Shown here: positions 1 through 60,657 of the stretch, one piece after another
Numbering within the stretch: the first letter of the stretch is position 1
Layout of the letters: each line of letters starts with the position of its first letter
Origin: a virus
Lineage: Duplodnaviria > Caudoviricetes
DNA length: 60,657 nt
Virus record (IMG/VR): IMGVR_UViG_3300028895_000276
Coordinates: 1-60,657 of that record
Strand: one strand, 5' to 3'
Notes under the pieces: generated by a model
Database searches by the model: none
What the model was told of the DNA's origin: nothing
What the model saw: only the letters and a program-made list of their open reading frames with translations
Program-made: the position numbers and the translations under genes

Positions 1-144
1 GAAAAGCTCTACCCACTCAGCGTCGACAAACTCGCGGTCGTAATGGTCGGAGAGATTCGAGACCACCGGGACCGAGCTTATGTCATAGGTCGCTAGCTCC
101 AACATCCAAATGTCGCCCGCCACCGCTATGTCTTGCGTAAGCGC
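1..144. repeat. Terminal direct repeat, identical to 60514-60657 (circular assembly overlap)
   Basis: Exact match of gaaaagctct...ttgcgtaagcgc at both ends; a reading frame runs through the junction. Confidence 0.97.
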
Positions 145-621
145 CCGCGCCGCGCCACCGTCGACGCCGGTCAGAATCGCAAGCCGACAGGAATGGGCCG
201 GGACACTGGACAGCCCGCCGTAGTCGGTCAGAGCCGTGGGGAACTCCAGGACCGCCGCGCCGTAGTCTGGCGTGCCATCGTAAGCGTTGTCCGTGTTGTT
301 CTGGACAAGCACCACCGTGTCGGTCCTGCTTGCCGCGGGCGTGCTGGGGGTGAAGTCCACATTCGACGTGCCGGATGGCGTGGTCGTGTCCTCGTTTAGG
401 AATCCGTGCCCGCGCACAAGCGCTCCACCAGCCGCAACGCGGATAGTCACGCCGCTCGGGTTCGTGACTTCCAAGGCGTCGTGGATTGCATAGAACACGC
501 CGTGGTCCGCCTCATTCCTCACTTGCAGATTCAGAAGCCTGGCCCACTGGTTAGCCGTGTAGCCGCCCGCGTCGGGATAGGTGATTTGCCGCCCTTGCTG
601 GGGTCTTGAGATTTGCGTCAT
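1..621 (-). CDS. 5' part of a tail/baseplate protein spanning the circular junction (about 367 aa total; continues at 60513 to 60031)
   Basis: Hand translation from ATG at 621 (MTQISRPQQG...) has no stop down to base 1 and is in frame with ORF 60031..60636; RBS GGAGAG upstream; missing from the ORF track. Confidence 0.85.
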   Translation of the reverse strand, partial: MTQISRPQQGRQITYPDAGGYTANQWARLLNLQVRNEADHGVFYAIHDALEVTNPSGVTIRVAAGGALVRGHGFLNEDTTTPSGTSNVDFTPSTPAASRTDTVVLVQNNTDNAYDGTPDYGAAVLEFPTALTDYGGLSSVPAHSCRLAILTGVDGGAARALTQDIAVAGDIWMLELATYDISSVPVVSNLSDHYDREFVDAEWVELF

Positions 622-630
622 TTCGCTCTC

Positions 631-1806
631 CTACGGTGCTAGCTCGTACTCAACAACAAAGCCCAGGACGTGAACCGGGCCAGCGATTGTGTCAGCCGGG
701 TCGGTAGCGTCTCTTCCGAACTCCAACGTCAGAACGTCGCCGGGTAGCTGGTCAGCGTAAGCGAAGAGCCCGTCGTATTCGGGGGAACCGACAGAGACCA
801 TGAGCGGTGCCACCGAGAAAGGTTCGGTAGTATCACCGCCGCCAGTCGCCGTCCATCCTCTAGCCGGCAACCTAAACCACGCAGCTTTCGACGTCCAGAA
901 TAGTTCGCCGGATTCGTCGACAGATTCGACCACCGCCCGGACGCTTACGCCGTTTCCCCAGTCTACAGGAAGAACAGCGTCGCCCATAGCTACCGCCCAT
1001 GCGTTGTCAGGAAGCTCGACCACCGAGCGCCCTTGCGCCGTACCCGACCACCAGCGACTCTCGCCATACGTGGTCGCCTGAATCTCACCGCCCGTTGTCT
1101 TGTTGAGTCCGACGTCAGCCGGAATCCACAGCGTCTTGTTGCCGTTGGCTACTTCGACAGAGACCGCCGCGACGGAGTCCGCGGTCGTGTACTTGACCAC
1201 GAAGCCCAGAACGTGAACCGGACCAGCGATTGTATCCGCCGCGCCGGTCGCGTCTCTCATAACTTCAAGCGAAAGGGAATAGCCGGGCGCCAGAGGAAGC
1301 GCCGCAATCCGCGTTGTCGGTCCGGTCTCTTGCCGTTGCCACTTGTACACAAAATCCGTGAGCATCGCCGGGCTTGAACTTCCGCCGGTAGGACCCGTCA
1401 GAGAAGCCCAGGCCGTCTTGACCAGAACCTCGGACGTCCCCAACTCTTCCTCGTTCTCTGTGATAACGTTGACAGAGACAGCCCCGCCGAAGTCCTCAGG
1501 TAAAATGACGTGCCCGACAGCAATGGACAGCGCCCCATCAGGCAACGAAACGACGGGGTAACCCGCCGCAATGTTTGCCCGGTAGGTACTGAATCCGTGA
1601 GGAATCGCCCAGAGCTGCCGGTCTCCTGTCAAGTTGTAGCCAGCCGTAGCAGGTACGTACAGACTCTTAATGCCATCCACAGAGACCGCTCTGACTTCAC
1701 CGGGCGGAAGCCGTCGCGCCGCACTTGCGCCGGAATCCATACCCAAGACAACAAGAACCAAAACCGTAGCAAGTATTCCACTTACGAATCTAAGCCATTT
1801 AGACAC
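631..1806 (-). CDS. Predicted exported protein with two tandem homologous domains, inside the tail module
   Basis: GTG at 1806 after AGGAGG; signal-peptide-like N-terminus (SKWLRFVSGILATVLVLVVLGMDSGASA); motif RDAT..ADTIAGPVHVLGFVV.Y occurs twice. Confidence 0.7.
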   Translation of the reverse strand: MSKWLRFVSGILATVLVLVVLGMDSGASAARRLPPGEVRAVSVDGIKSLYVPATAGYNLTGDRQLWAIPHGFSTYRANIAAGYPVVSLPDGALSIAVGHVILPEDFGGAVSVNVITENEEELGTSEVLVKTAWASLTGPTGGSSSPAMLTDFVYKWQRQETGPTTRIAALPLAPGYSLSLEVMRDATGAADTIAGPVHVLGFVVKYTTADSVAAVSVEVANGNKTLWIPADVGLNKTTGGEIQATTYGESRWWSGTAQGRSVVELPDNAWAVAMGDAVLPVDWGNGVSVRAVVESVDESGELFWTSKAAWFRLPARGWTATGGGDTTEPFSVAPLMVSVGSPEYDGLFAYADQLPGDVLTLEFGRDATDPADTIAGPVHVLGFVVEYELAP

Positions 1807-1814
1807 GTCGCCTC

Positions 1815-3032
1815 CTAGATTGTCCCGTACCGATTCCGCCAAGTCAGGTTGACGGCGCTCGTTGGCGCCGCTCCTGAGAATTCTACCGTGAGCGTGTTAA
1901 CACGGTCATTAGCTGCATCTTGTGAAATGATGAACCCGGAAACGTCGCCGGTTAGGTACATGAAGAGGTCATCGCCCGCCGCGTTCGTCGCCGTTAGGTT
2001 CAAGGTGTCAATGGTCACCACCTCGCCAGCGCCCACCGCGTAGTTGAAGCTGATTTGCGACGCCAGCGGGTTGTTCTTGATGAGGGTGTCTTCCGCTGGA
2101 CCCGTGATCGTAATAACAGGAACCGCACCCTCGTGTCCCCAGTAGGGAATGGCTATGTCATCGCTTACGAAACTGTCAGCGAAGAGCCACCGCTCGGTTC
2201 CCGGAGTCGCGCCAAACGCTGCTCCAGCGTCAGCCACCGCTACGCCAGACGAGCCATAGTCGAAGACCAGGTTCTCGAACTCGTTCGGAATCGCCCAGCT
2301 TTGGGACTGTTCCGCCCCGTACCAGAACGGATCGTTGGCCACGAACCGCAACACCTCGCTATAGCCATCTAGCGCCTGGTCACCACGATCGAACTGTGGC
2401 CCTAGCTCGCAAATACAATACAGATCGCGGTACGCCGGCTCCGTGCGAAACTCCCAGCCAATGCCGGTCTCGTCGTTGGTCATGTTGGTACCCAACGTCA
2501 CACGTCCATCGTGGTTAACCTCAGAGATCGCGTACGTACCGTCATCTGCAGCACTGCCCGATATCGTTAGCCGGCTGCCAGCACGCAACCCATAGTGAGC
2601 GAAGCGCGCCGTGATGCTCTGCACCTCGTCACTGCCGGCTGTCAGCACCAAGTCATGGCCGCGTACGACCATACCGCCGGCAAGCCACCTGCGGTAGATC
2701 AGCGGTGTGGGTTGGCTAGCAGCCGGGAAGAGCCTAGAAGGCCGCAGCAGATCCACCATATCCCATCTGACCTCTTGCTGCGCCAGGATACACCGTAGCT
2801 GCTCGACTATCACAACCTGGATGATACGGTTGTCATACCTGAAGTCTAGTAGCGTAGAGCCGTGCTGCAGCGGTCCGCGCTGTTCGATTATCCGGATAGG
2901 TGGCATCCCGAACCCGCTAGCAGACTGTAGCTGCGAGTGCGTCGCACCCAGCAGCGTCAGCAACGGATATTGGCGATAGGTACCATCTGGCATAGGTACG
3001 CGTATGAGGTCAGCTACGTCAAGATAGCTCAT
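1815..3032 (-). CDS. Distal tail (Dit-like) protein
   Basis: Immediately downstream of the tape measure gene; Dit-like segments (GFGMPP, F.ANDPFWYG, PVITITGP, W.NRY at the C-terminus). Confidence 0.75.
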   Translation of the reverse strand: MSYLDVADLIRVPMPDGTYRQYPLLTLLGATHSQLQSASGFGMPPIRIIEQRGPLQHGSTLLDFRYDNRIIQVVIVEQLRCILAQQEVRWDMVDLLRPSRLFPAASQPTPLIYRRWLAGGMVVRGHDLVLTAGSDEVQSITARFAHYGLRAGSRLTISGSAADDGTYAISEVNHDGRVTLGTNMTNDETGIGWEFRTEPAYRDLYCICELGPQFDRGDQALDGYSEVLRFVANDPFWYGAEQSQSWAIPNEFENLVFDYGSSGVAVADAGAAFGATPGTERWLFADSFVSDDIAIPYWGHEGAVPVITITGPAEDTLIKNNPLASQISFNYAVGAGEVVTIDTLNLTATNAAGDDLFMYLTGDVSGFIISQDAANDRVNTLTVEFSGAAPTSAVNLTWRNRYGTI

Positions 3033-5719
3033 GCCGCTATCGCTCCTTTAGCTTCCATAGCGCTGAATTCTAAAGCCAGCCCACCAGGACGTAGCATACT
3101 CTGCGCCACTAGTGTGTACTGCGGACTGTAAGTCGTGTTGTTCTCGATCACGCTGCTACCCTGTCCGGGCATCGTGTACTGCCCACCGGTGTTAGAACCA
3201 GCCATCCCCGGTAGTACCATCTGTGGCTGTATCACCATCCTGTCCATATCCTTGGCGAAGTCAGCCCACGCTGTGTGGATAGGCAACGGTGACCCCGGTG
3301 TTGCCCAGTCTGGTAAGTCAGGTATCTTGATCTTGAAGCTAAACACCTTACCAGTGATCCAATTCCAGAAACCCTTGACCGCTGCGACTAGCTGATCCCA
3401 GTTCTCCTTCACTGGTGCGATGGCCGTTTCGATGCTGGTCATGGCCGATTCCCATATCAGACGGAACGCCTCGACCGCGTTCTGTAGCCGGACCTCTAGC
3501 CAGTCCTTGATTACCGCCCATATCGGCTCGATGATCTTCCAGGCTGCCTGGAAATCAGCCTTCATCTTGTTCCAGTCATCTTTCCACTTATTCATCAAGA
3601 GATCGATCCACGGCATCAAGTTATCGTTGATCCAACGTCCGATCTCTGCCCATAGGGTCTCGATGAAGTACCACGCGTTGCTAGTAGCTAGCTCGATGTC
3701 TGCCCAGATCTCTGTCCACTTGTTCCACAGATCCTCGACCGTAGGTATGAGCTTGCCTGTCACCCACTCGCTTAGGGTAGTCCAGATGTTCTCGATGGTA
3801 GCCCACGCATTCTCTAGTGCTGATTGAATAGCAGGCCATGCGGTATTTACCCAAAAGTCCTTGAGCGTAGCGAGTGCTGCGGGCACGTTCTCCTGCAGCC
3901 ACGTCCATACCTGTTCCAGTACTGGACGCGCTGTGCCGTCCCAAAACGCCGTGAGTGCCGAAGCTATACCGAGGAAATCCTCTTCCCATAGCTTACGTAG
4001 ACTGGCTACCACTGCGATAGCTAGGCCGATAGCCGCTACCACCGCCGCGATGGGCGCTAGGAACGACACCACAGCCGGCACTACCACGCCCAGTATGACA
4101 CCAGCTAGGACCACCAACACATCCTGTAGCGCGATGTTGTCTACCACCCACGCTCGTACGGTCTCGATGAGCGGCAGCACGTTCTCCTGCAGCCAGATCA
4201 CCGCTTCGACTATCGCGTACATGATGTCTGCTAGCCACTCCGGGAAGATGTCCTCCCACGGGTAGTCGATGCCGAACACGCCAGCTTGCATATCCTGGAA
4301 CAGCAATATCAGGCCGCCGATGATCTCTAGCACCGGCTGTGCGAACTCTGGCACGTGCGTTAGCCAGTCGTTCAGCAGATCACCGTCCTCTGATACCGCT
4401 AGCAGGTACTTAAGCACGCCACTTAAGCCCTCGCCTATGCTCTCGAAGATAGCTATCAGGGTAGGTCCGTGCGTCTCGACCATGCTAGCAACCCAGCCTA
4501 GCAGATCCGTCAGTACTGGCATCAGCGCCGTACCTATCTGGATCTTGATGGTCTCGACAGTGCCCTCGAATGCCTCCATCCGTCCTGCTAGCGTATCAGC
4601 CTTACGCGCCGCCTGCTCCTGTGTGGTGGCCGCTTCGGAGATCGCTTCCTCCATATCGCGCCACCCATCAGCACCAGCCTGTAGCAGCTTACCCATGCCG
4701 CGTTGACCTTGCTTCGTGAAGATGGTTGCCAACGCCGCGTCGCGCTCTGCAGCGCCCAGGTCGACGAACGCATCTTCGAACTCCTCCACGATGTTAACCA
4801 TGGGTTTCATCTGGCCGGTGACTGTGTCGCGTACCTCGATGCCGAGGTCAGCTAGCGCCTCCGCGCCGGCGTCTGTAGGTGCCTTCAGGCTGTCCAGTGC
4901 GTTTGCCACTGCTGTACCAGCGAAGGATCCTTCCATGCCCTGCATACTAAGGACTGCCAGCGCCGTGTTCATCTCTTCGATGGGGCGGTTGGCGCTCGAG
5001 AAAGACGTACTAGCCATCTGCCACGCGGCTGCCATCCCGGTAACGTCCGTCTTGGACGCATCCGCAGCCATCACCATGTTGTTGAGTGCGTCGTTCATGA
5101 ACTGCGCCTTGTCGGCGTCAGTATCTAGCTCACTCCCGAACGACGACAGCGCCACGGTAGCCAGACCGGATGCCGCAGCCATATCCAGCTCTGTGGCTGC
5201 TGCCATGTCGATAGAAGCACGCAGCGCACCGCCTAACTCAGCCGTGCCAGCTAGGTAGCCCTGCAGATCACCGAATACGAGGTTAGTGCTCAGACCAGAC
5301 TTATATAGCTCGATCAGCGATTCGGAAGCACCGGTGGCAGACACGCCTAGCAAGTCCGTGTCGCCACCCACCATGATAGCCGCATCGCGTAATGTGTCGA
5401 ACGACAAGCCGGTAGCGCTGGCCGCTATCTCCAGATCCGCCATCGAGGAGTCAAAGTCGATTGCCATGCCGACGCCCTCTTCGACGAAGTCGCCCATGGC
5501 CCTACCGGCACCGCGCACGGCGTTGACCGCCGAGTTAGCCGCGTTTACTAGAGTGTTACCTAGAGCAGTACCTAGTGTCGTGGACACGGTGCGCGACAAG
5601 AGGCTGCCGGTCTTGTCCAGACCCATCATCAGCTTGTCAGCACCACCCAGCGCCGACTTGAACTGTCCCCAGCCCTGAACTAGGAACTCGGTAACGAACT
5701 GCTCAGTCACTCCGGGCAT
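3029..5719 (-). CDS. Tail tape measure protein (TP901-like)
   Basis: 896 aa, Ala-rich helical, FDSSM..L and GS.AGTA motifs, Trp-periodic C-terminal repeats, central hydrophobic segments. Confidence 0.93.
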   Translation of the reverse strand: MPGVTEQFVTEFLVQGWGQFKSALGGADKLMMGLDKTGSLLSRTVSTTLGTALGNTLVNAANSAVNAVRGAGRAMGDFVEEGVGMAIDFDSSMADLEIAASATGLSFDTLRDAAIMVGGDTDLLGVSATGASESLIELYKSGLSTNLVFGDLQGYLAGTAELGGALRASIDMAAATELDMAAASGLATVALSSFGSELDTDADKAQFMNDALNNMVMAADASKTDVTGMAAAWQMASTSFSSANRPIEEMNTALAVLSMQGMEGSFAGTAVANALDSLKAPTDAGAEALADLGIEVRDTVTGQMKPMVNIVEEFEDAFVDLGAAERDAALATIFTKQGQRGMGKLLQAGADGWRDMEEAISEAATTQEQAARKADTLAGRMEAFEGTVETIKIQIGTALMPVLTDLLGWVASMVETHGPTLIAIFESIGEGLSGVLKYLLAVSEDGDLLNDWLTHVPEFAQPVLEIIGGLILLFQDMQAGVFGIDYPWEDIFPEWLADIMYAIVEAVIWLQENVLPLIETVRAWVVDNIALQDVLVVLAGVILGVVVPAVVSFLAPIAAVVAAIGLAIAVVASLRKLWEEDFLGIASALTAFWDGTARPVLEQVWTWLQENVPAALATLKDFWVNTAWPAIQSALENAWATIENIWTTLSEWVTGKLIPTVEDLWNKWTEIWADIELATSNAWYFIETLWAEIGRWINDNLMPWIDLLMNKWKDDWNKMKADFQAAWKIIEPIWAVIKDWLEVRLQNAVEAFRLIWESAMTSIETAIAPVKENWDQLVAAVKGFWNWITGKVFSFKIKIPDLPDWATPGSPLPIHTAWADFAKDMDRMVIQPQMVLPGMAGSNTGGQYTMPGQGSSVIENNTTYSPQYTLVAQSMLRPGGLALEFSAMEAKGAIAA

Positions 5720-5747
5720 ATCTCACCTGCCGATCTAGTCGGCGTGT

Positions 5748-6176
5748 CTAGTCCTCGTCTGCTGTGCTGGACATCGACATGATCGCCTTGCACAACTCCC
5801 ACGCTTCAGCTTCGTCTTCGACCACCTCGTGCAGCACCCACGCAGCCCGGACCGATCGCTGGTTCTCACTGCTCAGTCCCATTTCGACCAGCATCTCTGC
5901 CATCTCTTTAGGTGGGTCTGTTACGATGCCGTAGCCGAAGCAGTAGTTCATGATACCCATGACGGATCTGGTCTGTGACGACCTCAGACCGTTCTTGACG
6001 ATAGCAGCACGCACCTCGTCCTGCGAGTTGGCGTCTGCCAGATCCTTGTTGCCGGCGCTGAGCTTGATCATCAGCGATGTGAGCGGCAACGTGTTGACCT
6101 TCCTGCATACGATGGTCACGCCGCGTGCGGTGGTCACCTCTAGCGTGCCCGGTGCCTCTCCTGCCTTGGTTTGCAT
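5748..6176 (-). CDS. Probable tail assembly chaperone
   Basis: Position just upstream of the tape measure gene; ATG at 6176 after AAGGAGG. Confidence 0.55.
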   Translation of the reverse strand: MQTKAGEAPGTLEVTTARGVTIVCRKVNTLPLTSLMIKLSAGNKDLADANSQDEVRAAIVKNGLRSSQTRSVMGIMNYCFGYGIVTDPPKEMAEMLVEMGLSSENQRSVRAAWVLHEVVEDEAEAWELCKAIMSMSSTADED

Positions 6177-6210
6177 CCTACTGCCTCCTTGGTGATGGTG
6201 GTCCTCGCTT

Positions 6211-6316
6211 CCGATGCCGTCCCGCTGCAACGGGAGATACTCTCCTTGCTCTTCGTGGTATCCTAAGCTATGTCAGGCCCTGTGTGAGCCGTCCCGTGCA
6301 AGGAAAATACCTTCCG
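6211..6316 (-). repeat. Dispersed intergenic hairpin element, copy A
   Basis: Minus-strand arms CGGAAGGTATTTTCCTTGC and GCAAGGAGAGTATCTCCCG; homologous to copies at 14859, 32279, 37942, 49554. Confidence 0.85.
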
Positions 6317-7000
6317 TTAAAGCCGACGTCTACCGCCACGACCTTTATTGCTAGCCTCCCTGTCTGCCAACCACTTGATCTTGGCTAGAATCGCGTACTG
6401 TGCTACCACCTCGCTCTGCTCCGGTCCCGTCAGGCTGCAGAACTCCTGCCACGATAGATGCTGCTCGGTGGCCGCTAGACGTGCCTGCAAGACTGCGGAC
6501 ATCCGTGCGTCGCCACCGGTGATGCGGTACTGCTCTAGCGGTATGCCCTTCCACCTAGCGTCGAATGCTGCGTACGCCTCATCTAGACCTCGTTCTGTCA
6601 CGGTGCTTAGGTACAGGGTCTCTTCGACGACAGACACTAGGTCATCGCGTGACCCTAGTGCTATGTTCTGCAAGTACTCTATGGTGCTGTCCGTCGAGAT
6701 CCCGAGGTCATGCATCTCCAGCACCCGAGGATCCCGCCGCCAGTCAGCCGGCTCCACTATCAGCACCGAGTGTGCTAAGATGTTCAACTGCTCTAAGGCC
6801 ATCGAGACCCGGTATTCCTGCATAGCCGCCTGGTAGTCAGGATCATCTAGTACCGGCACCTCTTCCACGCCGCCGCCCAGCACGACCACCTCGCGTACCG
6901 GTGGCTGTGGCGCCGGCTGCGATACAGAGTATCTGTCGATCACGCGCCGGTCTATGCGCACGATTTCCAGCACTACGCCGGCGGACGTTATGTAGCGCAC
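6317..7000 (-). CDS. Probable tail assembly chaperone
   Basis: 227 aa ORF between the tail tube genes and the tape measure gene. Confidence 0.55.
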   Translation of the reverse strand: MRYITSAGVVLEIVRIDRRVIDRYSVSQPAPQPPVREVVVLGGGVEEVPVLDDPDYQAAMQEYRVSMALEQLNILAHSVLIVEPADWRRDPRVLEMHDLGISTDSTIEYLQNIALGSRDDLVSVVEETLYLSTVTERGLDEAYAAFDARWKGIPLEQYRITGGDARMSAVLQARLAATEQHLSWQEFCSLTGPEQSEVVAQYAILAKIKWLADREASNKGRGGRRRL

Positions 7001-7014
7001 TCAGCACCAGTATG

Positions 7015-7056
7015 ACGGCAAGGCACAGAACCTAAGCCCTGTGCCTAGTACCGTCA
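7015..7056 (-). terminator. Stem-loop after the tail tube genes
   Basis: gacggcaaggcacag...ctgtgcctagtaccgtc imperfect inverted repeat just after the stop at 7069; no U-tract. Confidence 0.5.
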
Positions 7057-7068
7057 CGCTATGCTGCA

Positions 7069-8076
7069 CTACGAAATCACCGCGACGAAGCCGGTGTTGG
7101 CTCCATCCCCTCCAACAACGAGTGCGCGGTTGTTGTCGCAGCACACCACATCAGCCGGAGCATAGTCGGTGGTTAGAGCGTCGAAGCCAGTCTCCGCTAC
7201 CCACTGCCCCGTACCCCACCCAGTATTGCGATAGACCTTGTGCTGCGCTGGGAGTCCGTCACCGGTAGCCACGACGTAGGTAACCCCAGCCTTGTCGATG
7301 CTGCCGCAAGGACATGACGAGATCGCCGTGATCGCTGGCGAAGAATCGAGGTCGGGCAACTCTGCTTGCTGCGTCCAGGTCTCGCCGCCGTCTGTGGTCT
7401 GCCACAACTCGCCGTCATCGTTGCCGACCAGCACGTCGTTCTCACCGACGATCTCGATAGCGGTCAACGCGTCTGTGGCACTCGGTCCGGTCAGAGCAAA
7501 CCACGAGTAGCCGCCGTTCGTGCTCTTGATGATCGCGTTGCTCGCGCCGATCGCGTAGACCACGCTCGGGTTGCGTCGGCAGATCTTGACCTTGGTGAGG
7601 TTCTGTGCTGTGGCGCTGCCGCTCTCCACCTCTGTGTAGGTCTGTCCGTAGTCCGTGGACAACCATACTCGCCCGGTGCCACCAACGATAATGCACAAGG
7701 ACGGATGGACGCAGTCGCCGGCGTACGGTTCGTACGTTGCCATGGACGTAGCACCAGCAACGTAGGAGACAGAGCTACCCTTGTCGCCGGACACTGCCAG
7801 CGGTAGCGTCTCACCGCCGTTGATAACGGTCAGGAAATCGCCCACGCCGAAAACGTCCGAAGGATCCTCTGTGGTCCACGAGGTCAGGCCGATGCCGGAC
7901 CATTGCGAGAAGATGCCACCCTTCTCATTGACGTAGAGCCACGGTGAACCCTCGTTGCCAAGGACTGACACGATCGCAAACGCGCACTCCTCAGCTTCGG
8001 CGCAGCCCTTAGCACAGCCCTCGCCGTTGAGCGAGACTGCCGCTGCGATAGAGACATCTTGTGTGATCTCAGCCAT
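7069..8076 (-). CDS. BNR/YCF48-like beta-propeller virion protein (tail-associated)
   Basis: Asp-box repeats STDYGQTY, STNGGYSW, TTDGGETW; ATG at 8076 after GGAGG. Confidence 0.75.
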   Translation of the reverse strand: MAEITQDVSIAAAVSLNGEGCAKGCAEAEECAFAIVSVLGNEGSPWLYVNEKGGIFSQWSGIGLTSWTTEDPSDVFGVGDFLTVINGGETLPLAVSGDKGSSVSYVAGATSMATYEPYAGDCVHPSLCIIVGGTGRVWLSTDYGQTYTEVESGSATAQNLTKVKICRRNPSVVYAIGASNAIIKSTNGGYSWFALTGPSATDALTAIEIVGENDVLVGNDDGELWQTTDGGETWTQQAELPDLDSSPAITAISSCPCGSIDKAGVTYVVATGDGLPAQHKVYRNTGWGTGQWVAETGFDALTTDYAPADVVCCDNNRALVVGGDGANTGFVAVIS

Positions 8077-8078
8077 CT

Positions 8079-8567
8079 TTACGTACCTCCGCCGAAGGTT
8101 GATACAGCCATCGCCACGCGCCTGATCGTGCACTGACTGACGGCAGACCACGGCAAGCTGGTAACCAGCTCCTCTTCATCCTCAGACATCGAGGAGCCGC
8201 CCTTGTCGACGGTGTCTGCGTTGCCCATCACTGCACGAACGATCTTGTCCCATGAGTTGAACGCGCCTAGGTCGCGGCACGCGTGCCTGCGGTCGATGTC
8301 CCACAAGCACGTCTCCAGGTCATCACCGATACCAGCCGAAACCGATTCCTTGACGGTGAGCGTCGTGGTCACGAGACCGGGTGTGCCCTTGGTCGTGCCA
8401 GTCACCTGCAGGCCGCCATTCGGACCCTGACAGAACGTCGGATTCGTGCTACCCTTCTCCTCGACGATCCTGTCGATTGCGGCACAGCGCCCAGCCCACT
8501 GAAAAGGCTCCAGACCGTAGCTGCGCCGCGCCCATACGGTGTTCTGAGTAGTCGTAACGACATCCAT
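8079..8567 (-). CDS. Probable tail tube (major tail) protein domain
   Basis: Synteny between neck genes and chaperones; Thr/Gly-rich; ATG at 8567 after AGGAGGG. Confidence 0.5.
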   Translation of the reverse strand: MDVVTTTQNTVWARRSYGLEPFQWAGRCAAIDRIVEEKGSTNPTFCQGPNGGLQVTGTTKGTPGLVTTTLTVKESVSAGIGDDLETCLWDIDRRHACRDLGAFNSWDKIVRAVMGNADTVDKGGSSMSEDEEELVTSLPWSAVSQCTIRRVAMAVSTFGGGT

Positions 8568-8581
8568 GCTAAACCCTCCTG

Positions 8582-9121
8582 TTATCCTCTGTCCATCTTG
8601 CGGACTGCCCTGCGCCACGCGTTCTCGGTCTCCCTAGAGTAGTACCGCTTGTGCAGGTTAGCAACCACCTGTGGCCACTCCCTAGGAGCGGTACCAGGAT
8701 GGTCTATTACCACCGGTCCACGAAACGTACCGTTGGCAACCGTACCAGGACCGCCAAACCACGTGCCTCCAGGACCGGTCTTGGCCATGTACGAACCCTT
8801 ACCACCCCAGTTGAAACTGAGATGTGGTGCGTTCTTAGCCTGGATAGGGTGCGGATCAGTGCCTTGGACGTTCCACCACCATATCTGCTTGACCTCGTCC
8901 GATCCTACAGGGTACACGTACAGTCTGAACCCGTCAACCGAAGCAACAAACCTGCCACGGAACGATGGCTTGTTAGTCCAGTTGGCGACGATCCTGTCGA
9001 ACGCCGATACAAACTCAGGCTTGACCCTGTCGTTATGTACGCGTTCCATCTCATCAAGGACCAGCGGGTACCTGCCAAACTTGCGCCTCCCACGGTGAAG
9101 CCGCATAGCTACATTGGCCAT
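8582..9121 (-). CDS. Neck/tail-completion protein (HK97 gp10-like)
   Basis: Basic protein with GT.PH.I and HPGT motifs typical of tail completion proteins. Confidence 0.6.
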   Translation of the reverse strand: MANVAMRLHRGRRKFGRYPLVLDEMERVHNDRVKPEFVSAFDRIVANWTNKPSFRGRFVASVDGFRLYVYPVGSDEVKQIWWWNVQGTDPHPIQAKNAPHLSFNWGGKGSYMAKTGPGGTWFGGPGTVANGTFRGPVVIDHPGTAPREWPQVVANLHKRYYSRETENAWRRAVRKMDRG

Positions 9122-10191
9122 TACAGCACCGCCGACCTATAGAGCTGCATACCCGGCGCCTTGGCGAAGTTGTACGCCGCCCATGCGCCTTCCTCAGGTC
9201 CGAATAGCGAGATGCCACGGTTTGGTCTCCCTAGCGAGTCCACCACGACCATTCGGTCCCTCTCCCACATCCGGTTCGCTGCGTCACACCCGCACGGCTC
9301 TGACGGCATCTTGGCATGCGCTAGCCTGATGATGGCGTCTTGCGCCTGTCTGCCCCACGAGGTGAGGTAACCATTCTCATCAGCATACTCTCTGCCGGCG
9401 TAGTAGTTTAGCCGTGCCTTGTACAACCGCCCACACGCGGTGATGCAGTCAGCCCTCACCAGCACGCTACCTATCAAAGGCTTGCGCACGTAAATGCACG
9501 CATCCTGTGTGGTCTCGGTGCACGATGTCCTGGTCTGGCACTGCTGGAACACCAGCTCTGCCGGGTTGTTGTCCACGTTGTAGACGCGCACCACATCAGC
9601 GGTAGCCGAGAAGTTGTTCACGTCGTCGTAGGCGATGCCGGCTGTGCTGTTATCCACCAACTCAGGCTTGACCATCCTGCAGCGCGGTATACTGATCGTC
9701 ATTGCGCCACCCGAGATCGTGATAGCTGATGGTATGATCTCGATGTCGCTGCCAGGGTGATATACCTTGATCTCTCGAGGATCCGTGACCGTGGTAGCGA
9801 ACGGACCAACCGTGGCCGGGTCATCCACATGAGAGACAGCCTGCCCAGCAGTGATCGTAGTTACCGTGCGCACGCCGCCGCTGATCACGTATCCCCAGTC
9901 AGCGATGATTGGCCACTCGTAGTCGTGCTCTTCGTCCGTCTGCCAGCGTCGCCCGATCGTGTAGTTGAGGACCTCTTCGATCTCGTACTGAGCCTCTGCC
10001 AGGTAGTACTGTATCCAGTCTCTCTGGTCCTTGGTCCATATAGTACGGCAGTCGGCACTAGGTACGCAGTCAGCGTTTCCAACCACGCCGAACATCGAAC
10101 ACTCGCACACCTGCACGTGTCGTGCATAGGCAGCTAGCGAGACTATGCTAGTCTCTGGTACCTGTAGCGTCTGCTCTGGTACAATGGCCAT
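9121..10191 (-). CDS. Probable head-tail connector protein
   Basis: Synteny; AEAQYEIEEVL and LNYYAG...AIIRLAH segments resemble gp6-like adaptors. Confidence 0.55.
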   Translation of the reverse strand: MAIVPEQTLQVPETSIVSLAAYARHVQVCECSMFGVVGNADCVPSADCRTIWTKDQRDWIQYYLAEAQYEIEEVLNYTIGRRWQTDEEHDYEWPIIADWGYVISGGVRTVTTITAGQAVSHVDDPATVGPFATTVTDPREIKVYHPGSDIEIIPSAITISGGAMTISIPRCRMVKPELVDNSTAGIAYDDVNNFSATADVVRVYNVDNNPAELVFQQCQTRTSCTETTQDACIYVRKPLIGSVLVRADCITACGRLYKARLNYYAGREYADENGYLTSWGRQAQDAIIRLAHAKMPSEPCGCDAANRMWERDRMVVVDSLGRPNRGISLFGPEEGAWAAYNFAKAPGMQLYRSAVL

Positions 10192-10225
10192 GCTTGTCTC
10201 CTATAGCCCCAGCGCAATTCGGCGC

Positions 10226-10804
10226 CTAAAGGGAAAACCACCGCAGAGCAACGTAAGACCTCGTCATGGTGTACCGCCCATCATCCACGGACTCCAGAAT
10301 AACGCTCGCCGGTCGCCCAGCGTCAGAGCTTGTCACGCACGCGCAGATGGTCTCCACTCCGTCAGACTCACCGCTCAACTCTACACCTAGCCAGTCCGGG
10401 TAAAAAGCGACCATGTCGGGTAGCCACATTGCCGCGTTGGTCACCTCATACATTCCAGTTATTGCGATAACCTGACCGTAGGCATTGAAGCTGTTCCGGT
10501 CAGCCGTTAGCCGCATACCGCAAGAGGAACGCCAGAATGGGTTCGTGGCTTTCCCGGTGTGTGCCCATTGCATTTCGACCCGAATTCCGCCTGCTTGATG
10601 GTGCTGGTTAAAGACCATGTAGAGCCTTGCCGTAGCCGCTCCGGTCGGGTTGTTGACTTCGACCCAGGTCCCCTCAGCAATTGGATTGCTCCCGCCTTGA
10701 TCCGTAGACACATAGAAGCCGGAAGGGGGAGCGTCACACGGACAACTCACACTACTACCACCGCCGAACAAACCCGCCTGGTATGCCTTCAGTGCCGCTT
10801 TCAT
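10226..10804 (-). CDS. Putative virion decoration protein (shares its N-terminus with the neighbour)
   Basis: Begins MKAALKAYQAGLFGGG, identical to ORF 10801..11610. Confidence 0.6.
   Translation of the reverse strand: MKAALKAYQAGLFGGGSSVSCPCDAPPSGFYVSTDQGGSNPIAEGTWVEVNNPTGAATARLYMVFNQHHQAGGIRVEMQWAHTGKATNPFWRSSCGMRLTADRNSFNAYGQVIAITGMYEVTNAAMWLPDMVAFYPDWLGVELSGESDGVETICACVTSSDAGRPASVILESVDDGRYTMTRSYVALRWFSL
10761..10804. repeat. 44-bp exact direct repeat (second copy 11567-11610) encoding a shared N-terminal module
   Basis: ccgccgaacaaacccgcctggtatgccttcagtgccgctttcat present twice. Confidence 0.93.
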
Positions 10805-11610
10805 AGCGGTCCAGTTATGACCACTTGCCCGTGACCGCTTCTAACGCCGCCGGTAGTCGAGCCGTTTGCCACAGCGACCACCGGGAAGTTTCCCTCGGGT
10901 ATTGACACGACGCCGCCGATGTAGGAAGAGCCACCGCCGCCGTACTGGGCATTGCTCGTGTGACCGCCGAACCATCCACCACCGCCAGCCCCGCGAGCGA
11001 AGTCCGGGTACGAAGGCGGAATTCCCTGACCGTGGCCGAAAGAAAAGCCCGTGTCTTGTCCGCCTGGCCCGCCGCCTGTCTGATCCCCGCGATAGTACCC
11101 GCGTTCCCCAACAAGCCCGCCGCCGTATCCGCCATTGCTATTGAACACGCCAGGTTCAGCCGCGCCACCACCACCACCGCCGCCAACGACTACCCGGTCA
11201 TCGTATCCGGTGCCGCCGATCCGCACGTCGGACCCACCGCCGCCACCGCCGCCTACCCTATCGAACCGATTGATTACCCAGCCGCCGCCATTCCAGCCAC
11301 CGCGGGGGTCAACGGTCGAAACCGGGAAACCGCCCACGAAGACGTAGACGGTAGTGGGCGCCGCCAGTGAGACCTCGCCGGTAGCGTAGCCGCCAAGCCC
11401 GCCGGGCGAGCACTCTGTCGCGCCGTTCGTCCCGACGCCACCCTCAGCACCCCAACACTCGATCTTGAAGGTGCCAGCCGGTAGAAGCTGGGACTGAGAA
11501 GAGCCATCCAGCCCGTTCGTACCGTTGTACGTGAATGTATAGACCACGGACGGCACGCTACCACCGCCGCCGAACAAACCCGCCTGGTATGCCTTCAGTG
11601 CCGCTTTCAT
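10801..11610 (-). CDS. Glycine-rich domain protein (putative fibre/decoration)
   Basis: IECWGAEGG, GGGGSDVRIGG, VVGGGGGG, GGGGWFGG, GGGSSYI motifs of glycine-rich (polyglycine II) domains. Confidence 0.8.
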   Translation of the reverse strand: MKAALKAYQAGLFGGGGSVPSVVYTFTYNGTNGLDGSSQSQLLPAGTFKIECWGAEGGVGTNGATECSPGGLGGYATGEVSLAAPTTVYVFVGGFPVSTVDPRGGWNGGGWVINRFDRVGGGGGGGSDVRIGGTGYDDRVVVGGGGGGGAAEPGVFNSNGGYGGGLVGERGYYRGDQTGGGPGGQDTGFSFGHGQGIPPSYPDFARGAGGGGWFGGHTSNAQYGGGGSSYIGGVVSIPEGNFPVVAVANGSTTGGVRSGHGQVVITGPL

Positions 11611-11943
11611 CTAGCCCGCCGTGTAGCTGATCCAGTCATCCTCGGTGCCGTTTAGATGGCACTGGGACAGGTCAAGCGCCATCAGTAGTCGGGTCTCGCC
11701 AGCCGGAACCACGAGCCCGTTGCCGGTCCCGTCGACCTCGTTGGTAACCTGGCCGTTTCCGACCGTCACCGCTCCAGCGTTATCCGCGTCAGCCGTGACG
11801 AAGACGCACGCCTGAGGAAGTCGCCGCCGCACTGTTGAAAACTGGATAGGGATCCCAGTAGTCGCAACCATAACCTGCCCTGTCAGGGGTGGGTCGTTTG
11901 GGGTCTCTGTTTCTGACAGTCTCACCGGTTCACTTGTTGGCAT
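11611..11943 (-). CDS. Hypothetical virion protein
   Basis: 110 aa ORF with RBS, in operon. Confidence 0.6.
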   Translation of the reverse strand: MPTSEPVRLSETETPNDPPLTGQVMVATTGIPIQFSTVRRRLPQACVFVTADADNAGAVTVGNGQVTNEVDGTGNGLVVPAGETRLLMALDLSQCHLNGTEDDWISYTAG

Positions 11944-11958
11944 CGTTCTTCTCCTATA

Positions 11959-12336
11959 CTAACCACTCGCCACCGGGGGACGCCCTAGCGCCTCGGTGAC
12001 CTCTACCCGCAAATCGTCAGGTGGCATGCGACCTAGCTCAGCCGCCCAGCCCATGAGAACTTCCCAGGTCCTACGGAGCAACCGCAGCACTGTCCGAAGC
12101 TGTTCGCACAGGTCCGCGTTCTGTCTCTCGATCTTCTCCACGCGACCTTCAAGCTTAATCCGCGCTTCCCGTTCATGTGCTAAGTCAATTCGCAAGTTCT
12201 TGACAAGCTCTCCAGCCGCCGCGCTTATGGACTCGCTCGCGTCCGCGTCGTTCTTTCTTATACCCGCAAAGACGCCTATCAAGCCCACCGCGCTACCGGC
12301 AAGGCCTACCAGAAGAGTTACCAGCCAGTCAGGCAT
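11959..12336 (-). CDS. Membrane-anchored coiled-coil protein
   Basis: N-terminal TM segment followed by heptad repeats. Confidence 0.6.
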   Translation of the reverse strand: MPDWLVTLLVGLAGSAVGLIGVFAGIRKNDADASESISAAAGELVKNLRIDLAHEREARIKLEGRVEKIERQNADLCEQLRTVLRLLRRTWEVLMGWAAELGRMPPDDLRVEVTEALGRPPVASG

Positions 12337-12661
12337 GGGCCGTACCGCTTCGTTTATTCAACTCATGCCTCACAACTTCGACGCCCAAAAAGAGCATCAT
12401 CAAGACGCCGTGGACCCGGATACCCTGAGACCACAAGACCCTGAAGGGATGAGGAATCAGCGCCAACAAAGCCACGAAAGTGTAGATCAGAACGTGAGCA
12501 ACCCACACAAGTGGACCCGTCGACCAGGTCGCATGTCCTTTTAGCATCAGCACGCGAATCCAGACAATGAGCGCCGGGATAGCACACGCCAGAATGAGAA
12601 GCCGCTCGTGTCGTGTGTTGATCGCCACGTCACAGAAAAGGCATGCTAGCTCATTTTCCAT
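12329..12661 (-). CDS. Membrane protein (about 3 TM; possible holin)
   Basis: Three hydrophobic segments, basic C-terminus. Confidence 0.55.
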   Translation of the reverse strand: MENELACLFCDVAINTRHERLLILACAIPALIVWIRVLMLKGHATWSTGPLVWVAHVLIYTFVALLALIPHPFRVLWSQGIRVHGVLMMLFLGVEVVRHELNKRSGTAHA

Positions 12662-12673
12662 CGCCCTCTCCTA

Positions 12674-13006
12674 CTATGCGTCGTGATCTCCTCGAACAAC
12701 GGTCTCCAGTAAAGACTGCCCTCCGGCAATGCTACCAGACAGCAGCACCCACTGCATGACGCCCAGCCGCAAACCAGCCACGATGACAGCGGCTGCGAAC
12801 ATCGACATCCACACTCCCACGCAGTAGGGACACCCTAACAGATCCTGCAGCGTATTCCATAGCCGCGCCGGCTTTCTGTCGTACATCAGCATCGAAGACG
12901 GCAAAGACCGCAGCCACACGAACACCTCGAACGGTCCGTCATCGAACACGATCATCTCCGCGCCACGGTAGGCGAATAGCACGCCAATCAACATCCACTG
13001 TAGCAC
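12674..13006 (-). CDS. DUF1360-like membrane protein
   Basis: DGPF...R and LLGCPYCVGVW motifs. Confidence 0.7.
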   Translation of the reverse strand: MLQWMLIGVLFAYRGAEMIVFDDGPFEVFVWLRSLPSSMLMYDRKPARLWNTLQDLLGCPYCVGVWMSMFAAAVIVAGLRLGVMQWVLLSGSIAGGQSLLETVVRGDHDA

Positions 13007-13010
13007 TGTG

Positions 13011-14840
13011 CTAGCCTCTAGCCTTGACAACAGCCTGCACATCGCGCTTGATGATCTTGCCATCCCTGCCCGTACCCGTCACCTCTGCTAGGTCCACGCC
13101 ACTGACCTCTGCGAACGAGGCCGCAGCGGGTGACACGTTGTATTCGACAGGCTCAACGGGAGTCGGCGCCGGCGCAACGACCTTCTCTTTCTGCGGCTCC
13201 TCGCTCGGTGTCGGTTCGGGTGATTTAACCACACTCTCTTCTGGCTGCGGCTGGACTGCCGGCAACGCTGCCCTCTCGAATTCGACCATCCCTGTGAGCC
13301 ATTCGGCGTCCACCGGGTCAGCCCAAAACATCATGTTGCGCTGGTTGCGCCCATACTTGTAGCGTTGGCCAGTTGGACCGTTGATAGTCTGGTTGCCGAT
13401 GTTGGCGCCCAGGTACTTGACCAACACGCTGCCGTCATCTCTAGACGCAGCTAGCGCCGCTACTGCAGGACTGGACCTAGTCCCAGTCTTGCTAACCACC
13501 ACCCGAGGTGTCGTCTTTCGCCTACCACCACAACAAGCCATCGGTAACTCCCCTTTCGAGTAAACAGCACTGTGGATCCGCGCCACCTTGTGCAAGAAAT
13601 AGGACCGAGGACGAGGTACCCGTTGCGTGCGTCCTTGCCCCTCGCGCCTATAGCAATAGTGCGCCTCCCGCAGATGTACTCCACAGTACCCGTGCAACCC
13701 TAGGTTGATGTTGAACTCCCAGTCCTCTCGCCCGTTGTCCATCCTGTTAGAATAGCCACCGGTTTCCAACCATGCAATACGCGGAAACATGATACCCTTA
13801 TGCATACAGTTACGGTCTAACAGTTCATCAAACACGTACTCTGGCATGACCTTACGCTGTCGTGCTCCGTTCCTGCCGTGGTAGACGATGTCGTCGTAGA
13901 CCACGCTGTGTGGGTTTGCTAGCTGCAACTCGTACATGCGCTCTAGCCGCCGAGGTGCCATCCAGTCATCGCCATCCAGGACCGTGCAGAACCTGCCCTT
14001 GGCTATGCTCAGGCCGGCGTTAGCCGCCGAACTCGCGCCACCGTTGCGCTGCCGTACGTAGTGAATCGCCTTCCACGGGTCGTGTAGTCTCTGCCCGACT
14101 ATGGGCGTATTGTCCATGCTGCCGTCGTCCACTATAATGATCTCGGTAGCCTGGAACGTCTGGTCTAGCACCGAAGTCACAGCCTGCTCTAGATAGCGCC
14201 CATAGTTGTAGCACGTTATGATCACGCTGATCTCTGGTGGCGTCTTGATCAACCACCGTCTAGCTGCCCTGTCGCCACCAACATCCTCTATAGCCTGTCT
14301 GATACTGGTGCCGTAGGTCTTCGGTCTCTTATGCTTGAAGTAGCCACGCACGTCCAGCGGCTGCACCCGGAACCCGCTGCGGCACGCCCGCAGTTGATAC
14401 TCGCACGTGGCACCCCATAGTGGATAGAGGTCTCCGTTGAAGCCGCCTATAGCGTTCAGCAGGTCACGACGCACGAACATGAACGTTCCCTGTACATAGC
14501 CGTTAGGCCAGCCAGGGTGTTTCATAACGCCGTCACCGATGATCGCATAGCTCTGTCTCTCTGCTAGCGCACGCTGCCATCCGTTCAGCAACTCGCCGTC
14601 CTGGTTCAGCACCAGCACGTCCGTGTCACACTCAGCGAACCCACGGTTGCAGCCGCCCGAGAAGTAGCCGCGCTCATGCTGCTTGATCACGCGCACGTTA
14701 GGCCATCTGGATACGTCTGGTGGCGCACTGCCGTAATCGTTGATGACCAGGGTGGGGATATCCGCCGGCACGGTGTCCAGAAGAGCCGGCAACGTTGCGT
14801 GACCGTGCCAGAACGGGATGACTACAGTTAGGTTGTCCAA
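13011..14840 (-). CDS. Tandem GT2 glycosyltransferase with a C-terminal E3-binding-like domain
   Basis: Two GT-A units (VVIP/INDYGS/LNQD and SVIITCYN/IVDDGSMD/LDGDD/EDWE); C-terminal SPAA..FAE..GVDL.EV.GTGRDGKI.K.DV; start chosen at TTG after GGAGGG (track start 14888 lies in a hairpin repeat). Confidence 0.88.
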   Translation of the reverse strand: MDNLTVVIPFWHGHATLPALLDTVPADIPTLVINDYGSAPPDVSRWPNVRVIKQHERGYFSGGCNRGFAECDTDVLVLNQDGELLNGWQRALAERQSYAIIGDGVMKHPGWPNGYVQGTFMFVRRDLLNAIGGFNGDLYPLWGATCEYQLRACRSGFRVQPLDVRGYFKHKRPKTYGTSIRQAIEDVGGDRAARRWLIKTPPEISVIITCYNYGRYLEQAVTSVLDQTFQATEIIIVDDGSMDNTPIVGQRLHDPWKAIHYVRQRNGGASSAANAGLSIAKGRFCTVLDGDDWMAPRRLERMYELQLANPHSVVYDDIVYHGRNGARQRKVMPEYVFDELLDRNCMHKGIMFPRIAWLETGGYSNRMDNGREDWEFNINLGLHGYCGVHLREAHYCYRREGQGRTQRVPRPRSYFLHKVARIHSAVYSKGELPMACCGGRRKTTPRVVVSKTGTRSSPAVAALAASRDDGSVLVKYLGANIGNQTINGPTGQRYKYGRNQRNMMFWADPVDAEWLTGMVEFERAALPAVQPQPEESVVKSPEPTPSEEPQKEKVVAPAPTPVEPVEYNVSPAAASFAEVSGVDLAEVTGTGRDGKIIKRDVQAVVKARG

Positions 14841-14858
14841 CAAACCCTCCGCTTTAAC

Positions 14859-14943
14859 CGAAGGTACTTTCCTTGCACGTGACGGCATTCAGTGCTATGC
14901 TGGCCGCTATGTGTGCCGTCCTGTGCAAGGAAAATGCCTCCCG
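14859..14943. repeat. Dispersed intergenic hairpin element, copy B
   Basis: cgaaggtactttccttgcacgtgacggca ... tgccgtcctgtgcaaggaaaatgcctcccg long imperfect inverted repeat. Confidence 0.8.
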
Positions 14944-14973
14944 TTGCGTCCCGTGATGCTTCCGATGCAAGAC

Positions 14974-15010
14974 CACCGTGGGGAGAGTGGTATTAGCCCT
15001 CCCCACGGTG
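14974..15010 (-). terminator. Stem-loop downstream of the major capsid gene
   Basis: caccgtggggag ... ctccccacggtg perfect 12-bp stem; no U-tract. Confidence 0.65.
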
Positions 15011-15052
15011 CAGAGCGCTGTCATCCACGCCAGGACGACAGCTAGTGTCTCA

Positions 15053-16375
15053 TTACGGGCAGACCGCTGCGTCGAAGCTGGTCTCGGGGTAGAAGCTGGT
15101 CTCAGCCGGGTCTGGCGACAGCGGGTCAACCGCGCTGCGGCAGACAACGTCCTGGAACCGGATCTGCGCCCAAGGAGCCGCACAGAACAGACGCGGGTGA
15201 TGCCACAGCTTGAGCTTGTAGCACTCGTTGTCTGTGTCGTATTTGCCCAGCAACCTGCCGTTGTCCAGTGTGAAGTAGTCGCCCACGTTGGCGCCGGTGA
15301 CGTTGGGTGCGAAGTTGGACAGAGCCGTGTTAGCGCTGAGCATCTCGCCTTCGAGAATGCGTCGCCCGCCGATGCTGCCGGTCAGGAAGTACATGTCGAA
15401 ACGCGTCGGTCCGTTGATCGTCTCCCAGTCGTAGGCCATCAGCGGAATGGTGATACCGTCCAGCGTGATGTAGCCATGACCGTACAGGTTCGCCGGGTTC
15501 GTGGCCGAGATGAGGTTATCGCGGAACATCCGCGCCTCGTAGGTCTGCAGGTTGACCTCGCTGTACTGCTGGCCCGCGCAAACACTCCAGCATGTGTAGA
15601 AGTCCAGCAGACACTCAGCCGCGAAAGTCGGCAACAGGATGATCATGTCGCCCAGCGCCGGCAACGAACCGCCGAGGATGGGTGACCAGGACAGCCGCTG
15701 GCGAATGCGTCGGAAGATCGCCTGTAGCACGTCGATGATGTCGAACGTCGCGTCGATGCCGTCGCCGTTGACGGTGATACCAGCACCACCGGTCATCGGG
15801 TTGTCATTCCAGTCCACCACCCATGCGTTGAGCGGTGCACCGTGCCCGGTAGAGATCCACTGTTGCAAGCCGTCGAACTGACCGCCGACTGCGTCGTTGC
15901 CGGTGATCACCAGCCGGCGCATGTCGTCCATGATCTGGTCGGTCGTGAACAGCATATCCCACTCCTGCTCGCTGTCAACGGGTGAACCGTCGAGACGATA
16001 GCGAGGAGAGGTCTTGCAGTAGTACTTGGGCTTCATGATCTCGCGGGTCGGACCGGCACGCGTGATACGCCCGAAGTCCTCGACTGAGATGCTGCGTGTC
16101 CCGAACTCCCAGGAGTTAGGATCGGCACACGGGTCACTCTGATAGCCGGCGCTATCGCCGCTGCTGTCTGGCCGGCGGAAGGTGATGAACTCGAGAGTGC
16201 GCTTGCACTCTTCCGTCACCTGGAAGTTGAGCCAGTCCAGGAACCCCATGGTCCCACGGTACGTGAGGCTCAGGATCTCGTCGGCGCACTGATCGAAGTA
16301 GTTGCAGCACCCGAAGGGTGTCGCACTCGTCGACAGGGTGAGCCGCTGCTGGATCGGAAGTCGGTTCTGGTTCAT
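15053..16375 (-). CDS. Major capsid protein
   Basis: 440 aa, downstream of the protease/scaffold gene, strong C/G third-position bias, GND...QFDGL motif, followed by a stem-loop. Confidence 0.8.
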   Translation of the reverse strand: MNQNRLPIQQRLTLSTSATPFGCCNYFDQCADEILSLTYRGTMGFLDWLNFQVTEECKRTLEFITFRRPDSSGDSAGYQSDPCADPNSWEFGTRSISVEDFGRITRAGPTREIMKPKYYCKTSPRYRLDGSPVDSEQEWDMLFTTDQIMDDMRRLVITGNDAVGGQFDGLQQWISTGHGAPLNAWVVDWNDNPMTGGAGITVNGDGIDATFDIIDVLQAIFRRIRQRLSWSPILGGSLPALGDMIILLPTFAAECLLDFYTCWSVCAGQQYSEVNLQTYEARMFRDNLISATNPANLYGHGYITLDGITIPLMAYDWETINGPTRFDMYFLTGSIGGRRILEGEMLSANTALSNFAPNVTGANVGDYFTLDNGRLLGKYDTDNECYKLKLWHHPRLFCAAPWAQIRFQDVVCRSAVDPLSPDPAETSFYPETSFDAAVCP

Positions 16376-16422
16376 GATGCTTCGTCCTCCTAGATGGTCC
16401 TACATATGAGAGACTGCCGCCG

Positions 16423-18081
16423 CTACGGCTGCAGGCCCTTCTCCTTGAGCCGCTCCGCGACAATCTCGGTGGTCGGCTTCTCATCGCCAGTGTCCTCCGT
16501 CTCACGCGTAGTGCGCGGACGAACGACCTTCAGCGGTCGAGGCTCTGGCAGATCAGACCGCCACGCTCGCTGCCGCTCCTGCTCCGTATCCTCCAGCGCC
16601 TCGATCCTGCTCGCGATGTCCGGCAGCATCTCCGCGATGGCAACGACTGCAGAGTGCAGGTCGCTGATCTCGGACCTCAACTGTACGATGAAGTCAACGT
16701 CTTCGGTCTCGCCGGTGTCGTCCGTGGTTTCGACATCCTGCTCGACGTCAACGTCGGTGTCCTCGTCAGTCTCGGTGCTCTCTACGGTGTCGGCATCCCT
16801 CGCGATGAGGCCATCGCTGGCCACACGCTCATTGATGTCGTCCACCTGTCCCTCAAGTGCCGCCATCTGCTCAGCACCCAAGAGCCGCTCCAGTGCTTCA
16901 CGTGCTTGCTGGTTCATGTCATCACTCCTAGTGTTCATGCTGGTGAACCACGCCGCAGCGCGGTCTCGCGGCAGTAGAGCGATACGCTCAAGCGTGCCCT
17001 CTTCCCATACCGGAAACTCCACGCCGTCGCCGCAGTCAACAAACGATGGAACGGCTGTAGGCTTGTACTGAATACTCGCACCCCAGTAATCAGGCTCCCG
17101 TTCCAACCCATCAGCCGCAGCACGCCCAATGTCCGTGTCATCGAACAGGCCGCTGGCAATCAGGACATAACCATCCTGGATGACCGTGTCTACGGTACCC
17201 AGGAACAGATGCTCGTGGTAGAAATCCAACCGCACCGGATCCTCCTCAGCATCCCGGCTGTTAAACCGCTCCACGAAGCTACCGAACAACGAGGTGCTAT
17301 CCACCTCGCCGCTGCGATTAAGGACAGCCGTGCAGACCACGCCGCCCCAGCGGACACGCCCATCGTCCTGTCGGAATATGGACAGACCGCGCTGAACCGG
17401 TACGTGCTCAACCTGCACGTGCACCCACTCCCCGATATCGACCTCCTCGCCGCTCATGGTGATGCTAGCTCTGTAGAGCTTGCCCTCGCGACTGCCGATA
17501 GCGTAGAACTCGCCGCTGCTATCAGTATATAGGTCGTGCAACCAGATCTCCTCGCCGTACTCCGCGCCGGCGTTCTGTGCCCACATAGCATACTGCACCA
17601 TCTCTACCACTTGGCCGATGCTGTAGGCACGTTCGGTCTCGGGTGGCGACTCGCCGGCTGCCTCGTACACGCTGTCCGGTGCAGTCTCGTCCATCTGCTC
17701 GTAGGCCGAGATCAGCTTGCCGGCTGCCTCGCGTACGGCAGCTTCCCAGGTATCTTCTGGAACGTCATCCGGACGAACGACAGCACTGATGCCCCGTCCG
17801 CCGGCTGCGGCATAGACAGCTTTGTCCACGTACACGCCATCGCTATCGCCTGGTCGGCGCACAGGTAGCATGCAGTGAGACTGTGTCCACTCGGAAGGAT
17901 CGTCACGCCCGGCTGCCGCGTTGACGTTGATGAGGCTTGCTCCGCAGTACTGTTCGGTGCTCTCGTAGTTGGACGCTGCGCCGTCCCACTCGTCCACTTC
18001 CACTACCTCACGCTGCTGGGGATGCAGCATCGAGGCCACTAGCTCTGTTAGCCCTCGCTTGATGTTGTTCCACGCTGTCAC
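16423..18081 (-). CDS. Prohead protease/scaffold protein
   Basis: Central protease-like segment (LDFYH, GASIQY) and acidic coiled-coil C-terminus; upstream of the capsid gene. Confidence 0.65.
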   Translation of the reverse strand: MTAWNNIKRGLTELVASMLHPQQREVVEVDEWDGAASNYESTEQYCGASLINVNAAAGRDDPSEWTQSHCMLPVRRPGDSDGVYVDKAVYAAAGGRGISAVVRPDDVPEDTWEAAVREAAGKLISAYEQMDETAPDSVYEAAGESPPETERAYSIGQVVEMVQYAMWAQNAGAEYGEEIWLHDLYTDSSGEFYAIGSREGKLYRASITMSGEEVDIGEWVHVQVEHVPVQRGLSIFRQDDGRVRWGGVVCTAVLNRSGEVDSTSLFGSFVERFNSRDAEEDPVRLDFYHEHLFLGTVDTVIQDGYVLIASGLFDDTDIGRAAADGLEREPDYWGASIQYKPTAVPSFVDCGDGVEFPVWEEGTLERIALLPRDRAAAWFTSMNTRSDDMNQQAREALERLLGAEQMAALEGQVDDINERVASDGLIARDADTVESTETDEDTDVDVEQDVETTDDTGETEDVDFIVQLRSEISDLHSAVVAIAEMLPDIASRIEALEDTEQERQRAWRSDLPEPRPLKVVRPRTTRETEDTGDEKPTTEIVAERLKEKGLQP

Positions 18082-18172
18082 TGGTAAGCCTCCTCACACA
18101 AGAGACCACGCAGATTGTCGGCTGCGTGGTCTCGCTGGACTCGCCGTGATATTGGATACCTCGTGTACACCA

Positions 18173-18201
18173 ATTATACCACAGCTTGCGCTTCGTGTCA
18201 A
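18173..18201 (-). promoter_or_regulatory. Consensus sigma70 promoter for the head operon
   Basis: Minus strand TTGACA-17 bp-TATAAT with TGTGG extended -10. Confidence 0.88.
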
Positions 18202-18216
18202 GTATGTGTACATCGC

Positions 18217-18438
18217 TCAACGCTCCGCGTCTTCTATCGCCAACTTAAACTCATCCCACGGAATGTAGTAGTCTGGATCACCTCGTCTGCGCACCTGCCG
18301 GCAGTTCAACGGCAGTCTGATGTGTACCATAGGACCGGATGCTGTACCTATCACTCGAAACAGCACGGTGCCCCTGTCATCGCCAACGCGGACGAATCCG
18401 TCGTCGTCCCTGACTACTTGATCGAGACTTCGTGCCAT
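18217..18438 (-). CDS. Hypothetical protein
   Basis: 73 aa ORF overlapping the end of the upstream sulfotransferase. Confidence 0.55.
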   Translation of the reverse strand: MARSLDQVVRDDDGFVRVGDDRGTVLFRVIGTASGPMVHIRLPLNCRQVRRRGDPDYYIPWDEFKLAIEDAER

Positions 18439-19253
18439 CGTCTGTAGTCCTGCCAGCAGCCGTGTATAATCATCGTCTCCTGCTCTTTGTTCAAGTCCTC
18501 GCAGTACCGATCGATATGTGCTTGCTCCGTATCCACGATAGACGCCATCTGTACCCGCTCTTCATGCGTGCGCTGCTCTAGCCCTAGAGCCTCGTACAGC
18601 TTGAATATCTGAGCGTCAGGTTCGCCAACTAACCGCTCTAACTCCATGACCGCGTAGTTGTCCTCGTCAACCAGCAGCCTCTGGTCCCACGCCTGCTTCA
18701 TCCGCTCGTGATACCACCACGGGAAGTCGCCATACCTGATCGGTCCCCACTTGCGCGGTACCACCGATGCTGCCACGTCACGCGGGTCACGGATAACGTG
18801 CACGAACTTGGCGTCGGGTAGGGACATCTGCAGGAACGATGCCCAACCCACACACGCCGGCTCCTTGATGACGATGTCCGTCTTGCCTACGTGTGGACAG
18901 ATCATGCCGAATGCCCGCCGCATGAAGAACCGCGCATACTCGTACCTAGTACGGGTGCTGGTAGCTGCCATGTAGTCTAGGTGGCGCCAGGTCTCCGGTG
19001 TGTAGATCTGGTCTGCCCGATCCCACACGCCGAACCGCTTCAGGTTGTTTAGCATCGTGCAGTTGTAGCGTTCCAGCAGATTAGCTATAAACTCCTCTCT
19101 GTCGATGTCGTTCCTGTACGCGTAGTCTGCCAGTCCCCCAGGACCAAACAGCCACTTAGGTTCATAGAACACCGCGAACCTGCCGTCACGTTGCAGGATC
19201 TGCCCCAGCAGCGTCGTGCCACTGCGTCCAGTGCCTCCCACGAAGATAATCAC
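18414..19253 (-). CDS. Sulfotransferase family protein
   Basis: PAPS loop FVGGTGRSGTTLL and 3'-phosphate motif HVIRDPRDVAAS; GTG start after GGAGG. Confidence 0.88.
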   Translation of the reverse strand: MIIFVGGTGRSGTTLLGQILQRDGRFAVFYEPKWLFGPGGLADYAYRNDIDREEFIANLLERYNCTMLNNLKRFGVWDRADQIYTPETWRHLDYMAATSTRTRYEYARFFMRRAFGMICPHVGKTDIVIKEPACVGWASFLQMSLPDAKFVHVIRDPRDVAASVVPRKWGPIRYGDFPWWYHERMKQAWDQRLLVDEDNYAVMELERLVGEPDAQIFKLYEALGLEQRTHEERVQMASIVDTEQAHIDRYCEDLNKEQETMIIHGCWQDYRRWHEVSIK

Positions 19254-19909
19254 TCTCGCCTCCGTACTCGACCCATCATACTCATGCACCTGTCTCGTCT
19301 GCCAATCCAGTCAGCCAGCATAACCACCGCAGAGTAGGTGTCGCCCTGCGTCAGCTCTCTGTAGTGCAACGGCAGATGTGGTCGCTGTTGCAGCTTCAGA
19401 AAGTCGTGGATGCTCTGGTAGTAGTCGGCGTATAGCCTAGCCCACTGCACCTCGCTGTGGCGCCTGTTGTTTCTCCTGATCAGGCTCTCGATGACGCTGG
19501 TCTCGTCCCTGTACGTGATCACATAGCGCGGTATGCAGTGTTCCTCTCTCAGGATCCTGTCCCACGCGAAGCACGTCAGACTGGTCCTAGGATCCTTGAA
19601 GCCCCACTCGTCGTGTACGCTCCTCTCTCGGATAGCCTGCACCATTATATCGTGCAGCAACTCCGTAGCATCAGATAGCGCCGCTATAGACGGTACTTTA
19701 GCCCAGCTACCACCGGCAGTCTTTAGCAGTGCTCTGTTGACGGTGGACATGCCGGTGTCTTCGAAATACCCGTACGGTTGATGGGTATCGCGCCGGCTGC
19801 GGTCCTCCTCGCTGCACATCGGCAACCCAGCGGCATCCAGCATTGAAGCTGCCAGCGAAGTGCCCGTTCTATGCATCCCCAGCACCACATAGACGACCGG
19901 ACGTTTCAT
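19250..19909 (-). CDS. Sulfotransferase family protein
   Basis: VLGMHRTGTS, PYGYFED, WGFKDPRT motifs. Confidence 0.88.
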   Translation of the reverse strand: MKRPVVYVVLGMHRTGTSLAASMLDAAGLPMCSEEDRSRRDTHQPYGYFEDTGMSTVNRALLKTAGGSWAKVPSIAALSDATELLHDIMVQAIRERSVHDEWGFKDPRTSLTCFAWDRILREEHCIPRYVITYRDETSVIESLIRRNNRRHSEVQWARLYADYYQSIHDFLKLQQRPHLPLHYRELTQGDTYSAVVMLADWIGRRDRCMSMMGRVRRRE

Positions 19910-20556
19910 ACGTCGCTCCTCCCACGGTAGTCCAGATAGCACTGACAATTAGTCAGACACACGGTCTCGCCGCTGCCAGGGATAGCCGGTCTACCGCTGC
20001 TAGGCGATATAAACTCTTCGTCGATGCTCTTCCAACCCTCGCCGCTGAGGTCCTCACAGTCTGGGCAGTTCTCCGCAGCAGCGTTCATCACCCATCGATG
20101 CTCGGAATATCCACGCGACTGGCTCGCAGCCAGCAGCCCACGCTCATATGCCTCGCGGCTCGAGTTGGCATACATACGTGCTCTCGCACGGATCTGGCCC
20201 TCTGTAAGATCACCGGCTGCTACCTCGCCGTAGAAGCCGTCTAGATAGCGGTACTGGTCTGCTATGCTGCCGCCGATGCTGCCCCAGTCAGATTGCGTCA
20301 TCTGGTCGGTGCCACCACGCCCCACCAGGTATTGAGCGATGTACTGGTCCTTGATCTCCGTGCGCATCGCTGCGTGCCAGTCATCCGGACTGATGCTGTT
20401 GGTAGAGACCATATCCGCTAGGACGCCCATAACGTCACCGCCGGCAGAGATCGCCGTGTCGATCTCCGTCCGCACCTCAGCGTATGTAACTAGCCTGCCG
20501 GTCTCGATGTTGCGGTACCCGGTCCCTCTGAGCCTTGGATCGTATGTAAACGGCAT
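19906..20556 (-). CDS. Head morphogenesis (MuF-like) minor capsid protein
   Basis: After the portal; C-terminal W...CPDC...PG...C..NCQC.L pattern. Confidence 0.7.
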   Translation of the reverse strand: MPFTYDPRLRGTGYRNIETGRLVTYAEVRTEIDTAISAGGDVMGVLADMVSTNSISPDDWHAAMRTEIKDQYIAQYLVGRGGTDQMTQSDWGSIGGSIADQYRYLDGFYGEVAAGDLTEGQIRARARMYANSSREAYERGLLAASQSRGYSEHRWVMNAAAENCPDCEDLSGEGWKSIDEEFISPSSGRPAIPGSGETVCLTNCQCYLDYRGRSDV

Positions 20557-20565
20557 ACGCTACTC

Positions 20566-22248
20566 CTAGTCGCTCTCGTCCACGGTCTCCGCGTCTGGCA
20601 GACCCTGCCATTCGTCGTCGTGCCGCTGGTCCCACTTCTGTATAGACCGCTGCACATCGGCGCCGGTGATGATCACCTCCTCATTCTCGAACAACACCTC
20701 GTCTGGCTCGTACGTCTTACGCTGTTTCGGCACGCTGTAGTACGTTCGAGGTGTCAGAGCCTGTGCGCCGCTGTTCCACAGGGTGCGGATCTGATACCCG
20801 CTCCTCCAGTGCCAAGATAACCGCACGATGGGTTCGTCGCGGAACGTGTCACACGCTCGCAGTATGGCCGGCTGCGACAACATCCGCTCCATCTCGGTAT
20901 CCGTCGAGGTCACGTCCTCTTCGGTGATAGTCCACTCCTCCGGTATGAAGCCCTTCTCAGCATACAGGATGCGCCGCTGCTCTGACGACAGGGTAGGTGC
21001 GTCCATGTTCGACGCCGGCGCCGCCATAGCGTTGACCGCTTCGGCATAGGCTTTGATAGCTTCGTACTCTGCAGCCTCTCCCGCTTCATCGCGCTGCTCG
21101 AACTCGAACAGCAGGGTAGGCGGCAGCTCGCGCTGCAGATTATCCTGGAACGACAGCGCCCAGTCTAGGCCACCCTTCCCAGATGCTTTGATTGCCTGAA
21201 TCTCTGACTCACGCCCGGTGCCTAGGCTGCCACCCGAGACTGGCCAGAACTCTCGAGGATCGTAGCCGAAGACCAGTGCATACCCGTACATGAGCATGTT
21301 GGTCCACGACTCCATGTCGAAGTTATGCGGTAACTGGGACAGCGACACCAGCTTGGCATCTACGTCGCCCTCCATGCCCGAGAAGAAGATAGAGAGACCA
21401 GCGAAGAACTCACGCTCCTTGGCTGTGAGCAGCTCTTTGTTGGTCTGCATGGCGGTCTCCCAGTCGGTTTCGCTGATACCCTTCATCAGCAGCAGCCCCT
21501 TGGGCATCAGGCTGAACAACATCTCGCGGTCGTGCCTGAAGATAGCCACCATCAGCACAGCAAACTGTAGCGCACGCATCACAGCACAGTACCCGAGGTC
21601 GTGGAACTGGTCCTGGATGGACGGCAGAGAGGACGTGCGGAAATAGTCCTCCGGTGACCATACCTGCCTCTTATCCGTGCTAGGGAAGTACTCTAGCGGT
21701 GCGTTAGCATCGCCAGTCAGCCGGCAGCGCGTAGGATCCGCGTGATATAGTGCGCCCATAGGACCCTGGTCACCTAGCCTGCCGATCTCGGTGACACAAC
21801 CCATGTTAGTGGTCCAGTACGATTCCGACTGCTTAGACGCGAAGATACGCCAGCCGGCGCCGTTCTCTACATTACGCAGAACACGCGTGAACCGGGACAC
21901 CTGATTGCGCCCCCCGGTGAGCGTCCACCCTCTGTTCTTGTCGATACTTACCACGTTGGATACCACACCAGACAAAAGCGACTCCGTACGCCAGAAGTCG
22001 CTTAGCCACTTGTCCAGGGTACGGCTGTCCTCCGAATAGTTGGGTATCGTGAGTAGGCTATCCTTTGACCACGCATTACGTAACTGCGTCCACGCGAACC
22101 GTGCAGCAGTCGCACTGTCCGTGAACCTTGGCTGCTGGCTGTCCGCATCTGCCCGCTGGATAGACGCGTTGCTTAGCGTCGTGTTATTCTCTCGCAACTC
22201 TGCCTTGGCAACCTTGATCACCGCCGCAGCGTCTCGTTGTTCATCCAT
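20566..22248 (-). CDS. Portal protein
   Basis: 560 aa directly downstream of the large terminase. Confidence 0.8.
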   Translation of the reverse strand: MDEQRDAAAVIKVAKAELRENNTTLSNASIQRADADSQQPRFTDSATAARFAWTQLRNAWSKDSLLTIPNYSEDSRTLDKWLSDFWRTESLLSGVVSNVVSIDKNRGWTLTGGRNQVSRFTRVLRNVENGAGWRIFASKQSESYWTTNMGCVTEIGRLGDQGPMGALYHADPTRCRLTGDANAPLEYFPSTDKRQVWSPEDYFRTSSLPSIQDQFHDLGYCAVMRALQFAVLMVAIFRHDREMLFSLMPKGLLLMKGISETDWETAMQTNKELLTAKEREFFAGLSIFFSGMEGDVDAKLVSLSQLPHNFDMESWTNMLMYGYALVFGYDPREFWPVSGGSLGTGRESEIQAIKASGKGGLDWALSFQDNLQRELPPTLLFEFEQRDEAGEAAEYEAIKAYAEAVNAMAAPASNMDAPTLSSEQRRILYAEKGFIPEEWTITEEDVTSTDTEMERMLSQPAILRACDTFRDEPIVRLSWHWRSGYQIRTLWNSGAQALTPRTYYSVPKQRKTYEPDEVLFENEEVIITGADVQRSIQKWDQRHDDEWQGLPDAETVDESD

Positions 22249-22269
22249 TCCTCACCTCGCTGTCAGTCA

Positions 22270-23619
22270 TCATGTTCCTCGACCGCCGCCGCCTCTCGTA
22301 GCCATCAGGTAACAGAGCGCCCCAGCAACTATGCTGTCTGGCGGATGGCCGCTTCCAAATAGGTCGTCGGTCTTGACGTATTCATGCTCTCCCCGCATCC
22401 ACTCGATGTTTGGACAGACGATGGCGTCGTCCTCGATCGCTGCTACATAGTTGGAAAAAATGCTCTTGCGCCGTGCCCCTGTCAGCAACACACCGTGGCC
22501 CGGTGACTTGGAATAGTCGTGCACCACACTGCCGATGCCGGTCTTGTCGTGCGCATTCTTACCCCTGTAACGCTGGCAACGCTTGTCATAACGTCCAACC
22601 ATCTTAGGCCACTGCTCGCGCCGGCGTCTCTCGAATGCCACCACACGATAAGGGTACACATCCACGCGCATCGTTAGGATAACGGTCCAGTCATTTTCTT
22701 TCGCCCAGTCCGCACCGGTAACGTACCGTGCGCCTTTCTCCGGTGCTTCGAACTCCAGGTATCTGCCGGCTGCCCCAGCAAACGTACCGAGACCGGCGTC
22801 GAACATCGCCCGCACGTTGTCCGTGATGATAGCGCGTCCCTCTGCGACTGGCTCTTGTAGGTCGTACTCGATCTCCCACATAGCCTGCGTGACCTCGCTG
22901 CGTTTGGCCGCCACCTCGCTCGGTAGCAGCCACCCACCCGCGGCACTGGTCTCCTGCCAGCCCCATTCATGGATGCTCCAGTCCCTATCCCTAGCCCTCT
23001 TAAGGATCTCCGTCATGGTCTTGTCAGGATAGTGATGGGTGCTACTCGCCACCGTCTGTGCAGGTATTAAAACTGCACCATCCTGAACCTTGGACATCGT
23101 CTGCCCCATCGCGGCATCGAACAGCGGCAGCGCCATCTCGTCCACCTCATCCAGTCTCAGCCGCTGCGGGTGCGGACCACGGATGCTCTTTGACGATGCT
23201 AGCAACGCCTGGATCGTGTTACCGTGCCTGAACCGCGAGATGGTCGTCAGCGGCTCTCCGTTCCACATGTGCCGTGGGCAGTTACGGCTCAGGAAGAAGT
23301 CCTCGCTTACATAGTCCTGCACGTTCTTCGACTGCGCGCCACTACCACCGAGGATCTTGACATCAGCACCCAGGGTCAATGCTTCGGTCAGTCCCAACAG
23401 TGCCAACAGAAAGCTCTTACCACCGAAGCCGCGAGACGCCTTCCATACGCTTACCCGGCTGCGTGCGAAGTAGGCATCCGAGAACGCTCTCCATGGTGTC
23501 GAGTGTCCTGGTACTACCACCCTGTCCGGTATCTTAGCACCGAACGCTATGTGAACGAATTTACGTAGTGTCTGCTCCGTGCGGATAGGTAGCGTGAACT
23601 CGTGCATATTCGCCGGCAC
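22270..23619 (-). CDS. terL: Terminase large subunit
   Basis: ATPase motifs SRGFGGKS and LRLDEVDE; RNase H-like nuclease GADWAKENDWT ... PDSIVA. Confidence 0.9.
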   Translation of the reverse strand: MPANMHEFTLPIRTEQTLRKFVHIAFGAKIPDRVVVPGHSTPWRAFSDAYFARSRVSVWKASRGFGGKSFLLALLGLTEALTLGADVKILGGSGAQSKNVQDYVSEDFFLSRNCPRHMWNGEPLTTISRFRHGNTIQALLASSKSIRGPHPQRLRLDEVDEMALPLFDAAMGQTMSKVQDGAVLIPAQTVASSTHHYPDKTMTEILKRARDRDWSIHEWGWQETSAAGGWLLPSEVAAKRSEVTQAMWEIEYDLQEPVAEGRAIITDNVRAMFDAGLGTFAGAAGRYLEFEAPEKGARYVTGADWAKENDWTVILTMRVDVYPYRVVAFERRRREQWPKMVGRYDKRCQRYRGKNAHDKTGIGSVVHDYSKSPGHGVLLTGARRKSIFSNYVAAIEDDAIVCPNIEWMRGEHEYVKTDDLFGSGHPPDSIVAGALCYLMATRGGGGRGT

Positions 23620-24140
23620 TACAGACTCCCGATGTCGTCGTCCTCGTCATCGTACTCGCCATCTTCAGTTACGACGAGGTCAGGATCGTCCACGTGCTCG
23701 AACACCCTAAGCACCATGCCATCATACGGCATATCGCCGTCCGGTGTAGTCGGTGCTATCTTGTCCGGTGCATTCAAGCCTACCAGCTTGGACCGCCGCT
23801 CTGAGATCTTGAGCGCCTTCTCGATGGCTTGCAGGTTGCCATCCAGCACCTCTGGCCAGATAGCACGCAGCATCTCATCCAGCCGATCACACTCCATGCG
23901 GACGAGTTTCCTAGCGTCCAGGTACGTCTGCCTGCCTTGCCGGTCAAGCTCGCGCTTTACATCGCGGTACGCGTAGATAGCGTCCCAGTGCTTAGGCAGC
24001 TTTTCGACGCCGAAGTGCTCTACTGCCATCTCCGCTATCTCGCGGTACTTGTACCCCGCTATGCGCTTCGACAGCACGAACGCTCGACGGATCCTCGCAG
24101 CCACGAAGACTGGGCGTGTCTCGTTGGTTGTTTTACCCAT
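23619..24140 (-). CDS. terS: Terminase small subunit
   Basis: HTH-like GYKYREIA, LKISERRSKLVGLNAP; directly upstream of terL. Confidence 0.8.
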   Translation of the reverse strand: MGKTTNETRPVFVAARIRRAFVLSKRIAGYKYREIAEMAVEHFGVEKLPKHWDAIYAYRDVKRELDRQGRQTYLDARKLVRMECDRLDEMLRAIWPEVLDGNLQAIEKALKISERRSKLVGLNAPDKIAPTTPDGDMPYDGMVLRVFEHVDDPDLVVTEDGEYDDEDDDIGSL

Positions 24141-24180
24141 AGATCATCCTATTTTACCACGGATCTCCTAGATACAGACA

Positions 24181-24217
24181 GTCCGCAGAGCGGTAACTAG
24201 GGAACCGCTCTGCGGAC
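24181..24217 (-). terminator. Stem-loop
   Basis: gtccgcagagcggt ... accgctctgcggac perfect 14-bp stem. Confidence 0.65.
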
Positions 24218-24255
24218 CGCGTGAAGTGGGGAACCATCCCCCTGTTCATTTGGCC

Positions 24256-24726
24256 CTAGGCCAAGAACACTAACGCCAGCACAACTGCCGCAATGCTGAG
24301 AACCACGATGACGGCTGCCACGATGAGTGCAGTCTTCTCGTCACCGCTCAGTACTGTCTCCTCCTCCTCACCGAGGATCGCAGCGCCAGCCACCTCTGCA
24401 TTTCGGGTCTCTTTGATAGCAGCGACTCGCGCCGTCTCTGGAGTGATAGCATGCGTAGCCTGGTTGCTTACCACCGCTGCAACCAACATCAGGAACAAGC
24501 CCTTCAGCTCTTCCTGACTGCAGGCCACACCGGTAAGACCGAGACACCCGCCAACGAAGAGGATAGCCACCGCGCCGACCAGCAGCGCCAGCATGAACAC
24601 CTGCCTGATGGTCACGCGCAGCCTGCCGTACCAGTCGCTGAACGCCGGCACATACTTCATGAGCAGCGACAGCAACACACCGGCAAGAACACCGATCTCC
24701 TGAGAGGACGAAACCGAAGTAATCAT
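24256..24726 (-). CDS. Holin-like membrane protein
   Basis: About four TM segments; first gene of the late operon. Confidence 0.55.
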   Translation of the reverse strand: MITSVSSSQEIGVLAGVLLSLLMKYVPAFSDWYGRLRVTIRQVFMLALLVGAVAILFVGGCLGLTGVACSQEELKGLFLMLVAAVVSNQATHAITPETARVAAIKETRNAEVAGAAILGEEEETVLSGDEKTALIVAAVIVVLSIAAVVLALVFLA

Positions 24727-24765
24727 CGAACGTCTCCTATCCTTGATTGAGGAACGTACACTACA

Positions 24766-24794
24766 ATTAAAGCACAGCTAGTGCTCTCTGTCAA
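24766..24794 (-). promoter_or_regulatory. Sigma70-type promoter for the holin/terminase operon
   Basis: Minus strand TTGACA-17 bp-TTTAAT with TGTG upstream of the -10. Confidence 0.8.
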
Positions 24795-25633
24795 TCCTCC
24801 TGGTCGTATGGCAGCACTCGATACATGGTGTCGCGTAGGCACTCGCCGGTGACTCTCTCAACCACGCCGTCCTTCTCCAGCGTCCTCATGGCGCGTCTGA
24901 CATATGCCTTGTCGAACCCGAACCACTGCTGCAAAGGCCACGACACGTTGACTATGCGGCACGGCTTACCATCACCGATTAGCACAGCCAGCACCAACTC
25001 GGTGAGCGTGTGCACGTAGTTCAACTGTGCGTAGGGATGCTCTAGCGTCTTGCACGGTCTGCGCCACAGCACGTTCCACACCTCGTGTGCCGTCACCGTA
25101 TCGATGTCCTCCCTGCCCCACAGATAGGTCCTGCCGAAGATAGGGTAGTCAACTGCCTCAGGCTGCAGATCAGCGGTATCGAACACGGATGCTAGCAGCG
25201 CTGCACTCATCCGCTTACCGAGGAACCCGTGCCCGCGTAGCACGTCCGCGCCATCGCCACGCACCGGTACCCGGATCTCGTAGTTGCCGCGAGGGTTGGT
25301 GTCTCTGGTAAACAGCTTCTGCATGACCAACGTGTTGATCGCCCGGTGCGCCAGGTTCGATTCGTTAGGCGTGTCGTACTCTAGGGTGTGCTCCGATAGA
25401 CGACTCGTCCCGTTCAGCAACTTGGCTATGGCGTACACGTACGTGCGCCACAGCGCTATGCCCCTCGCCCCACCGCCGAACACCTGGTCGATGCTCCTGG
25501 TGGCTACGGTGGCCAGATCCAGCAACATAGTCTTGCGCATCGCGCTTATTGCCTGTGCCATCGCTACGTTCACTCCTGTCGTGTCTGCTTCCAGTCTCAC
25601 CCGTACATCATCAAGACCCATCGCTGTCGCCAT
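24791..25633 (-). CDS. Hypothetical protein with winged-helix-like segments
   Basis: HRAINTLVMQKLF and VRRAMRTLEKDGVVER resemble wHTH recognition helices. Confidence 0.55.
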   Translation of the reverse strand: MATAMGLDDVRVRLEADTTGVNVAMAQAISAMRKTMLLDLATVATRSIDQVFGGGARGIALWRTYVYAIAKLLNGTSRLSEHTLEYDTPNESNLAHRAINTLVMQKLFTRDTNPRGNYEIRVPVRGDGADVLRGHGFLGKRMSAALLASVFDTADLQPEAVDYPIFGRTYLWGREDIDTVTAHEVWNVLWRRPCKTLEHPYAQLNYVHTLTELVLAVLIGDGKPCRIVNVSWPLQQWFGFDKAYVRRAMRTLEKDGVVERVTGECLRDTMYRVLPYDQED

Positions 25634-27260
25634 ATCTCCCTCCGTGTGCTTTGATCGCCTGCGACATAGTCTCGTGCACGTGCCGGCGTGCCTCGCTATC
25701 GCGCTTCCCTGACACGCCGAACCAGTCCGACAAGACCGTTATCACCTCGTCCACGTCCGCAGACCCTACCCAGCGCCACCGGGTGTACCGACCATTCCCA
25801 GCACACTCCACGGCTCCGGTCTCACGCAGACGCGCTAGATACCTCTTAAACGTCGCCCTACCGACCACCTCCTCACCCATCGTAGCTAGCAACTCCGATA
25901 CGCTGCCCCACTCGCCGGCTTGCGATAGCATCGCCGTCAGCACTCGGATGCCAGCCTTCCCCATCCCAGTGCTATAGACCAGATCGCTACGCTGCAGCTC
26001 TCCCAGGATATTGCGATTAAATGAACCCGTCCGTGGATGAGCCGAGAACGCACCGTCTCTTTCGGCTCTTTCGGAATCATCTTTTTCTGTTAAGTCTTTG
26101 AAAGAAAATGATTCTGCGTGAGCCGAAAGAAGGGTATCGACGGACAGCCTATACTCCCTGGACGTAACCATAGAACCTGCCTTGCTGGTCTCCAGGATGC
26201 CGGCGTCTAGTAGTCGCTGCACTGCGGACCATGCGCCCTTGTAGCTGCTGCCTATGTTCTCAGCTATCTGCCTAAGAGACTGACTGCGGCACAAACCGTT
26301 ACCGCTGAGACGATAGTCAGTAATGTCACCGGTCAGCAGCGCGATGAATGCAGCCTGCGAGTTGCGCCTCGCCACCGCACCCCAGCCGCCGAGGTGTGCC
26401 CAATCGATCAGGGACGCAGCAGCAGTGATCTCGTCTAGCCTTTCAGCTATTTCAACTCCGTTATGTTCGAGGAACCCGGCTGCGCCCTCGTACGTGCGCA
26501 TCAACCACGCATCCGCATCCGCAGCCGGCAGCGCCGCGTAGTGCCCATATCCGCCGTCTTGCCGCAGCAGCCTGCCAATATCGTCCAGCGGAACGCCGGT
26601 ACTGCAGAGACTGCAGACTATGCTGGCATCCGAAGCACTCGCGCCACCGCTGGTGGTCAGCCTGTATGCCGGATCCCCACGCAGCATCGTGTCTGCCCGT
26701 AGGCTTATGTACCAGGATGGTGCCGGCTGCAGACCAGGGAACACCCGCTGCACGTCGGCAAACTCCAGCATCGGGACATTGCGATAGTCAAGCATCGAGG
26801 ACCACATGTACTCTCTGCCCTCTGGATGCAAGCTAGGCGGTAGCAGCGCCGCCACCCCTCGCCCGAGGAACTCGAGGTCTTGCACGTCTGCCGAGTTGGA
26901 CGTAGCCGGCGCCGTGTCCAAACGCAGCATCGCTTTCACGCCGCCCGCGTGTGCACCCGTGCTTCCACTCACTATCTCTGGCAGCACGTCGAACCCGAGG
27001 TGGCACAACCGGCGCCATAGCTCGTCGCTAGCGGATGGGGAATCGGCATCGAACACCAACAGGTTGCCGCTGGCAGACCCGCACGCCACAGCCACATTGC
27101 TGTCGTCCGCGAAGACAGCCGGCAGCAGTGACGCCGGCATCGCTCTACCTAGCAGAGGTCGCGTGTGCACGCTGGGTCGCTTAGCACCCTTGAGGAACGG
27201 GATGGGACTGTAGCCGGCAGCTAACAGATCAGCCGCCGCTCGAAGACTGCTCATAGGCAT
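25611..27260 (-). CDS. Bifunctional primase-polymerase (Prim-Pol/AEP) replication protein with C-terminal wHTH regions
   Basis: GYSPIP..KRP, NVAVACG..SGNLLVFDAD, LLPPSLHPEG.EY.W motifs; ATG at 27260 after AGGGGAG. Confidence 0.85.
   Translation of the reverse strand: MPMSSLRAAADLLAAGYSPIPFLKGAKRPSVHTRPLLGRAMPASLLPAVFADDSNVAVACGSASGNLLVFDADSPSASDELWRRLCHLGFDVLPEIVSGSTGAHAGGVKAMLRLDTAPATSNSADVQDLEFLGRGVAALLPPSLHPEGREYMWSSMLDYRNVPMLEFADVQRVFPGLQPAPSWYISLRADTMLRGDPAYRLTTSGGASASDASIVCSLCSTGVPLDDIGRLLRQDGGYGHYAALPAADADAWLMRTYEGAAGFLEHNGVEIAERLDEITAAASLIDWAHLGGWGAVARRNSQAAFIALLTGDITDYRLSGNGLCRSQSLRQIAENIGSSYKGAWSAVQRLLDAGILETSKAGSMVTSREYRLSVDTLLSAHAESFSFKDLTEKDDSERAERDGAFSAHPRTGSFNRNILGELQRSDLVYSTGMGKAGIRVLTAMLSQAGEWGSVSELLATMGEEVVGRATFKRYLARLRETGAVECAGNGRYTRWRWVGSADVDEVITVLSDWFGVSGKRDSEARRHVHETMSQAIKAHGGRYGDSDGS
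26058..26130. other. AT-rich inverted repeat within the Prim-Pol gene (candidate origin)
   Basis: tctttcggctc/gagccgaaaga outer arms, gaatcat/atgattc inner arms, AT-rich core. Confidence 0.5.
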
Positions 27261-27291
27261 CTCCCCTGGTACGCGTGGGTGTGGTCCTTTT

Positions 27292-27320
27292 ATTAAACCA
27301 CACGATGGCGCCGAGGTCAA
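27292..27320 (-). promoter_or_regulatory. Leftward promoter for Prim-Pol
   Basis: Minus strand TTGACC-17 bp-TTTAAT with TGTGG. Confidence 0.8.
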
Positions 27321-27364
27321 GTACCTGACAAACGACAAGGATACCTATCATATGCCGCACATGA

Positions 27365-27519
27365 CATAGAACGCCTGTCCTACAGTACCGAAGTCATGTC
27401 ATGCCTAATACATGACATGTGTCATGTCTTGCCAGAAAATACTTGACAAAGAGGCCAAGGTGTGGTTTAATGGGGGTAGATCAGAGGACGCAGACAGAGA
27501 GACCAGGAGAGACAAGATG
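27365..27519 (+). repeat. Early promoter cassette copy 1
   Basis: ATGACATGTGTCAT 27412-27425, TTGACA 27443, TTTAAT 27466, RBS, ATG 27517. Confidence 0.92.
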
Positions 27520-27783
27520 ACACGCAGAGACGAGAGCACGATCAAGGCCGAGACCGCCAAGCAAGAGAGCAAGCTGGCAGCCATCCGCGCAGAGATCGCC
27601 CGCATCGAGGCCGGCGCCATCCAGAACTGGACCGAGGACCTCAACGACTACGCGAACACCGTATACAACGAGGAGTGGCACATCGAGTGCATGCTCCACA
27701 CGCTGGACATGGAGTTGGAAACACTGGACTGGACAGCCGCCGAATGGGCAACCTACAGCCTCGTGCAGCGCAACATCGACTAG
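27517..27783 (+). CDS. Early hypothetical protein
   Basis: ATG after GGAGAG downstream of cassette 1. Confidence 0.75.
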   Translation: MTRRDESTIKAETAKQESKLAAIRAEIARIEAGAIQNWTEDLNDYANTVYNEEWHIECMLHTLDMELETLDWTAAEWATYSLVQRNID

Positions 27784-27808
27784 CAGACACCCACATAGGA
27801 GAGACGAG

Positions 27809-28174
27809 ATGACGACAGAGACCGAAGCCAAGACCCTCAAGACCGAAGCAGACCGCGACGACGCGTACCTGATGCAGGTAGCCGACACCATCCTAAGGCA
27901 GATGGGTGGCGCCGGCAAGCTCAAGGCAATGATCAACGCCCGCAGCTTCATCGCCCTCGATGGCGAAGGTGGACTCAAGTTCCGATTCAGCGGATGCCGC
28001 AAGGCTAACACGTGCGTGATCACCCACGACAGCACCTACGACGTTTACACGTTCAGGCTCTACAAGCTGCATCGCGATTACACGTCTGAGCTGGTATACG
28101 ACCTCTACAGCGTCTACGCAGACATGCTGGTGTGGACATTCGAACGCGAGACCGGGTTGGATCTGAGCCTTTAG
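27809..28174 (+). CDS. Early hypothetical protein
   Basis: RBS GGGAGAGACGAG-ATG; coding-like codon bias. Confidence 0.8.
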   Translation: MTTETEAKTLKTEADRDDAYLMQVADTILRQMGGAGKLKAMINARSFIALDGEGGLKFRFSGCRKANTCVITHDSTYDVYTFRLYKLHRDYTSELVYDLYSVYADMLVWTFERETGLDLSL

Positions 28175-28197
28175 ATCAGCAGACAGGGAGAGACGAC

Positions 28198-28650
28198 ATG
28201 ACACGCACACTGATATACGCAGTAGCCGAGCAGGAAGACACATTCACCCGGATAGTCACCAACGAATCATTCGCCGTGATCAAGCGCGAGGTAGACATCT
28301 GCAACGAGCGGCTGGGACACAAGAAGTACTGCGTGGTAGCCTGGCTGCACTCGGAAGAGTTCGAGTGCCCGATGTACGTTGGCGAAACCTGGCGTGAGCT
28401 TGACCCGCTGAAGGTGCTAGGCGGTCCGAAGGCGATGGACCTCGAGCAGAAACTGGCACCCGGCGCCGGCATCGTGGCTGCAGCGTTCGAATACGCGGAC
28501 AACTACAGCGCGCAGTATGGACCGCTGGACGACGAGACCTACGTGGCCATCTTTAACACGCACTTCAAGTGGCTGATGCAGAAGCTGGCCAACAACAGCC
28601 CGACCACCGACGAGATCGTCGCGTGGCGCCACGATCCAGCACGACGCTAA
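28198..28650 (+). CDS. Early hypothetical protein
   Basis: RBS GGGAGAGACGAC-ATG. Confidence 0.75.
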   Translation: MTRTLIYAVAEQEDTFTRIVTNESFAVIKREVDICNERLGHKKYCVVAWLHSEEFECPMYVGETWRELDPLKVLGGPKAMDLEQKLAPGAGIVAAAFEYADNYSAQYGPLDDETYVAIFNTHFKWLMQKLANNSPTTDEIVAWRHDPARR

Positions 28651-28662
28651 CAGACATATACC

Positions 28663-28709
28663 TTGACACGGTGGCCAGCTTGTGGTTTAATAGAAGTAAG
28701 CTGGCCACC
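28663..28709 (+). promoter_or_regulatory. Promoter with a 12-bp inverted repeat flanking the -10
   Basis: TTGACA 28663, TTTAAT 28686; ggtggccagctt/aagctggccacc arms. Confidence 0.8.
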
Positions 28710-28733
28710 ACCAGCCAGCATAAGGAGGACGAG

Positions 28734-28925
28734 ATGTGCGCCGAATTGGTAAAGATCGAGTCCAGGCAGGGATCCTGCACCGTGCAGACGGTACCTGATG
28801 GTCGAGGATTCAGGACCACCGTAACCAAGGCAGGGTCACCCGTCACGTGCGTAGCCGGCGTCTGTCGCACCAGCAGAGAAGCCCACCGGCAGCACCGCGA
28901 GACCGTGAAGAGCGTCAAGCGCTAG
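28734..28925 (+). CDS. Early hypothetical protein
   Basis: ATG after TAAGGAGG. Confidence 0.65.
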   Translation: MCAELVKIESRQGSCTVQTVPDGRGFRTTVTKAGSPVTCVAGVCRTSREAHRQHRETVKSVKR

Positions 28926-28943
28926 CGGCAGCGCCTGACCACC

Positions 28944-28970
28944 GAGAGGAGCCTACCCCAGGCTCCTCTC
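28944..28970 (+). terminator. Stem-loop before cassette 2
   Basis: gagaggagcct/aggctcctctc perfect 11-bp stem. Confidence 0.65.
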
Positions 28971-28992
28971 ATCTGTTCCAGGGTGCCCGAGA

Positions 28993-29135
28993 CATAGAAC
29001 GCCCGTCCTACATGACCACGGTACTATATGACACCTGTCATGTCTTGCCCGGAAATACTTGACAAAGAGGCCAAGGTGTGGTTTAATGGGGGTAGATCAG
29101 AGGACACCAGCCAGCAGACAGGGAGAGACGAGATG
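28993..29135 (+). repeat. Early promoter cassette copy 2
   Basis: ATGACACCTGTCAT 29028, TTGACA 29059, TTTAAT 29082, ATG 29133. Confidence 0.93.
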
Positions 29136-29345
29136 ACAGACACGACACGGAAGCTCCTCAAGAACACGAATCGGGTAGTGGTCCTGGTCCAGGGTGGAGA
29201 CGCCATCGCCAAGGGCAAGCTCCGCAAGAGCCGTCGCGAATTCGGCAAGTGGGACGTGCTGGACACGCTGGATCGCCCCCGCATCGTCAGCTTCGGCAAC
29301 ATGGACGTGACCGACGTGATCAGCGGCATCATCACCATCAGCTAG
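29133..29345 (+). CDS. Early hypothetical protein
   Basis: ATG at the end of cassette 2. Confidence 0.75.
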   Translation: MTDTTRKLLKNTNRVVVLVQGGDAIAKGKLRKSRREFGKWDVLDTLDRPRIVSFGNMDVTDVISGIITIS

Positions 29346-29353
29346 GAGACGAG

Positions 29354-29659
29354 ATGACAACCTACAGCGCCTACCGGTGGGACTGCAACACCCGCACCCT
29401 CTCGCATCACGAAGAGCTGGACAGCCTGGACGAGGTCAACGAGTGGATGGCCCGCACCCGCCACACGCACGTGATCGTGATGCGCTACAACTACCCGAGC
29501 GACACGCCCAAGGTGTTGTACGCGTTCGAGGTCGAGCTGGCTGAGTACCTGGTTTACAAGGTCACCGACTGGGACCTCAACGGGCAGACTGGCGAATTCG
29601 AGATCGTCGCATCCGAACTCATCCGCGACGACACGCGCAACTGGCGCAAGGAGGCTTGA
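29354..29659 (+). CDS. Early hypothetical protein
   Basis: RBS AGGAGACGAG-ATG. Confidence 0.75.
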   Translation: MTTYSAYRWDCNTRTLSHHEELDSLDEVNEWMARTRHTHVIVMRYNYPSDTPKVLYAFEVELAEYLVYKVTDWDLNGQTGEFEIVASELIRDDTRNWRKEA

Positions 29660-29660
29660 C

Positions 29661-29954
29661 ATGACAGACCGCGAGCTAGCCAAGAGGCTGCACATCGGCA
29701 CCAACACCAAGCTGGCATACCCAGCGTGGCGACGCACCGAGCAGATGCTCAACGTCGAGGTGCAGATCTGCATGGCGTCTCGCGGTATCGAGTGGGCAAT
29801 CAGCACCGGCAGGCTGCCGGCAGCAGTCGAGATGTGGCTGCTGGGTCTCAGCGCCTACCAGCAGATCAAGGTGCTCAATCACATCATCACCACCGGCTGC
29901 ACGATGAACGACACGCCACGCGCACTGATCGCCCACCACGAGCGTGAAGCATAG
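29661..29954 (+). CDS. Early hypothetical protein
   Basis: RBS AAGGAGG; abuts the upstream stop. Confidence 0.7.
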   Translation: MTDRELAKRLHIGTNTKLAYPAWRRTEQMLNVEVQICMASRGIEWAISTGRLPAAVEMWLLGLSAYQQIKVLNHIITTGCTMNDTPRALIAHHEREA

Positions 29955-30092
29955 AACACCCGTCCTACATGACCACGGTACTATATGACAGGTGTCATGT
30001 CTTGGCCGGAAATACTTGACAAAGAGGCCAAGGTGTGGTTTAATAGGGGTAGATCAGAGGACACCAGCCAGCAGACAGGGAGAGACGAGATG
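29950..30092 (+). repeat. Early promoter cassette copy 3
   Basis: ATGACAGGTGTCAT 29985, TTGACA 30016, TTTAAT 30039, ATG 30090. Confidence 0.93.
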
Positions 30093-30299
30093 ACAATCAA
30101 GCTAGTGAGGATCGGCAAGAGCAGCGGAATCGACTACAGGGTCACGACAGACGGCGAGTACTTCGGGTGGCAGGTTGACATGCCCAACGGCATCCGCGAG
30201 ATGCTGCCCATCTTCAAGTATCAGAGCGTGGCCCAGCACAGCGCGCAGCGCGTCGCACGCGAGGTCGCCACCGCCATCCGCACCGGGAAGGACTACTAG
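30090..30299 (+). CDS. Early hypothetical protein
   Basis: ATG at the end of cassette 3. Confidence 0.75.
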   Translation: MTIKLVRIGKSSGIDYRVTTDGEYFGWQVDMPNGIREMLPIFKYQSVAQHSAQRVAREVATAIRTGKDY

Positions 30300-30301
30300 A
30301 G

Positions 30302-30532
30302 ATGGCGAACACAGAGTGGATCGAGCGCGAGATCGACAAGGTGCTGCGCGAAATGGCCGAGATTAAGACCAAGCTATCCGAGGCCGAGGTACTGCTGCAA
30401 GCACGCGTCGCGGACGATGAAGACACCAGCCTGCTGGAGGACTACATCGACCGGCTGTTCGATGCAGAGTGGAAAGCCGGCACCCGACTGATGAATCTGA
30501 GATTCCGACTGGCAGACGCGCAACGCCCCTAG
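30302..30532 (+). CDS. Small acidic coiled-coil protein
   Basis: 76 aa, translationally coupled. Confidence 0.7.
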   Translation: MANTEWIEREIDKVLREMAEIKTKLSEAEVLLQARVADDEDTSLLEDYIDRLFDAEWKAGTRLMNLRFRLADAQRP

Positions 30533-30555
30533 ACACACACAAGGAGACAGACGAG

Positions 30556-30855
30556 ATGACAGACACCGACGCCACCATCAACACCCTGCAGGCAGCCTCA
30601 ACGCCGGCACGCCCGGACATCAGCCTGGAGACAGCCATCGAGATGAGCCGCTTCTATGCCAAGATGGGATTCGCCGTGCAAGAGCAGCTTGACAGCCTCA
30701 TCGAGATGGGTGTGGACGAAGCCTTCGAGTGTGGCCACATCAGCACCAGCGGACTGCAGGATATCATGGACTACCTGGCATCCCTTCGGACCATCTGCAG
30801 CGAGTCCGACTACCTGTTCGAGGAGGTGGAGACCTGGCTAGCCGAGAACGCCTGA
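30556..30855 (+). CDS. Small acidic early protein
   Basis: RBS AAGGAGACAGACGAG-ATG. Confidence 0.75.
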   Translation: MTDTDATINTLQAASTPARPDISLETAIEMSRFYAKMGFAVQEQLDSLIEMGVDEAFECGHISTSGLQDIMDYLASLRTICSESDYLFEEVETWLAENA

Positions 30856-30909
30856 TCTAGTTTAATCACACGACCGCCACCATTCAACCAGTCACAAGGA
30901 GACAGACCC

Positions 30910-31131
30910 GTGGGTGAGACATACGCCAGAACCATTCGTCAGAAGCGCCGAACACTGTTCTTCATCGTCTTCACCGTGTGCACGCTGCTGGGCATCGCAG
31001 CCTGGCACACCACCAACGCCATCGCTCAGGGAGTGAAGCCCGACGCCGCCATCATTCAAGGCGCCTTCGGTTTCCTGATCACGCTGATCATCACCACCCG
31101 CATCATGCGCGGATTCTGGAAGAGCCTATGA
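30910..31131 (+). CDS. Small two-TM membrane protein
   Basis: Two hydrophobic segments; RBS AAGGAG. Confidence 0.7.
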   Translation: MGETYARTIRQKRRTLFFIVFTVCTLLGIAAWHTTNAIAQGVKPDAAIIQGAFGFLITLIITTRIMRGFWKSL

Positions 31132-31499
31132 CAGACCACACTCGCGTGGTCAAGCGTGCGCCGTGCAAGGTGTGCGGAATGCCCACCATCAGCGCACTGG
31201 GGATCTGCCGAGCTTGTCAGCACACGTGCCCGAGGTGCGGTGGCCGTAAGGGTCGCCACAGCGAGGTCTGCGTCACCTGCAAGCACGAGGACGAGTTCGG
31301 CACCCGCCTGACCGCAGCCGGCACCGAGCGTCTACCTACGATGGTAGCCAAGAAGCCGTGCAGCGTCTGCGGCAAACCAACCGGAAGCCCTACCGGCACG
31401 TGCCTTAAGTGCCGCAAGATCTGCCCCACGTGCGGTGGCCCGAAGCACCACCGCTCTAAGGAATGCGCCACGTGCGCACTAACCCACCACCAGCAGTAG
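31128..31499 (+). CDS. Cys-rich tandem zinc-ribbon protein
   Basis: Eight CxxC pairs in two duplicated halves. Confidence 0.75.
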   Translation: MTDHTRVVKRAPCKVCGMPTISALGICRACQHTCPRCGGRKGRHSEVCVTCKHEDEFGTRLTAAGTERLPTMVAKKPCSVCGKPTGSPTGTCLKCRKICPTCGGPKHHRSKECATCALTHHQQ

Positions 31500-31527
31500 T
31501 ACCTATCACACAGGGAGACATACCACG

Positions 31528-32262
31528 ATGACTATCGCAACCGAGATTCGCCGCCGTCCTGGAGGAGAAGTCGCCAACCGCCCGCTGCACTTCATCTGGA
31601 TCGCAGACTGCTCAGGGTCGATGATGGGTTCGAAGATGTCCAGCTTGAACACCGCCATCCGCGAAGCCCTACCCCACATGGAGAAGGTCGCAGACGAGAA
31701 CCCCAACGCCGCTGTCCTGGTACGCGCCATCGCGTTTGCAGATATCGCCCGTTGGCACGTGTCCCAGCCGACGCCGCTGGACGAATTCAAGTGGGAGGAC
31801 CTCACGTACGGTGGTTTGACCGCTATGGGTGACGCCTTCGATCTGCTGGCCGGCGCACTCGATGTAGAGAGGATGGGTAGTCGCGCACTGCCGCCGGTGC
31901 TGGTCCTGCTCAGCGATGGCCAACCCAGCGACGAGTGGAAAGGCAGTCTCGAGCGGTTGCTGTGCGAGCCGTGGGCAGTCAAAGCCGTGCGCCTGGCTAT
32001 CGCCATCGGTGACGACGCCGACCACGCACCGCTGGAAGCGTTCATCGACAACCCCGAGATCAACGTGCTGCAAGCCAACAACCCAGAGACCCTGGTGCGC
32101 TACATCCGCTGGGTGAGCACCGCCGTGCTGCAATCAGCCAGCGCGCCGGCTGTCAGCGGTGATGACAAGGATGGTCCGACCACCACAGCCGGCGTAGCTA
32201 TGGCCAGCGTGCCTATCCCCACCGCAGCCGGCAGCCCTATCGACGCAGCGGATCCCTGGTAG
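31528..32262 (+). CDS. terY: TerY-like von Willebrand factor A domain protein
   Basis: RRPGGEVANRPLHFIWIADCSGSM (MIDAS DxSxS), GGLTAMG, LVLLSDGQPSD. Confidence 0.85.
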   Translation: MTIATEIRRRPGGEVANRPLHFIWIADCSGSMMGSKMSSLNTAIREALPHMEKVADENPNAAVLVRAIAFADIARWHVSQPTPLDEFKWEDLTYGGLTAMGDAFDLLAGALDVERMGSRALPPVLVLLSDGQPSDEWKGSLERLLCEPWAVKAVRLAIAIGDDADHAPLEAFIDNPEINVLQANNPETLVRYIRWVSTAVLQSASAPAVSGDDKDGPTTTAGVAMASVPIPTAAGSPIDAADPW

Positions 32263-32278
32263 TAGCCACGAGACGCCA

Positions 32279-32387
32279 CGGAAGGCATCTCCCTTGCACG
32301 GAAGCGCACGCATACCCACGAACACACCCTCGATGCGACGGAGAGCAAGGGAGATACCACGGAGAGCAACGGAGACACATTCGGATC
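32279..32387 (+). repeat. Dispersed intergenic hairpin element, copy C
   Basis: cggaaggcatctcccttgc ... gcaagggagatacc ... cattcggat. Confidence 0.85.
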
Positions 32388-32403
32388 CTAGAGGAGGACA
32401 CCC

Positions 32404-32625
32404 ATGAGCATAACCAGACTGTTGCTGAGCCTACTGGCTATATCGTCCATCGCTACCGGCGCCGTTCTGCTGCTTACGCTACCAGATGCCGACTGCAGCA
32501 GCGGTGATTGTCTGCCGGCGCCGACCATCGTAGAGAGGCAGGCTTTCTACGCGATAGTCTGCATGGCGGTGGCGCAGGTACTGCTACTGATATGCAGCAT
32601 CCTGAGAGGACAAGAGCCACGATGA
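32404..32625 (+). CDS. Small membrane protein
   Basis: Two TM segments; RBS GAGGAGG. Confidence 0.65.
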   Translation: MSITRLLLSLLAISSIATGAVLLLTLPDADCSSGDCLPAPTIVERQAFYAIVCMAVAQVLLLICSILRGQEPR

Positions 32626-32795
32626 CCGAACCCAACGGGCGTATCGTCTGGAGGTGGCCAATCTTCCGCACCCTATGCATAAACGACCACTGCGTGTGGG
32701 GCATCCCAGTACGTGTGGTGCAGCATCGCCGCTGGTCATATACCCACGGACGTCGCGTGTGGGTAACCGTACGATTCTACAGATCGAGGTGGTAG
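32622..32795 (+). CDS. Small basic hypothetical protein
   Basis: ATGA overlap with the upstream gene. Confidence 0.5.
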   Translation: MTEPNGRIVWRWPIFRTLCINDHCVWGIPVRVVQHRRWSYTHGRRVWVTVRFYRSRW

Positions 32796-32797
32796 AG

Positions 32798-32989
32798 ATG
32801 AATACAGACTACGACAACATGAGTGATGAGCAGTTCCTAGCAGCCGCCGTGAACTCCGAGGATCGCACCGCGTTTCTGGAAGCCCTCACCCCGGAGCAGC
32901 TTGATCGGATGACGGCGCTGATCGCCAAGAGATTCGCGAGTTTCAACAAGCTGGTATCCGCTATCGTGGCGCCGCTACTGGAAGAGTGA
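32798..32989 (+). CDS. Small hypothetical protein
   Basis: RBS GAGGTGG; coupled to the downstream gene. Confidence 0.6.
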   Translation: MNTDYDNMSDEQFLAAAVNSEDRTAFLEALTPEQLDRMTALIAKRFASFNKLVSAIVAPLLEE

Positions 32990-33870
32990 TGGCACGCATC
33001 CAGTACGAGACACACAAGTTCAAGCAGAGCACCCTAGCTACCATCGCACAGGCTAACAGCATTATCACAGAGTACCACCAGCAAGACCTCACCCTGACCC
33101 TACGGCAACTCTACTACCAGCTAGTGGCGCGTGGTCTGCTGGACAACAAGCAGAAGGAGTATAAGCGCCTGAGCGCCGTACTGGTCAAGGCACGCCGTGC
33201 CGGTCTGGTTGACTGGAACGCCATCGTAGACCGCACACGTGCTACGTACTCGCGCACGCGATGGGACAACCCGGCACAGATCCTGGTCGCCGCCGTGGAC
33301 AGCTACCACGAGGACTGGTGGACACAGCAGCCCTACCGTGTCGAGGTATGGATAGAGAAGGACGCGCTAGCCGGCGTCATTGCGCAGCCGTGCCACGACT
33401 ACGACGCCCCCTACTTCCCTTGTCGAGGATACGCGAGCGACAGCGAGATGTGGGTATCAGCGCAGCGTCTGCTGCGGCATCAGAAAGCTGGGCAGATGCC
33501 TATCATCCTGCACATGGGTGACCACGATCCTAGCGGCATCGACATGACACGCGACATCGAAGAGCGGCTGTGGATGTTCGGCGTCAAAGCTGATGTGAAG
33601 CGCATCGCCCTCAACATGGACCAGGTTCGACAGTACAACCCGCCACCCAACCCAGCCAAGGTATCTGATAGCCGCTATGCTACCTACGTCAGACATTACG
33701 GACATCAGAGCTGGGAGCTGGACGCCCTCGACCCGGCAACGCTGCGGACACTAATCGAGCAGGAGATATCCAGCTACGTCGAAGGCGACAGGTGGGTCGA
33801 TGCCAAGGAGCACGAAGAGAGCAACCGAGACCTCATTCGCCAAGCAGCCATCGACATACAGGAGGAGTAA
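32986..33870 (+). CDS. Topoisomerase VI-A/Spo11-like TOPRIM protein
   Basis: LTLRQLYYQL, EVWIEKDAL, GDHDPSGIDM, WELDALDP motifs. Confidence 0.8.
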   Translation: MMARIQYETHKFKQSTLATIAQANSIITEYHQQDLTLTLRQLYYQLVARGLLDNKQKEYKRLSAVLVKARRAGLVDWNAIVDRTRATYSRTRWDNPAQILVAAVDSYHEDWWTQQPYRVEVWIEKDALAGVIAQPCHDYDAPYFPCRGYASDSEMWVSAQRLLRHQKAGQMPIILHMGDHDPSGIDMTRDIEERLWMFGVKADVKRIALNMDQVRQYNPPPNPAKVSDSRYATYVRHYGHQSWELDALDPATLRTLIEQEISSYVEGDRWVDAKEHEESNRDLIRQAAIDIQEE

Positions 33871-33872
33871 CC

Positions 33873-34031
33873 ATGGATTGCCTACCTACGCCCACGCCAG
33901 ATATGACTAGCGTCCTGGTAACCAAATTCGCCGGCAACGAAGACCTGCTGTTCTGGATACTGATGTCGTTCCTGATCATACTCATTCTGGTGGCACTGTC
34001 CGGACAACCTAACATTGCTAAGAGGTGGTAG
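33873..34031 (+). CDS. Small single-TM protein
   Basis: RBS GGAGGAG; hydrophobic segment. Confidence 0.55.
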   Translation: MDCLPTPTPDMTSVLVTKFAGNEDLLFWILMSFLIILILVALSGQPNIAKRW

Positions 34032-34181
34032 AACGCCTGTCCTACAGTACCGAGGTCATGTATGCCGACAACATGACAGGTGTCATGTCTTGCCCGGAAA
34101 TACTTGACAAAGAGGCCAAGGTGTGGTTTAATAGGGGTAGATCAGAGGACACCAGCCAGCAGACAGGAGACAGACGAGATG
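34029..34181 (+). repeat. Early promoter cassette copy 4
   Basis: ATGACAGGTGTCAT 34073, TTGACA 34104, TTTAAT 34127, ATG 34179. Confidence 0.93.
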
Positions 34182-34652
34182 ACAGAGCAGAACGAGAGCA
34201 AGGTCGAGTACCACGTAGTGATCGAGGATGCGAAGGGTCACACAGACGGCATCGCCCACTTCATCTACAGCGACTGGGGATCAGCCAGCACCAAGGCGCA
34301 GCAGATGACAGCCTACCACCGCCAGACATACGCGGTACACGCGGTCCTGTTCAGCCCGCGCTACAACTTCCCGCAGCGGATCGGCAAGGTGAGCAAGCCC
34401 TACAACCCGCCCATGATCGCGAACAACCGCCCCAACGACCGCACGCTCAAGGCGATGGTAGTGAAGATCCTGCAGCAAGCTCTGATCGACGATGCAGTCA
34501 CGGTCGAGGACATCTACAACATCGGCGCCGAGCTTGATGACGACTACGACGCCGCAGTGGTCGAGGTGCAGGATTTGGCCGACCTACACGTGGCCGGCAG
34601 CGACAAGCTCAGCCAGATGGTCGAAGCTTACTGGACAGCCAGCGTCGAGTGA
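34179..34652 (+). CDS. Early hypothetical protein
   Basis: ATG at the end of cassette 4. Confidence 0.78.
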   Translation: MTEQNESKVEYHVVIEDAKGHTDGIAHFIYSDWGSASTKAQQMTAYHRQTYAVHAVLFSPRYNFPQRIGKVSKPYNPPMIANNRPNDRTLKAMVVKILQQALIDDAVTVEDIYNIGAELDDDYDAAVVEVQDLADLHVAGSDKLSQMVEAYWTASVE

Positions 34653-34660
34653 AGCACCGC

Positions 34661-34726
34661 ATGACAGATGTCATGTCCAAGGCATGACATCTGTCACTAC
34701 CGCCCCACCGCCCGATGTGGTTTAAT
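34661..34726 (+). promoter_or_regulatory. Double-operator promoter lacking TTGACA
   Basis: ATGACAGATGTCAT 34661 and ATGACATCTGTCAC 34684; TGTGG-TTTAAT 34721. Confidence 0.8.
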
Positions 34727-34774
34727 TGGGATATAGCAGACACACACAGACCAGACGACCAACGAGGAGACGAG

Positions 34775-35212
34775 ATGAGCTACGGATACCAGACTGTCGA
34801 GATGCAGAGATTCTCCAAGTACCACGTGAAGCTGTTCCGGTTCGGGTACGTGATCGCCACGTGCAAGGACATGCCCGAAGCCAAGGTGGCCCGCCGCATT
34901 CACCGCCGGCTGCTGAAGGGTCTCAAGACCAACCACGAGTTCGACCCCCGCGAGGCATTCACCGGTGAGCGTGTCCGCGAGAGCGTAGCGTTCGAGATCC
35001 TGCACACCCTGCTGGATGACGGCATCGCCGCAGTGATGGCCGACCTCGACATCGTGACTGAGGACCACCACGAACGCGCCGTCGAGATCCTGAGCGAGTG
35101 CAAGATCACGGACGACAGCGTGATGGCAGTCACCGGCAAGCTGTCCGCAGAACTCGCCATCGGGATGCTGCAGGCATACTCGTACGTTGAAGGATTCTCC
35201 CGGACCGCGTAA
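34775..35212 (+). CDS. Hypothetical protein
   Basis: RBS GAGGAGACGAG-ATG. Confidence 0.75.
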   Translation: MSYGYQTVEMQRFSKYHVKLFRFGYVIATCKDMPEAKVARRIHRRLLKGLKTNHEFDPREAFTGERVRESVAFEILHTLLDDGIAAVMADLDIVTEDHHERAVEILSECKITDDSVMAVTGKLSAELAIGMLQAYSYVEGFSRTA

Positions 35213-35250
35213 TCAGACGACCACAGACCAGACGACAGGAGACAGATCAG

Positions 35251-36711
35251 ATGACCACACAAGCAGTCAGCATCGACCAATTCCTCGAAGAAGGCGTCCT
35301 GATCAGGGTATCGGTATTCGGTACCACGATGTTCAAAGAGCGCATCGGGTGGGCACAGTTGGGGGTAGACCCCAGTGACGTGGACAACCGCCGCGTGAAA
35401 CAGGCCCATCACATCCTCAGCCCCGAAGCCCACTCCATGCTGCACGTGTGGTCTGGCAAGATGCGTGGACTCGTCCGCGAGTACAGCGTGGACACCAGCG
35501 CCGTGGATGCTCTGATGGGTGGTCACTGGCACTGGGTGGCCAACGCATCACTGCCCGACTTTCAGGACGCGTGGGATCGACTGATGCTCAAGCGCGACGA
35601 CATCGTCATGCACATCATCACCCACCTGGACGAGTACCGCGAGGAAGCCCGCGACTACTGGCGCGAACAGGCAGCCGGCGCATGGGCAGCCATCCGATCA
35701 CGCATCGGTGGCGCCGCGTTCGCAGTCGAAGGACGCATCTTCGATGCCACCGAACAGCCCGAATTCATCCAGTACTGCGTGGACGCAGCCATCGCCCGAT
35801 TCCCCACCGAAGACAAGATCCGCAACGAGATTCACGCCGGTTATACCACCTTCGAGCCGTTCAGCAACGTCCAACGCGCCGAAGCCCGCGAGCAGGTAGC
35901 CCGCGCCGACCAGGCACAGAGCGAAGCCGCCATCAGCAGGATGCGCGCCGAGGATCTCGCGTTCACCAAGCAGACACGCCGGCAAGCCATCCGTCAGGCA
36001 CAGATAACCCGCGCACAGGCTCTGGTGTCCGCAGTTAAGGATCCGGTGCAGGAGTCGCTAGAGAAGGCACTCGCCACGGTGGCCGACGAGGTGCAGAACA
36101 TTACCGACAGCTACCAGCGCAACGGGTACCTGAACTGGACCCTGGTCGAGAAGGCCAAGAAGCTACGCAAGCTCTGGAGTATCCTAGGTGGCGATATGGC
36201 CGACCAGGATCGCATCAAGACCCTGCTGATCGACCTCGAACGCTTCATCGACGCATGCCCGGACCGCAAGTACTCGAAGGACGACGCACGCACTATCCTG
36301 GCCGCACTCGGTAGCATCGGCAGCGCCGTCGAGAAAGAAGCCGCCGATATCGCAGCCGGCATCCACAAGGCAGAGAAGGCAGCCGCCAGCGTACCGGACA
36401 ACGCCGACGAGATCCTGGCAGCCCTGATCACCGCAGTCACCAAAGCACCCGGCATCGAAGCCCACCACCGCCGGCTGAGGAACTGGATGAACGACCTCTC
36501 GCCGGACACCCAGCGCGCCAACAACCTGCTGGAGTTGTCAGTGCTGGAGCGCATCCCTGCAGACCTCGAGCGGTACCGCAAGACCTCGACGTTCCCCAAG
36601 ATGCTCTTCGTGAAGCAACTGGCCACCCGCATGGTAGCCAGCTACAGCATCGAGCCGGCAGTAGCCGAGTGGGTGGTCACCTGCTGGGACAAGGTTCTGG
36701 ACCAGCGCTAG
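35251..36711 (+). CDS. Large helical hypothetical protein
   Basis: 486 aa, strong coding bias, RBS AGGAG. Confidence 0.85.
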   Translation: MTTQAVSIDQFLEEGVLIRVSVFGTTMFKERIGWAQLGVDPSDVDNRRVKQAHHILSPEAHSMLHVWSGKMRGLVREYSVDTSAVDALMGGHWHWVANASLPDFQDAWDRLMLKRDDIVMHIITHLDEYREEARDYWREQAAGAWAAIRSRIGGAAFAVEGRIFDATEQPEFIQYCVDAAIARFPTEDKIRNEIHAGYTTFEPFSNVQRAEAREQVARADQAQSEAAISRMRAEDLAFTKQTRRQAIRQAQITRAQALVSAVKDPVQESLEKALATVADEVQNITDSYQRNGYLNWTLVEKAKKLRKLWSILGGDMADQDRIKTLLIDLERFIDACPDRKYSKDDARTILAALGSIGSAVEKEAADIAAGIHKAEKAAASVPDNADEILAALITAVTKAPGIEAHHRRLRNWMNDLSPDTQRANNLLELSVLERIPADLERYRKTSTFPKMLFVKQLATRMVASYSIEPAVAEWVVTCWDKVLDQR

Positions 36712-36716
36712 CACGC

Positions 36717-36782
36717 ATGACGGGTGTCATCCGCACAGGGTGACACCCGTCACTAGCATTCATACGCAAGATGTGGTTTACT
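36717..36782 (+). promoter_or_regulatory. Double-operator promoter lacking TTGACA
   Basis: ATGACGGGTGTCAT 36717 and GTGACACCCGTCAC 36740; TGTGG-TTTACT 36777. Confidence 0.75.
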
Positions 36783-36819
36783 GGAAAGACAGCCAACACC
36801 AACAGCAAAGGAGACCTAC

Positions 36820-37149
36820 ATGGCGTCAAAGATCACTATCACACGGATCGACTTCGTGACCACCGAAGAGATGGTGGTCGTGAACAAGGTCTACGAGGGC
36901 GTGTTGCGAGGTAATCGCGACATCGTCGTCGACACCAAGCAGCATCCCATAGCGAAGTTCGAAGGTATGCTGGACTGGTGTGAGAAGAACGGGTGGATCG
37001 TGCGCCGGTTCGAGCCGCGAGGTGCACGAGCGTGGAAGGGAAGCGAGCCACGCCCGGTGCGCACCAAGAAGGCTATCAAGAAGCTAGCGATGCGCCTGCA
37101 ACGAGATGGATTCGACAGCAACCGCTTCGACCTCAGGTATGATATGTGA
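36820..37149 (+). CDS. Basic hypothetical protein
   Basis: RBS AAAGGAG. Confidence 0.75.
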   Translation: MASKITITRIDFVTTEEMVVVNKVYEGVLRGNRDIVVDTKQHPIAKFEGMLDWCEKNGWIVRRFEPRGARAWKGSEPRPVRTKKAIKKLAMRLQRDGFDSNRFDLRYDM

Positions 37150-37166
37150 AGCAGGAGACAGACGAG

Positions 37167-37934
37167 ATGAACCTCACAGACAAGCAGACCATCCAGCGAG
37201 TGCTGAAGGCACTAGGCGTCAAGGCCGAGACCATCAAGAGCGACCTCGACGTCGATCGCCTAAGCGAGTACGACGGATCTATCGAGGATGCCGTGCTTAT
37301 CCTCATCCACAACGCGGCAATCAGGCTGCAAGCCGACGTGCCCGAGAGCATCAAGACCCGCGCCACAGTCAGCAGCAACGTGCTAGGGTTCAATATCGAG
37401 GTCACCGGTAACAGCGTCATCGACATCAAGGACGGGTACTACACAGCCATTCGCGCTATCACGGATCTGCGGCAGGAAGGTTTCCACGAGTTGGCCATGC
37501 GCGACGGCACGCGGGCACAACCCACGTACAGCGCAGAGCCGCCACCTATGCCCGAGGACAACCCGCCGCCACCAGCCGGCAGCCCACCACCCGCAGCCGG
37601 CAGCCAGCCTACAGGCAGCCCACCACCAGCCGGCAACGGCAACCCACCGATCCAAGGACCCACCGACATCAAGCGAGGTGTAGCTCAACTGCACGAGATC
37701 GGCGTCGATTCCGATGGTAAGGTCAAGTTCAAGGTGGGTGGGTTCAAGTGGCCGTTCCAGGAGGGACGTGGCGCCGAGATGGCAGCGTCGCTGTTCGACA
37801 CCGATCTTGGCTGGAACGCTAATCACTTCAAGCCTGGCGCCCACTACGGACCCGAGATCTGTGGCCCGCTGCACGTAGAGTGGGAGAAGCCTGGCAAGTA
37901 CTACAACGTGATACGCGTCTTCAAGCAGATCTGA
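37167..37934 (+). CDS. Hypothetical protein with a Pro-rich linker
   Basis: PPPAGS repeats join two domains; upstream of ssb. Confidence 0.75.
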   Translation: MNLTDKQTIQRVLKALGVKAETIKSDLDVDRLSEYDGSIEDAVLILIHNAAIRLQADVPESIKTRATVSSNVLGFNIEVTGNSVIDIKDGYYTAIRAITDLRQEGFHELAMRDGTRAQPTYSAEPPPMPEDNPPPPAGSPPPAAGSQPTGSPPPAGNGNPPIQGPTDIKRGVAQLHEIGVDSDGKVKFKVGGFKWPFQEGRGAEMAASLFDTDLGWNANHFKPGAHYGPEICGPLHVEWEKPGKYYNVIRVFKQI

Positions 37935-37941
37935 CGCACTA

Positions 37942-38050
37942 GAAGGTACTCTCCTTGCACAGGACGGCACCAACAGGCCCTAACACACCCTCGATGCGAC
38001 GGAGAGCAAGGGAGATACCACGGAGAGCAACGGAGACCCATTCGGATTCA
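37942..38050 (+). repeat. Dispersed intergenic hairpin element, copy D
   Basis: gaaggtactctccttgcacaggacggc...; 37982-38037 identical to 32321-32376. Confidence 0.88.
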
Positions 38051-38073
38051 GAACTACCCTACAGGAGAGAGCG

Positions 38074-38514
38074 ATGCACGAGAGATGGCAGATTATCGGC
38101 AACCTTGGCGGAGACCCCGAGATGCGCTACACTGCAGACGGCACACCCGTCACCAACGTTAGCATAGCAGTGACACGACGCTGGAACGACCGCAACAGCG
38201 GCAACCGCCGCGAGCATACCACCTGGTACCGGGTGGCCGCGTGGAGCCGCAACGCTGAAGTGCTGGCCGAATACACGCACAAGGGAAGCCGCGTCTTCAT
38301 CGAAGGCGTGCCGGCAACCGACGAAAACGGCAACCCGCGCATCTGGACCGGGCAGGACGGGCAAGCACGCGCTAGCTATGAACTGACCGCGCAGAAGATC
38401 GTCCTGCTGGGTGACAGCGGTGGACAGCGCGACGCCGGCAACCAGCGGCAGGGTACCAGTCGCTATGCGGCACCAACCTCTGTGGCCGATAACGACGACG
38501 CCATCCCATTCTGA
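38074..38514 (+). CDS. ssb: Single-stranded DNA-binding protein
   Basis: IIGNLGGDPEMRYT, TTWYRVAAW, KGSRVFIEG, acidic tail DDAIPF. Confidence 0.95.
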   Translation: MHERWQIIGNLGGDPEMRYTADGTPVTNVSIAVTRRWNDRNSGNRREHTTWYRVAAWSRNAEVLAEYTHKGSRVFIEGVPATDENGNPRIWTGQDGQARASYELTAQKIVLLGDSGGQRDAGNQRQGTSRYAAPTSVADNDDAIPF

Positions 38515-38526
38515 GGAGGAGCAGCG

Positions 38527-38748
38527 ATGCGTAAACACACACGAACGGCAAAGCTAGTCGGAGTAGCCGTCATCGCGGCAGTCTTCCAAGGCATCATTAT
38601 CGGACAGAACCACGGGTGGCTTGCACAGGCCATGCTTATCGCGTGGGTGCTGGTATCGGTGATAGCTATCGACCTCAAGGACCGCCGCGATGCTGAGCTG
38701 GCCGAGTACGTGTACGACAGAGAGGACGAAGACGATGACACCGGTTAA
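38527..38748 (+). CDS. Small two-TM membrane protein
   Basis: Hydrophobic segments, acidic tail. Confidence 0.65.
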   Translation: MRKHTRTAKLVGVAVIAAVFQGIIIGQNHGWLAQAMLIAWVLVSVIAIDLKDRRDAELAEYVYDREDEDDDTG

Positions 38749-39274
38749 ACTGCACGACACCTTGCATGCCGCCGTCTTCGACGAGACGAAGTTCTGGCGA
38801 CAAACACATTACGGCAGCCTAGCACACCTATGGGCAGCCCGCAGAGGACAGGCATTCAGTCTGTGCGGTGCACGCCGTAGCCGGCACGTAATCGAAAGCC
38901 AGATAGCACGACCGAACGCGAAGCGATGCGCCAAGTGCGAAGCGTACGCAGACGCCTACCGGCACAGTCTGCAGCCGCTGCAAGTCAGCTTCGGGTCGCA
39001 AGGATCCTTCACCGACGAACGGTGGATCATAGCAACCCACCTCTACCACGAACTAACCGAGGATATCGTGCAGAGCATCCTGGCACAAGTCACCAAGGAC
39101 CACGACAGACTGCCGGCAAGGGTCATCTGCAGTGACGGCAACAGATCAGCGGTGACCGCCGCCGTGCGCAGGTTCAACCGGATGGAACGCACCGTGGTCC
39201 TGAGCGAAGCAGACAGCGTATGCGAATCCGGTCATCTATGGATTAAACTGCAACACGGGAGGGTCTACTCATGA
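38735..39274 (+). CDS. Hypothetical protein with a zinc-finger-like segment
   Basis: H...SLCG...CAKC pattern. Confidence 0.65.
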   Translation: MTPVKLHDTLHAAVFDETKFWRQTHYGSLAHLWAARRGQAFSLCGARRSRHVIESQIARPNAKRCAKCEAYADAYRHSLQPLQVSFGSQGSFTDERWIIATHLYHELTEDIVQSILAQVTKDHDRLPARVICSDGNRSAVTAAVRRFNRMERTVVLSEADSVCESGHLWIKLQHGRVYS

Positions 39275-39573
39275 CCAGACGTATCGTACGCGTGGACGAG
39301 ATATCAGGAGACAAGCGCGATGCCAGCGTAGTACGCCGCATCACCGTACCGTTTACGCCGGCTGAACTCGGTATCCTAGGCCGGGCAGCGGATGAAGCTG
39401 GCACCAACTTCAAACACCTCGTCAGATGCCTGGTGATCACAGGACTGCTGCAGCACTTCAGCGAGATAGCTAACCCGCTGCAGCACATCCTCACCGACGA
39501 GACTGACGATACCATCCACGAAAGTCTGCTACTGCCCGAGGTGGCTGATGGCAACCAGGATCTTGATGGGTAG
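39271..39573 (+). CDS. Small protein, possibly ribbon-helix-helix DNA-binding
   Basis: RRITVPFTPAEL..L..AA...G.NF..LVR pattern. Confidence 0.5.
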   Translation: MTRRIVRVDEISGDKRDASVVRRITVPFTPAELGILGRAADEAGTNFKHLVRCLVITGLLQHFSEIANPLQHILTDETDDTIHESLLLPEVADGNQDLDG

Positions 39574-40468
39574 TGCAGCCCTAGCTGCAGCAGCAGCCGA
39601 GGCCCTGCACACCGTCCTCAACCAGAAGACCGAGAGCGAGTATGCAGGACCGTGCCCCAAGTGCGGAGGTGAGGACCGGTTCGTCGTCTTCACGGATGGC
39701 AAACCGCGCTACTGGTGCAGGCAATGCGGGTACCGTGGTTTCCTGGACGGTATTCTAGAGATGACAGACGAGGACCGCGCCGCATACCAGGCAGCATCAG
39801 AAGAGCAGCGCGCCGCCGAAGCAGCCGCACGCGTCAAAGCCGAAGCCAAGATGGCCGAGAGCAAGGACCATCTGCAGTACTACAGTGCACTGCTAGCCAG
39901 ACCCGAACACATAGCCTACTGGACCGGTGAGGGCATCACCATGGATAGCATCCACAGATTCCAACTAGGATGGTGCGCTCACTGCCCCACCGACAGCGAA
40001 GGACGGTCCTCGTACACAATACCGATGTGGCGCGAAGGGAAGCTGGTTAACATTCGTCACCGACTGGAGACCACCGCATCTGGAGACCGCTACCGCCCAC
40101 ACGCCAAGCACCTACCGCGCAAGCTGCTGTTCAACCACGACGAGGCATTCGGCGCCAGTACCGGTATCATCCTGGAAGGCGCCAAGAAAGCCATCGTGCT
40201 AGGGCAACTTGGCTATGCTACGGTAGCCATCTGCGGCAAAAGCAACTACGACGAGAGGACCCTGGCACCGATACGGCACTGGGATCCAGCTTACGTGATG
40301 CTTGACCCGGATGCTACCGACACCGCGCTAGACATAGCCCGCATGTTGCACGGCAGAGGCTACCTAGTCAAGACCATCGTGAAGCCTGACGACCTCATCG
40401 TGCAGGGACACGGCAGCGCCGCCGATGTGGCACTGCTGCTGAAGTACGCTAGGAGGATCACACCATGA
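39548..40468 (+). CDS. DNA primase (zinc-binding + TOPRIM)
   Basis: GPCPKCGGEDRF..YWCRQC; IILEG..KA; MLDPD; KPDD. Confidence 0.85.
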   Translation: MATRILMGSAALAAAAAEALHTVLNQKTESEYAGPCPKCGGEDRFVVFTDGKPRYWCRQCGYRGFLDGILEMTDEDRAAYQAASEEQRAAEAAARVKAEAKMAESKDHLQYYSALLARPEHIAYWTGEGITMDSIHRFQLGWCAHCPTDSEGRSSYTIPMWREGKLVNIRHRLETTASGDRYRPHAKHLPRKLLFNHDEAFGASTGIILEGAKKAIVLGQLGYATVAICGKSNYDERTLAPIRHWDPAYVMLDPDATDTALDIARMLHGRGYLVKTIVKPDDLIVQGHGSAADVALLLKYARRITP

Positions 40469-40821
40469 ACAAGCAACTCAGCATGCTGCCACGCGTCAAG
40501 ACGCGCCAGCACGGACCGGGTGCACTGGATCCACACACGCCGCAGCAGAAGCGACTGTTTCAGGAGCTGCACCGCACCTACGCCGCGCTAGGACGACGAG
40601 CGCCTCGCCGGTTCGCAACCATCCAACAGGCAGAAGCCTACCAAACCGCCGCCGAGGAGCTAGGTGACGAATACAACGAGCTACTGCTCATGTCACTGCA
40701 AGCCGGCAGGACCAGCATGGCCGGCGTGTTGCGCTACCTGCAAGCGTGCGTTAGGTCGCGCAAAGAGACAGCCAGCGACGACAGCGAACCCAACGTCGTA
40801 AAGATGCCATGGACGGACTGA
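40465..40821 (+). CDS. Hypothetical protein (replication cluster)
   Basis: Coupled between primase and helicase. Confidence 0.65.
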   Translation: MNKQLSMLPRVKTRQHGPGALDPHTPQQKRLFQELHRTYAALGRRAPRRFATIQQAEAYQTAAEELGDEYNELLLMSLQAGRTSMAGVLRYLQACVRSRKETASDDSEPNVVKMPWTD

Positions 40822-41804
40822 CAGACGGGTCTCGCGGCATCGTCCACTCACCTGAGGACATCAGCCGCGCCACTACCGAATGGGCAAACCGCTGGACCGG
40901 TGACTACGGTCTAGGATTTGACTTCGGCGTGGACATCGTGGATCAGGATATGCTACCCTTCCGACCAGGCAGACAGACCATCGTCATAGCGCGTCCTGGC
41001 AATGGCAAGACCACGCTGCTGTGCTACATCACCACGCAGATCTGCAAGCAGCTAATAGAGCGACAGCAACCCAACAAGGCAGTCATCGCGTTCACGTGGG
41101 AGCAGTACGTCGAGGAGCTAGCAGCTACCATCGCTGCCACACCCGGTGCCATGCTGGGAGAGATCGAGCGTGGAGAAGCCAACCCTAACGCCATCACCGA
41201 GATGGGTATGCGCCTGCTGCGTCTGCCGCTCTGGATAGTAGGGTACAGCTACGAGCTACAGGACTACGTCATCACCTCGCTGGATGGCAAGAGCCACAAG
41301 CTACCCAAGCTAACACCAGACGCTATCACATCGGCTGTTGACTGGATATACAACGAGTATGGCGTCGAGCCGGCAGCATTCACCTACGACTACCTGCAGG
41401 AAATGACCATACCTGGAGACTTCGACAAACGGCAGCAGGTTGACTCTGCAGCACATACCACGAAAGAGATGGCGCTCAGGTACGAAGCACCCAGCATCGT
41501 AGCCGCACAGGCCAAGCGCGAGGTGGACGACTACAAGTTCAAGACGCCGATGCTGGGAGACTGCCAATGGTCGAGTGTGGGAGAGCAGGTCAGCGATACG
41601 GTACTAGGACTGTGGATGCCCTACATCGCGATGGGACAGGGAGAGCTAGACATCCACGGCACGCGCTATGAGGTCACGCCCAAGATGCTTGTCTGCCGCA
41701 TGAACAAACAGCGCGGAGGAATTCCCCGCGCCACGTGGGTGCTGGCCATCAACCATCGCCGGCTGAGCCTAAGCGAATATGTGGAAATAGAGGACCTCTA
41801 CTAG
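40809..41804 (+). CDS. dnaB: DnaB-like replicative helicase (C-terminal domain only)
   Basis: ARPGNGKT Walker A, DYLQ, AQAKRE, EQVSD, KQRGG. Confidence 0.9.
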   Translation: MDGLTDGSRGIVHSPEDISRATTEWANRWTGDYGLGFDFGVDIVDQDMLPFRPGRQTIVIARPGNGKTTLLCYITTQICKQLIERQQPNKAVIAFTWEQYVEELAATIAATPGAMLGEIERGEANPNAITEMGMRLLRLPLWIVGYSYELQDYVITSLDGKSHKLPKLTPDAITSAVDWIYNEYGVEPAAFTYDYLQEMTIPGDFDKRQQVDSAAHTTKEMALRYEAPSIVAAQAKREVDDYKFKTPMLGDCQWSSVGEQVSDTVLGLWMPYIAMGQGELDIHGTRYEVTPKMLVCRMNKQRGGIPRATWVLAINHRRLSLSEYVEIEDLY

Positions 41805-41922
41805 ATGGATCTCGCACGCGTAAGGACTACCCCTACCCCAAGACGTATGGAGGATACATGTAACGTGCTTACCCCGGTAACACGGACGTATCCGCATTTT
41901 GGGGAAGTGGGGCAGGGGACTA

Positions 41923-41988
41923 ATGATAGGTGTCATGTACGACTAGGACGACCGCCACTTGACGCCTACGGACAGGGTGTGGTTTAAT
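41923..41988 (+). promoter_or_regulatory. Polymerase promoter with operator
   Basis: ATGATAGGTGTCAT 41923, TTGACG 41959, TGTGG-TTTAAT 41983. Confidence 0.8.
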
Positions 41989-42013
41989 AGTGCACAAGCA
42001 AGGAGGGACGACC

Positions 42014-43825
42014 ATGAGCTACTACGCCTTAAGCTTCGAACCCGGTGACGTAGAAGAGCCTCTGACAGCAGAGGACATCGCCGCGATAGCTGCATCAGAT
42101 ATGGTGGCTATCGACACGGAGACCACCGGGCTGGACTACGACAGCAGGATCCTTGGTATTAGCGTAGCGTGGCGCGTGCCCGGTGCTATGCACAGTGCCT
42201 ACCTGAACCTTAGTCACCCGCTGAGCCTGTTTTCAGCACGCATCGACGACGACATCGTCGCGGACGTGATGAGAGCGGTCTTTGAACCGGACCGACCGGT
42301 GGCTCTGCTAAACGCCGTCTTCGACATAGAGAAGCTGTCACGCTGGGGTCACCTGGAGCTGCCTATCGAATACCCGTACCTCTACGACGCACAGATCCTG
42401 GCGCGTTGGCTGATGTCCTTCGAGAAGTTCCAAGGCGTCAGCATGGAGAAGCTAGTTAGCCGGCGCCTAGGCGGCATGCCGCCGTGGATGAGCAGCATGA
42501 AGAAGATGAGGTCCAAGCTAGGGACGCTACCAGCGGAGAAGGTCAGCCCGTACGCCCGCGCCGACGCCGAGTTCACCTTGATGCTGGTCGAGGATCTGAT
42601 GCGCGAGGGTAGACTGCTCTACGACGACGAAGTCCTAGACACGATGCTGGAACGCGAGAGCCGGTTTTTGTGGTTACTCACCCGGATCCAGCGACACGGT
42701 ATCCTGCTGGACCTCGAAGAGATCCACGAGCGGTCCGTACGAATGACCGCAGACATGCAAGAGCTGCGAGCGTTCCTGAAGCAGAACGGCATTCACAACC
42801 CGGACAGCCGCGATAGCGTTCTCAAGGGTCTACCTATGCACATCGTGGCAGGACTACCGCAGACCGACAACGGCAACTACAAGATCGACAGTGCTGCCCT
42901 AGCCGGAAAAGGACCGGTGGCCGAGGCAGTATTGCGCTATCGCAGTTTAGGCAAGGCCGTTGGTACGTGGCTGGACGGTTTCCGCAGCAAGGTAGCCAGC
43001 GATGGCCGGCTGCATCCGCGATTCCGCGCTGCCGGCACGGTCTCTGGCCGGCTGTCCTGCAACGAGCCGAATTTGCAGGCTGTCCCACTAGCGGACCGTG
43101 GCGCCGCGTTCGGTAGCCTGATGGGTATATTCAAGGCAGCACCTGGATTCTCGCTGTTGGCTGCAGACTACGAGCAAGCCGAGCTTCGGACGTGCGCCGC
43201 GTATGCTAAGTCTACCGCTATGGCCAACGCATTCAAGAACGGAGAGGATATTCACTCGTTTGCTGCTAGTCTGATGTGGCCGGACTCGGAGATCAACTAC
43301 GAGCTACGGCAGCTAGGCAAACGTTGCAACTACTGCACCACCTACGGTGGCGGGTACCGTGCGCTGGCCGAGAACACTGGCATACCTGAGAGCGAAGCCA
43401 AGATCGTCATCAACACGTACCGTCGTGCCTTCCCTGAACTGGTAGCAGCACAGAATCGCGCCGGTGACGTATGGGAGCAGCGAGGGTACATCACGATGTG
43501 GAATGGCCGCCGGCACTACAAGTCACCTAACGACGGCAGCTACAAAGCCTTCAACCAGGTCATGCAGGGTGACGTAGCTGAGCTGGTCAAGGACGCTATG
43601 CTGAGTGTGGACGCCCGGTTCGCAGAGATGGGTGTTGGCAACATCGTGCTACAGATCCACGACAGCATCGAAGTCGAGGTACAGACCGACGCCGTCGAGG
43701 ACGTGAAAGCGATGATGCGTAAGGAGATGGTAGCCGCCGCACCGCTGCACATCATGAACCGCACTGAGCCGCCTATCACCATGGACGTTGGGTTCGAGAA
43801 CTGGTACCCCGAGGAGGACGAATGA
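42014..43825 (+). CDS. polA: Family A DNA polymerase with 3'-5' exonuclease (candidate DpoZ)
   Basis: Exo I DTETTG, Exo II NAVFD, Exo III YARAD; SGRLS..PNLQ; motif A DYEQAELR; motif B KRCNYCTTYG; motif C IHDS. Confidence 0.95.
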   Translation: MSYYALSFEPGDVEEPLTAEDIAAIAASDMVAIDTETTGLDYDSRILGISVAWRVPGAMHSAYLNLSHPLSLFSARIDDDIVADVMRAVFEPDRPVALLNAVFDIEKLSRWGHLELPIEYPYLYDAQILARWLMSFEKFQGVSMEKLVSRRLGGMPPWMSSMKKMRSKLGTLPAEKVSPYARADAEFTLMLVEDLMREGRLLYDDEVLDTMLERESRFLWLLTRIQRHGILLDLEEIHERSVRMTADMQELRAFLKQNGIHNPDSRDSVLKGLPMHIVAGLPQTDNGNYKIDSAALAGKGPVAEAVLRYRSLGKAVGTWLDGFRSKVASDGRLHPRFRAAGTVSGRLSCNEPNLQAVPLADRGAAFGSLMGIFKAAPGFSLLAADYEQAELRTCAAYAKSTAMANAFKNGEDIHSFAASLMWPDSEINYELRQLGKRCNYCTTYGGGYRALAENTGIPESEAKIVINTYRRAFPELVAAQNRAGDVWEQRGYITMWNGRRHYKSPNDGSYKAFNQVMQGDVAELVKDAMLSVDARFAEMGVGNIVLQIHDSIEVEVQTDAVEDVKAMMRKEMVAAAPLHIMNRTEPPITMDVGFENWYPEEDE

Positions 43826-44448
43826 CCGAAGAGAAAGAGCCGTATCTGGACCACCCCAGCGCCACAGAGCAAGACGCTACCTGGAGGAACACATCCAGCG
43901 TGGATTGGCTGTCGCCACCCGAGGTGCTAGCAGCCGCCCGCAACGTCATGGGCAAGTTCGATCTCGATCCAGCCAGCAGCGAGAAGGCTAACCAGTTCGT
44001 GCGCGCCGAGGTATTCTTCGGACAGGACAACGGCACGGACGGTCTGCAGATGCCCTGGCGTGGCAGGGTCTGGTTGAATCCACCATACGGTAAGTACAAA
44101 CCGGGTGTCAGCCGTGCCGGCATGTGGGGCAAGAAGCTACTCGAGGAGTACATCGCAGGCAAGGTAATAGAAGCGTGCCTGTACGTCAAGACCGCCGTTG
44201 GCTATAAGTGGTTCGACAAACTACTGCAGCAGGCCGATGCCGTCTGTTTCCTGTGGGGTCTGCCCGAGCACCTGAACCTCGTAGACAACCGCTACGGGAA
44301 GTGCAAGATGGGCAGAGCAGTGATGTACTACGGGTCGCACCCTGCACAGTTCGTGCAGTGCTTTAGGCACCTAGGCTATTTCCGGTTCGACGCCGCCGAC
44401 CGCACGGATTACCACGTCCTACGCGCTGTTGGTATGGCCAAATTCTAA
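43822..44448 (+). CDS. Phage DNA N6-adenine (amino) methyltransferase
   Basis: W.SPP, FDLDPAS, DGL..PW.GRVWLNPPYG motifs of the phage Dam-like family. Confidence 0.9.
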   Translation: MTEEKEPYLDHPSATEQDATWRNTSSVDWLSPPEVLAAARNVMGKFDLDPASSEKANQFVRAEVFFGQDNGTDGLQMPWRGRVWLNPPYGKYKPGVSRAGMWGKKLLEEYIAGKVIEACLYVKTAVGYKWFDKLLQQADAVCFLWGLPEHLNLVDNRYGKCKMGRAVMYYGSHPAQFVQCFRHLGYFRFDAADRTDYHVLRAVGMAKF

Positions 44449-44462
44449 CGGAAGGAGACACC

Positions 44463-44786
44463 ATGAAGGACTCGTTGCAAGCGAAGGTCGGATCCGTGCT
44501 GTTCATGTTGGCGATGATTGGGTTGACCATCGGCGCCGCTGCCTACTTCGGCAATCTGCTGATCGAGGAGATAGTCAGCAACCGCGCCGAGACCATCCTG
44601 GCGAACGGTGAGCTGGCTATCGATGAAGCCATCGCCCGCAGCATCGACGCCGGCACAGCCGCTTCGATGGCAGACACCAGGCTAGCCACCGCTATGTCCT
44701 GGTACCCGTTCGTCATCGGAGTAACTGCCGTGTTCGCTGTCGTTTTCTACGTCCTACTGACAGCGCCGGCACGGAAGAACAGTTAA
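44463..44786 (+). CDS. Two-TM membrane protein
   Basis: N- and C-terminal hydrophobic helices; RBS AAGGAG. Confidence 0.7.
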   Translation: MKDSLQAKVGSVLFMLAMIGLTIGAAAYFGNLLIEEIVSNRAETILANGELAIDEAIARSIDAGTAASMADTRLATAMSWYPFVIGVTAVFAVVFYVLLTAPARKNS

Positions 44787-44788
44787 TA

Positions 44789-44845
44789 GTCATGTGTAGC
44801 TAGTGACACCTGACACTAGCACGGAGCAGCAAACTGGTGTTTAAT
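44789..44845 (+). promoter_or_regulatory. Operator-type promoter of the purZ operon
   Basis: Half site GTCAT 44789, GTGACACCTGACAC 44803, TTTAAT 44840; no TTGACA. Confidence 0.65.
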
Positions 44846-44876
44846 AGGGTCACGTCACAACCCACAGGAGGAAGCG

Positions 44877-45974
44877 ATGTTACAGCAGGTATGGAGTATC
44901 GTTGGCGGTCAGGCCGGCAGCGAAGGCAAAGGCAAGGCAGCCGGGTATCTGGCAGCCGCTCTCAAGCCCGAGGTGGTAGCGTGCGCGTTCACCGCCAACG
45001 CTGGCCACACAGCGTATGACCGGGACGGCAACAAGATCGTCGTGCACACCATCCCGATTGGCGCGTTCTTCGGCGCAAAGCTGGTCGTCATCGGACCGGG
45101 TGCTGCCATCCGCACGTGGCGCCTGATCGAGGAGATGGAAGCGTTGCACCGCGTGAACCCGGACTGCAAGGTGCTGCTAGACGAGAACGTGGTACTCATC
45201 TCACCGGAGCAGGTAGCGTGGGAAGCCGAGACGATGAAGAAGATCTCGTCCACGTGCCAAGGCGTGGGACGCGCACAGGCCGACAGGCTACTGCGGCAGG
45301 GTCGCGCAGACACCGCTAGCAACCACGCACCCACCTTCATCGAAGGTCTCACAGTAGGCAGCGCCGCCGAGGTGTTGCAGGTGCGCTACGATTCCGGTGA
45401 CAAGATCCAGATCGAAGGTTGTCAAGGTATCGACATCGACCTACTACACGGGATCCAGTACCCGTACTGCACCAGCCGCAGCATCACCGCCGCAGCCGTG
45501 GCTAACGACTGTGGATTCCCTGCAACCCGCGTGGACAGCGTGGTCTCGGTGTTCCGCACCTACCCTATCCGCGTGGGCAACGTGGTTGAGGAAGGCAAGC
45601 AGGTTGGATGGAGCGGACCTATCCCACGGGACAGCGACGAGTTGACGTGGGACGAGATGACCAAGCTGGCCGGCAGCCCCGAGAGACTAGAGGAGCGAAC
45701 CACCGTCACCAAGAAGGTACGCCGCATCTTCACGTGGAGCCGGCAGCGCTACATCGTCTCGCAGTGGCTGAACAACGCCACGCACGCGTGGGTTAACTTC
45801 GGTGACTACCTCGACTGGAACATCCACGGCGTGTGCGGCAACACCACAGAGCTGCATAGCATCAGCAAGACCGCTGCGCAGTGGGTTGACACCGAGATCG
45901 GCATGTCACACCTGCTGGCACTCGGTACCGGTCCTGGCATGGATGACGTGATCGCGCATCCTAGACTGAGGTAG
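44877..45974 (+). CDS. purZ: N6-succino-2-amino-dAMP synthetase (PurZ/PurZ0 type, PurA paralogue)
   Basis: GGQAGSEGKGK (Ser for the PurA Asp of GDEGKGK), NAGHT, EGCQG, YPYCTSR, RTYPIRVG, ERTTVTKKVRR, LGTGP; 365 aa. Confidence 0.88.
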   Translation: MLQQVWSIVGGQAGSEGKGKAAGYLAAALKPEVVACAFTANAGHTAYDRDGNKIVVHTIPIGAFFGAKLVVIGPGAAIRTWRLIEEMEALHRVNPDCKVLLDENVVLISPEQVAWEAETMKKISSTCQGVGRAQADRLLRQGRADTASNHAPTFIEGLTVGSAAEVLQVRYDSGDKIQIEGCQGIDIDLLHGIQYPYCTSRSITAAAVANDCGFPATRVDSVVSVFRTYPIRVGNVVEEGKQVGWSGPIPRDSDELTWDEMTKLAGSPERLEERTTVTKKVRRIFTWSRQRYIVSQWLNNATHAWVNFGDYLDWNIHGVCGNTTELHSISKTAAQWVDTEIGMSHLLALGTGPGMDDVIAHPRLR

Positions 45975-45976
45975 CG

Positions 45977-47116
45977 ATGATCGAGCGCTACAACAACGCA
46001 GACATCGCTGGTATCTGGAGCACCACGAGCCAGTACCAGCGATGGCTGGACATCGAGAGGACTTGGATACGCTGCTTACTGGACATCGATCCACCGATGG
46101 TACCAGGAGAGGTGGTTATTCACGACATCCGCGTCAATACGTACGAGATCGAGCACTTCGAGACCGTGACACACCACGATGTGCGAGCATTCCTGATGTG
46201 GCTAGAGCGTGAGCTGCCGTCGCCGCTACGCAGATACCTACACCTAGGACTAACAAGCTCTGATGTCGTAGACACCGGCACAGCCCTAGCAGTGCGCGGT
46301 AGCGTGCGCGTGTTGGATGATATCTACAGCCGGCTGATACACTACCTGTACAAGAGTGCAGCCAGCGCGCCGCCGCTGCTACCATCCTACTCACACGGGC
46401 AGCCGGCACGCAGCATCTCGAGCGCCCACTTCTACCGGCGTCTAGAGATACCCATAGGTAGAGCGTTCTCAGAGGTGAGCGTATCGCAGCTGCCCATAGC
46501 CATCGGTGGTCCTACTGGCGAATGGTCAAGCTTACCACCAGGAGCCACGTCCACGCTGCTGCAAGCACGCTCATCTTTCAACGTCATCATGTCCACCCGC
46601 TACGGCGTAAAGAACGTAGCGCCGAGATCGCAGGCTCTGGACCGCTCTTACTACACGAAGCTAGCACAGGCACTCAGCAGGATGTCCAACGCACTGTCAC
46701 AGGCTGCCCTGCACCTGAGGTTCTACCACCTACGCGGTATGCTGCGGATAGGCGGTACAGCCTCATCATCAGCGATGCCGAACAAGAGCAACCCAGTACG
46801 CCTAGAGAAGGTGTGCGGCATGGCACGCGTAGCGCGAGGGTACGCTCTGATGGCCGGCTGCAACCAGGACACGTGGGAGCTACGCGACATCAGCAACTCG
46901 TCAGTAGAAAGGGTCTGGATGCCGGATCTGTTCCACACGGTGGCACACCAGGTTAGCACGCTCTGCAACGTGATCGCCAAGATGCAGTGGGTCGAGCCGG
47001 CAATCGACGCTGAGCTAGCAGCCTTCCCCAATGACCCATTCGGAAAGATGGTGGCGTTGCAAGCCACCGGGATGCACTACAACAAAGCATGGCGCACAGC
47101 CAAGGAGGACACATGA
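45977..47116 (+). CDS. purB: Adenylosuccinate lyase homologue
   Basis: HHDV, HLGLTSSDVVDT, SHGQPA, SSAMPNKSNP..E, RDISNSSVER; 379 aa, short C-terminus. Confidence 0.92.
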   Translation: MIERYNNADIAGIWSTTSQYQRWLDIERTWIRCLLDIDPPMVPGEVVIHDIRVNTYEIEHFETVTHHDVRAFLMWLERELPSPLRRYLHLGLTSSDVVDTGTALAVRGSVRVLDDIYSRLIHYLYKSAASAPPLLPSYSHGQPARSISSAHFYRRLEIPIGRAFSEVSVSQLPIAIGGPTGEWSSLPPGATSTLLQARSSFNVIMSTRYGVKNVAPRSQALDRSYYTKLAQALSRMSNALSQAALHLRFYHLRGMLRIGGTASSSAMPNKSNPVRLEKVCGMARVARGYALMAGCNQDTWELRDISNSSVERVWMPDLFHTVAHQVSTLCNVIAKMQWVEPAIDAELAAFPNDPFGKMVALQATGMHYNKAWRTAKEDT

Positions 47117-47601
47117 GCACTGACTACAGCCGGCTGGGAGTGGTACCTATTGCCGACGTCACACAGGACCACGTGCAAGGATACGCCCGCGAGATGACAC
47201 CCAGCGCCGGCATCGTTCCGCTACACGACATCGAGCGCGTCATCGCGAGTATGTTTCTCAAGGTCAGGGACGGCGCTATGGACCGGATGCCCGGTACCCT
47301 GTCATTGTACGATGACGCGATGGCTATAGCGCCTCGCGTGCCCGGTATCGCGGACAAGCAACACGCTTTGGCCGAGGTACGCGCACGCATCAAAGAGCGA
47401 GGCGAGCAGTACGGGTGTGCCGTCCTCAACCTGATGGGTACCTGGTACACTAGCTCAAACGTGGCTGCCAAGCTACTGCGCGTGTGGGATCACTGGACAC
47501 AGCACAAGATCCTACTGACCGACGAAGTGCTAGACATCGCTGGGTACTGCATCTTGAACATGGCGATACTCACCCACAGCATGGCCGAGGTCGGACAATG
47601 A
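47113..47601 (+). CDS. All-alpha nucleotide pyrophosphohydrolase-like protein (candidate MazZ analogue)
   Basis: KERGEQYG ... KLLR ... DEVLDIAGY pattern of nucleotide-modification-associated MazG-like domains; operonic with purZ. Confidence 0.6.
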   Translation: MSTDYSRLGVVPIADVTQDHVQGYAREMTPSAGIVPLHDIERVIASMFLKVRDGAMDRMPGTLSLYDDAMAIAPRVPGIADKQHALAEVRARIKERGEQYGCAVLNLMGTWYTSSNVAAKLLRVWDHWTQHKILLTDEVLDIAGYCILNMAILTHSMAEVGQ

Positions 47602-48458
47602 ACAGCATCTACCTAGCCGGTCCTCTGGACTACGCCAACCTAGGCGACAAGGCAGCGTGGCGCGAACGGTTCGCAGCTCTGCTGGGTCAGCACTCTCCCA
47701 TGTCCGCACAGCTACCGCTGCTCTACGATCCTAGCAAGCCTTTCACCAACCCGCTGTCCAGCCCGGACACGCTGGTTTCCGTGAACATGGCCGCACTGGA
47801 AGCAAGCTCTATCGTGATAGCACTGGTTATCTCGACCGAGCCGTCGTGGGGCACACCCATCGAGATATGGGAAGCACGCCGGCAAGGCAAGCCCGTGCTG
47901 TTGTGGGTACCGAACGAGGACTGCCCGCCCTACCTCATCGCAGACACTGAACGGTATCTGACGCTGAACGCCATCGCCGCTAGGACCGCTGAGATGTTGT
48001 ACCAGGACGCAGATACCGACCTCGTCACCACGTCTCAAGACCTACTGTACGAGAACGGTGGTATCCAGTTCCCCAAGATCTCTGGTGATGTAGGGTATGA
48101 CGTCGAGGTGATGTCACAGACCAGGCTACTGCCGCACGCCATCACCAAGGTGCCATTGGGATTCAACGGTGAGCCACTACGCGTGAAGACACCGCGTGGT
48201 ACGTGGTTCTCGATGTTCCCACGCAGCAGCATGGTCGACAAGGGTCTAATGGTCGTGAAGACCGTCTGCGACGAAGGGTACACCGGTGATCTGTTCATGT
48301 TCGTGTACAACACCACCAACAAGCTGCTGATGCTGCTACCCGGACAGAGGATCGGGCAGATCGTGCTGTTCGATAGCGTCACGCCGCAGATGCGCCACGT
48401 GTCTACACTACCGCGCACCGCACGTGGCAGTAACGGTTTCGGCAGCACAGGGACGTGA
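47598..48458 (+). CDS. Fusion of a nucleoside 2-deoxyribosyltransferase-like domain and a trimeric dUTPase-like domain
   Basis: N-terminal IYLAGP and SWGTPIE..EA...GKPV; C-terminal GDVGYD, PRSS, CDEGYTG, GQRIGQ, RGSNGFGSTG. Confidence 0.88.
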   Translation: MNSIYLAGPLDYANLGDKAAWRERFAALLGQHSPMSAQLPLLYDPSKPFTNPLSSPDTLVSVNMAALEASSIVIALVISTEPSWGTPIEIWEARRQGKPVLLWVPNEDCPPYLIADTERYLTLNAIAARTAEMLYQDADTDLVTTSQDLLYENGGIQFPKISGDVGYDVEVMSQTRLLPHAITKVPLGFNGEPLRVKTPRGTWFSMFPRSSMVDKGLMVVKTVCDEGYTGDLFMFVYNTTNKLLMLLPGQRIGQIVLFDSVTPQMRHVSTLPRTARGSNGFGSTGT

Positions 48459-48898
48459 CCGTGAATAGGGACAGCCTACGCATCATCCGCACCACACCAA
48501 ACCCGAAAGACTACGCGTTGCACTGGTCAACCGCGTGGAACAGACACGTGAAACAGCGGTCAGTGATGCCAGAACCGATCTGCACCGACACCACCGGTGA
48601 GCTGGAGTTCGCCTACGCAGACCTCGACCGGCACTGGCGCTTCGACTGGTGTATACCCGAAGCCAAGGTCGCAGTAGAGGTGGACGGCGGCAAGATGATC
48701 GTACGCCGCACGCGTAGCGGCAAGGTCGTGCCAGTAGGCCGGCACATACAGGACGACGACGCGTGGAAGCTAAACAGCGCCGCGTCCCTAGGGTGGTTGG
48801 TATTCACCTTCACTCCGGCAATGCTGCGCAAAGACCCTGTCCGCTGCGTCGAGATGGTCGAGGAGACCGTGCTACAACGACTAGCGGGTTTGGTTTAA
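48455..48898 (+). CDS. PD-(D/E)xK endonuclease (DUF559/Vsr-like)
   Basis: EF...R.WRFD...KVAVEVDGG...H...D..K.N.A..LGW.VF.F. Confidence 0.8.
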   Translation: MTVNRDSLRIIRTTPNPKDYALHWSTAWNRHVKQRSVMPEPICTDTTGELEFAYADLDRHWRFDWCIPEAKVAVEVDGGKMIVRRTRSGKVVPVGRHIQDDDAWKLNSAASLGWLVFTFTPAMLRKDPVRCVEMVEETVLQRLAGLV

Positions 48899-48973
48899 TC
48901 ACACACAACCAACGGGAGCACGGGACTGCGGCAGACGCGGCAGCCCCGGCGCCCACCAACAAGGGAGAGACAC

Positions 48974-49372
48974 ATGAAGATCATTCTGGACATCACCACC
49001 ATACCGGTAGGCCGCAACGAGGATACAGACGAAGATCTGTTTGCTGTAGGCGTTGCCGTGGACATCCTGAGTTCTATCCTCGATGAGGACAACGAACTGC
49101 GACGAGCTATCGAGTACGGCACGGCAGCCGCCTTCTATCACACCCTCGTCTACGTCACCGAGAACATGGAACCCGCCGAACTATCCAGCATAATCGATGT
49201 GGCCACCACCGACGACGGATTCGACATCGTCACCGCTATCTCGCTACACACTACCAGCGCTATAGTCGGCGTCTTCAAACAGTTCTTGATCAACACGGGC
49301 AAGATGGCACCAAACAACGACGACACCGAAGAGTTGCTGGCCGAAGCACGCCGGCTGCTAGGAGCGGACTGA
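48974..49372 (+). CDS. Acidic hypothetical protein
   Basis: RBS AAGGGAG; 132 aa. Confidence 0.7.
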   Translation: MKIILDITTIPVGRNEDTDEDLFAVGVAVDILSSILDEDNELRRAIEYGTAAAFYHTLVYVTENMEPAELSSIIDVATTDDGFDIVTAISLHTTSAIVGVFKQFLINTGKMAPNNDDTEELLAEARRLLGAD

Positions 49373-49548
49373 TGGCTACACGCAAACGATCACGCAGACA
49401 CCTATCCGTCATCTGCAGCGAGTGCGGCAGAGAGATCAACTGGTCGTCCGCAGAGCAGTGCAGCCTGTGCGGCACAACGCTCTGCAAGTCGTGCTGGACA
49501 CGCTCTGGACGCTGCACACCCTGTGACCGATCCTTCAGAGACTACTAA
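49372..49548 (+). CDS. Small zinc-finger protein (58 aa, below the ORF-track cutoff)
   Basis: Hand translation MATRKRSRRHLSVICSECG...CSLCG..LCKSC...CTPC; TGATG overlap. Confidence 0.7.
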   Translation: MATRKRSRRHLSVICSECGREINWSSAEQCSLCGTTLCKSCWTRSGRCTPCDRSFRDY

Positions 49549-49553
49549 ACGCA

Positions 49554-49666
49554 CGGGAAGGTATTCTCCTTGCACGGGACGGCGTCTATAGGGGCCGACA
49601 TAGCCCTAGGTACCACGAAGAGCAAGGAGACTATCTCCCGTTGCAACGGAGACCCATTCGGATTCA
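49554..49666 (+). repeat. Dispersed intergenic hairpin element, copy E
   Basis: cgggaaggtattctccttgc ... gcaaggagactatctcccg ... cattcggattca. Confidence 0.88.
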
Positions 49667-49690
49667 AAACCACCCCTGCAGGAAGACATC

Positions 49691-49957
49691 ATGACGAACA
49701 AGATAATCTCAGGCATAGCCCTAGCAATGATCATCGTGGTCCTGTTCGTGTGGCTGGGTGGTATGCTCCGGGTGACAAACTGCTTCTGCTCCATGCTCAG
49801 CCAGTCCATGGGGCAGTACGACCGCCTAGGGTTCGCGTTCACCTACAGAGATGGCGTGATATCCGTCAATCGCGCCGAGGTGTGGATGCTACGTGCACAC
49901 TGTCAGTGCCAGATGCCGCTGCTACTCGGTCCTGACGAATGGAAGCTACCGTGGTAA
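49691..49957 (+). CDS. Small membrane-anchored protein
   Basis: N-terminal TM segment; last plus-strand gene. Confidence 0.55.
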   Translation: MTNKIISGIALAMIIVVLFVWLGGMLRVTNCFCSMLSQSMGQYDRLGFAFTYRDGVISVNRAEVWMLRAHCQCQMPLLLGPDEWKLPW

Positions 49958-50003
49958 CGTCGTAAGTAGATTACGCTAGAGCGGACGTATTCCTGGTAGA
50001 AGT

Positions 50004-50035
50004 GGAGCCGGTGGGGGAAGCAGCCCACCGGCTCC
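50004..50035. terminator. Stem-loop between convergent transcription units
   Basis: ggagccggtggg/cccaccggctcc perfect 12-bp stem. Confidence 0.7.
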
Positions 50036-50110
50036 GTGCTACGGGGGAGACACCACCGGGCAAAGGGTCAGATGCCCGGTCTGGCCACCACCAGCCAGCG
50101 AAGTAAGGTA

Positions 50111-52585
50111 CTACACCCAGGCCGACGACTGAGCCAGCATCAACTGCAGGTTGCCGTCCGTGCCTGGTTCGCAGATCTCGAAGTCGTCCCAACCCCAATT
50201 GCCGTGGCAGAATATGGTCAGCATCGCGCACCGGTTCTGGTTATGTGCGTTCCACTCTGCTGTCAGATTGCGGAAGGTGGTCATCTGCTGCAGGTACTCG
50301 AGGAACGTACCGCACGACCGCCAACCCTTGCCGCTGTTGAAGTTCAATCCATCTGGAGCGTAAACGATGCCACCCTCACCCAATGCGTATCGTGGATAGA
50401 TGCCGTTGGCTGTGAACACGTCGTCCCAGCGACACCACCGTCCAGCGTGAATGTCCCAGTACTCGACCAGGTAGTTACGGTCTCGGTTGGCTGTCCAGTA
50501 CGCGTGGTATCCAACGAAACCGTCGTAGAGCATCGCTGCCCGCGCTGCCGGCAGCATGATCTCGACCTCAGTTTCGTGTGGGTTGCCCACCGCGCCGGTG
50601 AGACCAACTGCCTTGAGCGCCGCGCCATAGCGTGAGTAAACCGCCTCGTAGAAGCCCACGTCGTAGTCCACCACGCGCCGTAGCTCATCCGGTGAGAACG
50701 TAGGTATGCGTTCGTTGCGCGATTCAAGCCCGGTGTTAGGGCCGAGTGCCTCGATCACCTGCGTCTCGGTCATCCCAGTATTAGCCGCGTGCGCCTGAAT
50801 CTCTGTGCTGTAACGGTCCAACAGTACCACCGGGTCGTTCATCGCTGCGTCGTCGTTATCGGAGTAACGCCGCCAGACAACCACCGCTCGAGGATCAGAC
50901 ACCAGCCGGCGGCACTCCATCGCGAACCCGCAAGAGAAAACCTTCATGCCGTTCGGCGCCGCGCCGGTCCAGTAGTCAGGCCAGTTCTTACGCTGCTCGC
51001 CCGAATGCAGGCCGATCGTGTTGCTTGACCTAAGTGCGATAGTCGGAATGTCTGGTGGCTCCGGGTCTGGATCTGGATCCGGGTCGGTGTCGCCCTTGCG
51101 GACCATAGCGTCCACTAGCACCGGGTCGAGACCAAGCTCCTCTTTGAGCCACGCCACCGGGTCTACCCACCCGTCGTGCGTCAGATACTCGCGCTGCACG
51201 GGAGTAGAGGACACGCCGAAGTGCAAGTGATCGCCGCCGTCACCGCCGGTCCAGTCTGCGATGCCGCCGAGTGCCTGCCCCGAGTCCACGTGGCTACCTT
51301 CGACCAGACCAGAACGGGTGATGTGTGCATACTGCACCCACCAGTCACGACCGTTCACACGGTGCTTGACGACCATCATACCGATGCCGCCCCAATCGTC
51401 GGTCCAGTAGTGAACGTCGCCGGCAGAGACGGCAGTCACCGGATGGCCGCGTTCCACGTCACCCCATGGCGCGATATCCAAGTTGATGTCGATAGCCGGG
51501 TGCGCCGCTGAATAGTTCACGCTGTCTGGCACGTACCACGCTCTCGGTGGGTACTTGCTCATATCCAGCGGGAAACGAGGTACTGTGTACTCGTCACGGA
51601 ACATCAGCTCAACAATCGGGTAGTGGTCCGCATAGAACGCTGCTAGCGCGTCCTTGTCCCAGTCATCCGGGTGCACGCTAATAGCGATGACCGTGATGTC
51701 ATCGAGATCGCCCACGCCGGCATCGTCAGCACTGAATCCCCACTGCCAACCGTTGGCGTGCGCCTCTGGCAGCAATCGTCCCATCAGCTCGGACAGCTCC
51801 AGTGCGGTAATCTTCTCCCGAGGTGGCAACAGCAGCGTAGTCTTGGCATACTTCGTGCGTGGCAAACCACGACACTCACCGCCCTCTGGCGGATCTGGCG
51901 GGTCCGGCTCAGCCGGCACTGCGTCAACCTCGATCTCGTCCACGAAGTATGTGATGCCCGCCTGTGACGCGCTTTCCAGGTCGATGCAAAGCGTTGCCGC
52001 CCCTGTAACGTCTGCCTCGACGCTCAGAGCGTAGTACTCGTACTCCCGGTCCTCGATGTTCAGCTTGTACGTGTGCCAGGTACCGCCGCCAACGGCGCCG
52101 TCCGCGCCGACCAGGTATGCCCGCCATCTGCACGCTCCGAGTGAACCATCGCCCCACGGACCATCTGGTGGGTTGTATGGATGAAAGTGAGTGTTGACCG
52201 GTACTGCCACGTCTAGCGTGTCGCCTGGTTTAGCGCCGGTCTCCTCTGCCGGCAGTAGGATCTCCATCGTGAAGCTAAATGGGCTGTACGCGCTGAACAC
52301 CTTGAAACATGTATCACCGCCCAAGATCAACGCGTCAGACCCGCCCGGCTGCTGCTCCGGTGGCAAGTCAATCGTGCTGATGTGCCGCACCTCAGGGATA
52401 GTCTGCACGACCTCCATCACTGGCGGATCGTCACCAGGAAACACGCCGGTGCTCTTCAGCGGACTACCACTAGGTAAGGCCGAGATCAACCAGTCGTCAG
52501 GTTGCTGTGCCATTCGCCCAGGGTCGCCGTCGCTACCCCCTATCCAGATGTCTTTGTGTCCGTTCTCGAAACTCAGGTTTAGCAT
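50111..52585 (-). CDS. Large modular cell-wall hydrolase (M23 peptidase plus glycoside-hydrolase-like domain); probable endolysin
   Basis: M23 motifs HPAIDI, YAHI, HLHF; Pro/Asp linkers; C-terminal NE...GYHAY...LGEGG TIM-barrel-like domain. Confidence 0.8.
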   Translation of the reverse strand: MLNLSFENGHKDIWIGGSDGDPGRMAQQPDDWLISALPSGSPLKSTGVFPGDDPPVMEVVQTIPEVRHISTIDLPPEQQPGGSDALILGGDTCFKVFSAYSPFSFTMEILLPAEETGAKPGDTLDVAVPVNTHFHPYNPPDGPWGDGSLGACRWRAYLVGADGAVGGGTWHTYKLNIEDREYEYYALSVEADVTGAATLCIDLESASQAGITYFVDEIEVDAVPAEPDPPDPPEGGECRGLPRTKYAKTTLLLPPREKITALELSELMGRLLPEAHANGWQWGFSADDAGVGDLDDITVIAISVHPDDWDKDALAAFYADHYPIVELMFRDEYTVPRFPLDMSKYPPRAWYVPDSVNYSAAHPAIDINLDIAPWGDVERGHPVTAVSAGDVHYWTDDWGGIGMMVVKHRVNGRDWWVQYAHITRSGLVEGSHVDSGQALGGIADWTGGDGGDHLHFGVSSTPVQREYLTHDGWVDPVAWLKEELGLDPVLVDAMVRKGDTDPDPDPDPEPPDIPTIALRSSNTIGLHSGEQRKNWPDYWTGAAPNGMKVFSCGFAMECRRLVSDPRAVVVWRRYSDNDDAAMNDPVVLLDRYSTEIQAHAANTGMTETQVIEALGPNTGLESRNERIPTFSPDELRRVVDYDVGFYEAVYSRYGAALKAVGLTGAVGNPHETEVEIMLPAARAAMLYDGFVGYHAYWTANRDRNYLVEYWDIHAGRWCRWDDVFTANGIYPRYALGEGGIVYAPDGLNFNSGKGWRSCGTFLEYLQQMTTFRNLTAEWNAHNQNRCAMLTIFCHGNWGWDDFEICEPGTDGNLQLMLAQSSAWV

Positions 52586-52917
52586 CAGATGCCCTCCAGC
52601 AACTCCCACACACGCCCGACGATCACCGGGCCGTAGAACATGCCGATTAACCGCTTAAGCAGCACCACGTCCTCAGCCGTCAGCACTGCCTCTTCGAAGT
52701 CCCCAATCGCTATCGCCAGCTTATAGCGCTTGAACTTCTCAACGCCATCCACCTGCTCAGTGCGGTAAGTAGCCGTCAGTGCCTGTACCAGCGCTGCCCC
52801 GATGGTTAGGTCCTCCTGCTCGGTGACGTGCCCGCAGACCTCGCACCTATCCTTGGTGGTTGCCCGGATAGGTACCCCGTTCAGGTCGATCAACAACATC
52901 TTCGTGTTCAGTTTCAT
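52585..52917 (-). CDS. Hypothetical protein after the tail fibre (possible fibre chaperone)
   Basis: ATG after AAAGGGGAG; EKFKRYKLA..I and GPVIVGRVWELLE. Confidence 0.65.
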   Translation of the reverse strand: MKLNTKMLLIDLNGVPIRATTKDRCEVCGHVTEQEDLTIGAALVQALTATYRTEQVDGVEKFKRYKLAIAIGDFEEAVLTAEDVVLLKRLIGMFYGPVIVGRVWELLEGI

Positions 52918-52942
52918 GTATCTCCCCTTTCCTACTCGCTGA

Positions 52943-55843
52943 TTATATCCAATAACCCCAACACCGCAGCACGGTGTCAAGCGTCAGGGTCCCGGTCGCG
53001 TAGACCGCAAACCAAACGTCGCCGTCCGTGCAAGGAACCGCGCAATGCTGGCCCGCCCACCGGTCGTTTGCTATGCCGTTAACCCAACACCGCGCCGCGT
53101 AGGTGTACGTCGAAGTCGGACCGATCTCGAAGCGTTCGCCGCCGGTAGCCGCCGCGCTCCCGCTGTCCTTAGCCGCCATTTCAAGAAGCAGCGCCTTAGC
53201 GTTTGACGGGATTGTGCTCGACCAGCTCGTATTCTCGATCTTTGTCGCGCTTGTGTCAGAATATGCCGTGACGTTGAAGCTTGCATTCGTTAGGGGAGTA
53301 GTCAGCGGATGAAAAGCGTAGACGTCGTAAGTAGAGCCACCCTTTACAGACTTAAGGTTGCCGTCGTAATAGATATCATCCGCGTCTGGATTCGTGCCAG
53401 TGCTCCCAACGTATAAGCCTCCACCAAACCGCCCGTCCGCGTCAACGACCAGGTTATCCGTGCCAGGGTCGGATGCACCACCAACGTGAACACCACCATC
53501 GAAGCGCCCATAGTCGGAGATATAAACCGCACCTGATACCGTGATACCATAGGTCGGGTCAATGGTCGCACCGTTAAACGCTCCTTGGCCATCCACGATC
53601 AGGTTGTCGGTGCCGGGGTCACTGGTCCCGCCAACGTGACAGCCGCCGATTAGCTGCGAATAGTCCTGTACGTAGAGGATCGCGGTACCAGGGTCGGCTG
53701 CACTGCCCACCGTAACGCCGCCGGCTGCATAGACGTAGTCATCAACCTGCAAGTAGCTCTGTACCCACCCATAGCCATCCACCCACAGGTTGTCCGTGCC
53801 AGGGTCTGAGTTGCCGCCAACATGGATACCGCCCATCGCTACCAGGTAGTCGGACACAAAGATCTGCCCGTTGACGTCGAGTTCATAGGTGAAGTCCACG
53901 GCTGTGTTGATCGCCAGCCTATCGAAGGTAGCACCGTTCTGGAAGTCTGGTGTGCCCGTGAACGTGTGATCGCCAGTCCACGCGAAATCGTACGACTCAT
54001 TGACGCTGATGTTCCGGTTGGCTGCTATCGTACCACCACCAGACAGACCAGTACTAGCCGTGATAGAGACAGTCGTGTGGTCGATATGGTCGTTGGCGTC
54101 GTAGTTCAGTAGCGCGTCGTGATCGATCGCCGCGTCATCAGTCTCGATGGTATCCGCGTTGACAGCGATACCGGTCCCGGCGCCCACGTTGAAAGTCCGG
54201 TTGGCCGCTATCGTACCACCACCCGTCAGGCCGGCGCCGGCTGTCAGATCGATGCTAGTGTGGTCGATGTGCTCGTTGGCCACGAAGCCTACCAAGCTAT
54301 CGTGATCAACCGTATCCGCGCCGCCGCTCTCGTGACTGGAAGCATGCGCCGCTACTCCGCTGCTGCCGGCATCGCCAACCACGGTGAGCTTGTCGTCGTG
54401 CGCGAACAGCAACACCCAATCGTCACCGCTGATGGGTAGGTCATTACCGGTCAAGACCGTAATGTTGCCCGTACCGTGCTTGATCGTGATGGTGTCGCCG
54501 GTATCTGCCTGGATTGCTACTAGTTGTCTGTCGATCGTGCCGTTGATCGTGTCGAGGTCGTCCGTAATGCCTGTTTCGGCTGCGATGATGTGCGTGTTCT
54601 GCGTGACTGTCACCGCGCCGGTGGCTATGGTCAAGGTGTCCGGAATCAGGGTAAACGCTAGCGGATCTGGTATATCATAGGCTGCGCCAGGGATGCCAGT
54701 TCTGGATACGTTGCTAGTACGCCAATCTACATAATCGTCGCCGGTATCCGTAGAGAGTATCCTAGCTTTCACGCTGTTGCCGTAAATGTCGCGTGTCTGG
54801 AAGATAACCGTGGCTATAGGCGTCATCTCTGGCGCCGGCAAGGATCCTAGCAGCAGGTTGGTGATCTCGACCTCTGCACCCGCCCTAGCTGCTGCCCGGT
54901 TGTCATACTCATTCTGTCCCATGATCGCTATCATGGGGTAGTCTACTTCAGTCGTGGCCCATACGTGGCACAACACCAAGTCAGCGTTGTCTACCTCGCT
55001 CTGCTGCCAGGTGGCGCCGGTCCACTCGTTCCAGTTGAGCCGCCCCAATGCCGTATTCAGCACCGAGAAGCCCGCTACCGTGGTCTTGCGCCAATCGCCG
55101 TTCGCGCCGCTGCGCCAGTAGACCGGCAGACCAGTCGTGCTGCCTACCGCGTTTAACGTTTCGTAGATGTCCTCGTCTGCAACGCCGCCGCTATCCGTGC
55201 CGAACTGCGCATGGGTATTGCTAGAGCCGTTGCCGTCCACGACCATCCCGGTAAGCCCCAGGCCGTTCAAGTAGGCCAGCCCTTGAGTGTAGTGCAAGTA
55301 TGCATGCGTGACACCGTCCATCGTCAGACCGTGCCGCTCCTCACCCACGTAAATGCCGTCGTTGTTGGTGGCATCCCAGTACAGGATGCAGATCAGCGCC
55401 CTCTCGCGGATCAGGATGTCGATGTCGCTGGCTCCGGGATTAACCCACTCGGTGAGCGTATCGCCGTTGTAGTGGATGAAGTGCAAACCCTCTACATCTG
55501 TCGTGTTGATCGAGTCAGCGCCGGTCTTGACGTACTCAACACCCTCGATGAAGTAGCTGAACGATGCGCCTGTAGGGGCAATCTCGAAGTAGCGCGCCGC
55601 ATCCGTAAACGTGAACGCCGAGTCATTACGGTTCGGGAACCCGGTTGGCTCATCGGTGACTGCCCCGATATTGATGTACCACAACCAGTCAGTGCCATCG
55701 AACCGCCCTAGCTCCTCTGTATCGGTAGCATAAGCCACGGCACCCTCGTCGCCGGCAACCAAAGTCAGCGCCTCGATAGCAGTCTTGGTGTCAGCAAAGA
55801 CCAGGCCGGGTAACGTGGTCGCCTTGTCCGCGTGTCTGCTCAT
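52943..55843 (-). CDS. Long tail fibre/receptor-binding protein
   Basis: 966 aa, Gly/Thr/Asp-rich; repeats DHD.L....N.HIDHT....G.GL.GGGTIAANR (x2) and GG.HVGG.SDPGTDNL.VD (about x4). Confidence 0.8.
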   Translation of the reverse strand: MSRHADKATTLPGLVFADTKTAIEALTLVAGDEGAVAYATDTEELGRFDGTDWLWYINIGAVTDEPTGFPNRNDSAFTFTDAARYFEIAPTGASFSYFIEGVEYVKTGADSINTTDVEGLHFIHYNGDTLTEWVNPGASDIDILIRERALICILYWDATNNDGIYVGEERHGLTMDGVTHAYLHYTQGLAYLNGLGLTGMVVDGNGSSNTHAQFGTDSGGVADEDIYETLNAVGSTTGLPVYWRSGANGDWRKTTVAGFSVLNTALGRLNWNEWTGATWQQSEVDNADLVLCHVWATTEVDYPMIAIMGQNEYDNRAAARAGAEVEITNLLLGSLPAPEMTPIATVIFQTRDIYGNSVKARILSTDTGDDYVDWRTSNVSRTGIPGAAYDIPDPLAFTLIPDTLTIATGAVTVTQNTHIIAAETGITDDLDTINGTIDRQLVAIQADTGDTITIKHGTGNITVLTGNDLPISGDDWVLLFAHDDKLTVVGDAGSSGVAAHASSHESGGADTVDHDSLVGFVANEHIDHTSIDLTAGAGLTGGGTIAANRTFNVGAGTGIAVNADTIETDDAAIDHDALLNYDANDHIDHTTVSITASTGLSGGGTIAANRNISVNESYDFAWTGDHTFTGTPDFQNGATFDRLAINTAVDFTYELDVNGQIFVSDYLVAMGGIHVGGNSDPGTDNLWVDGYGWVQSYLQVDDYVYAAGGVTVGSAADPGTAILYVQDYSQLIGGCHVGGTSDPGTDNLIVDGQGAFNGATIDPTYGITVSGAVYISDYGRFDGGVHVGGASDPGTDNLVVDADGRFGGGLYVGSTGTNPDADDIYYDGNLKSVKGGSTYDVYAFHPLTTPLTNASFNVTAYSDTSATKIENTSWSSTIPSNAKALLLEMAAKDSGSAAATGGERFEIGPTSTYTYAARCWVNGIANDRWAGQHCAVPCTDGDVWFAVYATGTLTLDTVLRCWGYWI

Positions 55844-56733
55844 AGGTTATCTGCCCTCAGTAGTTCAACCGTTAGCCCTTGGCACGTGATCGTGTTGCCC
55901 ACCGCCGCCGCGCCCCACTCAGCCGTCACATCGACCGCAAGCGCCGCGGTCGTGTTCTCTACACTTAGCCCTACGTTCTCAGCCCGGTGCCGCGTGTCAT
56001 CGTCGTACTCGAAGAGACCACTGGCCACAACTGACCCTAGCGCCCCGGTCGTTCTGCAAACGATCAGGACCTCGAAGGTAAACCCCAGCGAAGAGATACC
56101 GCTCAGAAGCGTAACCGCGCCGGTACTGCAAACCTCAACCGCGCCCAGCTTGAACCGAACATTCAGGGTCGGGGTCCCCGTGTCGCTGAGGTACCCGAAA
56201 CCCTTAACCCTAACCACTGACCCAGCGACAAGAACACCAGCCGGAACCGAAGCCGTGCCAGCACCAGCCCCGACCAGGGTCGTCTCGGTCGTTGTGTTTA
56301 CTATGGTAACGTCTACGGTCTGAGAGAAAAGAAGCGCCGCCTCAGCCATTGGGGAACCGGTGACCCAGACAGACCCATTGCTAACCGGAACGGACCCAGC
56401 CACACCAGGAACCGGGACGTGATAAATAGGGGTACCGTCGTCTATGTCGTCAGCGTGAAGCCCAGGATGGTCTGAGACCTTCCAGGCAGAGCGGTCGCCG
56501 CGTGTCGGTGTGACGTCAGCCTCGCCGCCGTTACCATATGCCGTTGCGTGACTGTAGACGCCGCCAGAGCTGAGGACTACGACAGTAACCCCAGCCTGGG
56601 AAACTTGGACCTTCTTTTCAGAGTCGACGGGTTCGTTTACAACTGTGACGCCAGCCTGGGAAACGTCGACAAGGTACTCGGGTTCGTTTACGACTGTAAT
56701 CCCAGCCTGGGAAACTCGGTGAGTGTTTGCCAT
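55840..56733 (-). CDS. Virion structural protein
   Basis: Three N-terminal VSQAG(I/V)TVV repeats; fibre cluster. Confidence 0.65.
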   Translation of the reverse strand: MANTHRVSQAGITVVNEPEYLVDVSQAGVTVVNEPVDSEKKVQVSQAGVTVVVLSSGGVYSHATAYGNGGEADVTPTRGDRSAWKVSDHPGLHADDIDDGTPIYHVPVPGVAGSVPVSNGSVWVTGSPMAEAALLFSQTVDVTIVNTTTETTLVGAGAGTASVPAGVLVAGSVVRVKGFGYLSDTGTPTLNVRFKLGAVEVCSTGAVTLLSGISSLGFTFEVLIVCRTTGALGSVVASGLFEYDDDTRHRAENVGLSVENTTAALAVDVTAEWGAAAVGNTITCQGLTVELLRADNL

Positions 56734-56745
56734 CGGTGCCCCTTG

Positions 56746-57744
56746 CTAGGCTATGCTTGCCTCGTAGCGCACCTTCAAAGCGTCTAGCGCTGCGTCGTCC
56801 CACTCACCGCCAGCCGGGTCTTGGTCGTCCATGTGGGTGTAGTAGTCCCAAGCCGTGGCAAGTGCATGCAGCTCTTGTGAGTCCGTGCCGCCAGAGTCCA
56901 CGCCAACGTATAACCCATCACCGTTAGCCGTGAGCGCCTGAGCCCGTACCCAGGACAGGACCGCCACCGGGGTGAGGGTCGGTTGTGTGAAGTCCTCCAG
57001 GTCTAGCTCGTCCGCGTCGCCGTCCGTGCTGGTTTCGTTGTAGTCGCTATCGCTTGCCGGTGTTTCGTCGACCATGGCGTAGTTGTCGGTCCCCGTACTT
57101 GGTGTGAAGTCATCCTGGCCCGTGTCCGCGTCGGGTCTCAGCTCTACACATCGCAAGTCTCCAAGGTAGCCCAGGTTGCCCCACACCATATCGTCAAAGT
57201 ACCATTCCCGGTAGGACGCGCCGCAGTATATCCGGAAGGAATCCACGCCCGTGGATGAACCCGGCAACGTGTCCCCGCTATAGTCAACGCACTGTTGTCC
57301 GTTTATCTTGATACCCAGAGCGCCGGAGTTGTCAGCGTGCATATACATTTGGACGTGGAAGAAGTCCGGAGTTGCGACAGCGACGCTACCGTCCGCGACC
57401 TTTACGCCGTTGACGTAGGCGTCCAGGGTTGACGCAGCCGTGTCCCACCTAGCCCCGACATACTCGCCGGTGTCCATTTGGTACTCGATGTAGAGCGGGC
57501 CGTATTGCATGCATGCGATGTTCTTTGGCTTGATCCACACAGACAAAGACGGGTAGACTTGCGTGCTTGGGAAATGCCAGCGTCCCCAACCGGAAGCCAG
57601 CCCGCCGATTATCAAACTACGGGAGCCGGTCTTAATATACGTAGCGTTCGTGTTGATGTCCGGGTCGCCGTGGCTGCCGTCGCGGTCCACCGCGGCGAGC
57701 CACTCGTTACCACACTCCCAGCTTCTAGCATCCAGAATTGCCAT
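56746..57744 (-). CDS. Virion protein with a lectin (ConA-like) domain
   Basis: Aromatic/acidic beta-rich sequence, IKING, WYFDD motifs; fibre cluster. Confidence 0.6.
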   Translation of the reverse strand: MAILDARSWECGNEWLAAVDRDGSHGDPDINTNATYIKTGSRSLIIGGLASGWGRWHFPSTQVYPSLSVWIKPKNIACMQYGPLYIEYQMDTGEYVGARWDTAASTLDAYVNGVKVADGSVAVATPDFFHVQMYMHADNSGALGIKINGQQCVDYSGDTLPGSSTGVDSFRIYCGASYREWYFDDMVWGNLGYLGDLRCVELRPDADTGQDDFTPSTGTDNYAMVDETPASDSDYNETSTDGDADELDLEDFTQPTLTPVAVLSWVRAQALTANGDGLYVGVDSGGTDSQELHALATAWDYYTHMDDQDPAGGEWDDAALDALKVRYEASIA

Positions 57745-57754
57745 GGTTTTGCTC

Positions 57755-58819
57755 CTAGCTTAACAAGACGTCGCCAGAACTACCGTAGACGTAGCAACCG
57801 ACCAGGCCGGGGTCCGTTATCGAAGTACCAACGGAAGAGTCTGCAGGTACCCGCACGCCGTACCCAGTCCCCGCGCCGTTTTGCGTTACCTTGATAATGC
57901 AATCGTAGAGGTAGACGGTAGAGGACGCCGCAACTTCCACGCCGTAATAAGTGCTTGTGTCGTTCTCGGATCGCTCGATGGTTAGATTCTCGATCCTGGT
58001 GTCGTCATTCATCGTGACTTCACCGTCTAGGATCGATCCGGTCCTGCTGTGACCACGCAGCACACCGTTAGCCAACGCCCAAGGCCCACCGCTGATGGTT
58101 ATATCCGGCAGAAGACAAACATCGCCGGCTGCCATAGCTGCCAACGCCGAGGTTAGGCCGCCATCAGTCGCTGCGTACTCTGCCACCGGTGAGCCGCCAC
58201 TATCATAGACAAGCACCGTGTCGCCGCCCAGCCCGACTGTATCGCCGCCGGTGACATCAATACCAGGACCCTCAAGGACCGCTGCCAGATACGGTAAGCC
58301 AGCAGGAATATCTGCAGCCACCAACGCTCTGAATGCTGGTTTGGCTGCCGGCGCCGAGGCCGGACCAGCCAGTACCGTGTTCTCAGTCTGTGTATCGAGG
58401 TCGAGTGCTTGTGTGCTGAGGTCGAGGATCGCTTGAATTTCAGCCGATGCTAGGGTGACTGCGTCGTGCACGGTGACGGTGTAGTCGCCGTTGGCGCCGC
58501 CGTCCACCGCCGATGCCCCGCCTGCCAGCACGAATCGCCGCTCATCCGTAAGCGTCCCATTAAGCGCCAGTGTTAGATATTGCGCGTCAACTGGTGCGCC
58601 GCCACCGCCACCGCCACCGCCGGTGCATTCCGTCCAGGCTGTACCCTCTACGCTGGACGTATTAGCATAGAGCCGTTGGTTGGTAACATCCCAACACAAC
58701 GAACTCTCGCGTGCGTTCAGCACACCATCGGGTGACCCAGCATACCACAACAGGATAGGTGTTTTGGCCAACAACGCTTGAATCTTGCGGATCCGTTCTG
58801 CTAGCCCAACCTCACCCAT
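57755..58819 (-). CDS. Tail fibre/spike protein with a beta-helix-like C-terminus
   Basis: GSPDG, polyGly linker, VLAGP....PAFRALVAADIP fibre motif, AL.A..AGD..LLP beta-helix cap. Confidence 0.7.
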   Translation of the reverse strand: MGEVGLAERIRKIQALLAKTPILLWYAGSPDGVLNARESSLCWDVTNQRLYANTSSVEGTAWTECTGGGGGGGGAPVDAQYLTLALNGTLTDERRFVLAGGASAVDGGANGDYTVTVHDAVTLASAEIQAILDLSTQALDLDTQTENTVLAGPASAPAAKPAFRALVAADIPAGLPYLAAVLEGPGIDVTGGDTVGLGGDTVLVYDSGGSPVAEYAATDGGLTSALAAMAAGDVCLLPDITISGGPWALANGVLRGHSRTGSILDGEVTMNDDTRIENLTIERSENDTSTYYGVEVAASSTVYLYDCIIKVTQNGAGTGYGVRVPADSSVGTSITDPGLVGCYVYGSSGDVLLS

Positions 58820-60029
58820 CGATGAAGTCTCCCATCTCTGGTGTCACCGTGACCACACCATCGTCTGCAGACGCCGAGACCCGTACAGCCGTCACTTTAC
58901 GATCAACCTGCCTACCGTATACGGTGTCTTCGGCAGTAACGAGGTCGCCAACTTGCCAGTGTACGCCGTAGCGGCTGGACAGAATCTGCTTAGTCTCTAC
59001 ATCTACCTCGACCTCTGGCCAGTTGTTGTATAGCTCTCCGCTAGCAATCGCGTTGAGTGCCGCCTGGTCTACCGCGTCGCGCTCCTCACGAATTATAACC
59101 TTGCGTGCCCAATCTGTCAAGGACGTTAGCGTGATATCGTAAGCCGTACCGCTCTTCTGCAACGGTCCTACACCCTGCCCGTGCACTATCACACCACTCA
59201 CAGACCCTAGGTACGAGATGCTGCTCTGCACGGATCCTACGTTCTGCATACGTGCCGAGAACAGCATAGGCCGGCGCACGCCGTTGCCAACACGCTTATC
59301 CAGACCCCAGTGTGGTGATCGCCACTGGAACTGCAGCAGCCTGTCGCCGGTTTGCACGACCATGTAGTCGCCAGGACCGGTGGTCACGTTGGCTATCTCC
59401 TGCAGCACATCGCCCAGCAGCTTGTACGAACGATCGCCGCTCCACGTACCACCCGTGCCACCGTCACTCTCTACACTCAAACCGGTGCGCACGCGACTGT
59501 ACCCGCCTGCGTCTAGGCCGGCTCCAGGACCGATGTTCTCGTTAACGTAGGCTTTGGCCACGGTCTCTGCAGCACCGGACTTCGAAGCGCCGCTGGTGCT
59601 CTCTGCGTAGTCGATGAACTCCGTGTACAGCACTTCGTTGTTGCCCCTGCCCCACACGCTAGAACTGTACACGCCATCTGCACCCTGGTTAAGCTTAGGC
59701 TGCGTCAGCACCATTCCTGAGAAGTCACGCCACCAGCCAGGACGCGCACTGTCCTTGCGGTAGGTCGGTAGCGACGCCAGGAACGCGTCGTACTCAGCAC
59801 CGCCGTAGAGGTCACGTAGCCAGAACTCCATAGTGTGGTAGGGTAGTACCTGCAGAACCCGCTCGTCATCGGCGTTAAACCCTATGTTCCAACTACCGGG
59901 TGTCCGCAGTCGCTTGTAGTAGCCGGCACGACGCATCCCACCGGGAGAGGTACCGCGTCGCCCTCTCCCAATGAACTCGTTGAGCTTCTCGCCCGCGTAG
60001 CCCCGGTGTACTACAAGTAGCTCGTGCAT
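58812..60029 (-). CDS. Minor tail (Tal/hub, siphovirus gp37-like) protein
   Basis: Position after Dit-associated genes; V.GQG.G and YGVHWQVGDLVTA motifs. Confidence 0.75.
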   Translation of the reverse strand: MHELLVVHRGYAGEKLNEFIGRGRRGTSPGGMRRAGYYKRLRTPGSWNIGFNADDERVLQVLPYHTMEFWLRDLYGGAEYDAFLASLPTYRKDSARPGWWRDFSGMVLTQPKLNQGADGVYSSSVWGRGNNEVLYTEFIDYAESTSGASKSGAAETVAKAYVNENIGPGAGLDAGGYSRVRTGLSVESDGGTGGTWSGDRSYKLLGDVLQEIANVTTGPGDYMVVQTGDRLLQFQWRSPHWGLDKRVGNGVRRPMLFSARMQNVGSVQSSISYLGSVSGVIVHGQGVGPLQKSGTAYDITLTSLTDWARKVIIREERDAVDQAALNAIASGELYNNWPEVEVDVETKQILSSRYGVHWQVGDLVTAEDTVYGRQVDRKVTAVRVSASADDGVVTVTPEMGDFIDG

Positions 60030-60030
60030 C

Positions 60031-60657
60031 CTACCGCTTCCAGCCCCAATACTTGAAGACCCAGCCCCAGATATACACCGCGGAACCGGTCAGAGTGTCA
60101 GAGCCCAAATCTGCATACCTTGCGAATTGGAATGTTAGGATGTCCCCGAGTTCTGGCGTTGACGTGTCAAGCGTAATGGGGAAGAACCTTTGGTACTTGC
60201 CGAAGTCCGCAGCACCACCCCATGCCTCTGTCCCCAGAGACCCGCCACCAGCTTGCGCCGAAGCAGTCGCCTCTTTCCACCTCACCACACCAGTGAATCC
60301 GTAAAGATCGCCGGTTGCCACCAATGCCCCAAGGTAACCACAAGACCAGGCCAGAGGGTCCGTGTCGTCAATGTAGTTTTGTGGGACGTGACAAACGCCC
60401 TCAACGAAATTCCGCACAGAGTCAGGACACACACCGACCGGGTCGCCTGCAGAATCCTCGCCTATGTATTGCGTTGTGGTGCTTGTGTACTCTTCGACAG
60501 CCGCAGCAGGCACGAAAAGCTCTACCCACTCAGCGTCGACAAACTCGCGGTCGTAATGGTCGGAGAGATTCGAGACCACCGGGACCGAGCTTATGTCATA
60601 GGTCGCTAGCTCCAACATCCAAATGTCGCCCGCCACCGCTATGTCTTGCGTAAGCGC
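60031..60657 (-). CDS. 3' part of the junction-spanning tail protein (starts at 621)
   Basis: In frame with 1..621 through the terminal repeat. Confidence 0.85.
   Translation of the reverse strand, partial: ALTQDIAVAGDIWMLELATYDISSVPVVSNLSDHYDREFVDAEWVELFVPAAAVEEYTSTTTQYIGEDSAGDPVGVCPDSVRNFVEGVCHVPQNYIDDTDPLAWSCGYLGALVATGDLYGFTGVVRWKEATASAQAGGGSLGTEAWGGAADFGKYQRFFPITLDTSTPELGDILTFQFARYADLGSDTLTGSAVYIWGWVFKYWGWKR
60514..60657. repeat. Terminal direct repeat, identical to 1-144
   Basis: Exact match. Confidence 0.97.

Follow-up and report, generated by a model that had tools for sequence, protein, structure and literature searches.

The window analyzed here, that is, the whole stretch of 60,657 nucleotides, is the complete 60.7-kb genome of an uncultured siphovirus, in which the gene of a PurB-like lyase follows directly on that of PurZ, within a module headed by a DNA polymerase gene (Table 1). 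The junction can be read letter by letter: the TAG stop codon of purZ at 45972-45974 is followed by cg and then by the ATG of the lyase, so that the two genes are 2 nt apart, as an earlier, sequence-only reading of the locus had claimed. Translational coupling ties the lyase gene both to purZ and to the two genes that follow it, the one for a DmtZ-DutZ-like fusion included, and nothing resembling a terminator turned up within the module in a simple consensus scan.

Table 1. Genes and signals of the module around purZ and the lyase gene (positions in the window)
Feature	Position	Strand	Basis
Family A DNA polymerase with 3'-5' exonuclease	41990..43825	+	Pfam DNA_pol_A 5.4e-61, DNA_pol_A_exo1 1.9e-11; phrog_17 1.3e-102
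Dam-like DNA N6-adenine methyltransferase	43822..44448	+	Pfam PF05869 Dam 4.6e-11; phrog_111 1.5e-22
107-aa ORF between methyltransferase and purZ	44463..44786	+	No PHROG at E<=0.001, no Pfam at E<=0.01
PurZ (succino-amino-deoxyadenylate synthase), 365 aa	44877..45974	+	NF038379; phrog_1211 4.9e-59; Ser P-loop
GAGG Shine-Dalgarno-like motif inside the purZ 3' end, 5 nt before the lyase ATG	45968..45971	+	Sequence read
PurB-like lyase, 379 aa	45977..47116	+	TIGR00928 purB best family; catalytic core conserved
162-aa ORF, ATG overlapping the lyase stop (ATGA), AAGGAGG before it	47113..47601	+	Sequence read
DmtZ-DutZ-like fusion, 286 aa, ATG overlapping the previous stop (ATGA)	47598..48458	+	Pfam, tblastn

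The polymerase, whose best identity to cultured phages is about 27%, is a candidate Z-incorporating enzyme. The Dam-like methyltransferase gene is found immediately 5' of purZ in a relative (L083, 60% identical). When matches up to an E-value of 1 were admitted, the ORF of 107 residues had a sole and sub-threshold match to DUF1403 (E 0.04, 13.8 bits versus a cutoff of 31.8). No Pfam or PHROG match was found for the ORF of 162 residues, for which an Atlas feature search returned DUF1599 at 0.89, a lead only; the ORF was also considered as a counterpart of Ghobes gp51 and rejected, the two having no similarity. In the 286-residue fusion protein, Pfam detects a Nuc_deoxyrib_tr domain at residues 4-108 (8.9e-09) and a dUTPase domain at residues 159-285 (1e-18), and tblastn yields full-length matches of 27-30% identity to Hiyaa gp69 and to fusion proteins of Arthrobacter phages (Korravirus, PurZ0 clade). 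A close cultured relative of the window phage was not found, the DNA from 41990 to 48458 having no blastn match in the phage collection. No tRNA genes were found in the window, and no host is inferred.

The PurZ of the window has the P-loop GQAGSEGKG, in which Ser replaces the Asp of PurA, and matches NF038379 with an E-value of 2.2e-65 and 220.8 bits, under the cutoff of 300. It falls within the monophyletic Ser-type clade (support 100, 70 rows), where it occupies its own 10-row subclade (support 100) on the side of S-2L and SH-Ab 15497 and outside the PurZ0 clade. As regards membership among Z clusters, the module thus holds both a Ser-type PurZ placed in the PurZ clade and a pool enzyme, the DmtZ-DutZ-like fusion; HD-type DatZ and MazG-type MazZ were not detected with Pfam and PHROGs among the scanned ORFs of the window. 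The phage probably swaps adenine for 2-aminoadenine in its own DNA.

The ORF downstream of purZ is a genuine gene for a lyase that belongs to the aspartase/fumarase superfamily, with PurB as the best family. All five motifs quoted in the sequence-only reading are present in the 379-residue translation (THHDV at 65-69, HLGLTSSD at 89-96, SHGQ at 139-142, SSAMPNKSNP at 264-273 and RDISNS at 303-308). Residues 51-288 match Pfam Lyase_1 (PF00206; E 1.3e-13, 51.5 bits, above the cutoff of 27), and NCBIfam TIGR00928 purB is matched with an E-value of 3.2e-51 and 174.5 bits versus 65 bits for the next-best family. This match spans positions 1-383 of the 436 in the profile and misses the equivalog cutoff of 326.2 bits. 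Among PDB entries, the top 18 matches are without exception adenylosuccinate lyases, headed by the S. aureus enzyme (2x75, E 1e-30), and the confident ESM Atlas model of the monomer (pTM 0.87, pLDDT 0.87) has a TM score of 0.89 both to a cluster of bacterial adenylosuccinate lyases and to a cluster of viral lyases of 388 residues.

The conservation extends to the catalytic core. R4, Y5, H67, D68, H89, T93, S94, S95, D96, H140, Q219, R223, R248, S264, S265, K270, N272, E277, R303, D304, S308 and R312 all agree with the residue shared by 74 or more of the 78 cellular PurBs compared, and the majority of these 22 do not vary in the alignment (A4). For R4, Y5, H67, H89, H140, Q219, S264, S265, K270, N272, E277, R303, S308 and R312, conservation reaches at least 76 of the 78 and the residue is identical in the alignment with 2x75. 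According to passages of a published account (PMC13411527), the SS loop of the superfamily has the consensus GSSxxPxKxN, its Ser acts as base and a His as acid, and the composite active sites are built from three subunits of a homotetramer. In the window lyase, the loop at 263-273 reads S-S-S-A-M-P-N-K-S-N-P; both serines, the Pro, the Lys and the Asn are kept, and the leading Gly is replaced by Ser.

The protein had also been described as divergent and short, and both descriptions hold. Among 80 cellular PurBs, 78 have at least 410 residues, the median is 435, and the two shorter ones (213 and 332 residues) are probably fragments cut at contig ends. An ADSL_C domain was not found in the lyase by Pfam, only about 36 residues follow domain 2 versus about 90 in T. 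maritima PurB, and the alignment to PDB chains stops at query residue 338-343 of 379. As judged from these comparisons, the enzyme is a lyase whose C-terminal lid domain is largely missing. Passages of PMC6301967 on human ADSL describe domain 3 as a lid that closes over the substrate, and Arg396 as required for activity and cooperativity. A column occupied by Arg in 78/78 cellular PurBs holds Tyr368 in the window lyase and would correspond to this Arg396, the human sequence itself lying outside the alignment. It is one of 13 changes at positions that are invariant in 78/78 cellular PurBs (G137S, R138Y, E145R, G150A, E191T, E257R, G263S, H269N, L299T, N346E, S356G, R368Y and Y372W), among which H269N sits inside the SS loop. 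In addition, an insert of about 11 residues is present around 197-207. It is common to the lyase relative P0241, which aligns with the window lyase from end to end at 40% identity and also has the short C-terminus, Y138, Y368 and W372.

It is conceivable that such a protein has an altered or lost lyase function, either acting on another succinylated nucleotide or assisting or regulating PurZ without catalysis of its own. The score below the PurB equivalog cutoff, the 13 changes with the loss of the SS-loop His to Asn and of the lid Arg, the truncation of domain 3 and the fact that the superfamily holds enzymes of other reactions, with muconate cycloisomerase, nitrosuccinate lyase and XcbD among the weaker family matches, are all in line with this idea. 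We nevertheless consider it improbable, since both serines of the SS loop, the Lys, Asn and Glu that follow them, the three histidines and the N-terminal Arg-Tyr are retained, and since all 10 PurZ-linked phage lyases tested fit TIGR00928 purB far better than any other family. The cutoff of 326.2 bits is also missed by 8 of these 10 other PurZ-linked phage lyases. Moreover, the derived residues of the window lyase are kept among relatives at 36-41% identity, which argues for selection and not for decay.

The best identity of the lyase to any other protein is 41% in a search of 1.84 billion representatives and 32% to a cellular sequence (the 80 best cellular PurBs in a collection of 185,579 species). 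In a FastTree phylogeny of 223 rows, it is placed in a 27-row clade (support 82) that has no cellular sequence; with four long-branch joins and 75/213 forks open, this tree is poorly resolved and was used only for the immediate clade of the window lyase. The enzyme can be described as a phage-borne, lid-shortened member of the PurB branch. These results bear on the idea that the gene is a recent chance copy of a host purB, a passenger functionally irrelevant to the phage. Such passengers are suggested by some lyase-matching records of the phage collection that look cellular (the region of 'Microcystis phage MaAM05' has metG, mtaB and glgX) and by Hiyaa gp76, which is close to canonical PurB. 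For the window lyase, however, a recent passenger is already contradicted and hardly credible: near identity to a host PurB, which the sequence-only reading had named as the mark of a passenger, is replaced by the low identities given above and by a clade devoid of cellular members, and synteny with PurZ is kept in relatives that share only 46-60% identity in PurZ.

This conservation of synteny within the window's own PurZ clade could be followed in several contigs. In the relative with a PurZ of 60% identity (L083), a frame opens 1 nt past the purZ stop and runs for 29 residues to the contig end; it begins with MINRY and resembles the N-terminus of the window lyase. The longest contig of the PurZ relative P0125 and that of the lyase relative P0242 are both 12009 nt, and a 39541-nt contig is listed for both P0127 and P0026. 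When the window lyase, P0002 and P0242 were used one at a time as queries against viral contigs, no usable locus was obtained.

A survey of purZ neighbourhoods for purB, as had been proposed along with the sequence-only reading, revealed a PurB-like gene in 34 of the best 80 PurZ0-type IMG/VR loci, in 17 of them directly behind PurZ0 and in the same orientation. Conversely, a Ser-type PurZ lies at most 10 kb away in 28 of the best 80 IMG/VR loci with a PurB-like gene; the two are immediate neighbours in 11 of these 28, eight times divergent and three times in the order purB then purZ. The pairing is found across several PurZ subclades and differing gene orders. Many Z-phages manage without such a gene. 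None of the best 80 IMG/VR loci matching the PurZ pattern GQ[AVW]GS[ET]GK has a lyase within 8 kb, a count that is not read as general rarity because the pattern leaves out the GQF and GQY types of PurZ0. Likewise, a lyase was scored in none of the best 80 metagenome PurZ loci, most of which lie on contigs too short for a reading of general rarity. No PurB-like lyase was found in the Arthrobacter isolate phages.

The same survey shows that the viral family is not exclusive to Z synthesis, as a PurB-like gene stands beside an Asp-type PurA in 9 of the best 80 IMG/VR loci and has neither PurA nor PurZ in the fetched flanks in another 43. The lyase might therefore be a general purine-supply gene, acting on adenylosuccinate and SAICAR and raising the AMP and IMP output of the host, with no special tie to 2-aminoadenine. 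Besides these counts, the window lyase keeps most of the residues with which cellular PurB binds its substrate and performs catalysis, and a comparison of residue signatures found no substitution common to all PurZ-linked lyases and hence nothing that would specifically indicate a 2-amino or deoxy substrate. The translational coupling to PurZ and to the DmtZ-DutZ-like gene speaks against this explanation, and so does the fact that Pfam detected no further purine-biosynthesis gene among the scanned ORFs of the window. Against it stands also the repeated association of such lyases with Ser-type PurZ, seen across several clades and in differing gene arrangements. Furthermore, the loss of invariant residues and of most of the lid fits a narrowed job and not the dual job of the cellular enzyme. 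A general role in purine supply thus appears unlikely, if slightly less so than an altered or lost function. Such a role would be compatible with an additional activity on the Z intermediate.

From the gene itself, its family and core, its coupling and its recurrent pairing, we infer the substrate, the activity and the benefit of the lyase. It most likely performs, with good but not compelling probability, the second step of 2-aminoadenine nucleotide synthesis, in which the product of PurZ is converted to dZMP and fumarate. Weighing against this role are the low TIGR00928 score, the 13 changes, the shortened lid with its missing Arg, the occurrence of viral PurB-like genes away from PurZ, and the Z-phages that have no such gene and for which host PurB is reported to be enough. 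In the proposed pathway, PurZ would join dGMP and aspartate to N6-succino-2-amino-2'-deoxyadenylate, which the lyase would split by beta-elimination into dZMP and fumarate. The base would be one of the SS-loop serines (S264/S265 in SSAMPNKSNP), and H140 of the SHGQ motif would donate a proton to the leaving group. The resulting dZMP would then be raised to dZTP by host kinases and incorporated by the phage family A polymerase. Co-translation of the lyase with purZ and with the DmtZ-DutZ-like, pool-shaping gene implies that synthetase and lyase are made together, and the benefit to the phage could be a higher flux or an independence from the level or the presence of host PurB.

The sequence-only reading had gone further and proposed a lyase dedicated to deoxy and 2-amino substrates that removes the dependence on the host. 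A role in the second step is indeed the best reading of the context, but the specificity finds no counterpart in the residue comparison. That the short, lid-truncated PurB-like lyases form a phage-specific class of dedicated N6-succino-2-amino-dAMP lyases is put forward as a tentative proposal that we regard as rather doubtful. Independence from the host can hold for the lyase step, but for that step only, as no nucleotide kinase was found among the ORFs of the window scanned with Pfam. A hint at the history of the pair comes from the PurZ tree, where all Ser-type PurZ have as their sister group the viral Asp-type PurA genes that stand beside short PurB genes. PurZ may hence have evolved within a purA-purB pair already carried by phages, and the pairing of synthetase and lyase may be older than PurZ itself.

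In the published scheme of Z-genome synthesis, as far as it is laid out in the passages available, the phage supplies the synthetase, the pool-clearing enzymes and the polymerase, and the lyase step is left to host PurB. If phage lyases carry out this step, phages encode more of the pathway than the usual schemes show, and this would apply to a large share of uncultured Z-phages, namely to the 34/80 PurZ0-type loci (best 80) and to at least three further members of the window's PurZ clade. If the lyases prove to be a dedicated class, they would constitute a widespread and overlooked fourth component of 2-aminoadenine DNA pathways; if they are ordinary PurBs of broad specificity, the finding amounts to a routine auxiliary gene. 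In practical terms, the lyase may help to transplant the pathway into hosts in which PurB is poor or absent and to spot Z-phages in metagenomic data. As a naturally minimized PurB that lacks most of the lid, it would also lend itself to studies of how this enzyme family closes over the substrate.

With cellular PurB (TIGR00928; S. aureus 2x75, T. maritima 1c3u/1c3c and B. subtilis 1f1o) the window lyase shares the superfamily fold, the SS loop, the three histidine motifs and the N-terminal Arg-Tyr; unlike cellular PurB, it is a short phage protein without ADSL_C whose gene is coupled to purZ. For the characterized Z-phages, published passages assign the lyase step to the host, either to its PurB or to enzymes left unnamed, and report that host PurB suffices, which agrees with the statement of the sequence-only reading that these phages use the host enzyme. 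Cyanophage S-2L, Vibrio phage PhiVC8 and Acinetobacter phage SH-Ab 15497 resemble the window in having a Ser-type PurZ at the centre of a nucleotide-pool module beside replication genes, but their clusters hold MazZ and DatZ and no lyase, whereas the window has the lyase and the DmtZ-DutZ-like fusion. In agreement, these three phages are absent from the 23 lyase-matching records of the phage collection.

The searchable full texts, a scope outside which lie the three 2021 Science papers, Tong 2023 and the supplements, contain no description of a phage lyase. The sequence-only reading knew of no characterized example, and characterization indeed seems to be missing, but it overrated the novelty, as the type of gene is already annotated and is frequent in uncultured PurZ phages. 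PurB-like adenylosuccinate lyases are listed for Gordonia phage Ghobes (gp36, 377 aa), Streptomyces phage Hiyaa (gp76, 457 aa) and their relatives. Like the window, Ghobes and Hiyaa combine a PurB-family lyase, a Ser-type PurZ and DutZ/DmtZ-type genes in one genome, and Ghobes gp36 is short and divergent like the window lyase. Hiyaa gp76, in contrast, is a near-canonical PurB (335 bits on TIGR00928, E 4e-76 to T. maritima PurB), and both proteins are only 27-30% identical to the window lyase. PDB entry 8jbd, considered as a phage PurB, was set aside, being the best match of neither the Hiyaa nor the Ghobes lyase (E 2e-66 and 1e-23, respectively).

The arrangement of the genes differs as well, with the lyase 7.4 kb from PurZ0 on the opposite strand in Ghobes, 4.4 kb downstream of PurZ0 in Hiyaa and only 2 nt downstream of PurZ in the window. 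The fusion of an NDT with a dUTPase (DmtZ-DutZ) has been characterized in Arthrobacter phage Wayne (Poubanne et al. 2026, PMC12884076), in the main text of which neither PurB nor a lyase occurs. The 286-residue protein of the window has the same fusion architecture as the DutZ/DmtZ proteins of PurZ0 phages such as Wayne and Ghobes, and it is likewise part of the purZ module. Ghobes and Hiyaa fall within the PurZ0 clade, whereas the window combines this DmtZ-DutZ-like accessory set with a PurZ from outside it.

In the window, a PurB-like lyase is encoded directly behind PurZ, the succino-amino-deoxyadenylate synthase, in a gene run that leads from a family A polymerase to a two-domain fusion protein. 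As the sequence-only reading had stated, the lyase begins two bases past the PurZ stop (TAG at 45972-45974, ATG at 45977); GAGG is found 5 nt ahead of its ATG. The lyase TGA (47114-47116) overlaps the ATG (47113) of a 162-aa ORF preceded by AAGGAGG, the TGA of this ORF overlaps the ATG (47598) of the fusion protein, and a simple consensus scan detected no terminator-like site within the polymerase-to-fusion run. The upstream gene is identified as PurZ by the family NF038379 (E 2.2e-65, 220.8 bits, cutoff 300) and its P-loop GQAGSEGKG, with serine at the position of PurA's aspartate.

Features of the PurZ-lyase module and further genes of the genome
Feature	Position	Strand	Assignment
Module gene 1			family A polymerase
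Module gene 2	43822-44448	+	Dam-like N6-adenine methyltransferase
Module gene 3			107-aa ORF
Module gene 4	44877-45974	+	PurZ; NF038379, P-loop Ser
Module gene 5	45977-47116	+	PurB-like lyase, 379 aa; Lyase_1, TIGR00928
Module gene 6	47113-47601	+	162-aa ORF
Module gene 7	47598-48458	+	NDT-family and dUTPase-family domain fusion (DmtZ-DutZ-type), 286 aa
Glycosyltransferase	13011-14888	-	family 2, 624 aa, C-terminal E3_binding domain
Sulfotransferase pair	18414-19948	-	two adjacent sulfotransferase-family genes
268-aa protein	10801-11610	-	ALK/LTK glycine-rich domain PF12810
PrimPol protein	25611-27338	-	PrimPol domain, 574 aa
294-aa protein	32986-33870	+	phrog_6247 ('DNA topoisomerase')

This 60,657-bp genome, which carries direct terminal repeats, is recorded as a complete uncultured virus; its tape-measure and minor tail genes mark it as a siphovirus, and it has no DNA-level relative in the phage collection. 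Situated amid structural genes, the glycosyltransferase and the sulfotransferase-family genes are unusual for a siphovirus, and the 268-aa protein matches nearly the whole PF12810 profile (E 6.8e-31). The PrimPol protein, on the opposite strand, comes in addition to a zinc-ribbon primase, a DnaB-like helicase and the family A polymerase in the plus-strand module. The 294-aa protein matches phrog_6247 over its full length (E 3.8e-109) and no Pfam family at E<=0.001. The plus-strand early/replication region (26000 to 50000) has a strongly positive AT skew of 0.12 to 0.27, against values near zero or negative elsewhere. The Dam-like gene, separated from PurZ by one ORF, sits in a genome expected to be adenine-free; in the relative L083, whose PurZ is 60% identical, a Dam-like gene (480-1073) directly abuts PurZ. 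The 162-aa ORF, with ATGA overlaps on both sides and its strong AAGGAGG site, has no match in Pfam or PHROG. Its Atlas model is confident (pTM 0.83), and 52% of the members of the nearest feature cluster (score 0.89) carry DUF1599, a lead only; the ORF could be the module's missing pool enzyme of the pyrophosphohydrolase type.

The lyase matches Pfam Lyase_1 above cutoff, and its best NCBIfam family is TIGR00928 purB (174.5 bits, E 3.2e-51; runner-up family 65 bits). The score falls far short of the equivalog cutoff (326.2), the match extends over no more than profile positions 1-383 of 436, and Pfam detected no ADSL_C domain. Every one of the 18 PDB sequences with a match at E<=1e-5 is an adenylosuccinate lyase (top match S. 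aureus 2x75, E 1e-30), with alignments ending at residue 338-343 of the phage protein. The identical sequence is in the ESM Atlas, where its model is of high confidence (pTM 0.87, pLDDT 0.87). Two structural clusters come closest to it, each at TM 0.89: one is a family of bacterial adenylosuccinate lyases, the other a 388-aa lyase cluster with 92% viral members.

All lyase motifs named in the sequence-only reading were recovered in the 379-residue translation. When compared with 78 cellular PurBs and with 29 PurZ-linked and 9 PurA-linked viral lyases, the protein retains R4, Y5, H67, D68, H89, T93-D96, H140, Q219, R223, R248, S264, S265, K270, N272, E277, R303, D304, S308 and R312. According to passages of PMC13411527, one SS-loop serine takes the proton in this superfamily, the leaving group is as a rule protonated by a histidine, and the active sites are located where three subunits of the tetramer meet. 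Thirteen sites invariant in 78/78 cellular PurBs are changed (G137S, R138Y, E145R, G150A, E191T, E257R, G263S, H269N, L299T, N346E, S356G, R368Y, Y372W). In human ADSL, as described in parts of PMC6301967, domain 3 closes over the substrate as a lid, and the catalytic loop is ordered by Arg396, His400 and Arg404, with a sharp drop in activity upon Arg396 substitution. Only about 36 residues follow domain 2 in the window lyase, and a tyrosine occupies a column that is arginine in every one of the cellular PurBs; we infer that this column corresponds to human Arg396. The relative P0241 aligns end to end (40% identity, just 8 gapped positions) and has the same short C-terminus, internal insert, Tyr138, Tyr368 and Trp372; P0242 carries the same derived residues. 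Since they are common to these relatives, the derived features are, judged from the alignments, traits kept within a subfamily and not signs of decay. No signature is common to all of the 29 PurZ-linked lyases, and a specificity narrowed to the Z (2-aminoadenine) intermediate, by the short lid or otherwise, would go beyond the evidence.

The description of the protein as divergent and short also held. Against 1.84 billion representatives, an exhaustive phmmer search returned 3033 matches at E<=0.001 and 54, self counted, at E<=1e-30; the top non-self matches are P0241 (376 aa, 41%) and P0242 (392 aa, 36%), and 34 of the 53 best fall below 405 aa in length. Cellular PurBs were taken from a genome collection of 185,579 species: the 80 closest to the window lyase belong to many phyla and reach at most 32% identity, and 78 of them have at least 410 aa (median 435). 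In a FastTree phylogeny of 223 lyases, poorly resolved elsewhere, the window lyase pairs with P0241 (support 98) within a 27-row clade (support 82) that contains no cellular row. This low cellular identity and the purely non-cellular clade argue against a recent passenger gene nearly identical to a host PurB.

The neighbourhoods of purZ were surveyed for purB, as had been proposed. Among 80 IMG/VR loci picked by an alignment of the PurZ0 type, the PurZ clade of Gordonia phage Ghobes and Streptomyces phage Hiyaa, 34 have a PurB-like gene, and in 17 of these a 362-364-aa lyase follows closely behind PurZ0 in the same orientation. One locus (L338) has the order polymerase, PurZ0, lyase and 294-aa ORF, with a DmtZ-DutZ match in the region of that ORF; the Arthrobacter isolate genomes in the sample are without a lyase. 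No lyase was found within 8 kb in 80 IMG/VR loci from a PurZ alignment with the pattern GQ[AVW]GS[ET]GK, which leaves out PurZ0 types, and none of 80 metagenome PurZ loci, mostly on short contigs, scored for one. On the lyase side, 80 IMG/VR loci were found with an alignment of short lyases: a PurA/PurZ homologue occurs within 10 kb in 37 (28 Ser-type, with P-loop serine, and 9 Asp-type, PurA-like) and 43 are without. Immediate neighbours make up 11 of the 28 Ser-type pairs, 8 divergent and 3 lyase-then-PurZ. The window's own PurZ clade has 10 rows (support 100). In L083, PurZ is followed after 1 base by a 29-residue open frame that runs to the contig end and resembles the N-terminus of the window lyase. 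Indirect matches come from shared contig sizes: 12009 nt is the longest for both the PurZ relative P0125 and the lyase relative P0242, and 39541 nt is listed for both P0127 and P0026. In the collection of cultured phages, the window PurZ has matches in 204 records and the lyase in 23. Phages of Gordonia (6 records) and of Streptomyces (5 records) are on both lists, with per-record overlap confirmed for Ghobes and Hiyaa.

A PurB-like gene, often short (366-390 aa), also lies beside Asp-type PurA on viral contigs (L185, L214, L198, L199, L238; also L167, L184, L206, L220). In a quick tree built without archaeal sequences, five of these PurA genes are sister (support 96) to all Ser-type PurZ. Such pairs may point to how PurZ originated, or to a phage AMP/dAMP pathway of its own. 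The record MW495066.1, 'Microcystis phage MaAM05' (L165, 190706-199839), has metG, mtaB, nikR and glgX around purB, a cellular-looking setting. It may represent host DNA instead of phage genes, as may the unannotated Listeria, Staphylococcus and Enterococcus 'phage' contigs that match the lyase.

In the PurA/PurZ tree (87 rows, IQ-TREE quick, LG+G4, 8 cellular PurA as outgroup), the Ser-type sequences form a single clade (support 100). The PurZ0 clade (support 100) contains Ghobes, Hiyaa and the Arthrobacter Korravirus phage Beethoven; the window PurZ clade lies on the opposite side, where S-2L, SH-Ab 15497 and Bacillus phage BpsS-140 are also placed (support 89). The DmtZ-DutZ-type accessory is reported by Poubanne et al. 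(PMC12884076) to be enriched in PurZ0 genomes, so the window joins a non-PurZ0 synthetase to a PurZ0-typical accessory, and accessory sets and synthetase clades are mixed. Lyase-bearing loci are spread over several PurZ subclades, and TIGR00928 scores range from near-canonical (335-337 bits for Hiyaa gp76 and the L209 lyase) to strongly divergent (152-175 bits for the window lyase, P0241, P0242 and Ghobes gp36), which suggests repeated acquisition or long separate histories.

The view that characterised Z-phages use host PurB agrees with published statements: sections of two papers credit the step to host or bacterial PurB (bioRxiv 10.1101/2025.10.22.683976; PMC12783734), and a figure legend has host enzymes finish the pathway (PMC8342488). 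The main text of a study of Ghobes itself (PMC12884076) does not mention PurB or a lyase. The sequence-only reading knew of no characterised example; a full-text literature search returned no description of a phage lyase, although a report may exist in supplements, figures or texts outside the search. The gene kind is already annotated in GenBank, as 'adenylosuccinate lyase' in Ghobes (gp36) and as 'PurB-like adenylosuccinate lyase' in Hiyaa, Galactica, Keanu, Spocter, Sapo, Frizzle and Archimedes. The window lyase is a new, unusually divergent example of an annotated, uncharacterised phage gene kind.

The best-supported reading, and a plausible one, is that it probably performs the second step of dZMP synthesis. 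In the proposed route, the DutZ-like domain would provide dGMP and clear dATP, activities known from homologues; PurZ would make the succinylated 2-amino-deoxyadenylate, from which the lyase would split off fumarate to give dZMP. Host kinases would complete dZTP (among the window ORFs covered by Pfam scans, no kinase was found) and the family A polymerase would incorporate it. Translational coupling could provide synthetase and lyase together and early, whatever the level of host PurB.

More widely, PurB-like lyases are common in uncultured Z-phages, whereas the searched literature leaves the step to the host. The fusion protein of the window is 27-30% identical, over 99-100% of its length, to Hiyaa gp69 and to fusion proteins of Arthrobacter phages, and lyase and PurZ are spaced more tightly in the window than in the cultured examples.

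Follow-up and report, generated by a model that had tools for sequence, protein, structure and literature searches.

A divergent NDT-dUTPase fusion of an uncultured phage, a probable DmtZ-DutZ enzyme of adenine exclusion

How might a phage predicted to replace adenine by 2-aminoadenine (Z) dispose of its dATP when no DatZ can be recognised in its genome? The question is raised by one ORF of a complete 60.7-kb virus genome with direct terminal repeats (the window, 60,657 nucleotides). A first-pass annotation had read this ORF as a nucleoside 2-deoxyribosyltransferase (NDT)-like domain joined to a dUTPase fold and had proposed that the protein is a two-step dATP sink, or a base exchanger salvaging Z. 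Homology to the assayed enzymes of phages Wayne and Ghobes, the conserved residues and the PurZ context are all consistent with that proposal, and the mechanism itself is already published with kinetics and mutants (Poubanne et al., NAR 2026; PMC12884076). That paper gives activities for a DmtZ-DutZ fusion from Arthrobacter phage Wayne, which converts dATP to adenine, and for the individual DmtZ and DutZ proteins of Gordonia phage Ghobes. Taken apart, the domains show which of them performs which step, dATP to dAMP (DutZ) or dAMP to adenine (DmtZ). Because the same fusion was thus biochemically characterised in another phage in 2026, we regard the present protein as a distant new member and not as a new system.

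Architecture and genomic context of the fusion

The joining of an NDT/DNPH1-like domain to a dUTPase fold was confirmed by Pfam and six-frame searches, which agree. Within the fusion, the Nuc_deoxyrib_tr family matches residues 4-108 (E 8.9e-9; 36 bits, cut-off 28.8) and the dUTPase family residues 159-285 (E 1e-18; 67.8 bits, cut-off 22), while the six-frame search of the whole genome returned one dUTPase and one NDT match, both inside this ORF. The short strings cited in the first-pass annotation were located at residues 4-9 (IYLAGP), 83-89 (SWGTPIE) and 221-230 (KTVCDEGYTG). An AF2 model of the fusion (mean pLDDT 87.7, pTM 0.55) has two domains and a disordered linker. The ATG start overlaps the TGA of the preceding ORF (ATGA) and the stop codon lies at 48456-48458; the ORF list also offers a longer form from a GTG at 47484. 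Among the five closest relatives, P0003, P0004 and P0008 begin where the ATG form does, and P0006 and P0007 are 3-4 residues longer at the N terminus.

Table 1. Features of the fusion locus; positions refer to the window.
Feature	Position	Strand	Details and evidence
Family A DNA polymerase with 3'-5' exonuclease, candidate DpoZ	41990..43825	+	Pfam DNA_pol_A, DNA_pol_A_exo1
PurZ-type 2-aminoadenylosuccinate synthetase	44877..45974	+	Pfam Adenylsucc_synt; phrog_1211, E 4.9e-59
PurB-like lyase (Lyase_1)	45977..47116	+	Pfam Lyase_1, E 1.3e-13
All-helical orphan ORF	47089..47601	+	170 aa, or 162 aa from 47113; between lyase and fusion
NDT-dUTPase (DmtZ-DutZ) fusion ORF	47598..48458	+	286 aa plus stop; Pfam, full-length alignment with Wayne and Hiyaa fusions
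DmtZ (NDT-family) domain	47598..48008	+	Residues 1-137; Pfam PF05014, AF2 model, VIA-align
Inter-domain linker	48009..48041	+	Residues 138-148; AF2 pLDDT <50 at residues 138-145
DutZ (trimeric dUTPase fold) domain	48042..48455	+	Residues 149-286; Pfam PF00692, PDB sequence search, Foldseek
Motif III variant KTVCDEGYTG	48258..48287	+	Residues 221-230; alignments
Other dUTPase motifs			I GDVGYDV (163-169), II PRSS (208-211), IV RIGQ (251-254), V RGSNGFGSTG (276-285)

Upstream of the fusion are genes for a PurZ-type synthetase and a PurB-like lyase (Table 1). The PurZ P-loop reads GQAGSEGKG, and its Ser15, which takes the place of the catalytic Asp13 of PurA, is invariant with the PurZ proteins of Wayne, Ghobes, Hiyaa and VP5. 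The lyase shares 29% identity with the Hiyaa protein annotated as a PurB-like lyase; the family A polymerase is 26.5-27.5% identical to the best cultured-phage matches among the matches listed, and 47% identical to the PolA of an IMG/VR locus (L007). A six-frame Pfam search of the whole genome gave no match to HD, YfbR-like, MazG, DUF550 (PF04447) or DUF5664 (PF18909), none of the HD/MazG/DUF550/DUF5664-type families appeared among the 71 Pfam-scanned ORFs, and the DatZ of vibriophage VP5 found no counterpart in the six frames. The earlier statement that this complete genome has no DatZ therefore holds for the HD, YfbR-like and VP5 DatZ searches, and the whole set revealed no other candidate for dATP removal.

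Between the lyase and the fusion, and translationally coupled to the latter, lies an orphan ORF (AF2 pLDDT 91.4) with four relatives among 1.84 billion representatives. It has no PHROG and no Pfam match even at E 10, and a PDB sequence search returned a chance match only (E 0.51). We considered whether it is a hidden MazZ, DUF5664 or DatZ and set this aside, as sequence, profile and structure searches gave no convincing match: BLASTP and hhalign against the Wayne DUF5664 protein found nothing, the best Foldseek E was 0.31, and the best VIA-align Z, 5.9, is within helical-bundle noise. A DUF1599 identity, suggested by a sub-threshold lead in the ESM Atlas (0.89), was likewise discarded, a six-frame search with PF07659 having found nothing. 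The slot of the orphan is held by a conserved Ghobes-gp51-like domain in 16 other loci and by DUF5664 in Wayne. Profile-profile comparison of the orphan with the Ghobes-gp51-like domain yielded a match confined to a 35-column motif (E 0.005, probability 7%), and that domain has no similarity to DUF5664, nor to the post-purZ genes of Acinetobacter, Providencia and Klebsiella phages.

Catalytic and putative base-contacting residues of the two domains

In the AF2 model, residues 1 to ~137 of the fusion superpose on 7m5h with a Z of 15.7 (VIA-align), and the same program relates the N-terminal domain to the NDT 6evs (Z 15.1), MilB 4ohr (Z 12.8) and Rcl 2khz (Z 11.1). In Ghobes DmtZ, dAMP hydrolysis is abolished by Y6A, E103A, D12A and D12R, with D12A leaving residual activity on dGMP only, and it is reduced by N77D and P57A; Asp12 is the proposed acceptor for adenine N6 and Pro57 is called conserved in transferases (PMC12884076). 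In the alignment, Tyr6, Asp12, Pro57, Asn77, Gly99 and Glu103 of the Ghobes enzyme all correspond to identical residues of the fusion (Tyr5, Asp11, Pro45, Asn63, Gly85 and Glu89). The catalytic triad Tyr6/Asn77/Glu103 is thus conserved as Tyr5, Asn63 and Glu89, and with Asp11 and Pro45 every DmtZ residue tested by mutagenesis is present. Asn at Ghobes position 77 occurs in 25 of the 28 PurZ-linked NDT rows, while all four NDTs with no PurZ nearby on the contig have Lys. Asp12 and Pro57 alone do not discriminate, because their equivalents are also found in these same 4/4 NDTs unlinked to PurZ. The Trp124 'lid', which Ghobes DmtZ receives from the second monomer, is absent from the fusion, where Pro110/Pro111 or Tyr112, depending on the alignment, takes the position. 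Since only 7 of 34 aligned rows have Trp there, the lid characterises Ghobes-like members rather than the whole family.

The C-terminal domain matches 49 PDB dUTPase sequences (best 3c2t, E 4.1e-17), is paired by Foldseek with 1f7r (E 1e-12; TM by target 0.87) and reaches a Z of up to 16.9 against trimeric dUTPases (VIA-align, AF2 model); across 37 homologues, the five dUTPase motifs show little or no variation. Motif III had been singled out earlier as departing from GxIDxDYxG, and this departure proved only partly diagnostic. The motif keeps Asp225 at the catalytic position, together with Gly227, Tyr228 and Gly230, and has the unusual Thr222 for the usual Gly and Cys224 for the usual Ile; within the alignment, Thr or Ser at the first Gly is common to the fusion and its seven subclade relatives, and Cys for the Ile is found only in the fusion and P0003. 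The Gly in place of the second Asp, by contrast, is not special, since many ordinary phage dUTPases have it (Kharcho, Muntaha, IEBH, vipetofem, Pointis), and we rejected this Asp-to-Gly change as a mark of altered specificity.

Beyond the motif, 26 of the 29 non-canonical rows, the fusion (Phe) among them, carry Phe or Tyr two positions past the motif III Gly, whereas Lys, Gly, His or Trp stands there in 10/10 rows treated as canonical phage dUTPases. The hairpin reads GDLFMFVYN in the fusion, compared with GELFSGVQN in Wayne and GELFAGAFN in Ghobes, and motif II carries RSS in the fusion as against RSG in eight of the ten canonical dUTPase rows. As judged from these alignments, the subclade of the fusion differs from the assayed enzymes at positions that probably touch the base.

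Relatives, linkage to purZ and phylogeny

Megablast recovered no near-identical DNA from cultured phages, and a single-sequence scan of IMG/VR confirmed no close relative of the fusion; for each of fusion, PurZ and PolA, identity to any cultured phage stays under ~35%. With a profile of the fusion's subclade, 30 IMG/VR loci were gathered. A PurZ/PurA-like gene lies within ~2 kb of the NDT/Dut genes in 24 of them and, in a 25th (L008), elsewhere in the genome, ~18 kb upstream. DatZ homologues were found only in five PurZ-type phage loci, and none in the NDT/Dut loci or in the genome of the fusion. The published counts for PurZ0 genomes are 98/98 for dutZ and 85/98 for dmtZ, the two being fused in 77/98; DmtZ-DutZ is described there in Arthrobacter, Gordonia, Microbacterium and Streptomyces phages, and a monophyletic DutZ clade is reported (PMC12884076).

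A small metagenomic subclade, marked by an altered motif III and base hairpin, contains the fusion. Its Dut domain groups with PurZ-linked Dut domains with an SH-aLRT of 93 (tree of 130 columns with 10 canonical rows), and the tree that keeps all 29 non-canonical rows together beats the free search by 2.7 log-likelihood units; placing the subclade among ordinary phage dUTPases is not rejected by the AU test (p 0.44) on the same 130 columns and 10 canonical rows. The PurZ of the window falls on the PurZ0 side (SH-aLRT 96) but sits on a very long (2.57) basal branch. A tree constrained to place it with the PurZ-type phages is 11.5 log-likelihood units worse (p-AU 0.06), so that the AU test weakly supports the PurZ0-side placement. 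Of 33 rows, 21 share its P-loop GSEGKG, and these all fall on the PurZ0 side; the five PurZ-type phages and L005 have GSTGKG.

Proposed function and comparison with known systems

Altogether, these observations make it quite probable that the ORF encodes a bifunctional DmtZ-DutZ of a phage replacing adenine by Z. In the scheme that we propose, the C-terminal trimeric dUTPase-fold domain would hydrolyse dATP to dAMP and PPi, and probably also dGTP and dUTP, with dGTP hydrolysis feeding dGMP to PurZ. The NDT-fold domain would split dAMP into adenine and deoxyribose 5-phosphate via a covalent Glu89 intermediate, and may hand the deoxyribose 5-phosphate to a free Z base to give dZMP. PurZ would condense dGMP and Asp to 2-aminodeoxyadenylosuccinate, and the phage's PurB-like lyase and family A polymerase would join the pathway. 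With PurZ, lyase and polymerase, the fusion could then remove dATP irreversibly, a role played by DatZ plus MazZ in other Z phages. The Wayne fusion prefers dUTP (apparent kcat 16.4 versus 5.9 s-1 for dATP; PMC12884076), and therefore a dUTPase role is probably also present here alongside dATP removal. The occurrence of Z in the DNA of the uncultured source phage is a prediction from its genes. Counting against the assignment are the 26-31% identity to the assayed enzymes, the subclade's changes at positions that probably touch the base, the absent Trp lid, and the AU results for the Dut domain (p 0.44) and for PurZ (p 0.06).

Other readings assign the protein a different main task. According to one, this would be dZMP synthesis, or Z salvage, with the NDT domain acting mostly as a transferase that passes the deoxyribose 5-phosphate of dAMP on to Z and the Dut domain supplying the dAMP. 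Both DmtZ enzymes do carry out this transfer, ~20% in vitro, which is proposed as a second route to dZTP, and Pro45 of the fusion is the equivalent of the transferase-conserved Pro57; however, hydrolysis dominates in vitro, the discussion of the same paper gives breakdown of phage DNA as the sole known source of free Z base (PMC12884076), and the phage encodes its own full PurZ and PurB route, which makes salvage quite unlikely as the main role. Salvage of Z and destruction of dATP are compatible roles. It is very unlikely that the protein is an ordinary dUTP-specific dUTPase guarding phage DNA against uracil, with an NDT domain that clears dUMP or another dNMP and no link to adenine exclusion. 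This reading can draw on the five intact canonical motifs, on the AU p of 0.44 for a position among ordinary phage dUTPases, on homologue records annotated as deoxyuridine triphosphatase and on the presence of no second dUTPase in the genome. It does not sit well with the PurZ-like gene, adjacent in 24/30 loci and elsewhere in the genome for one more, nor with the conservation of Asp11 and Asn63, which are tied to dAMP use in DmtZ; moreover, the hairpin signature that the fusion shares with the assayed DutZ proteins is absent from the 10 canonical rows, and our searches found no other dATP-removal candidate in the genome.

A shift in specificity within the subclade, for instance to a purine-only dNTPase without dUTP or to another dNMP preference, with the orphan ORF perhaps supplying a missing pool function, appears unlikely. 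The changes to motif III and hairpin that are peculiar to the subclade, the loss of the Trp lid and the orphan helical protein in the slot of the Ghobes-gp51-like domain or DUF5664 all point in this direction, but the residues known to be needed for catalysis are all unchanged, a base-choice role of the altered positions is something that we infer, and Pfam, PDB and structure searches detect no family for the orphan. Doubtful too is a broader proposal, that of a third, deep-branching lineage of Z-DNA phages with a remodelled base pocket, its own PurB-like lyase and an orphan replacing the gp51-like or DUF5664 gene. Given such a remodelled pocket (Thr222, Cys224, aromatic-rich hairpin, no Trp lid), specificity could differ from that of Wayne and Ghobes, for example as a dedicated purine dNTPase, and the orphan ORF might encode a nucleotide-pool enzyme of a kind not yet described.

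If the protein is a DmtZ-DutZ, as we favour, the published mode of adenine exclusion would extend to an uncultured phage lineage far from those described. The finding raises no new question, the proposed mechanism being already in print, and its value lies in the divergence: such members help to pin down the residues that make a dUTPase fold choose purine or uracil and an NDT fold act as hydrolase or transferase, and they are new parts for engineering Z-DNA synthesis.

Among known systems, the fusions of Wayne (ALY10777.1, L003:6441-7358) and Hiyaa (gp69) align with ours over the full length at 26-31% identity, which is also the overall range against the Wayne, Ghobes and Hiyaa proteins. Wayne DmtZ-DutZ shares the domain order, the flexible linker and the catalytic residues of both domains, and, in a genome that also lacks DatZ, it too is encoded downstream of a Ser-type PurZ. 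It differs in sequence, the 26-31% identity being alignment-dependent, and in lacking Thr222, Cys224 and the bulkier FMFVYN hairpin, while no Trp lid is found here; its purZ and fusion are separated by DUF5664, whereas a PurB-like lyase and the orphan ORF lie in between in our genome. In Ghobes, DmtZ (gp53) and DutZ (gp55) are two genes, with 22% and 34% identity to the respective domains of the fusion; the six DmtZ residues from Tyr6 to Glu103 are conserved here and the Dut domains align with all motifs, but Trp124 is not kept. DNPH1/Rcl, MilB and the nucleoside 2-deoxyribosyltransferases have the same fold and the same Tyr plus Glu nucleophile arrangement; the fusion differs from them in an Asn where most members have Asp, in carrying the Pro described as typical of transferases (PMC12884076) and in being joined to a dUTPase domain. 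DatZ and MazZ/DUF550 of PurZ-type Z phages share the proposed task, dATP removal and dGMP supply (PMC12884076), but have unrelated folds and no detectable homologue in this genome, and DatZ converts dATP to dA and triphosphate instead of proceeding through dAMP to adenine. Finally, canonical trimeric dUTPases have the fold and the five motifs in common with the fusion, which is set apart from them by the Phe after motif III, the RSS of motif II, the fused NDT domain and the linkage to PurZ.

The fusion ORF and its two domains

The window, rated a complete virus record, spans 60,657 bases and has direct terminal repeats. The fusion ORF shares an ATGA with the ORF before it, the start ATG overlapping that ORF's TGA, and its TGA stop overlaps a GTG in the one downstream. 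A longer start exists (GTG at 47484); the first residue of the ATG form is the start in three of the five closest metagenomic relatives (P0003, P0004 and P0008), and P0006 and P0007 have 3-4 additional residues. In Pfam, residues 4-108 match Nuc_deoxyrib_tr (E 8.9e-9, 36 bits, cut-off 28.8) and residues 159-285 match dUTPase (E 1e-18, 67.8 bits), the PHROGs match is phrog_135, dUTPase, and a six-frame search of the whole genome found one dUTPase and one NDT match, both inside this ORF. These searches confirm the first-pass annotation, which had read an NDT and a dUTPase domain in one polypeptide and whose quoted sequence strings are all present in the ORF.

An AlphaFold2 model built from 37 homologues (mean pLDDT 87.7, pTM 0.55, pLDDT below 50 at residues 138-145 only) describes two well-folded domains joined by a loose linker. 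Foldseek searches of the PDB with this model returned trimeric dUTPases (1f7r, E 1e-12, TM by target 0.87). When the model was run through VIA-align against 48,161 representative chains, residues ~146-285 matched dUTPases (1dun, Z 16.9), while residues 1-137 matched the NDT-family structures 7m5h (Z 15.7), 6evs (Z 15.1) and 7o62 (Z 14.4), as well as MilB (4ohr, Z 12.8) and Rcl/DNPH1 (2khz, Z 11.1). A PDB sequence search gave 49 dUTPase sequences, the best being 3c2t (E 4.1e-17).

Gene context of the fusion

Features of the window around the fusion, and the ~100-aa domain of related phages (L002, Ghobes; L040, Goodman; L004, Hiyaa)
Feature	Position	Strand	Remark
Primase-like protein, then DnaB-like helicase	upstream of family A polymerase	+	first in upstream series
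Family A polymerase with 3'-5' exonuclease domain	41990-43825	+	
Dam-like methyltransferase	43822-44448	+	between polymerase and PurZ
PurA homologue (PurZ)	44877-45974	+	phrog_1211 '2-aminooxy adenylosuccinate synthetase', E 4.9e-59
Lyase_1/PurB-like protein	45977-47116	+	directly after PurZ
Orphan ORF	47089-47601	+	170 aa (162 aa from 47113); directly before fusion
DmtZ-DutZ fusion ORF	47598-48458	+	286 residues
Ghobes gp51 (~100-aa domain)	L002:5971-6531		
Goodman gp55 (~100-aa domain)	L040:5223-5756		
Hiyaa gp68, C-terminus (~100-aa domain)	L004:6651-7907		

The PurA homologue has Ser15 in its P-loop, GQAGSEGKG; according to Poubanne et al. (NAR 2026, PMC12884076), the position of the Asp essential to PurA is Ser in all phage PurZ. 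HD, YfbR-like, MazG, DUF550 and DUF5664 domains gave no match in six frames of the window or among its 71 Pfam-scanned ORFs, nor did vibriophage VP5 DatZ used as a query. Since the genome is rated complete, the six-frame nulls bear out the earlier claim that it lacks DatZ.

Several neighbouring genes are observations in their own right. A Dam-family N6-adenine methyltransferase gene lies inside a genome predicted to be without adenine, and Ghobes too has a DNA methyltransferase near its Z cluster. PurB-like lyase genes also occur in Hiyaa (gp76, annotated PurB-like) and in loci L012, L018 and L031; the lyase step is ascribed to host PurB in passages of 10.1101/2025.10.22.683976, PurB has no occurrence in PMC12884076, and no report of a phage PurB in Z phages was found among the literature matches listed. 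Amid the structural genes sit a family 2 glycosyltransferase that carries an E3-binding domain, and two genes of the sulfotransferase family (13011-14888 and 18414-19948, minus strand), unusual cargo in a siphovirus-like genome.

The orphan ORF is translationally coupled to the fusion. It has no match in Pfam, PHROG or PDB, a DUF1599 lead in the ESM Atlas falls below threshold, and its AlphaFold2 model is all-helical and confident (pLDDT 91.4). In 1.84 billion representatives it has just four relatives, which have the motifs RG..YG, G..YT..AK.LR and D..LD.AGY in common. In 16 loci, namely the three phages of the table and 13 IMG/VR loci, the stretch from purZ to dmtZ/dutZ encodes a conserved domain without annotation, with the motifs PK..EYG, LGK..R and SDDT..D..Y, no Pfam family and no detectable DUF5664 similarity. 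The orphan ORF occupies this slot, and its resemblance to the domain is a 35-column motif match only (hhalign E 0.005, probability 7%).

The first-pass annotation had also named co-occurrence of the fusion with purZ in genomes lacking datZ as a check. Among 30 IMG/VR loci retrieved with a profile of the window's subclade, a PurZ/PurA-like gene lies within ~2 kb of the NDT/Dut genes in 24. DatZ homologues were detected only in the five PurZ-type phage loci, and in none of the NDT/Dut loci or the window. ORF calls give single-ORF NDT-Dut fusions in L005 and L007 only, the rest being adjacent genes. NDT and Dut matches are both present in 19 loci, with the synthetase adjacent in 17; in L008 it lies ~18 kb upstream within a complete 178-kb genome, and L021 is a 34%-complete fragment beginning 128 bases ahead of the NDT gene.

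Conserved residues and phylogenetic placement

The window phage is uncultured and far from any cultured phage: megablast with the window gave no match and the best PolA matches listed share 26.5-27.5% identity. With tblastn, 279 of 50,697 phage records matched the fusion; in 107 the match spanned 80% or more of the query, and no identity reached 60%. Streptomyces phage Hiyaa (29.6%) and many phages of Arthrobacter came out best. Among 5.8 billion proteins searched, 76 matched, 24 of them with both Pfam domains by precomputed annotation. The nearest relatives (P0003, P0004 and P0006-P0008) share 58%, 51%, 42%, 41% and 35% identity over nearly full length.

In an alignment of the window, Ghobes DmtZ (L002:6893-7375), the Wayne fusion and Hiyaa gp69, the Ghobes residues Tyr6, Asp12, Pro57, Asn77, Gly99 and Glu103 are invariant and correspond to Tyr5, Asp11, Pro45, Asn63, Gly85 and Glu89 of the window. 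Every DmtZ residue mutated in PMC12884076 is among them. Across 34 NDT rows from all loci, the Tyr6, Asp12, Gly99 and Glu103 positions are universal and Pro57 is Pro in 33 (Ala in L010). The Asn77 position is Asn in 25 of 28 PurZ-linked rows and Lys in all four NDTs on large contigs without PurZ nearby. The Trp124 'lid' of Ghobes DmtZ is absent from the window; as only 7 of the 34 rows carry it, it does not define the family.

In the Dut domain, Asp164, Gly166, Asp168, Arg209, Ser210, Asp225, Tyr228, Gly230, Gln254, Arg276 and Gly277 are invariant in 37 homologues and GFGSTG is nearly so. In the window's subclade, Thr or Ser replaces the first motif III Gly, a short insertion precedes the central strand, and a conserved PPYL or PAYL stands where other members carry the Trp; only P0003 shares Cys224 with the window. 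The hairpin after motif III, which in dUTPase structures presumably reads the base, is GDLFMFVYN in the window, GELFSGVQN in Wayne and GELFAGAFN in Ghobes, unlike the GE(I/V)KV type of ordinary phage dUTPases. Two residues past the motif III Gly stands Phe or Tyr in 26 of 29 non-canonical rows, and Lys, Gly, His or Trp in all ten rows treated as canonical. Arthrobacter phage Kharcho (L047) is treated as canonical; its gp18, an annotated deoxyuridine triphosphatase (record positions 5314-6300, ~329 aa), has a length that points to a further dUTPase extended at its N-terminus.

A Dut-domain tree (39 rows, 130 columns, quick mode, ten rows treated as canonical) places the window and its subclade in a 30-row group with all 19 PurZ-linked rows (SH-aLRT 93), the sole intruder being a long-branched Moorella phage row. 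Holding the 29 non-canonical rows together gave a likelihood slightly above the free search, yet moving the subclade to the canonical rows was not rejected on these 130 columns (p-AU 0.44). Membership of the Dut domain alone in the PurZ-linked clade is therefore consistent but not proven.

In a 33-row PurZ tree the window forms a basal branch (length 2.57) on the side of Wayne, Ghobes, Goodman and Hiyaa, split from the PurZ clade of VP5, Acinetobacter, Providencia and Klebsiella phages (SH-aLRT 96). The root is weak, because Flavobacterium phage MaF61, which serves as outgroup, likewise carries Ser and is long-branched. Forcing the window onto the PurZ-type phages cost 11.5 log-likelihood units (p-AU 0.06). 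Of the 33 rows, 21 share its P-loop form GSEGKG, and these fall without exception on the PurZ0 side; GSTGKG occurs in the five PurZ-type phages and L005. Separately, five loci (L006, L007, L009, L013 and L014) have a PurA-like gene that keeps the canonical Asp (GDEGKG) rather than Ser and adjoins a PolA and NDT and/or Dut genes; these genes form a well-supported clade (SH-aLRT 99) on the tree's PurZ0 side, and the L007 PolA is 47% identical to that of the window.

Predicted activity and the published DmtZ-DutZ system

The fusion is probably a working DmtZ-DutZ, which would convert dATP to dAMP and then to adenine, steps we infer from homology, conserved catalytic residues and gene context. The enzyme would besides supply PurZ with dGMP, clear dUTP, and be capable of forming dZMP when given free Z. 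Given its low identity and altered hairpin, its substrate specificity may have shifted.

The two-step dATP sink, or Z base exchange, put forward in the first-pass annotation is supported, and equals a mechanism already published for Wayne and Ghobes proteins in PMC12884076, the only literature match listed that uses the names DmtZ or PurZ0. There, Arthrobacter phage Wayne has a Dut-like protein with an N-terminal NDT-like domain, and Gordonia phage Ghobes encodes the two separately; the DutZ domain converts dATP, dGTP and dUTP to monophosphates, both DmtZ enzymes pass dR5P from dAMP on to Z, and the whole Wayne fusion takes dATP to adenine. Y6A, E103A, D12A and D12R abolish dAMP hydrolysis by Ghobes DmtZ, with D12A residual on dGMP only, and N77D and P57A lower it. 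NDT and dUTPase/NDT dual proteins were independently tied to Wayne-like Z genomes (10.1101/2025.10.22.683976). In an NCBI set of PurZ0 genomes, dutZ is present in 98 of 98 and dmtZ in 85, fused in 77 (PMC12884076). The evidence supports the window fusion as a divergent DmtZ-DutZ member, the mechanism itself being already in print.
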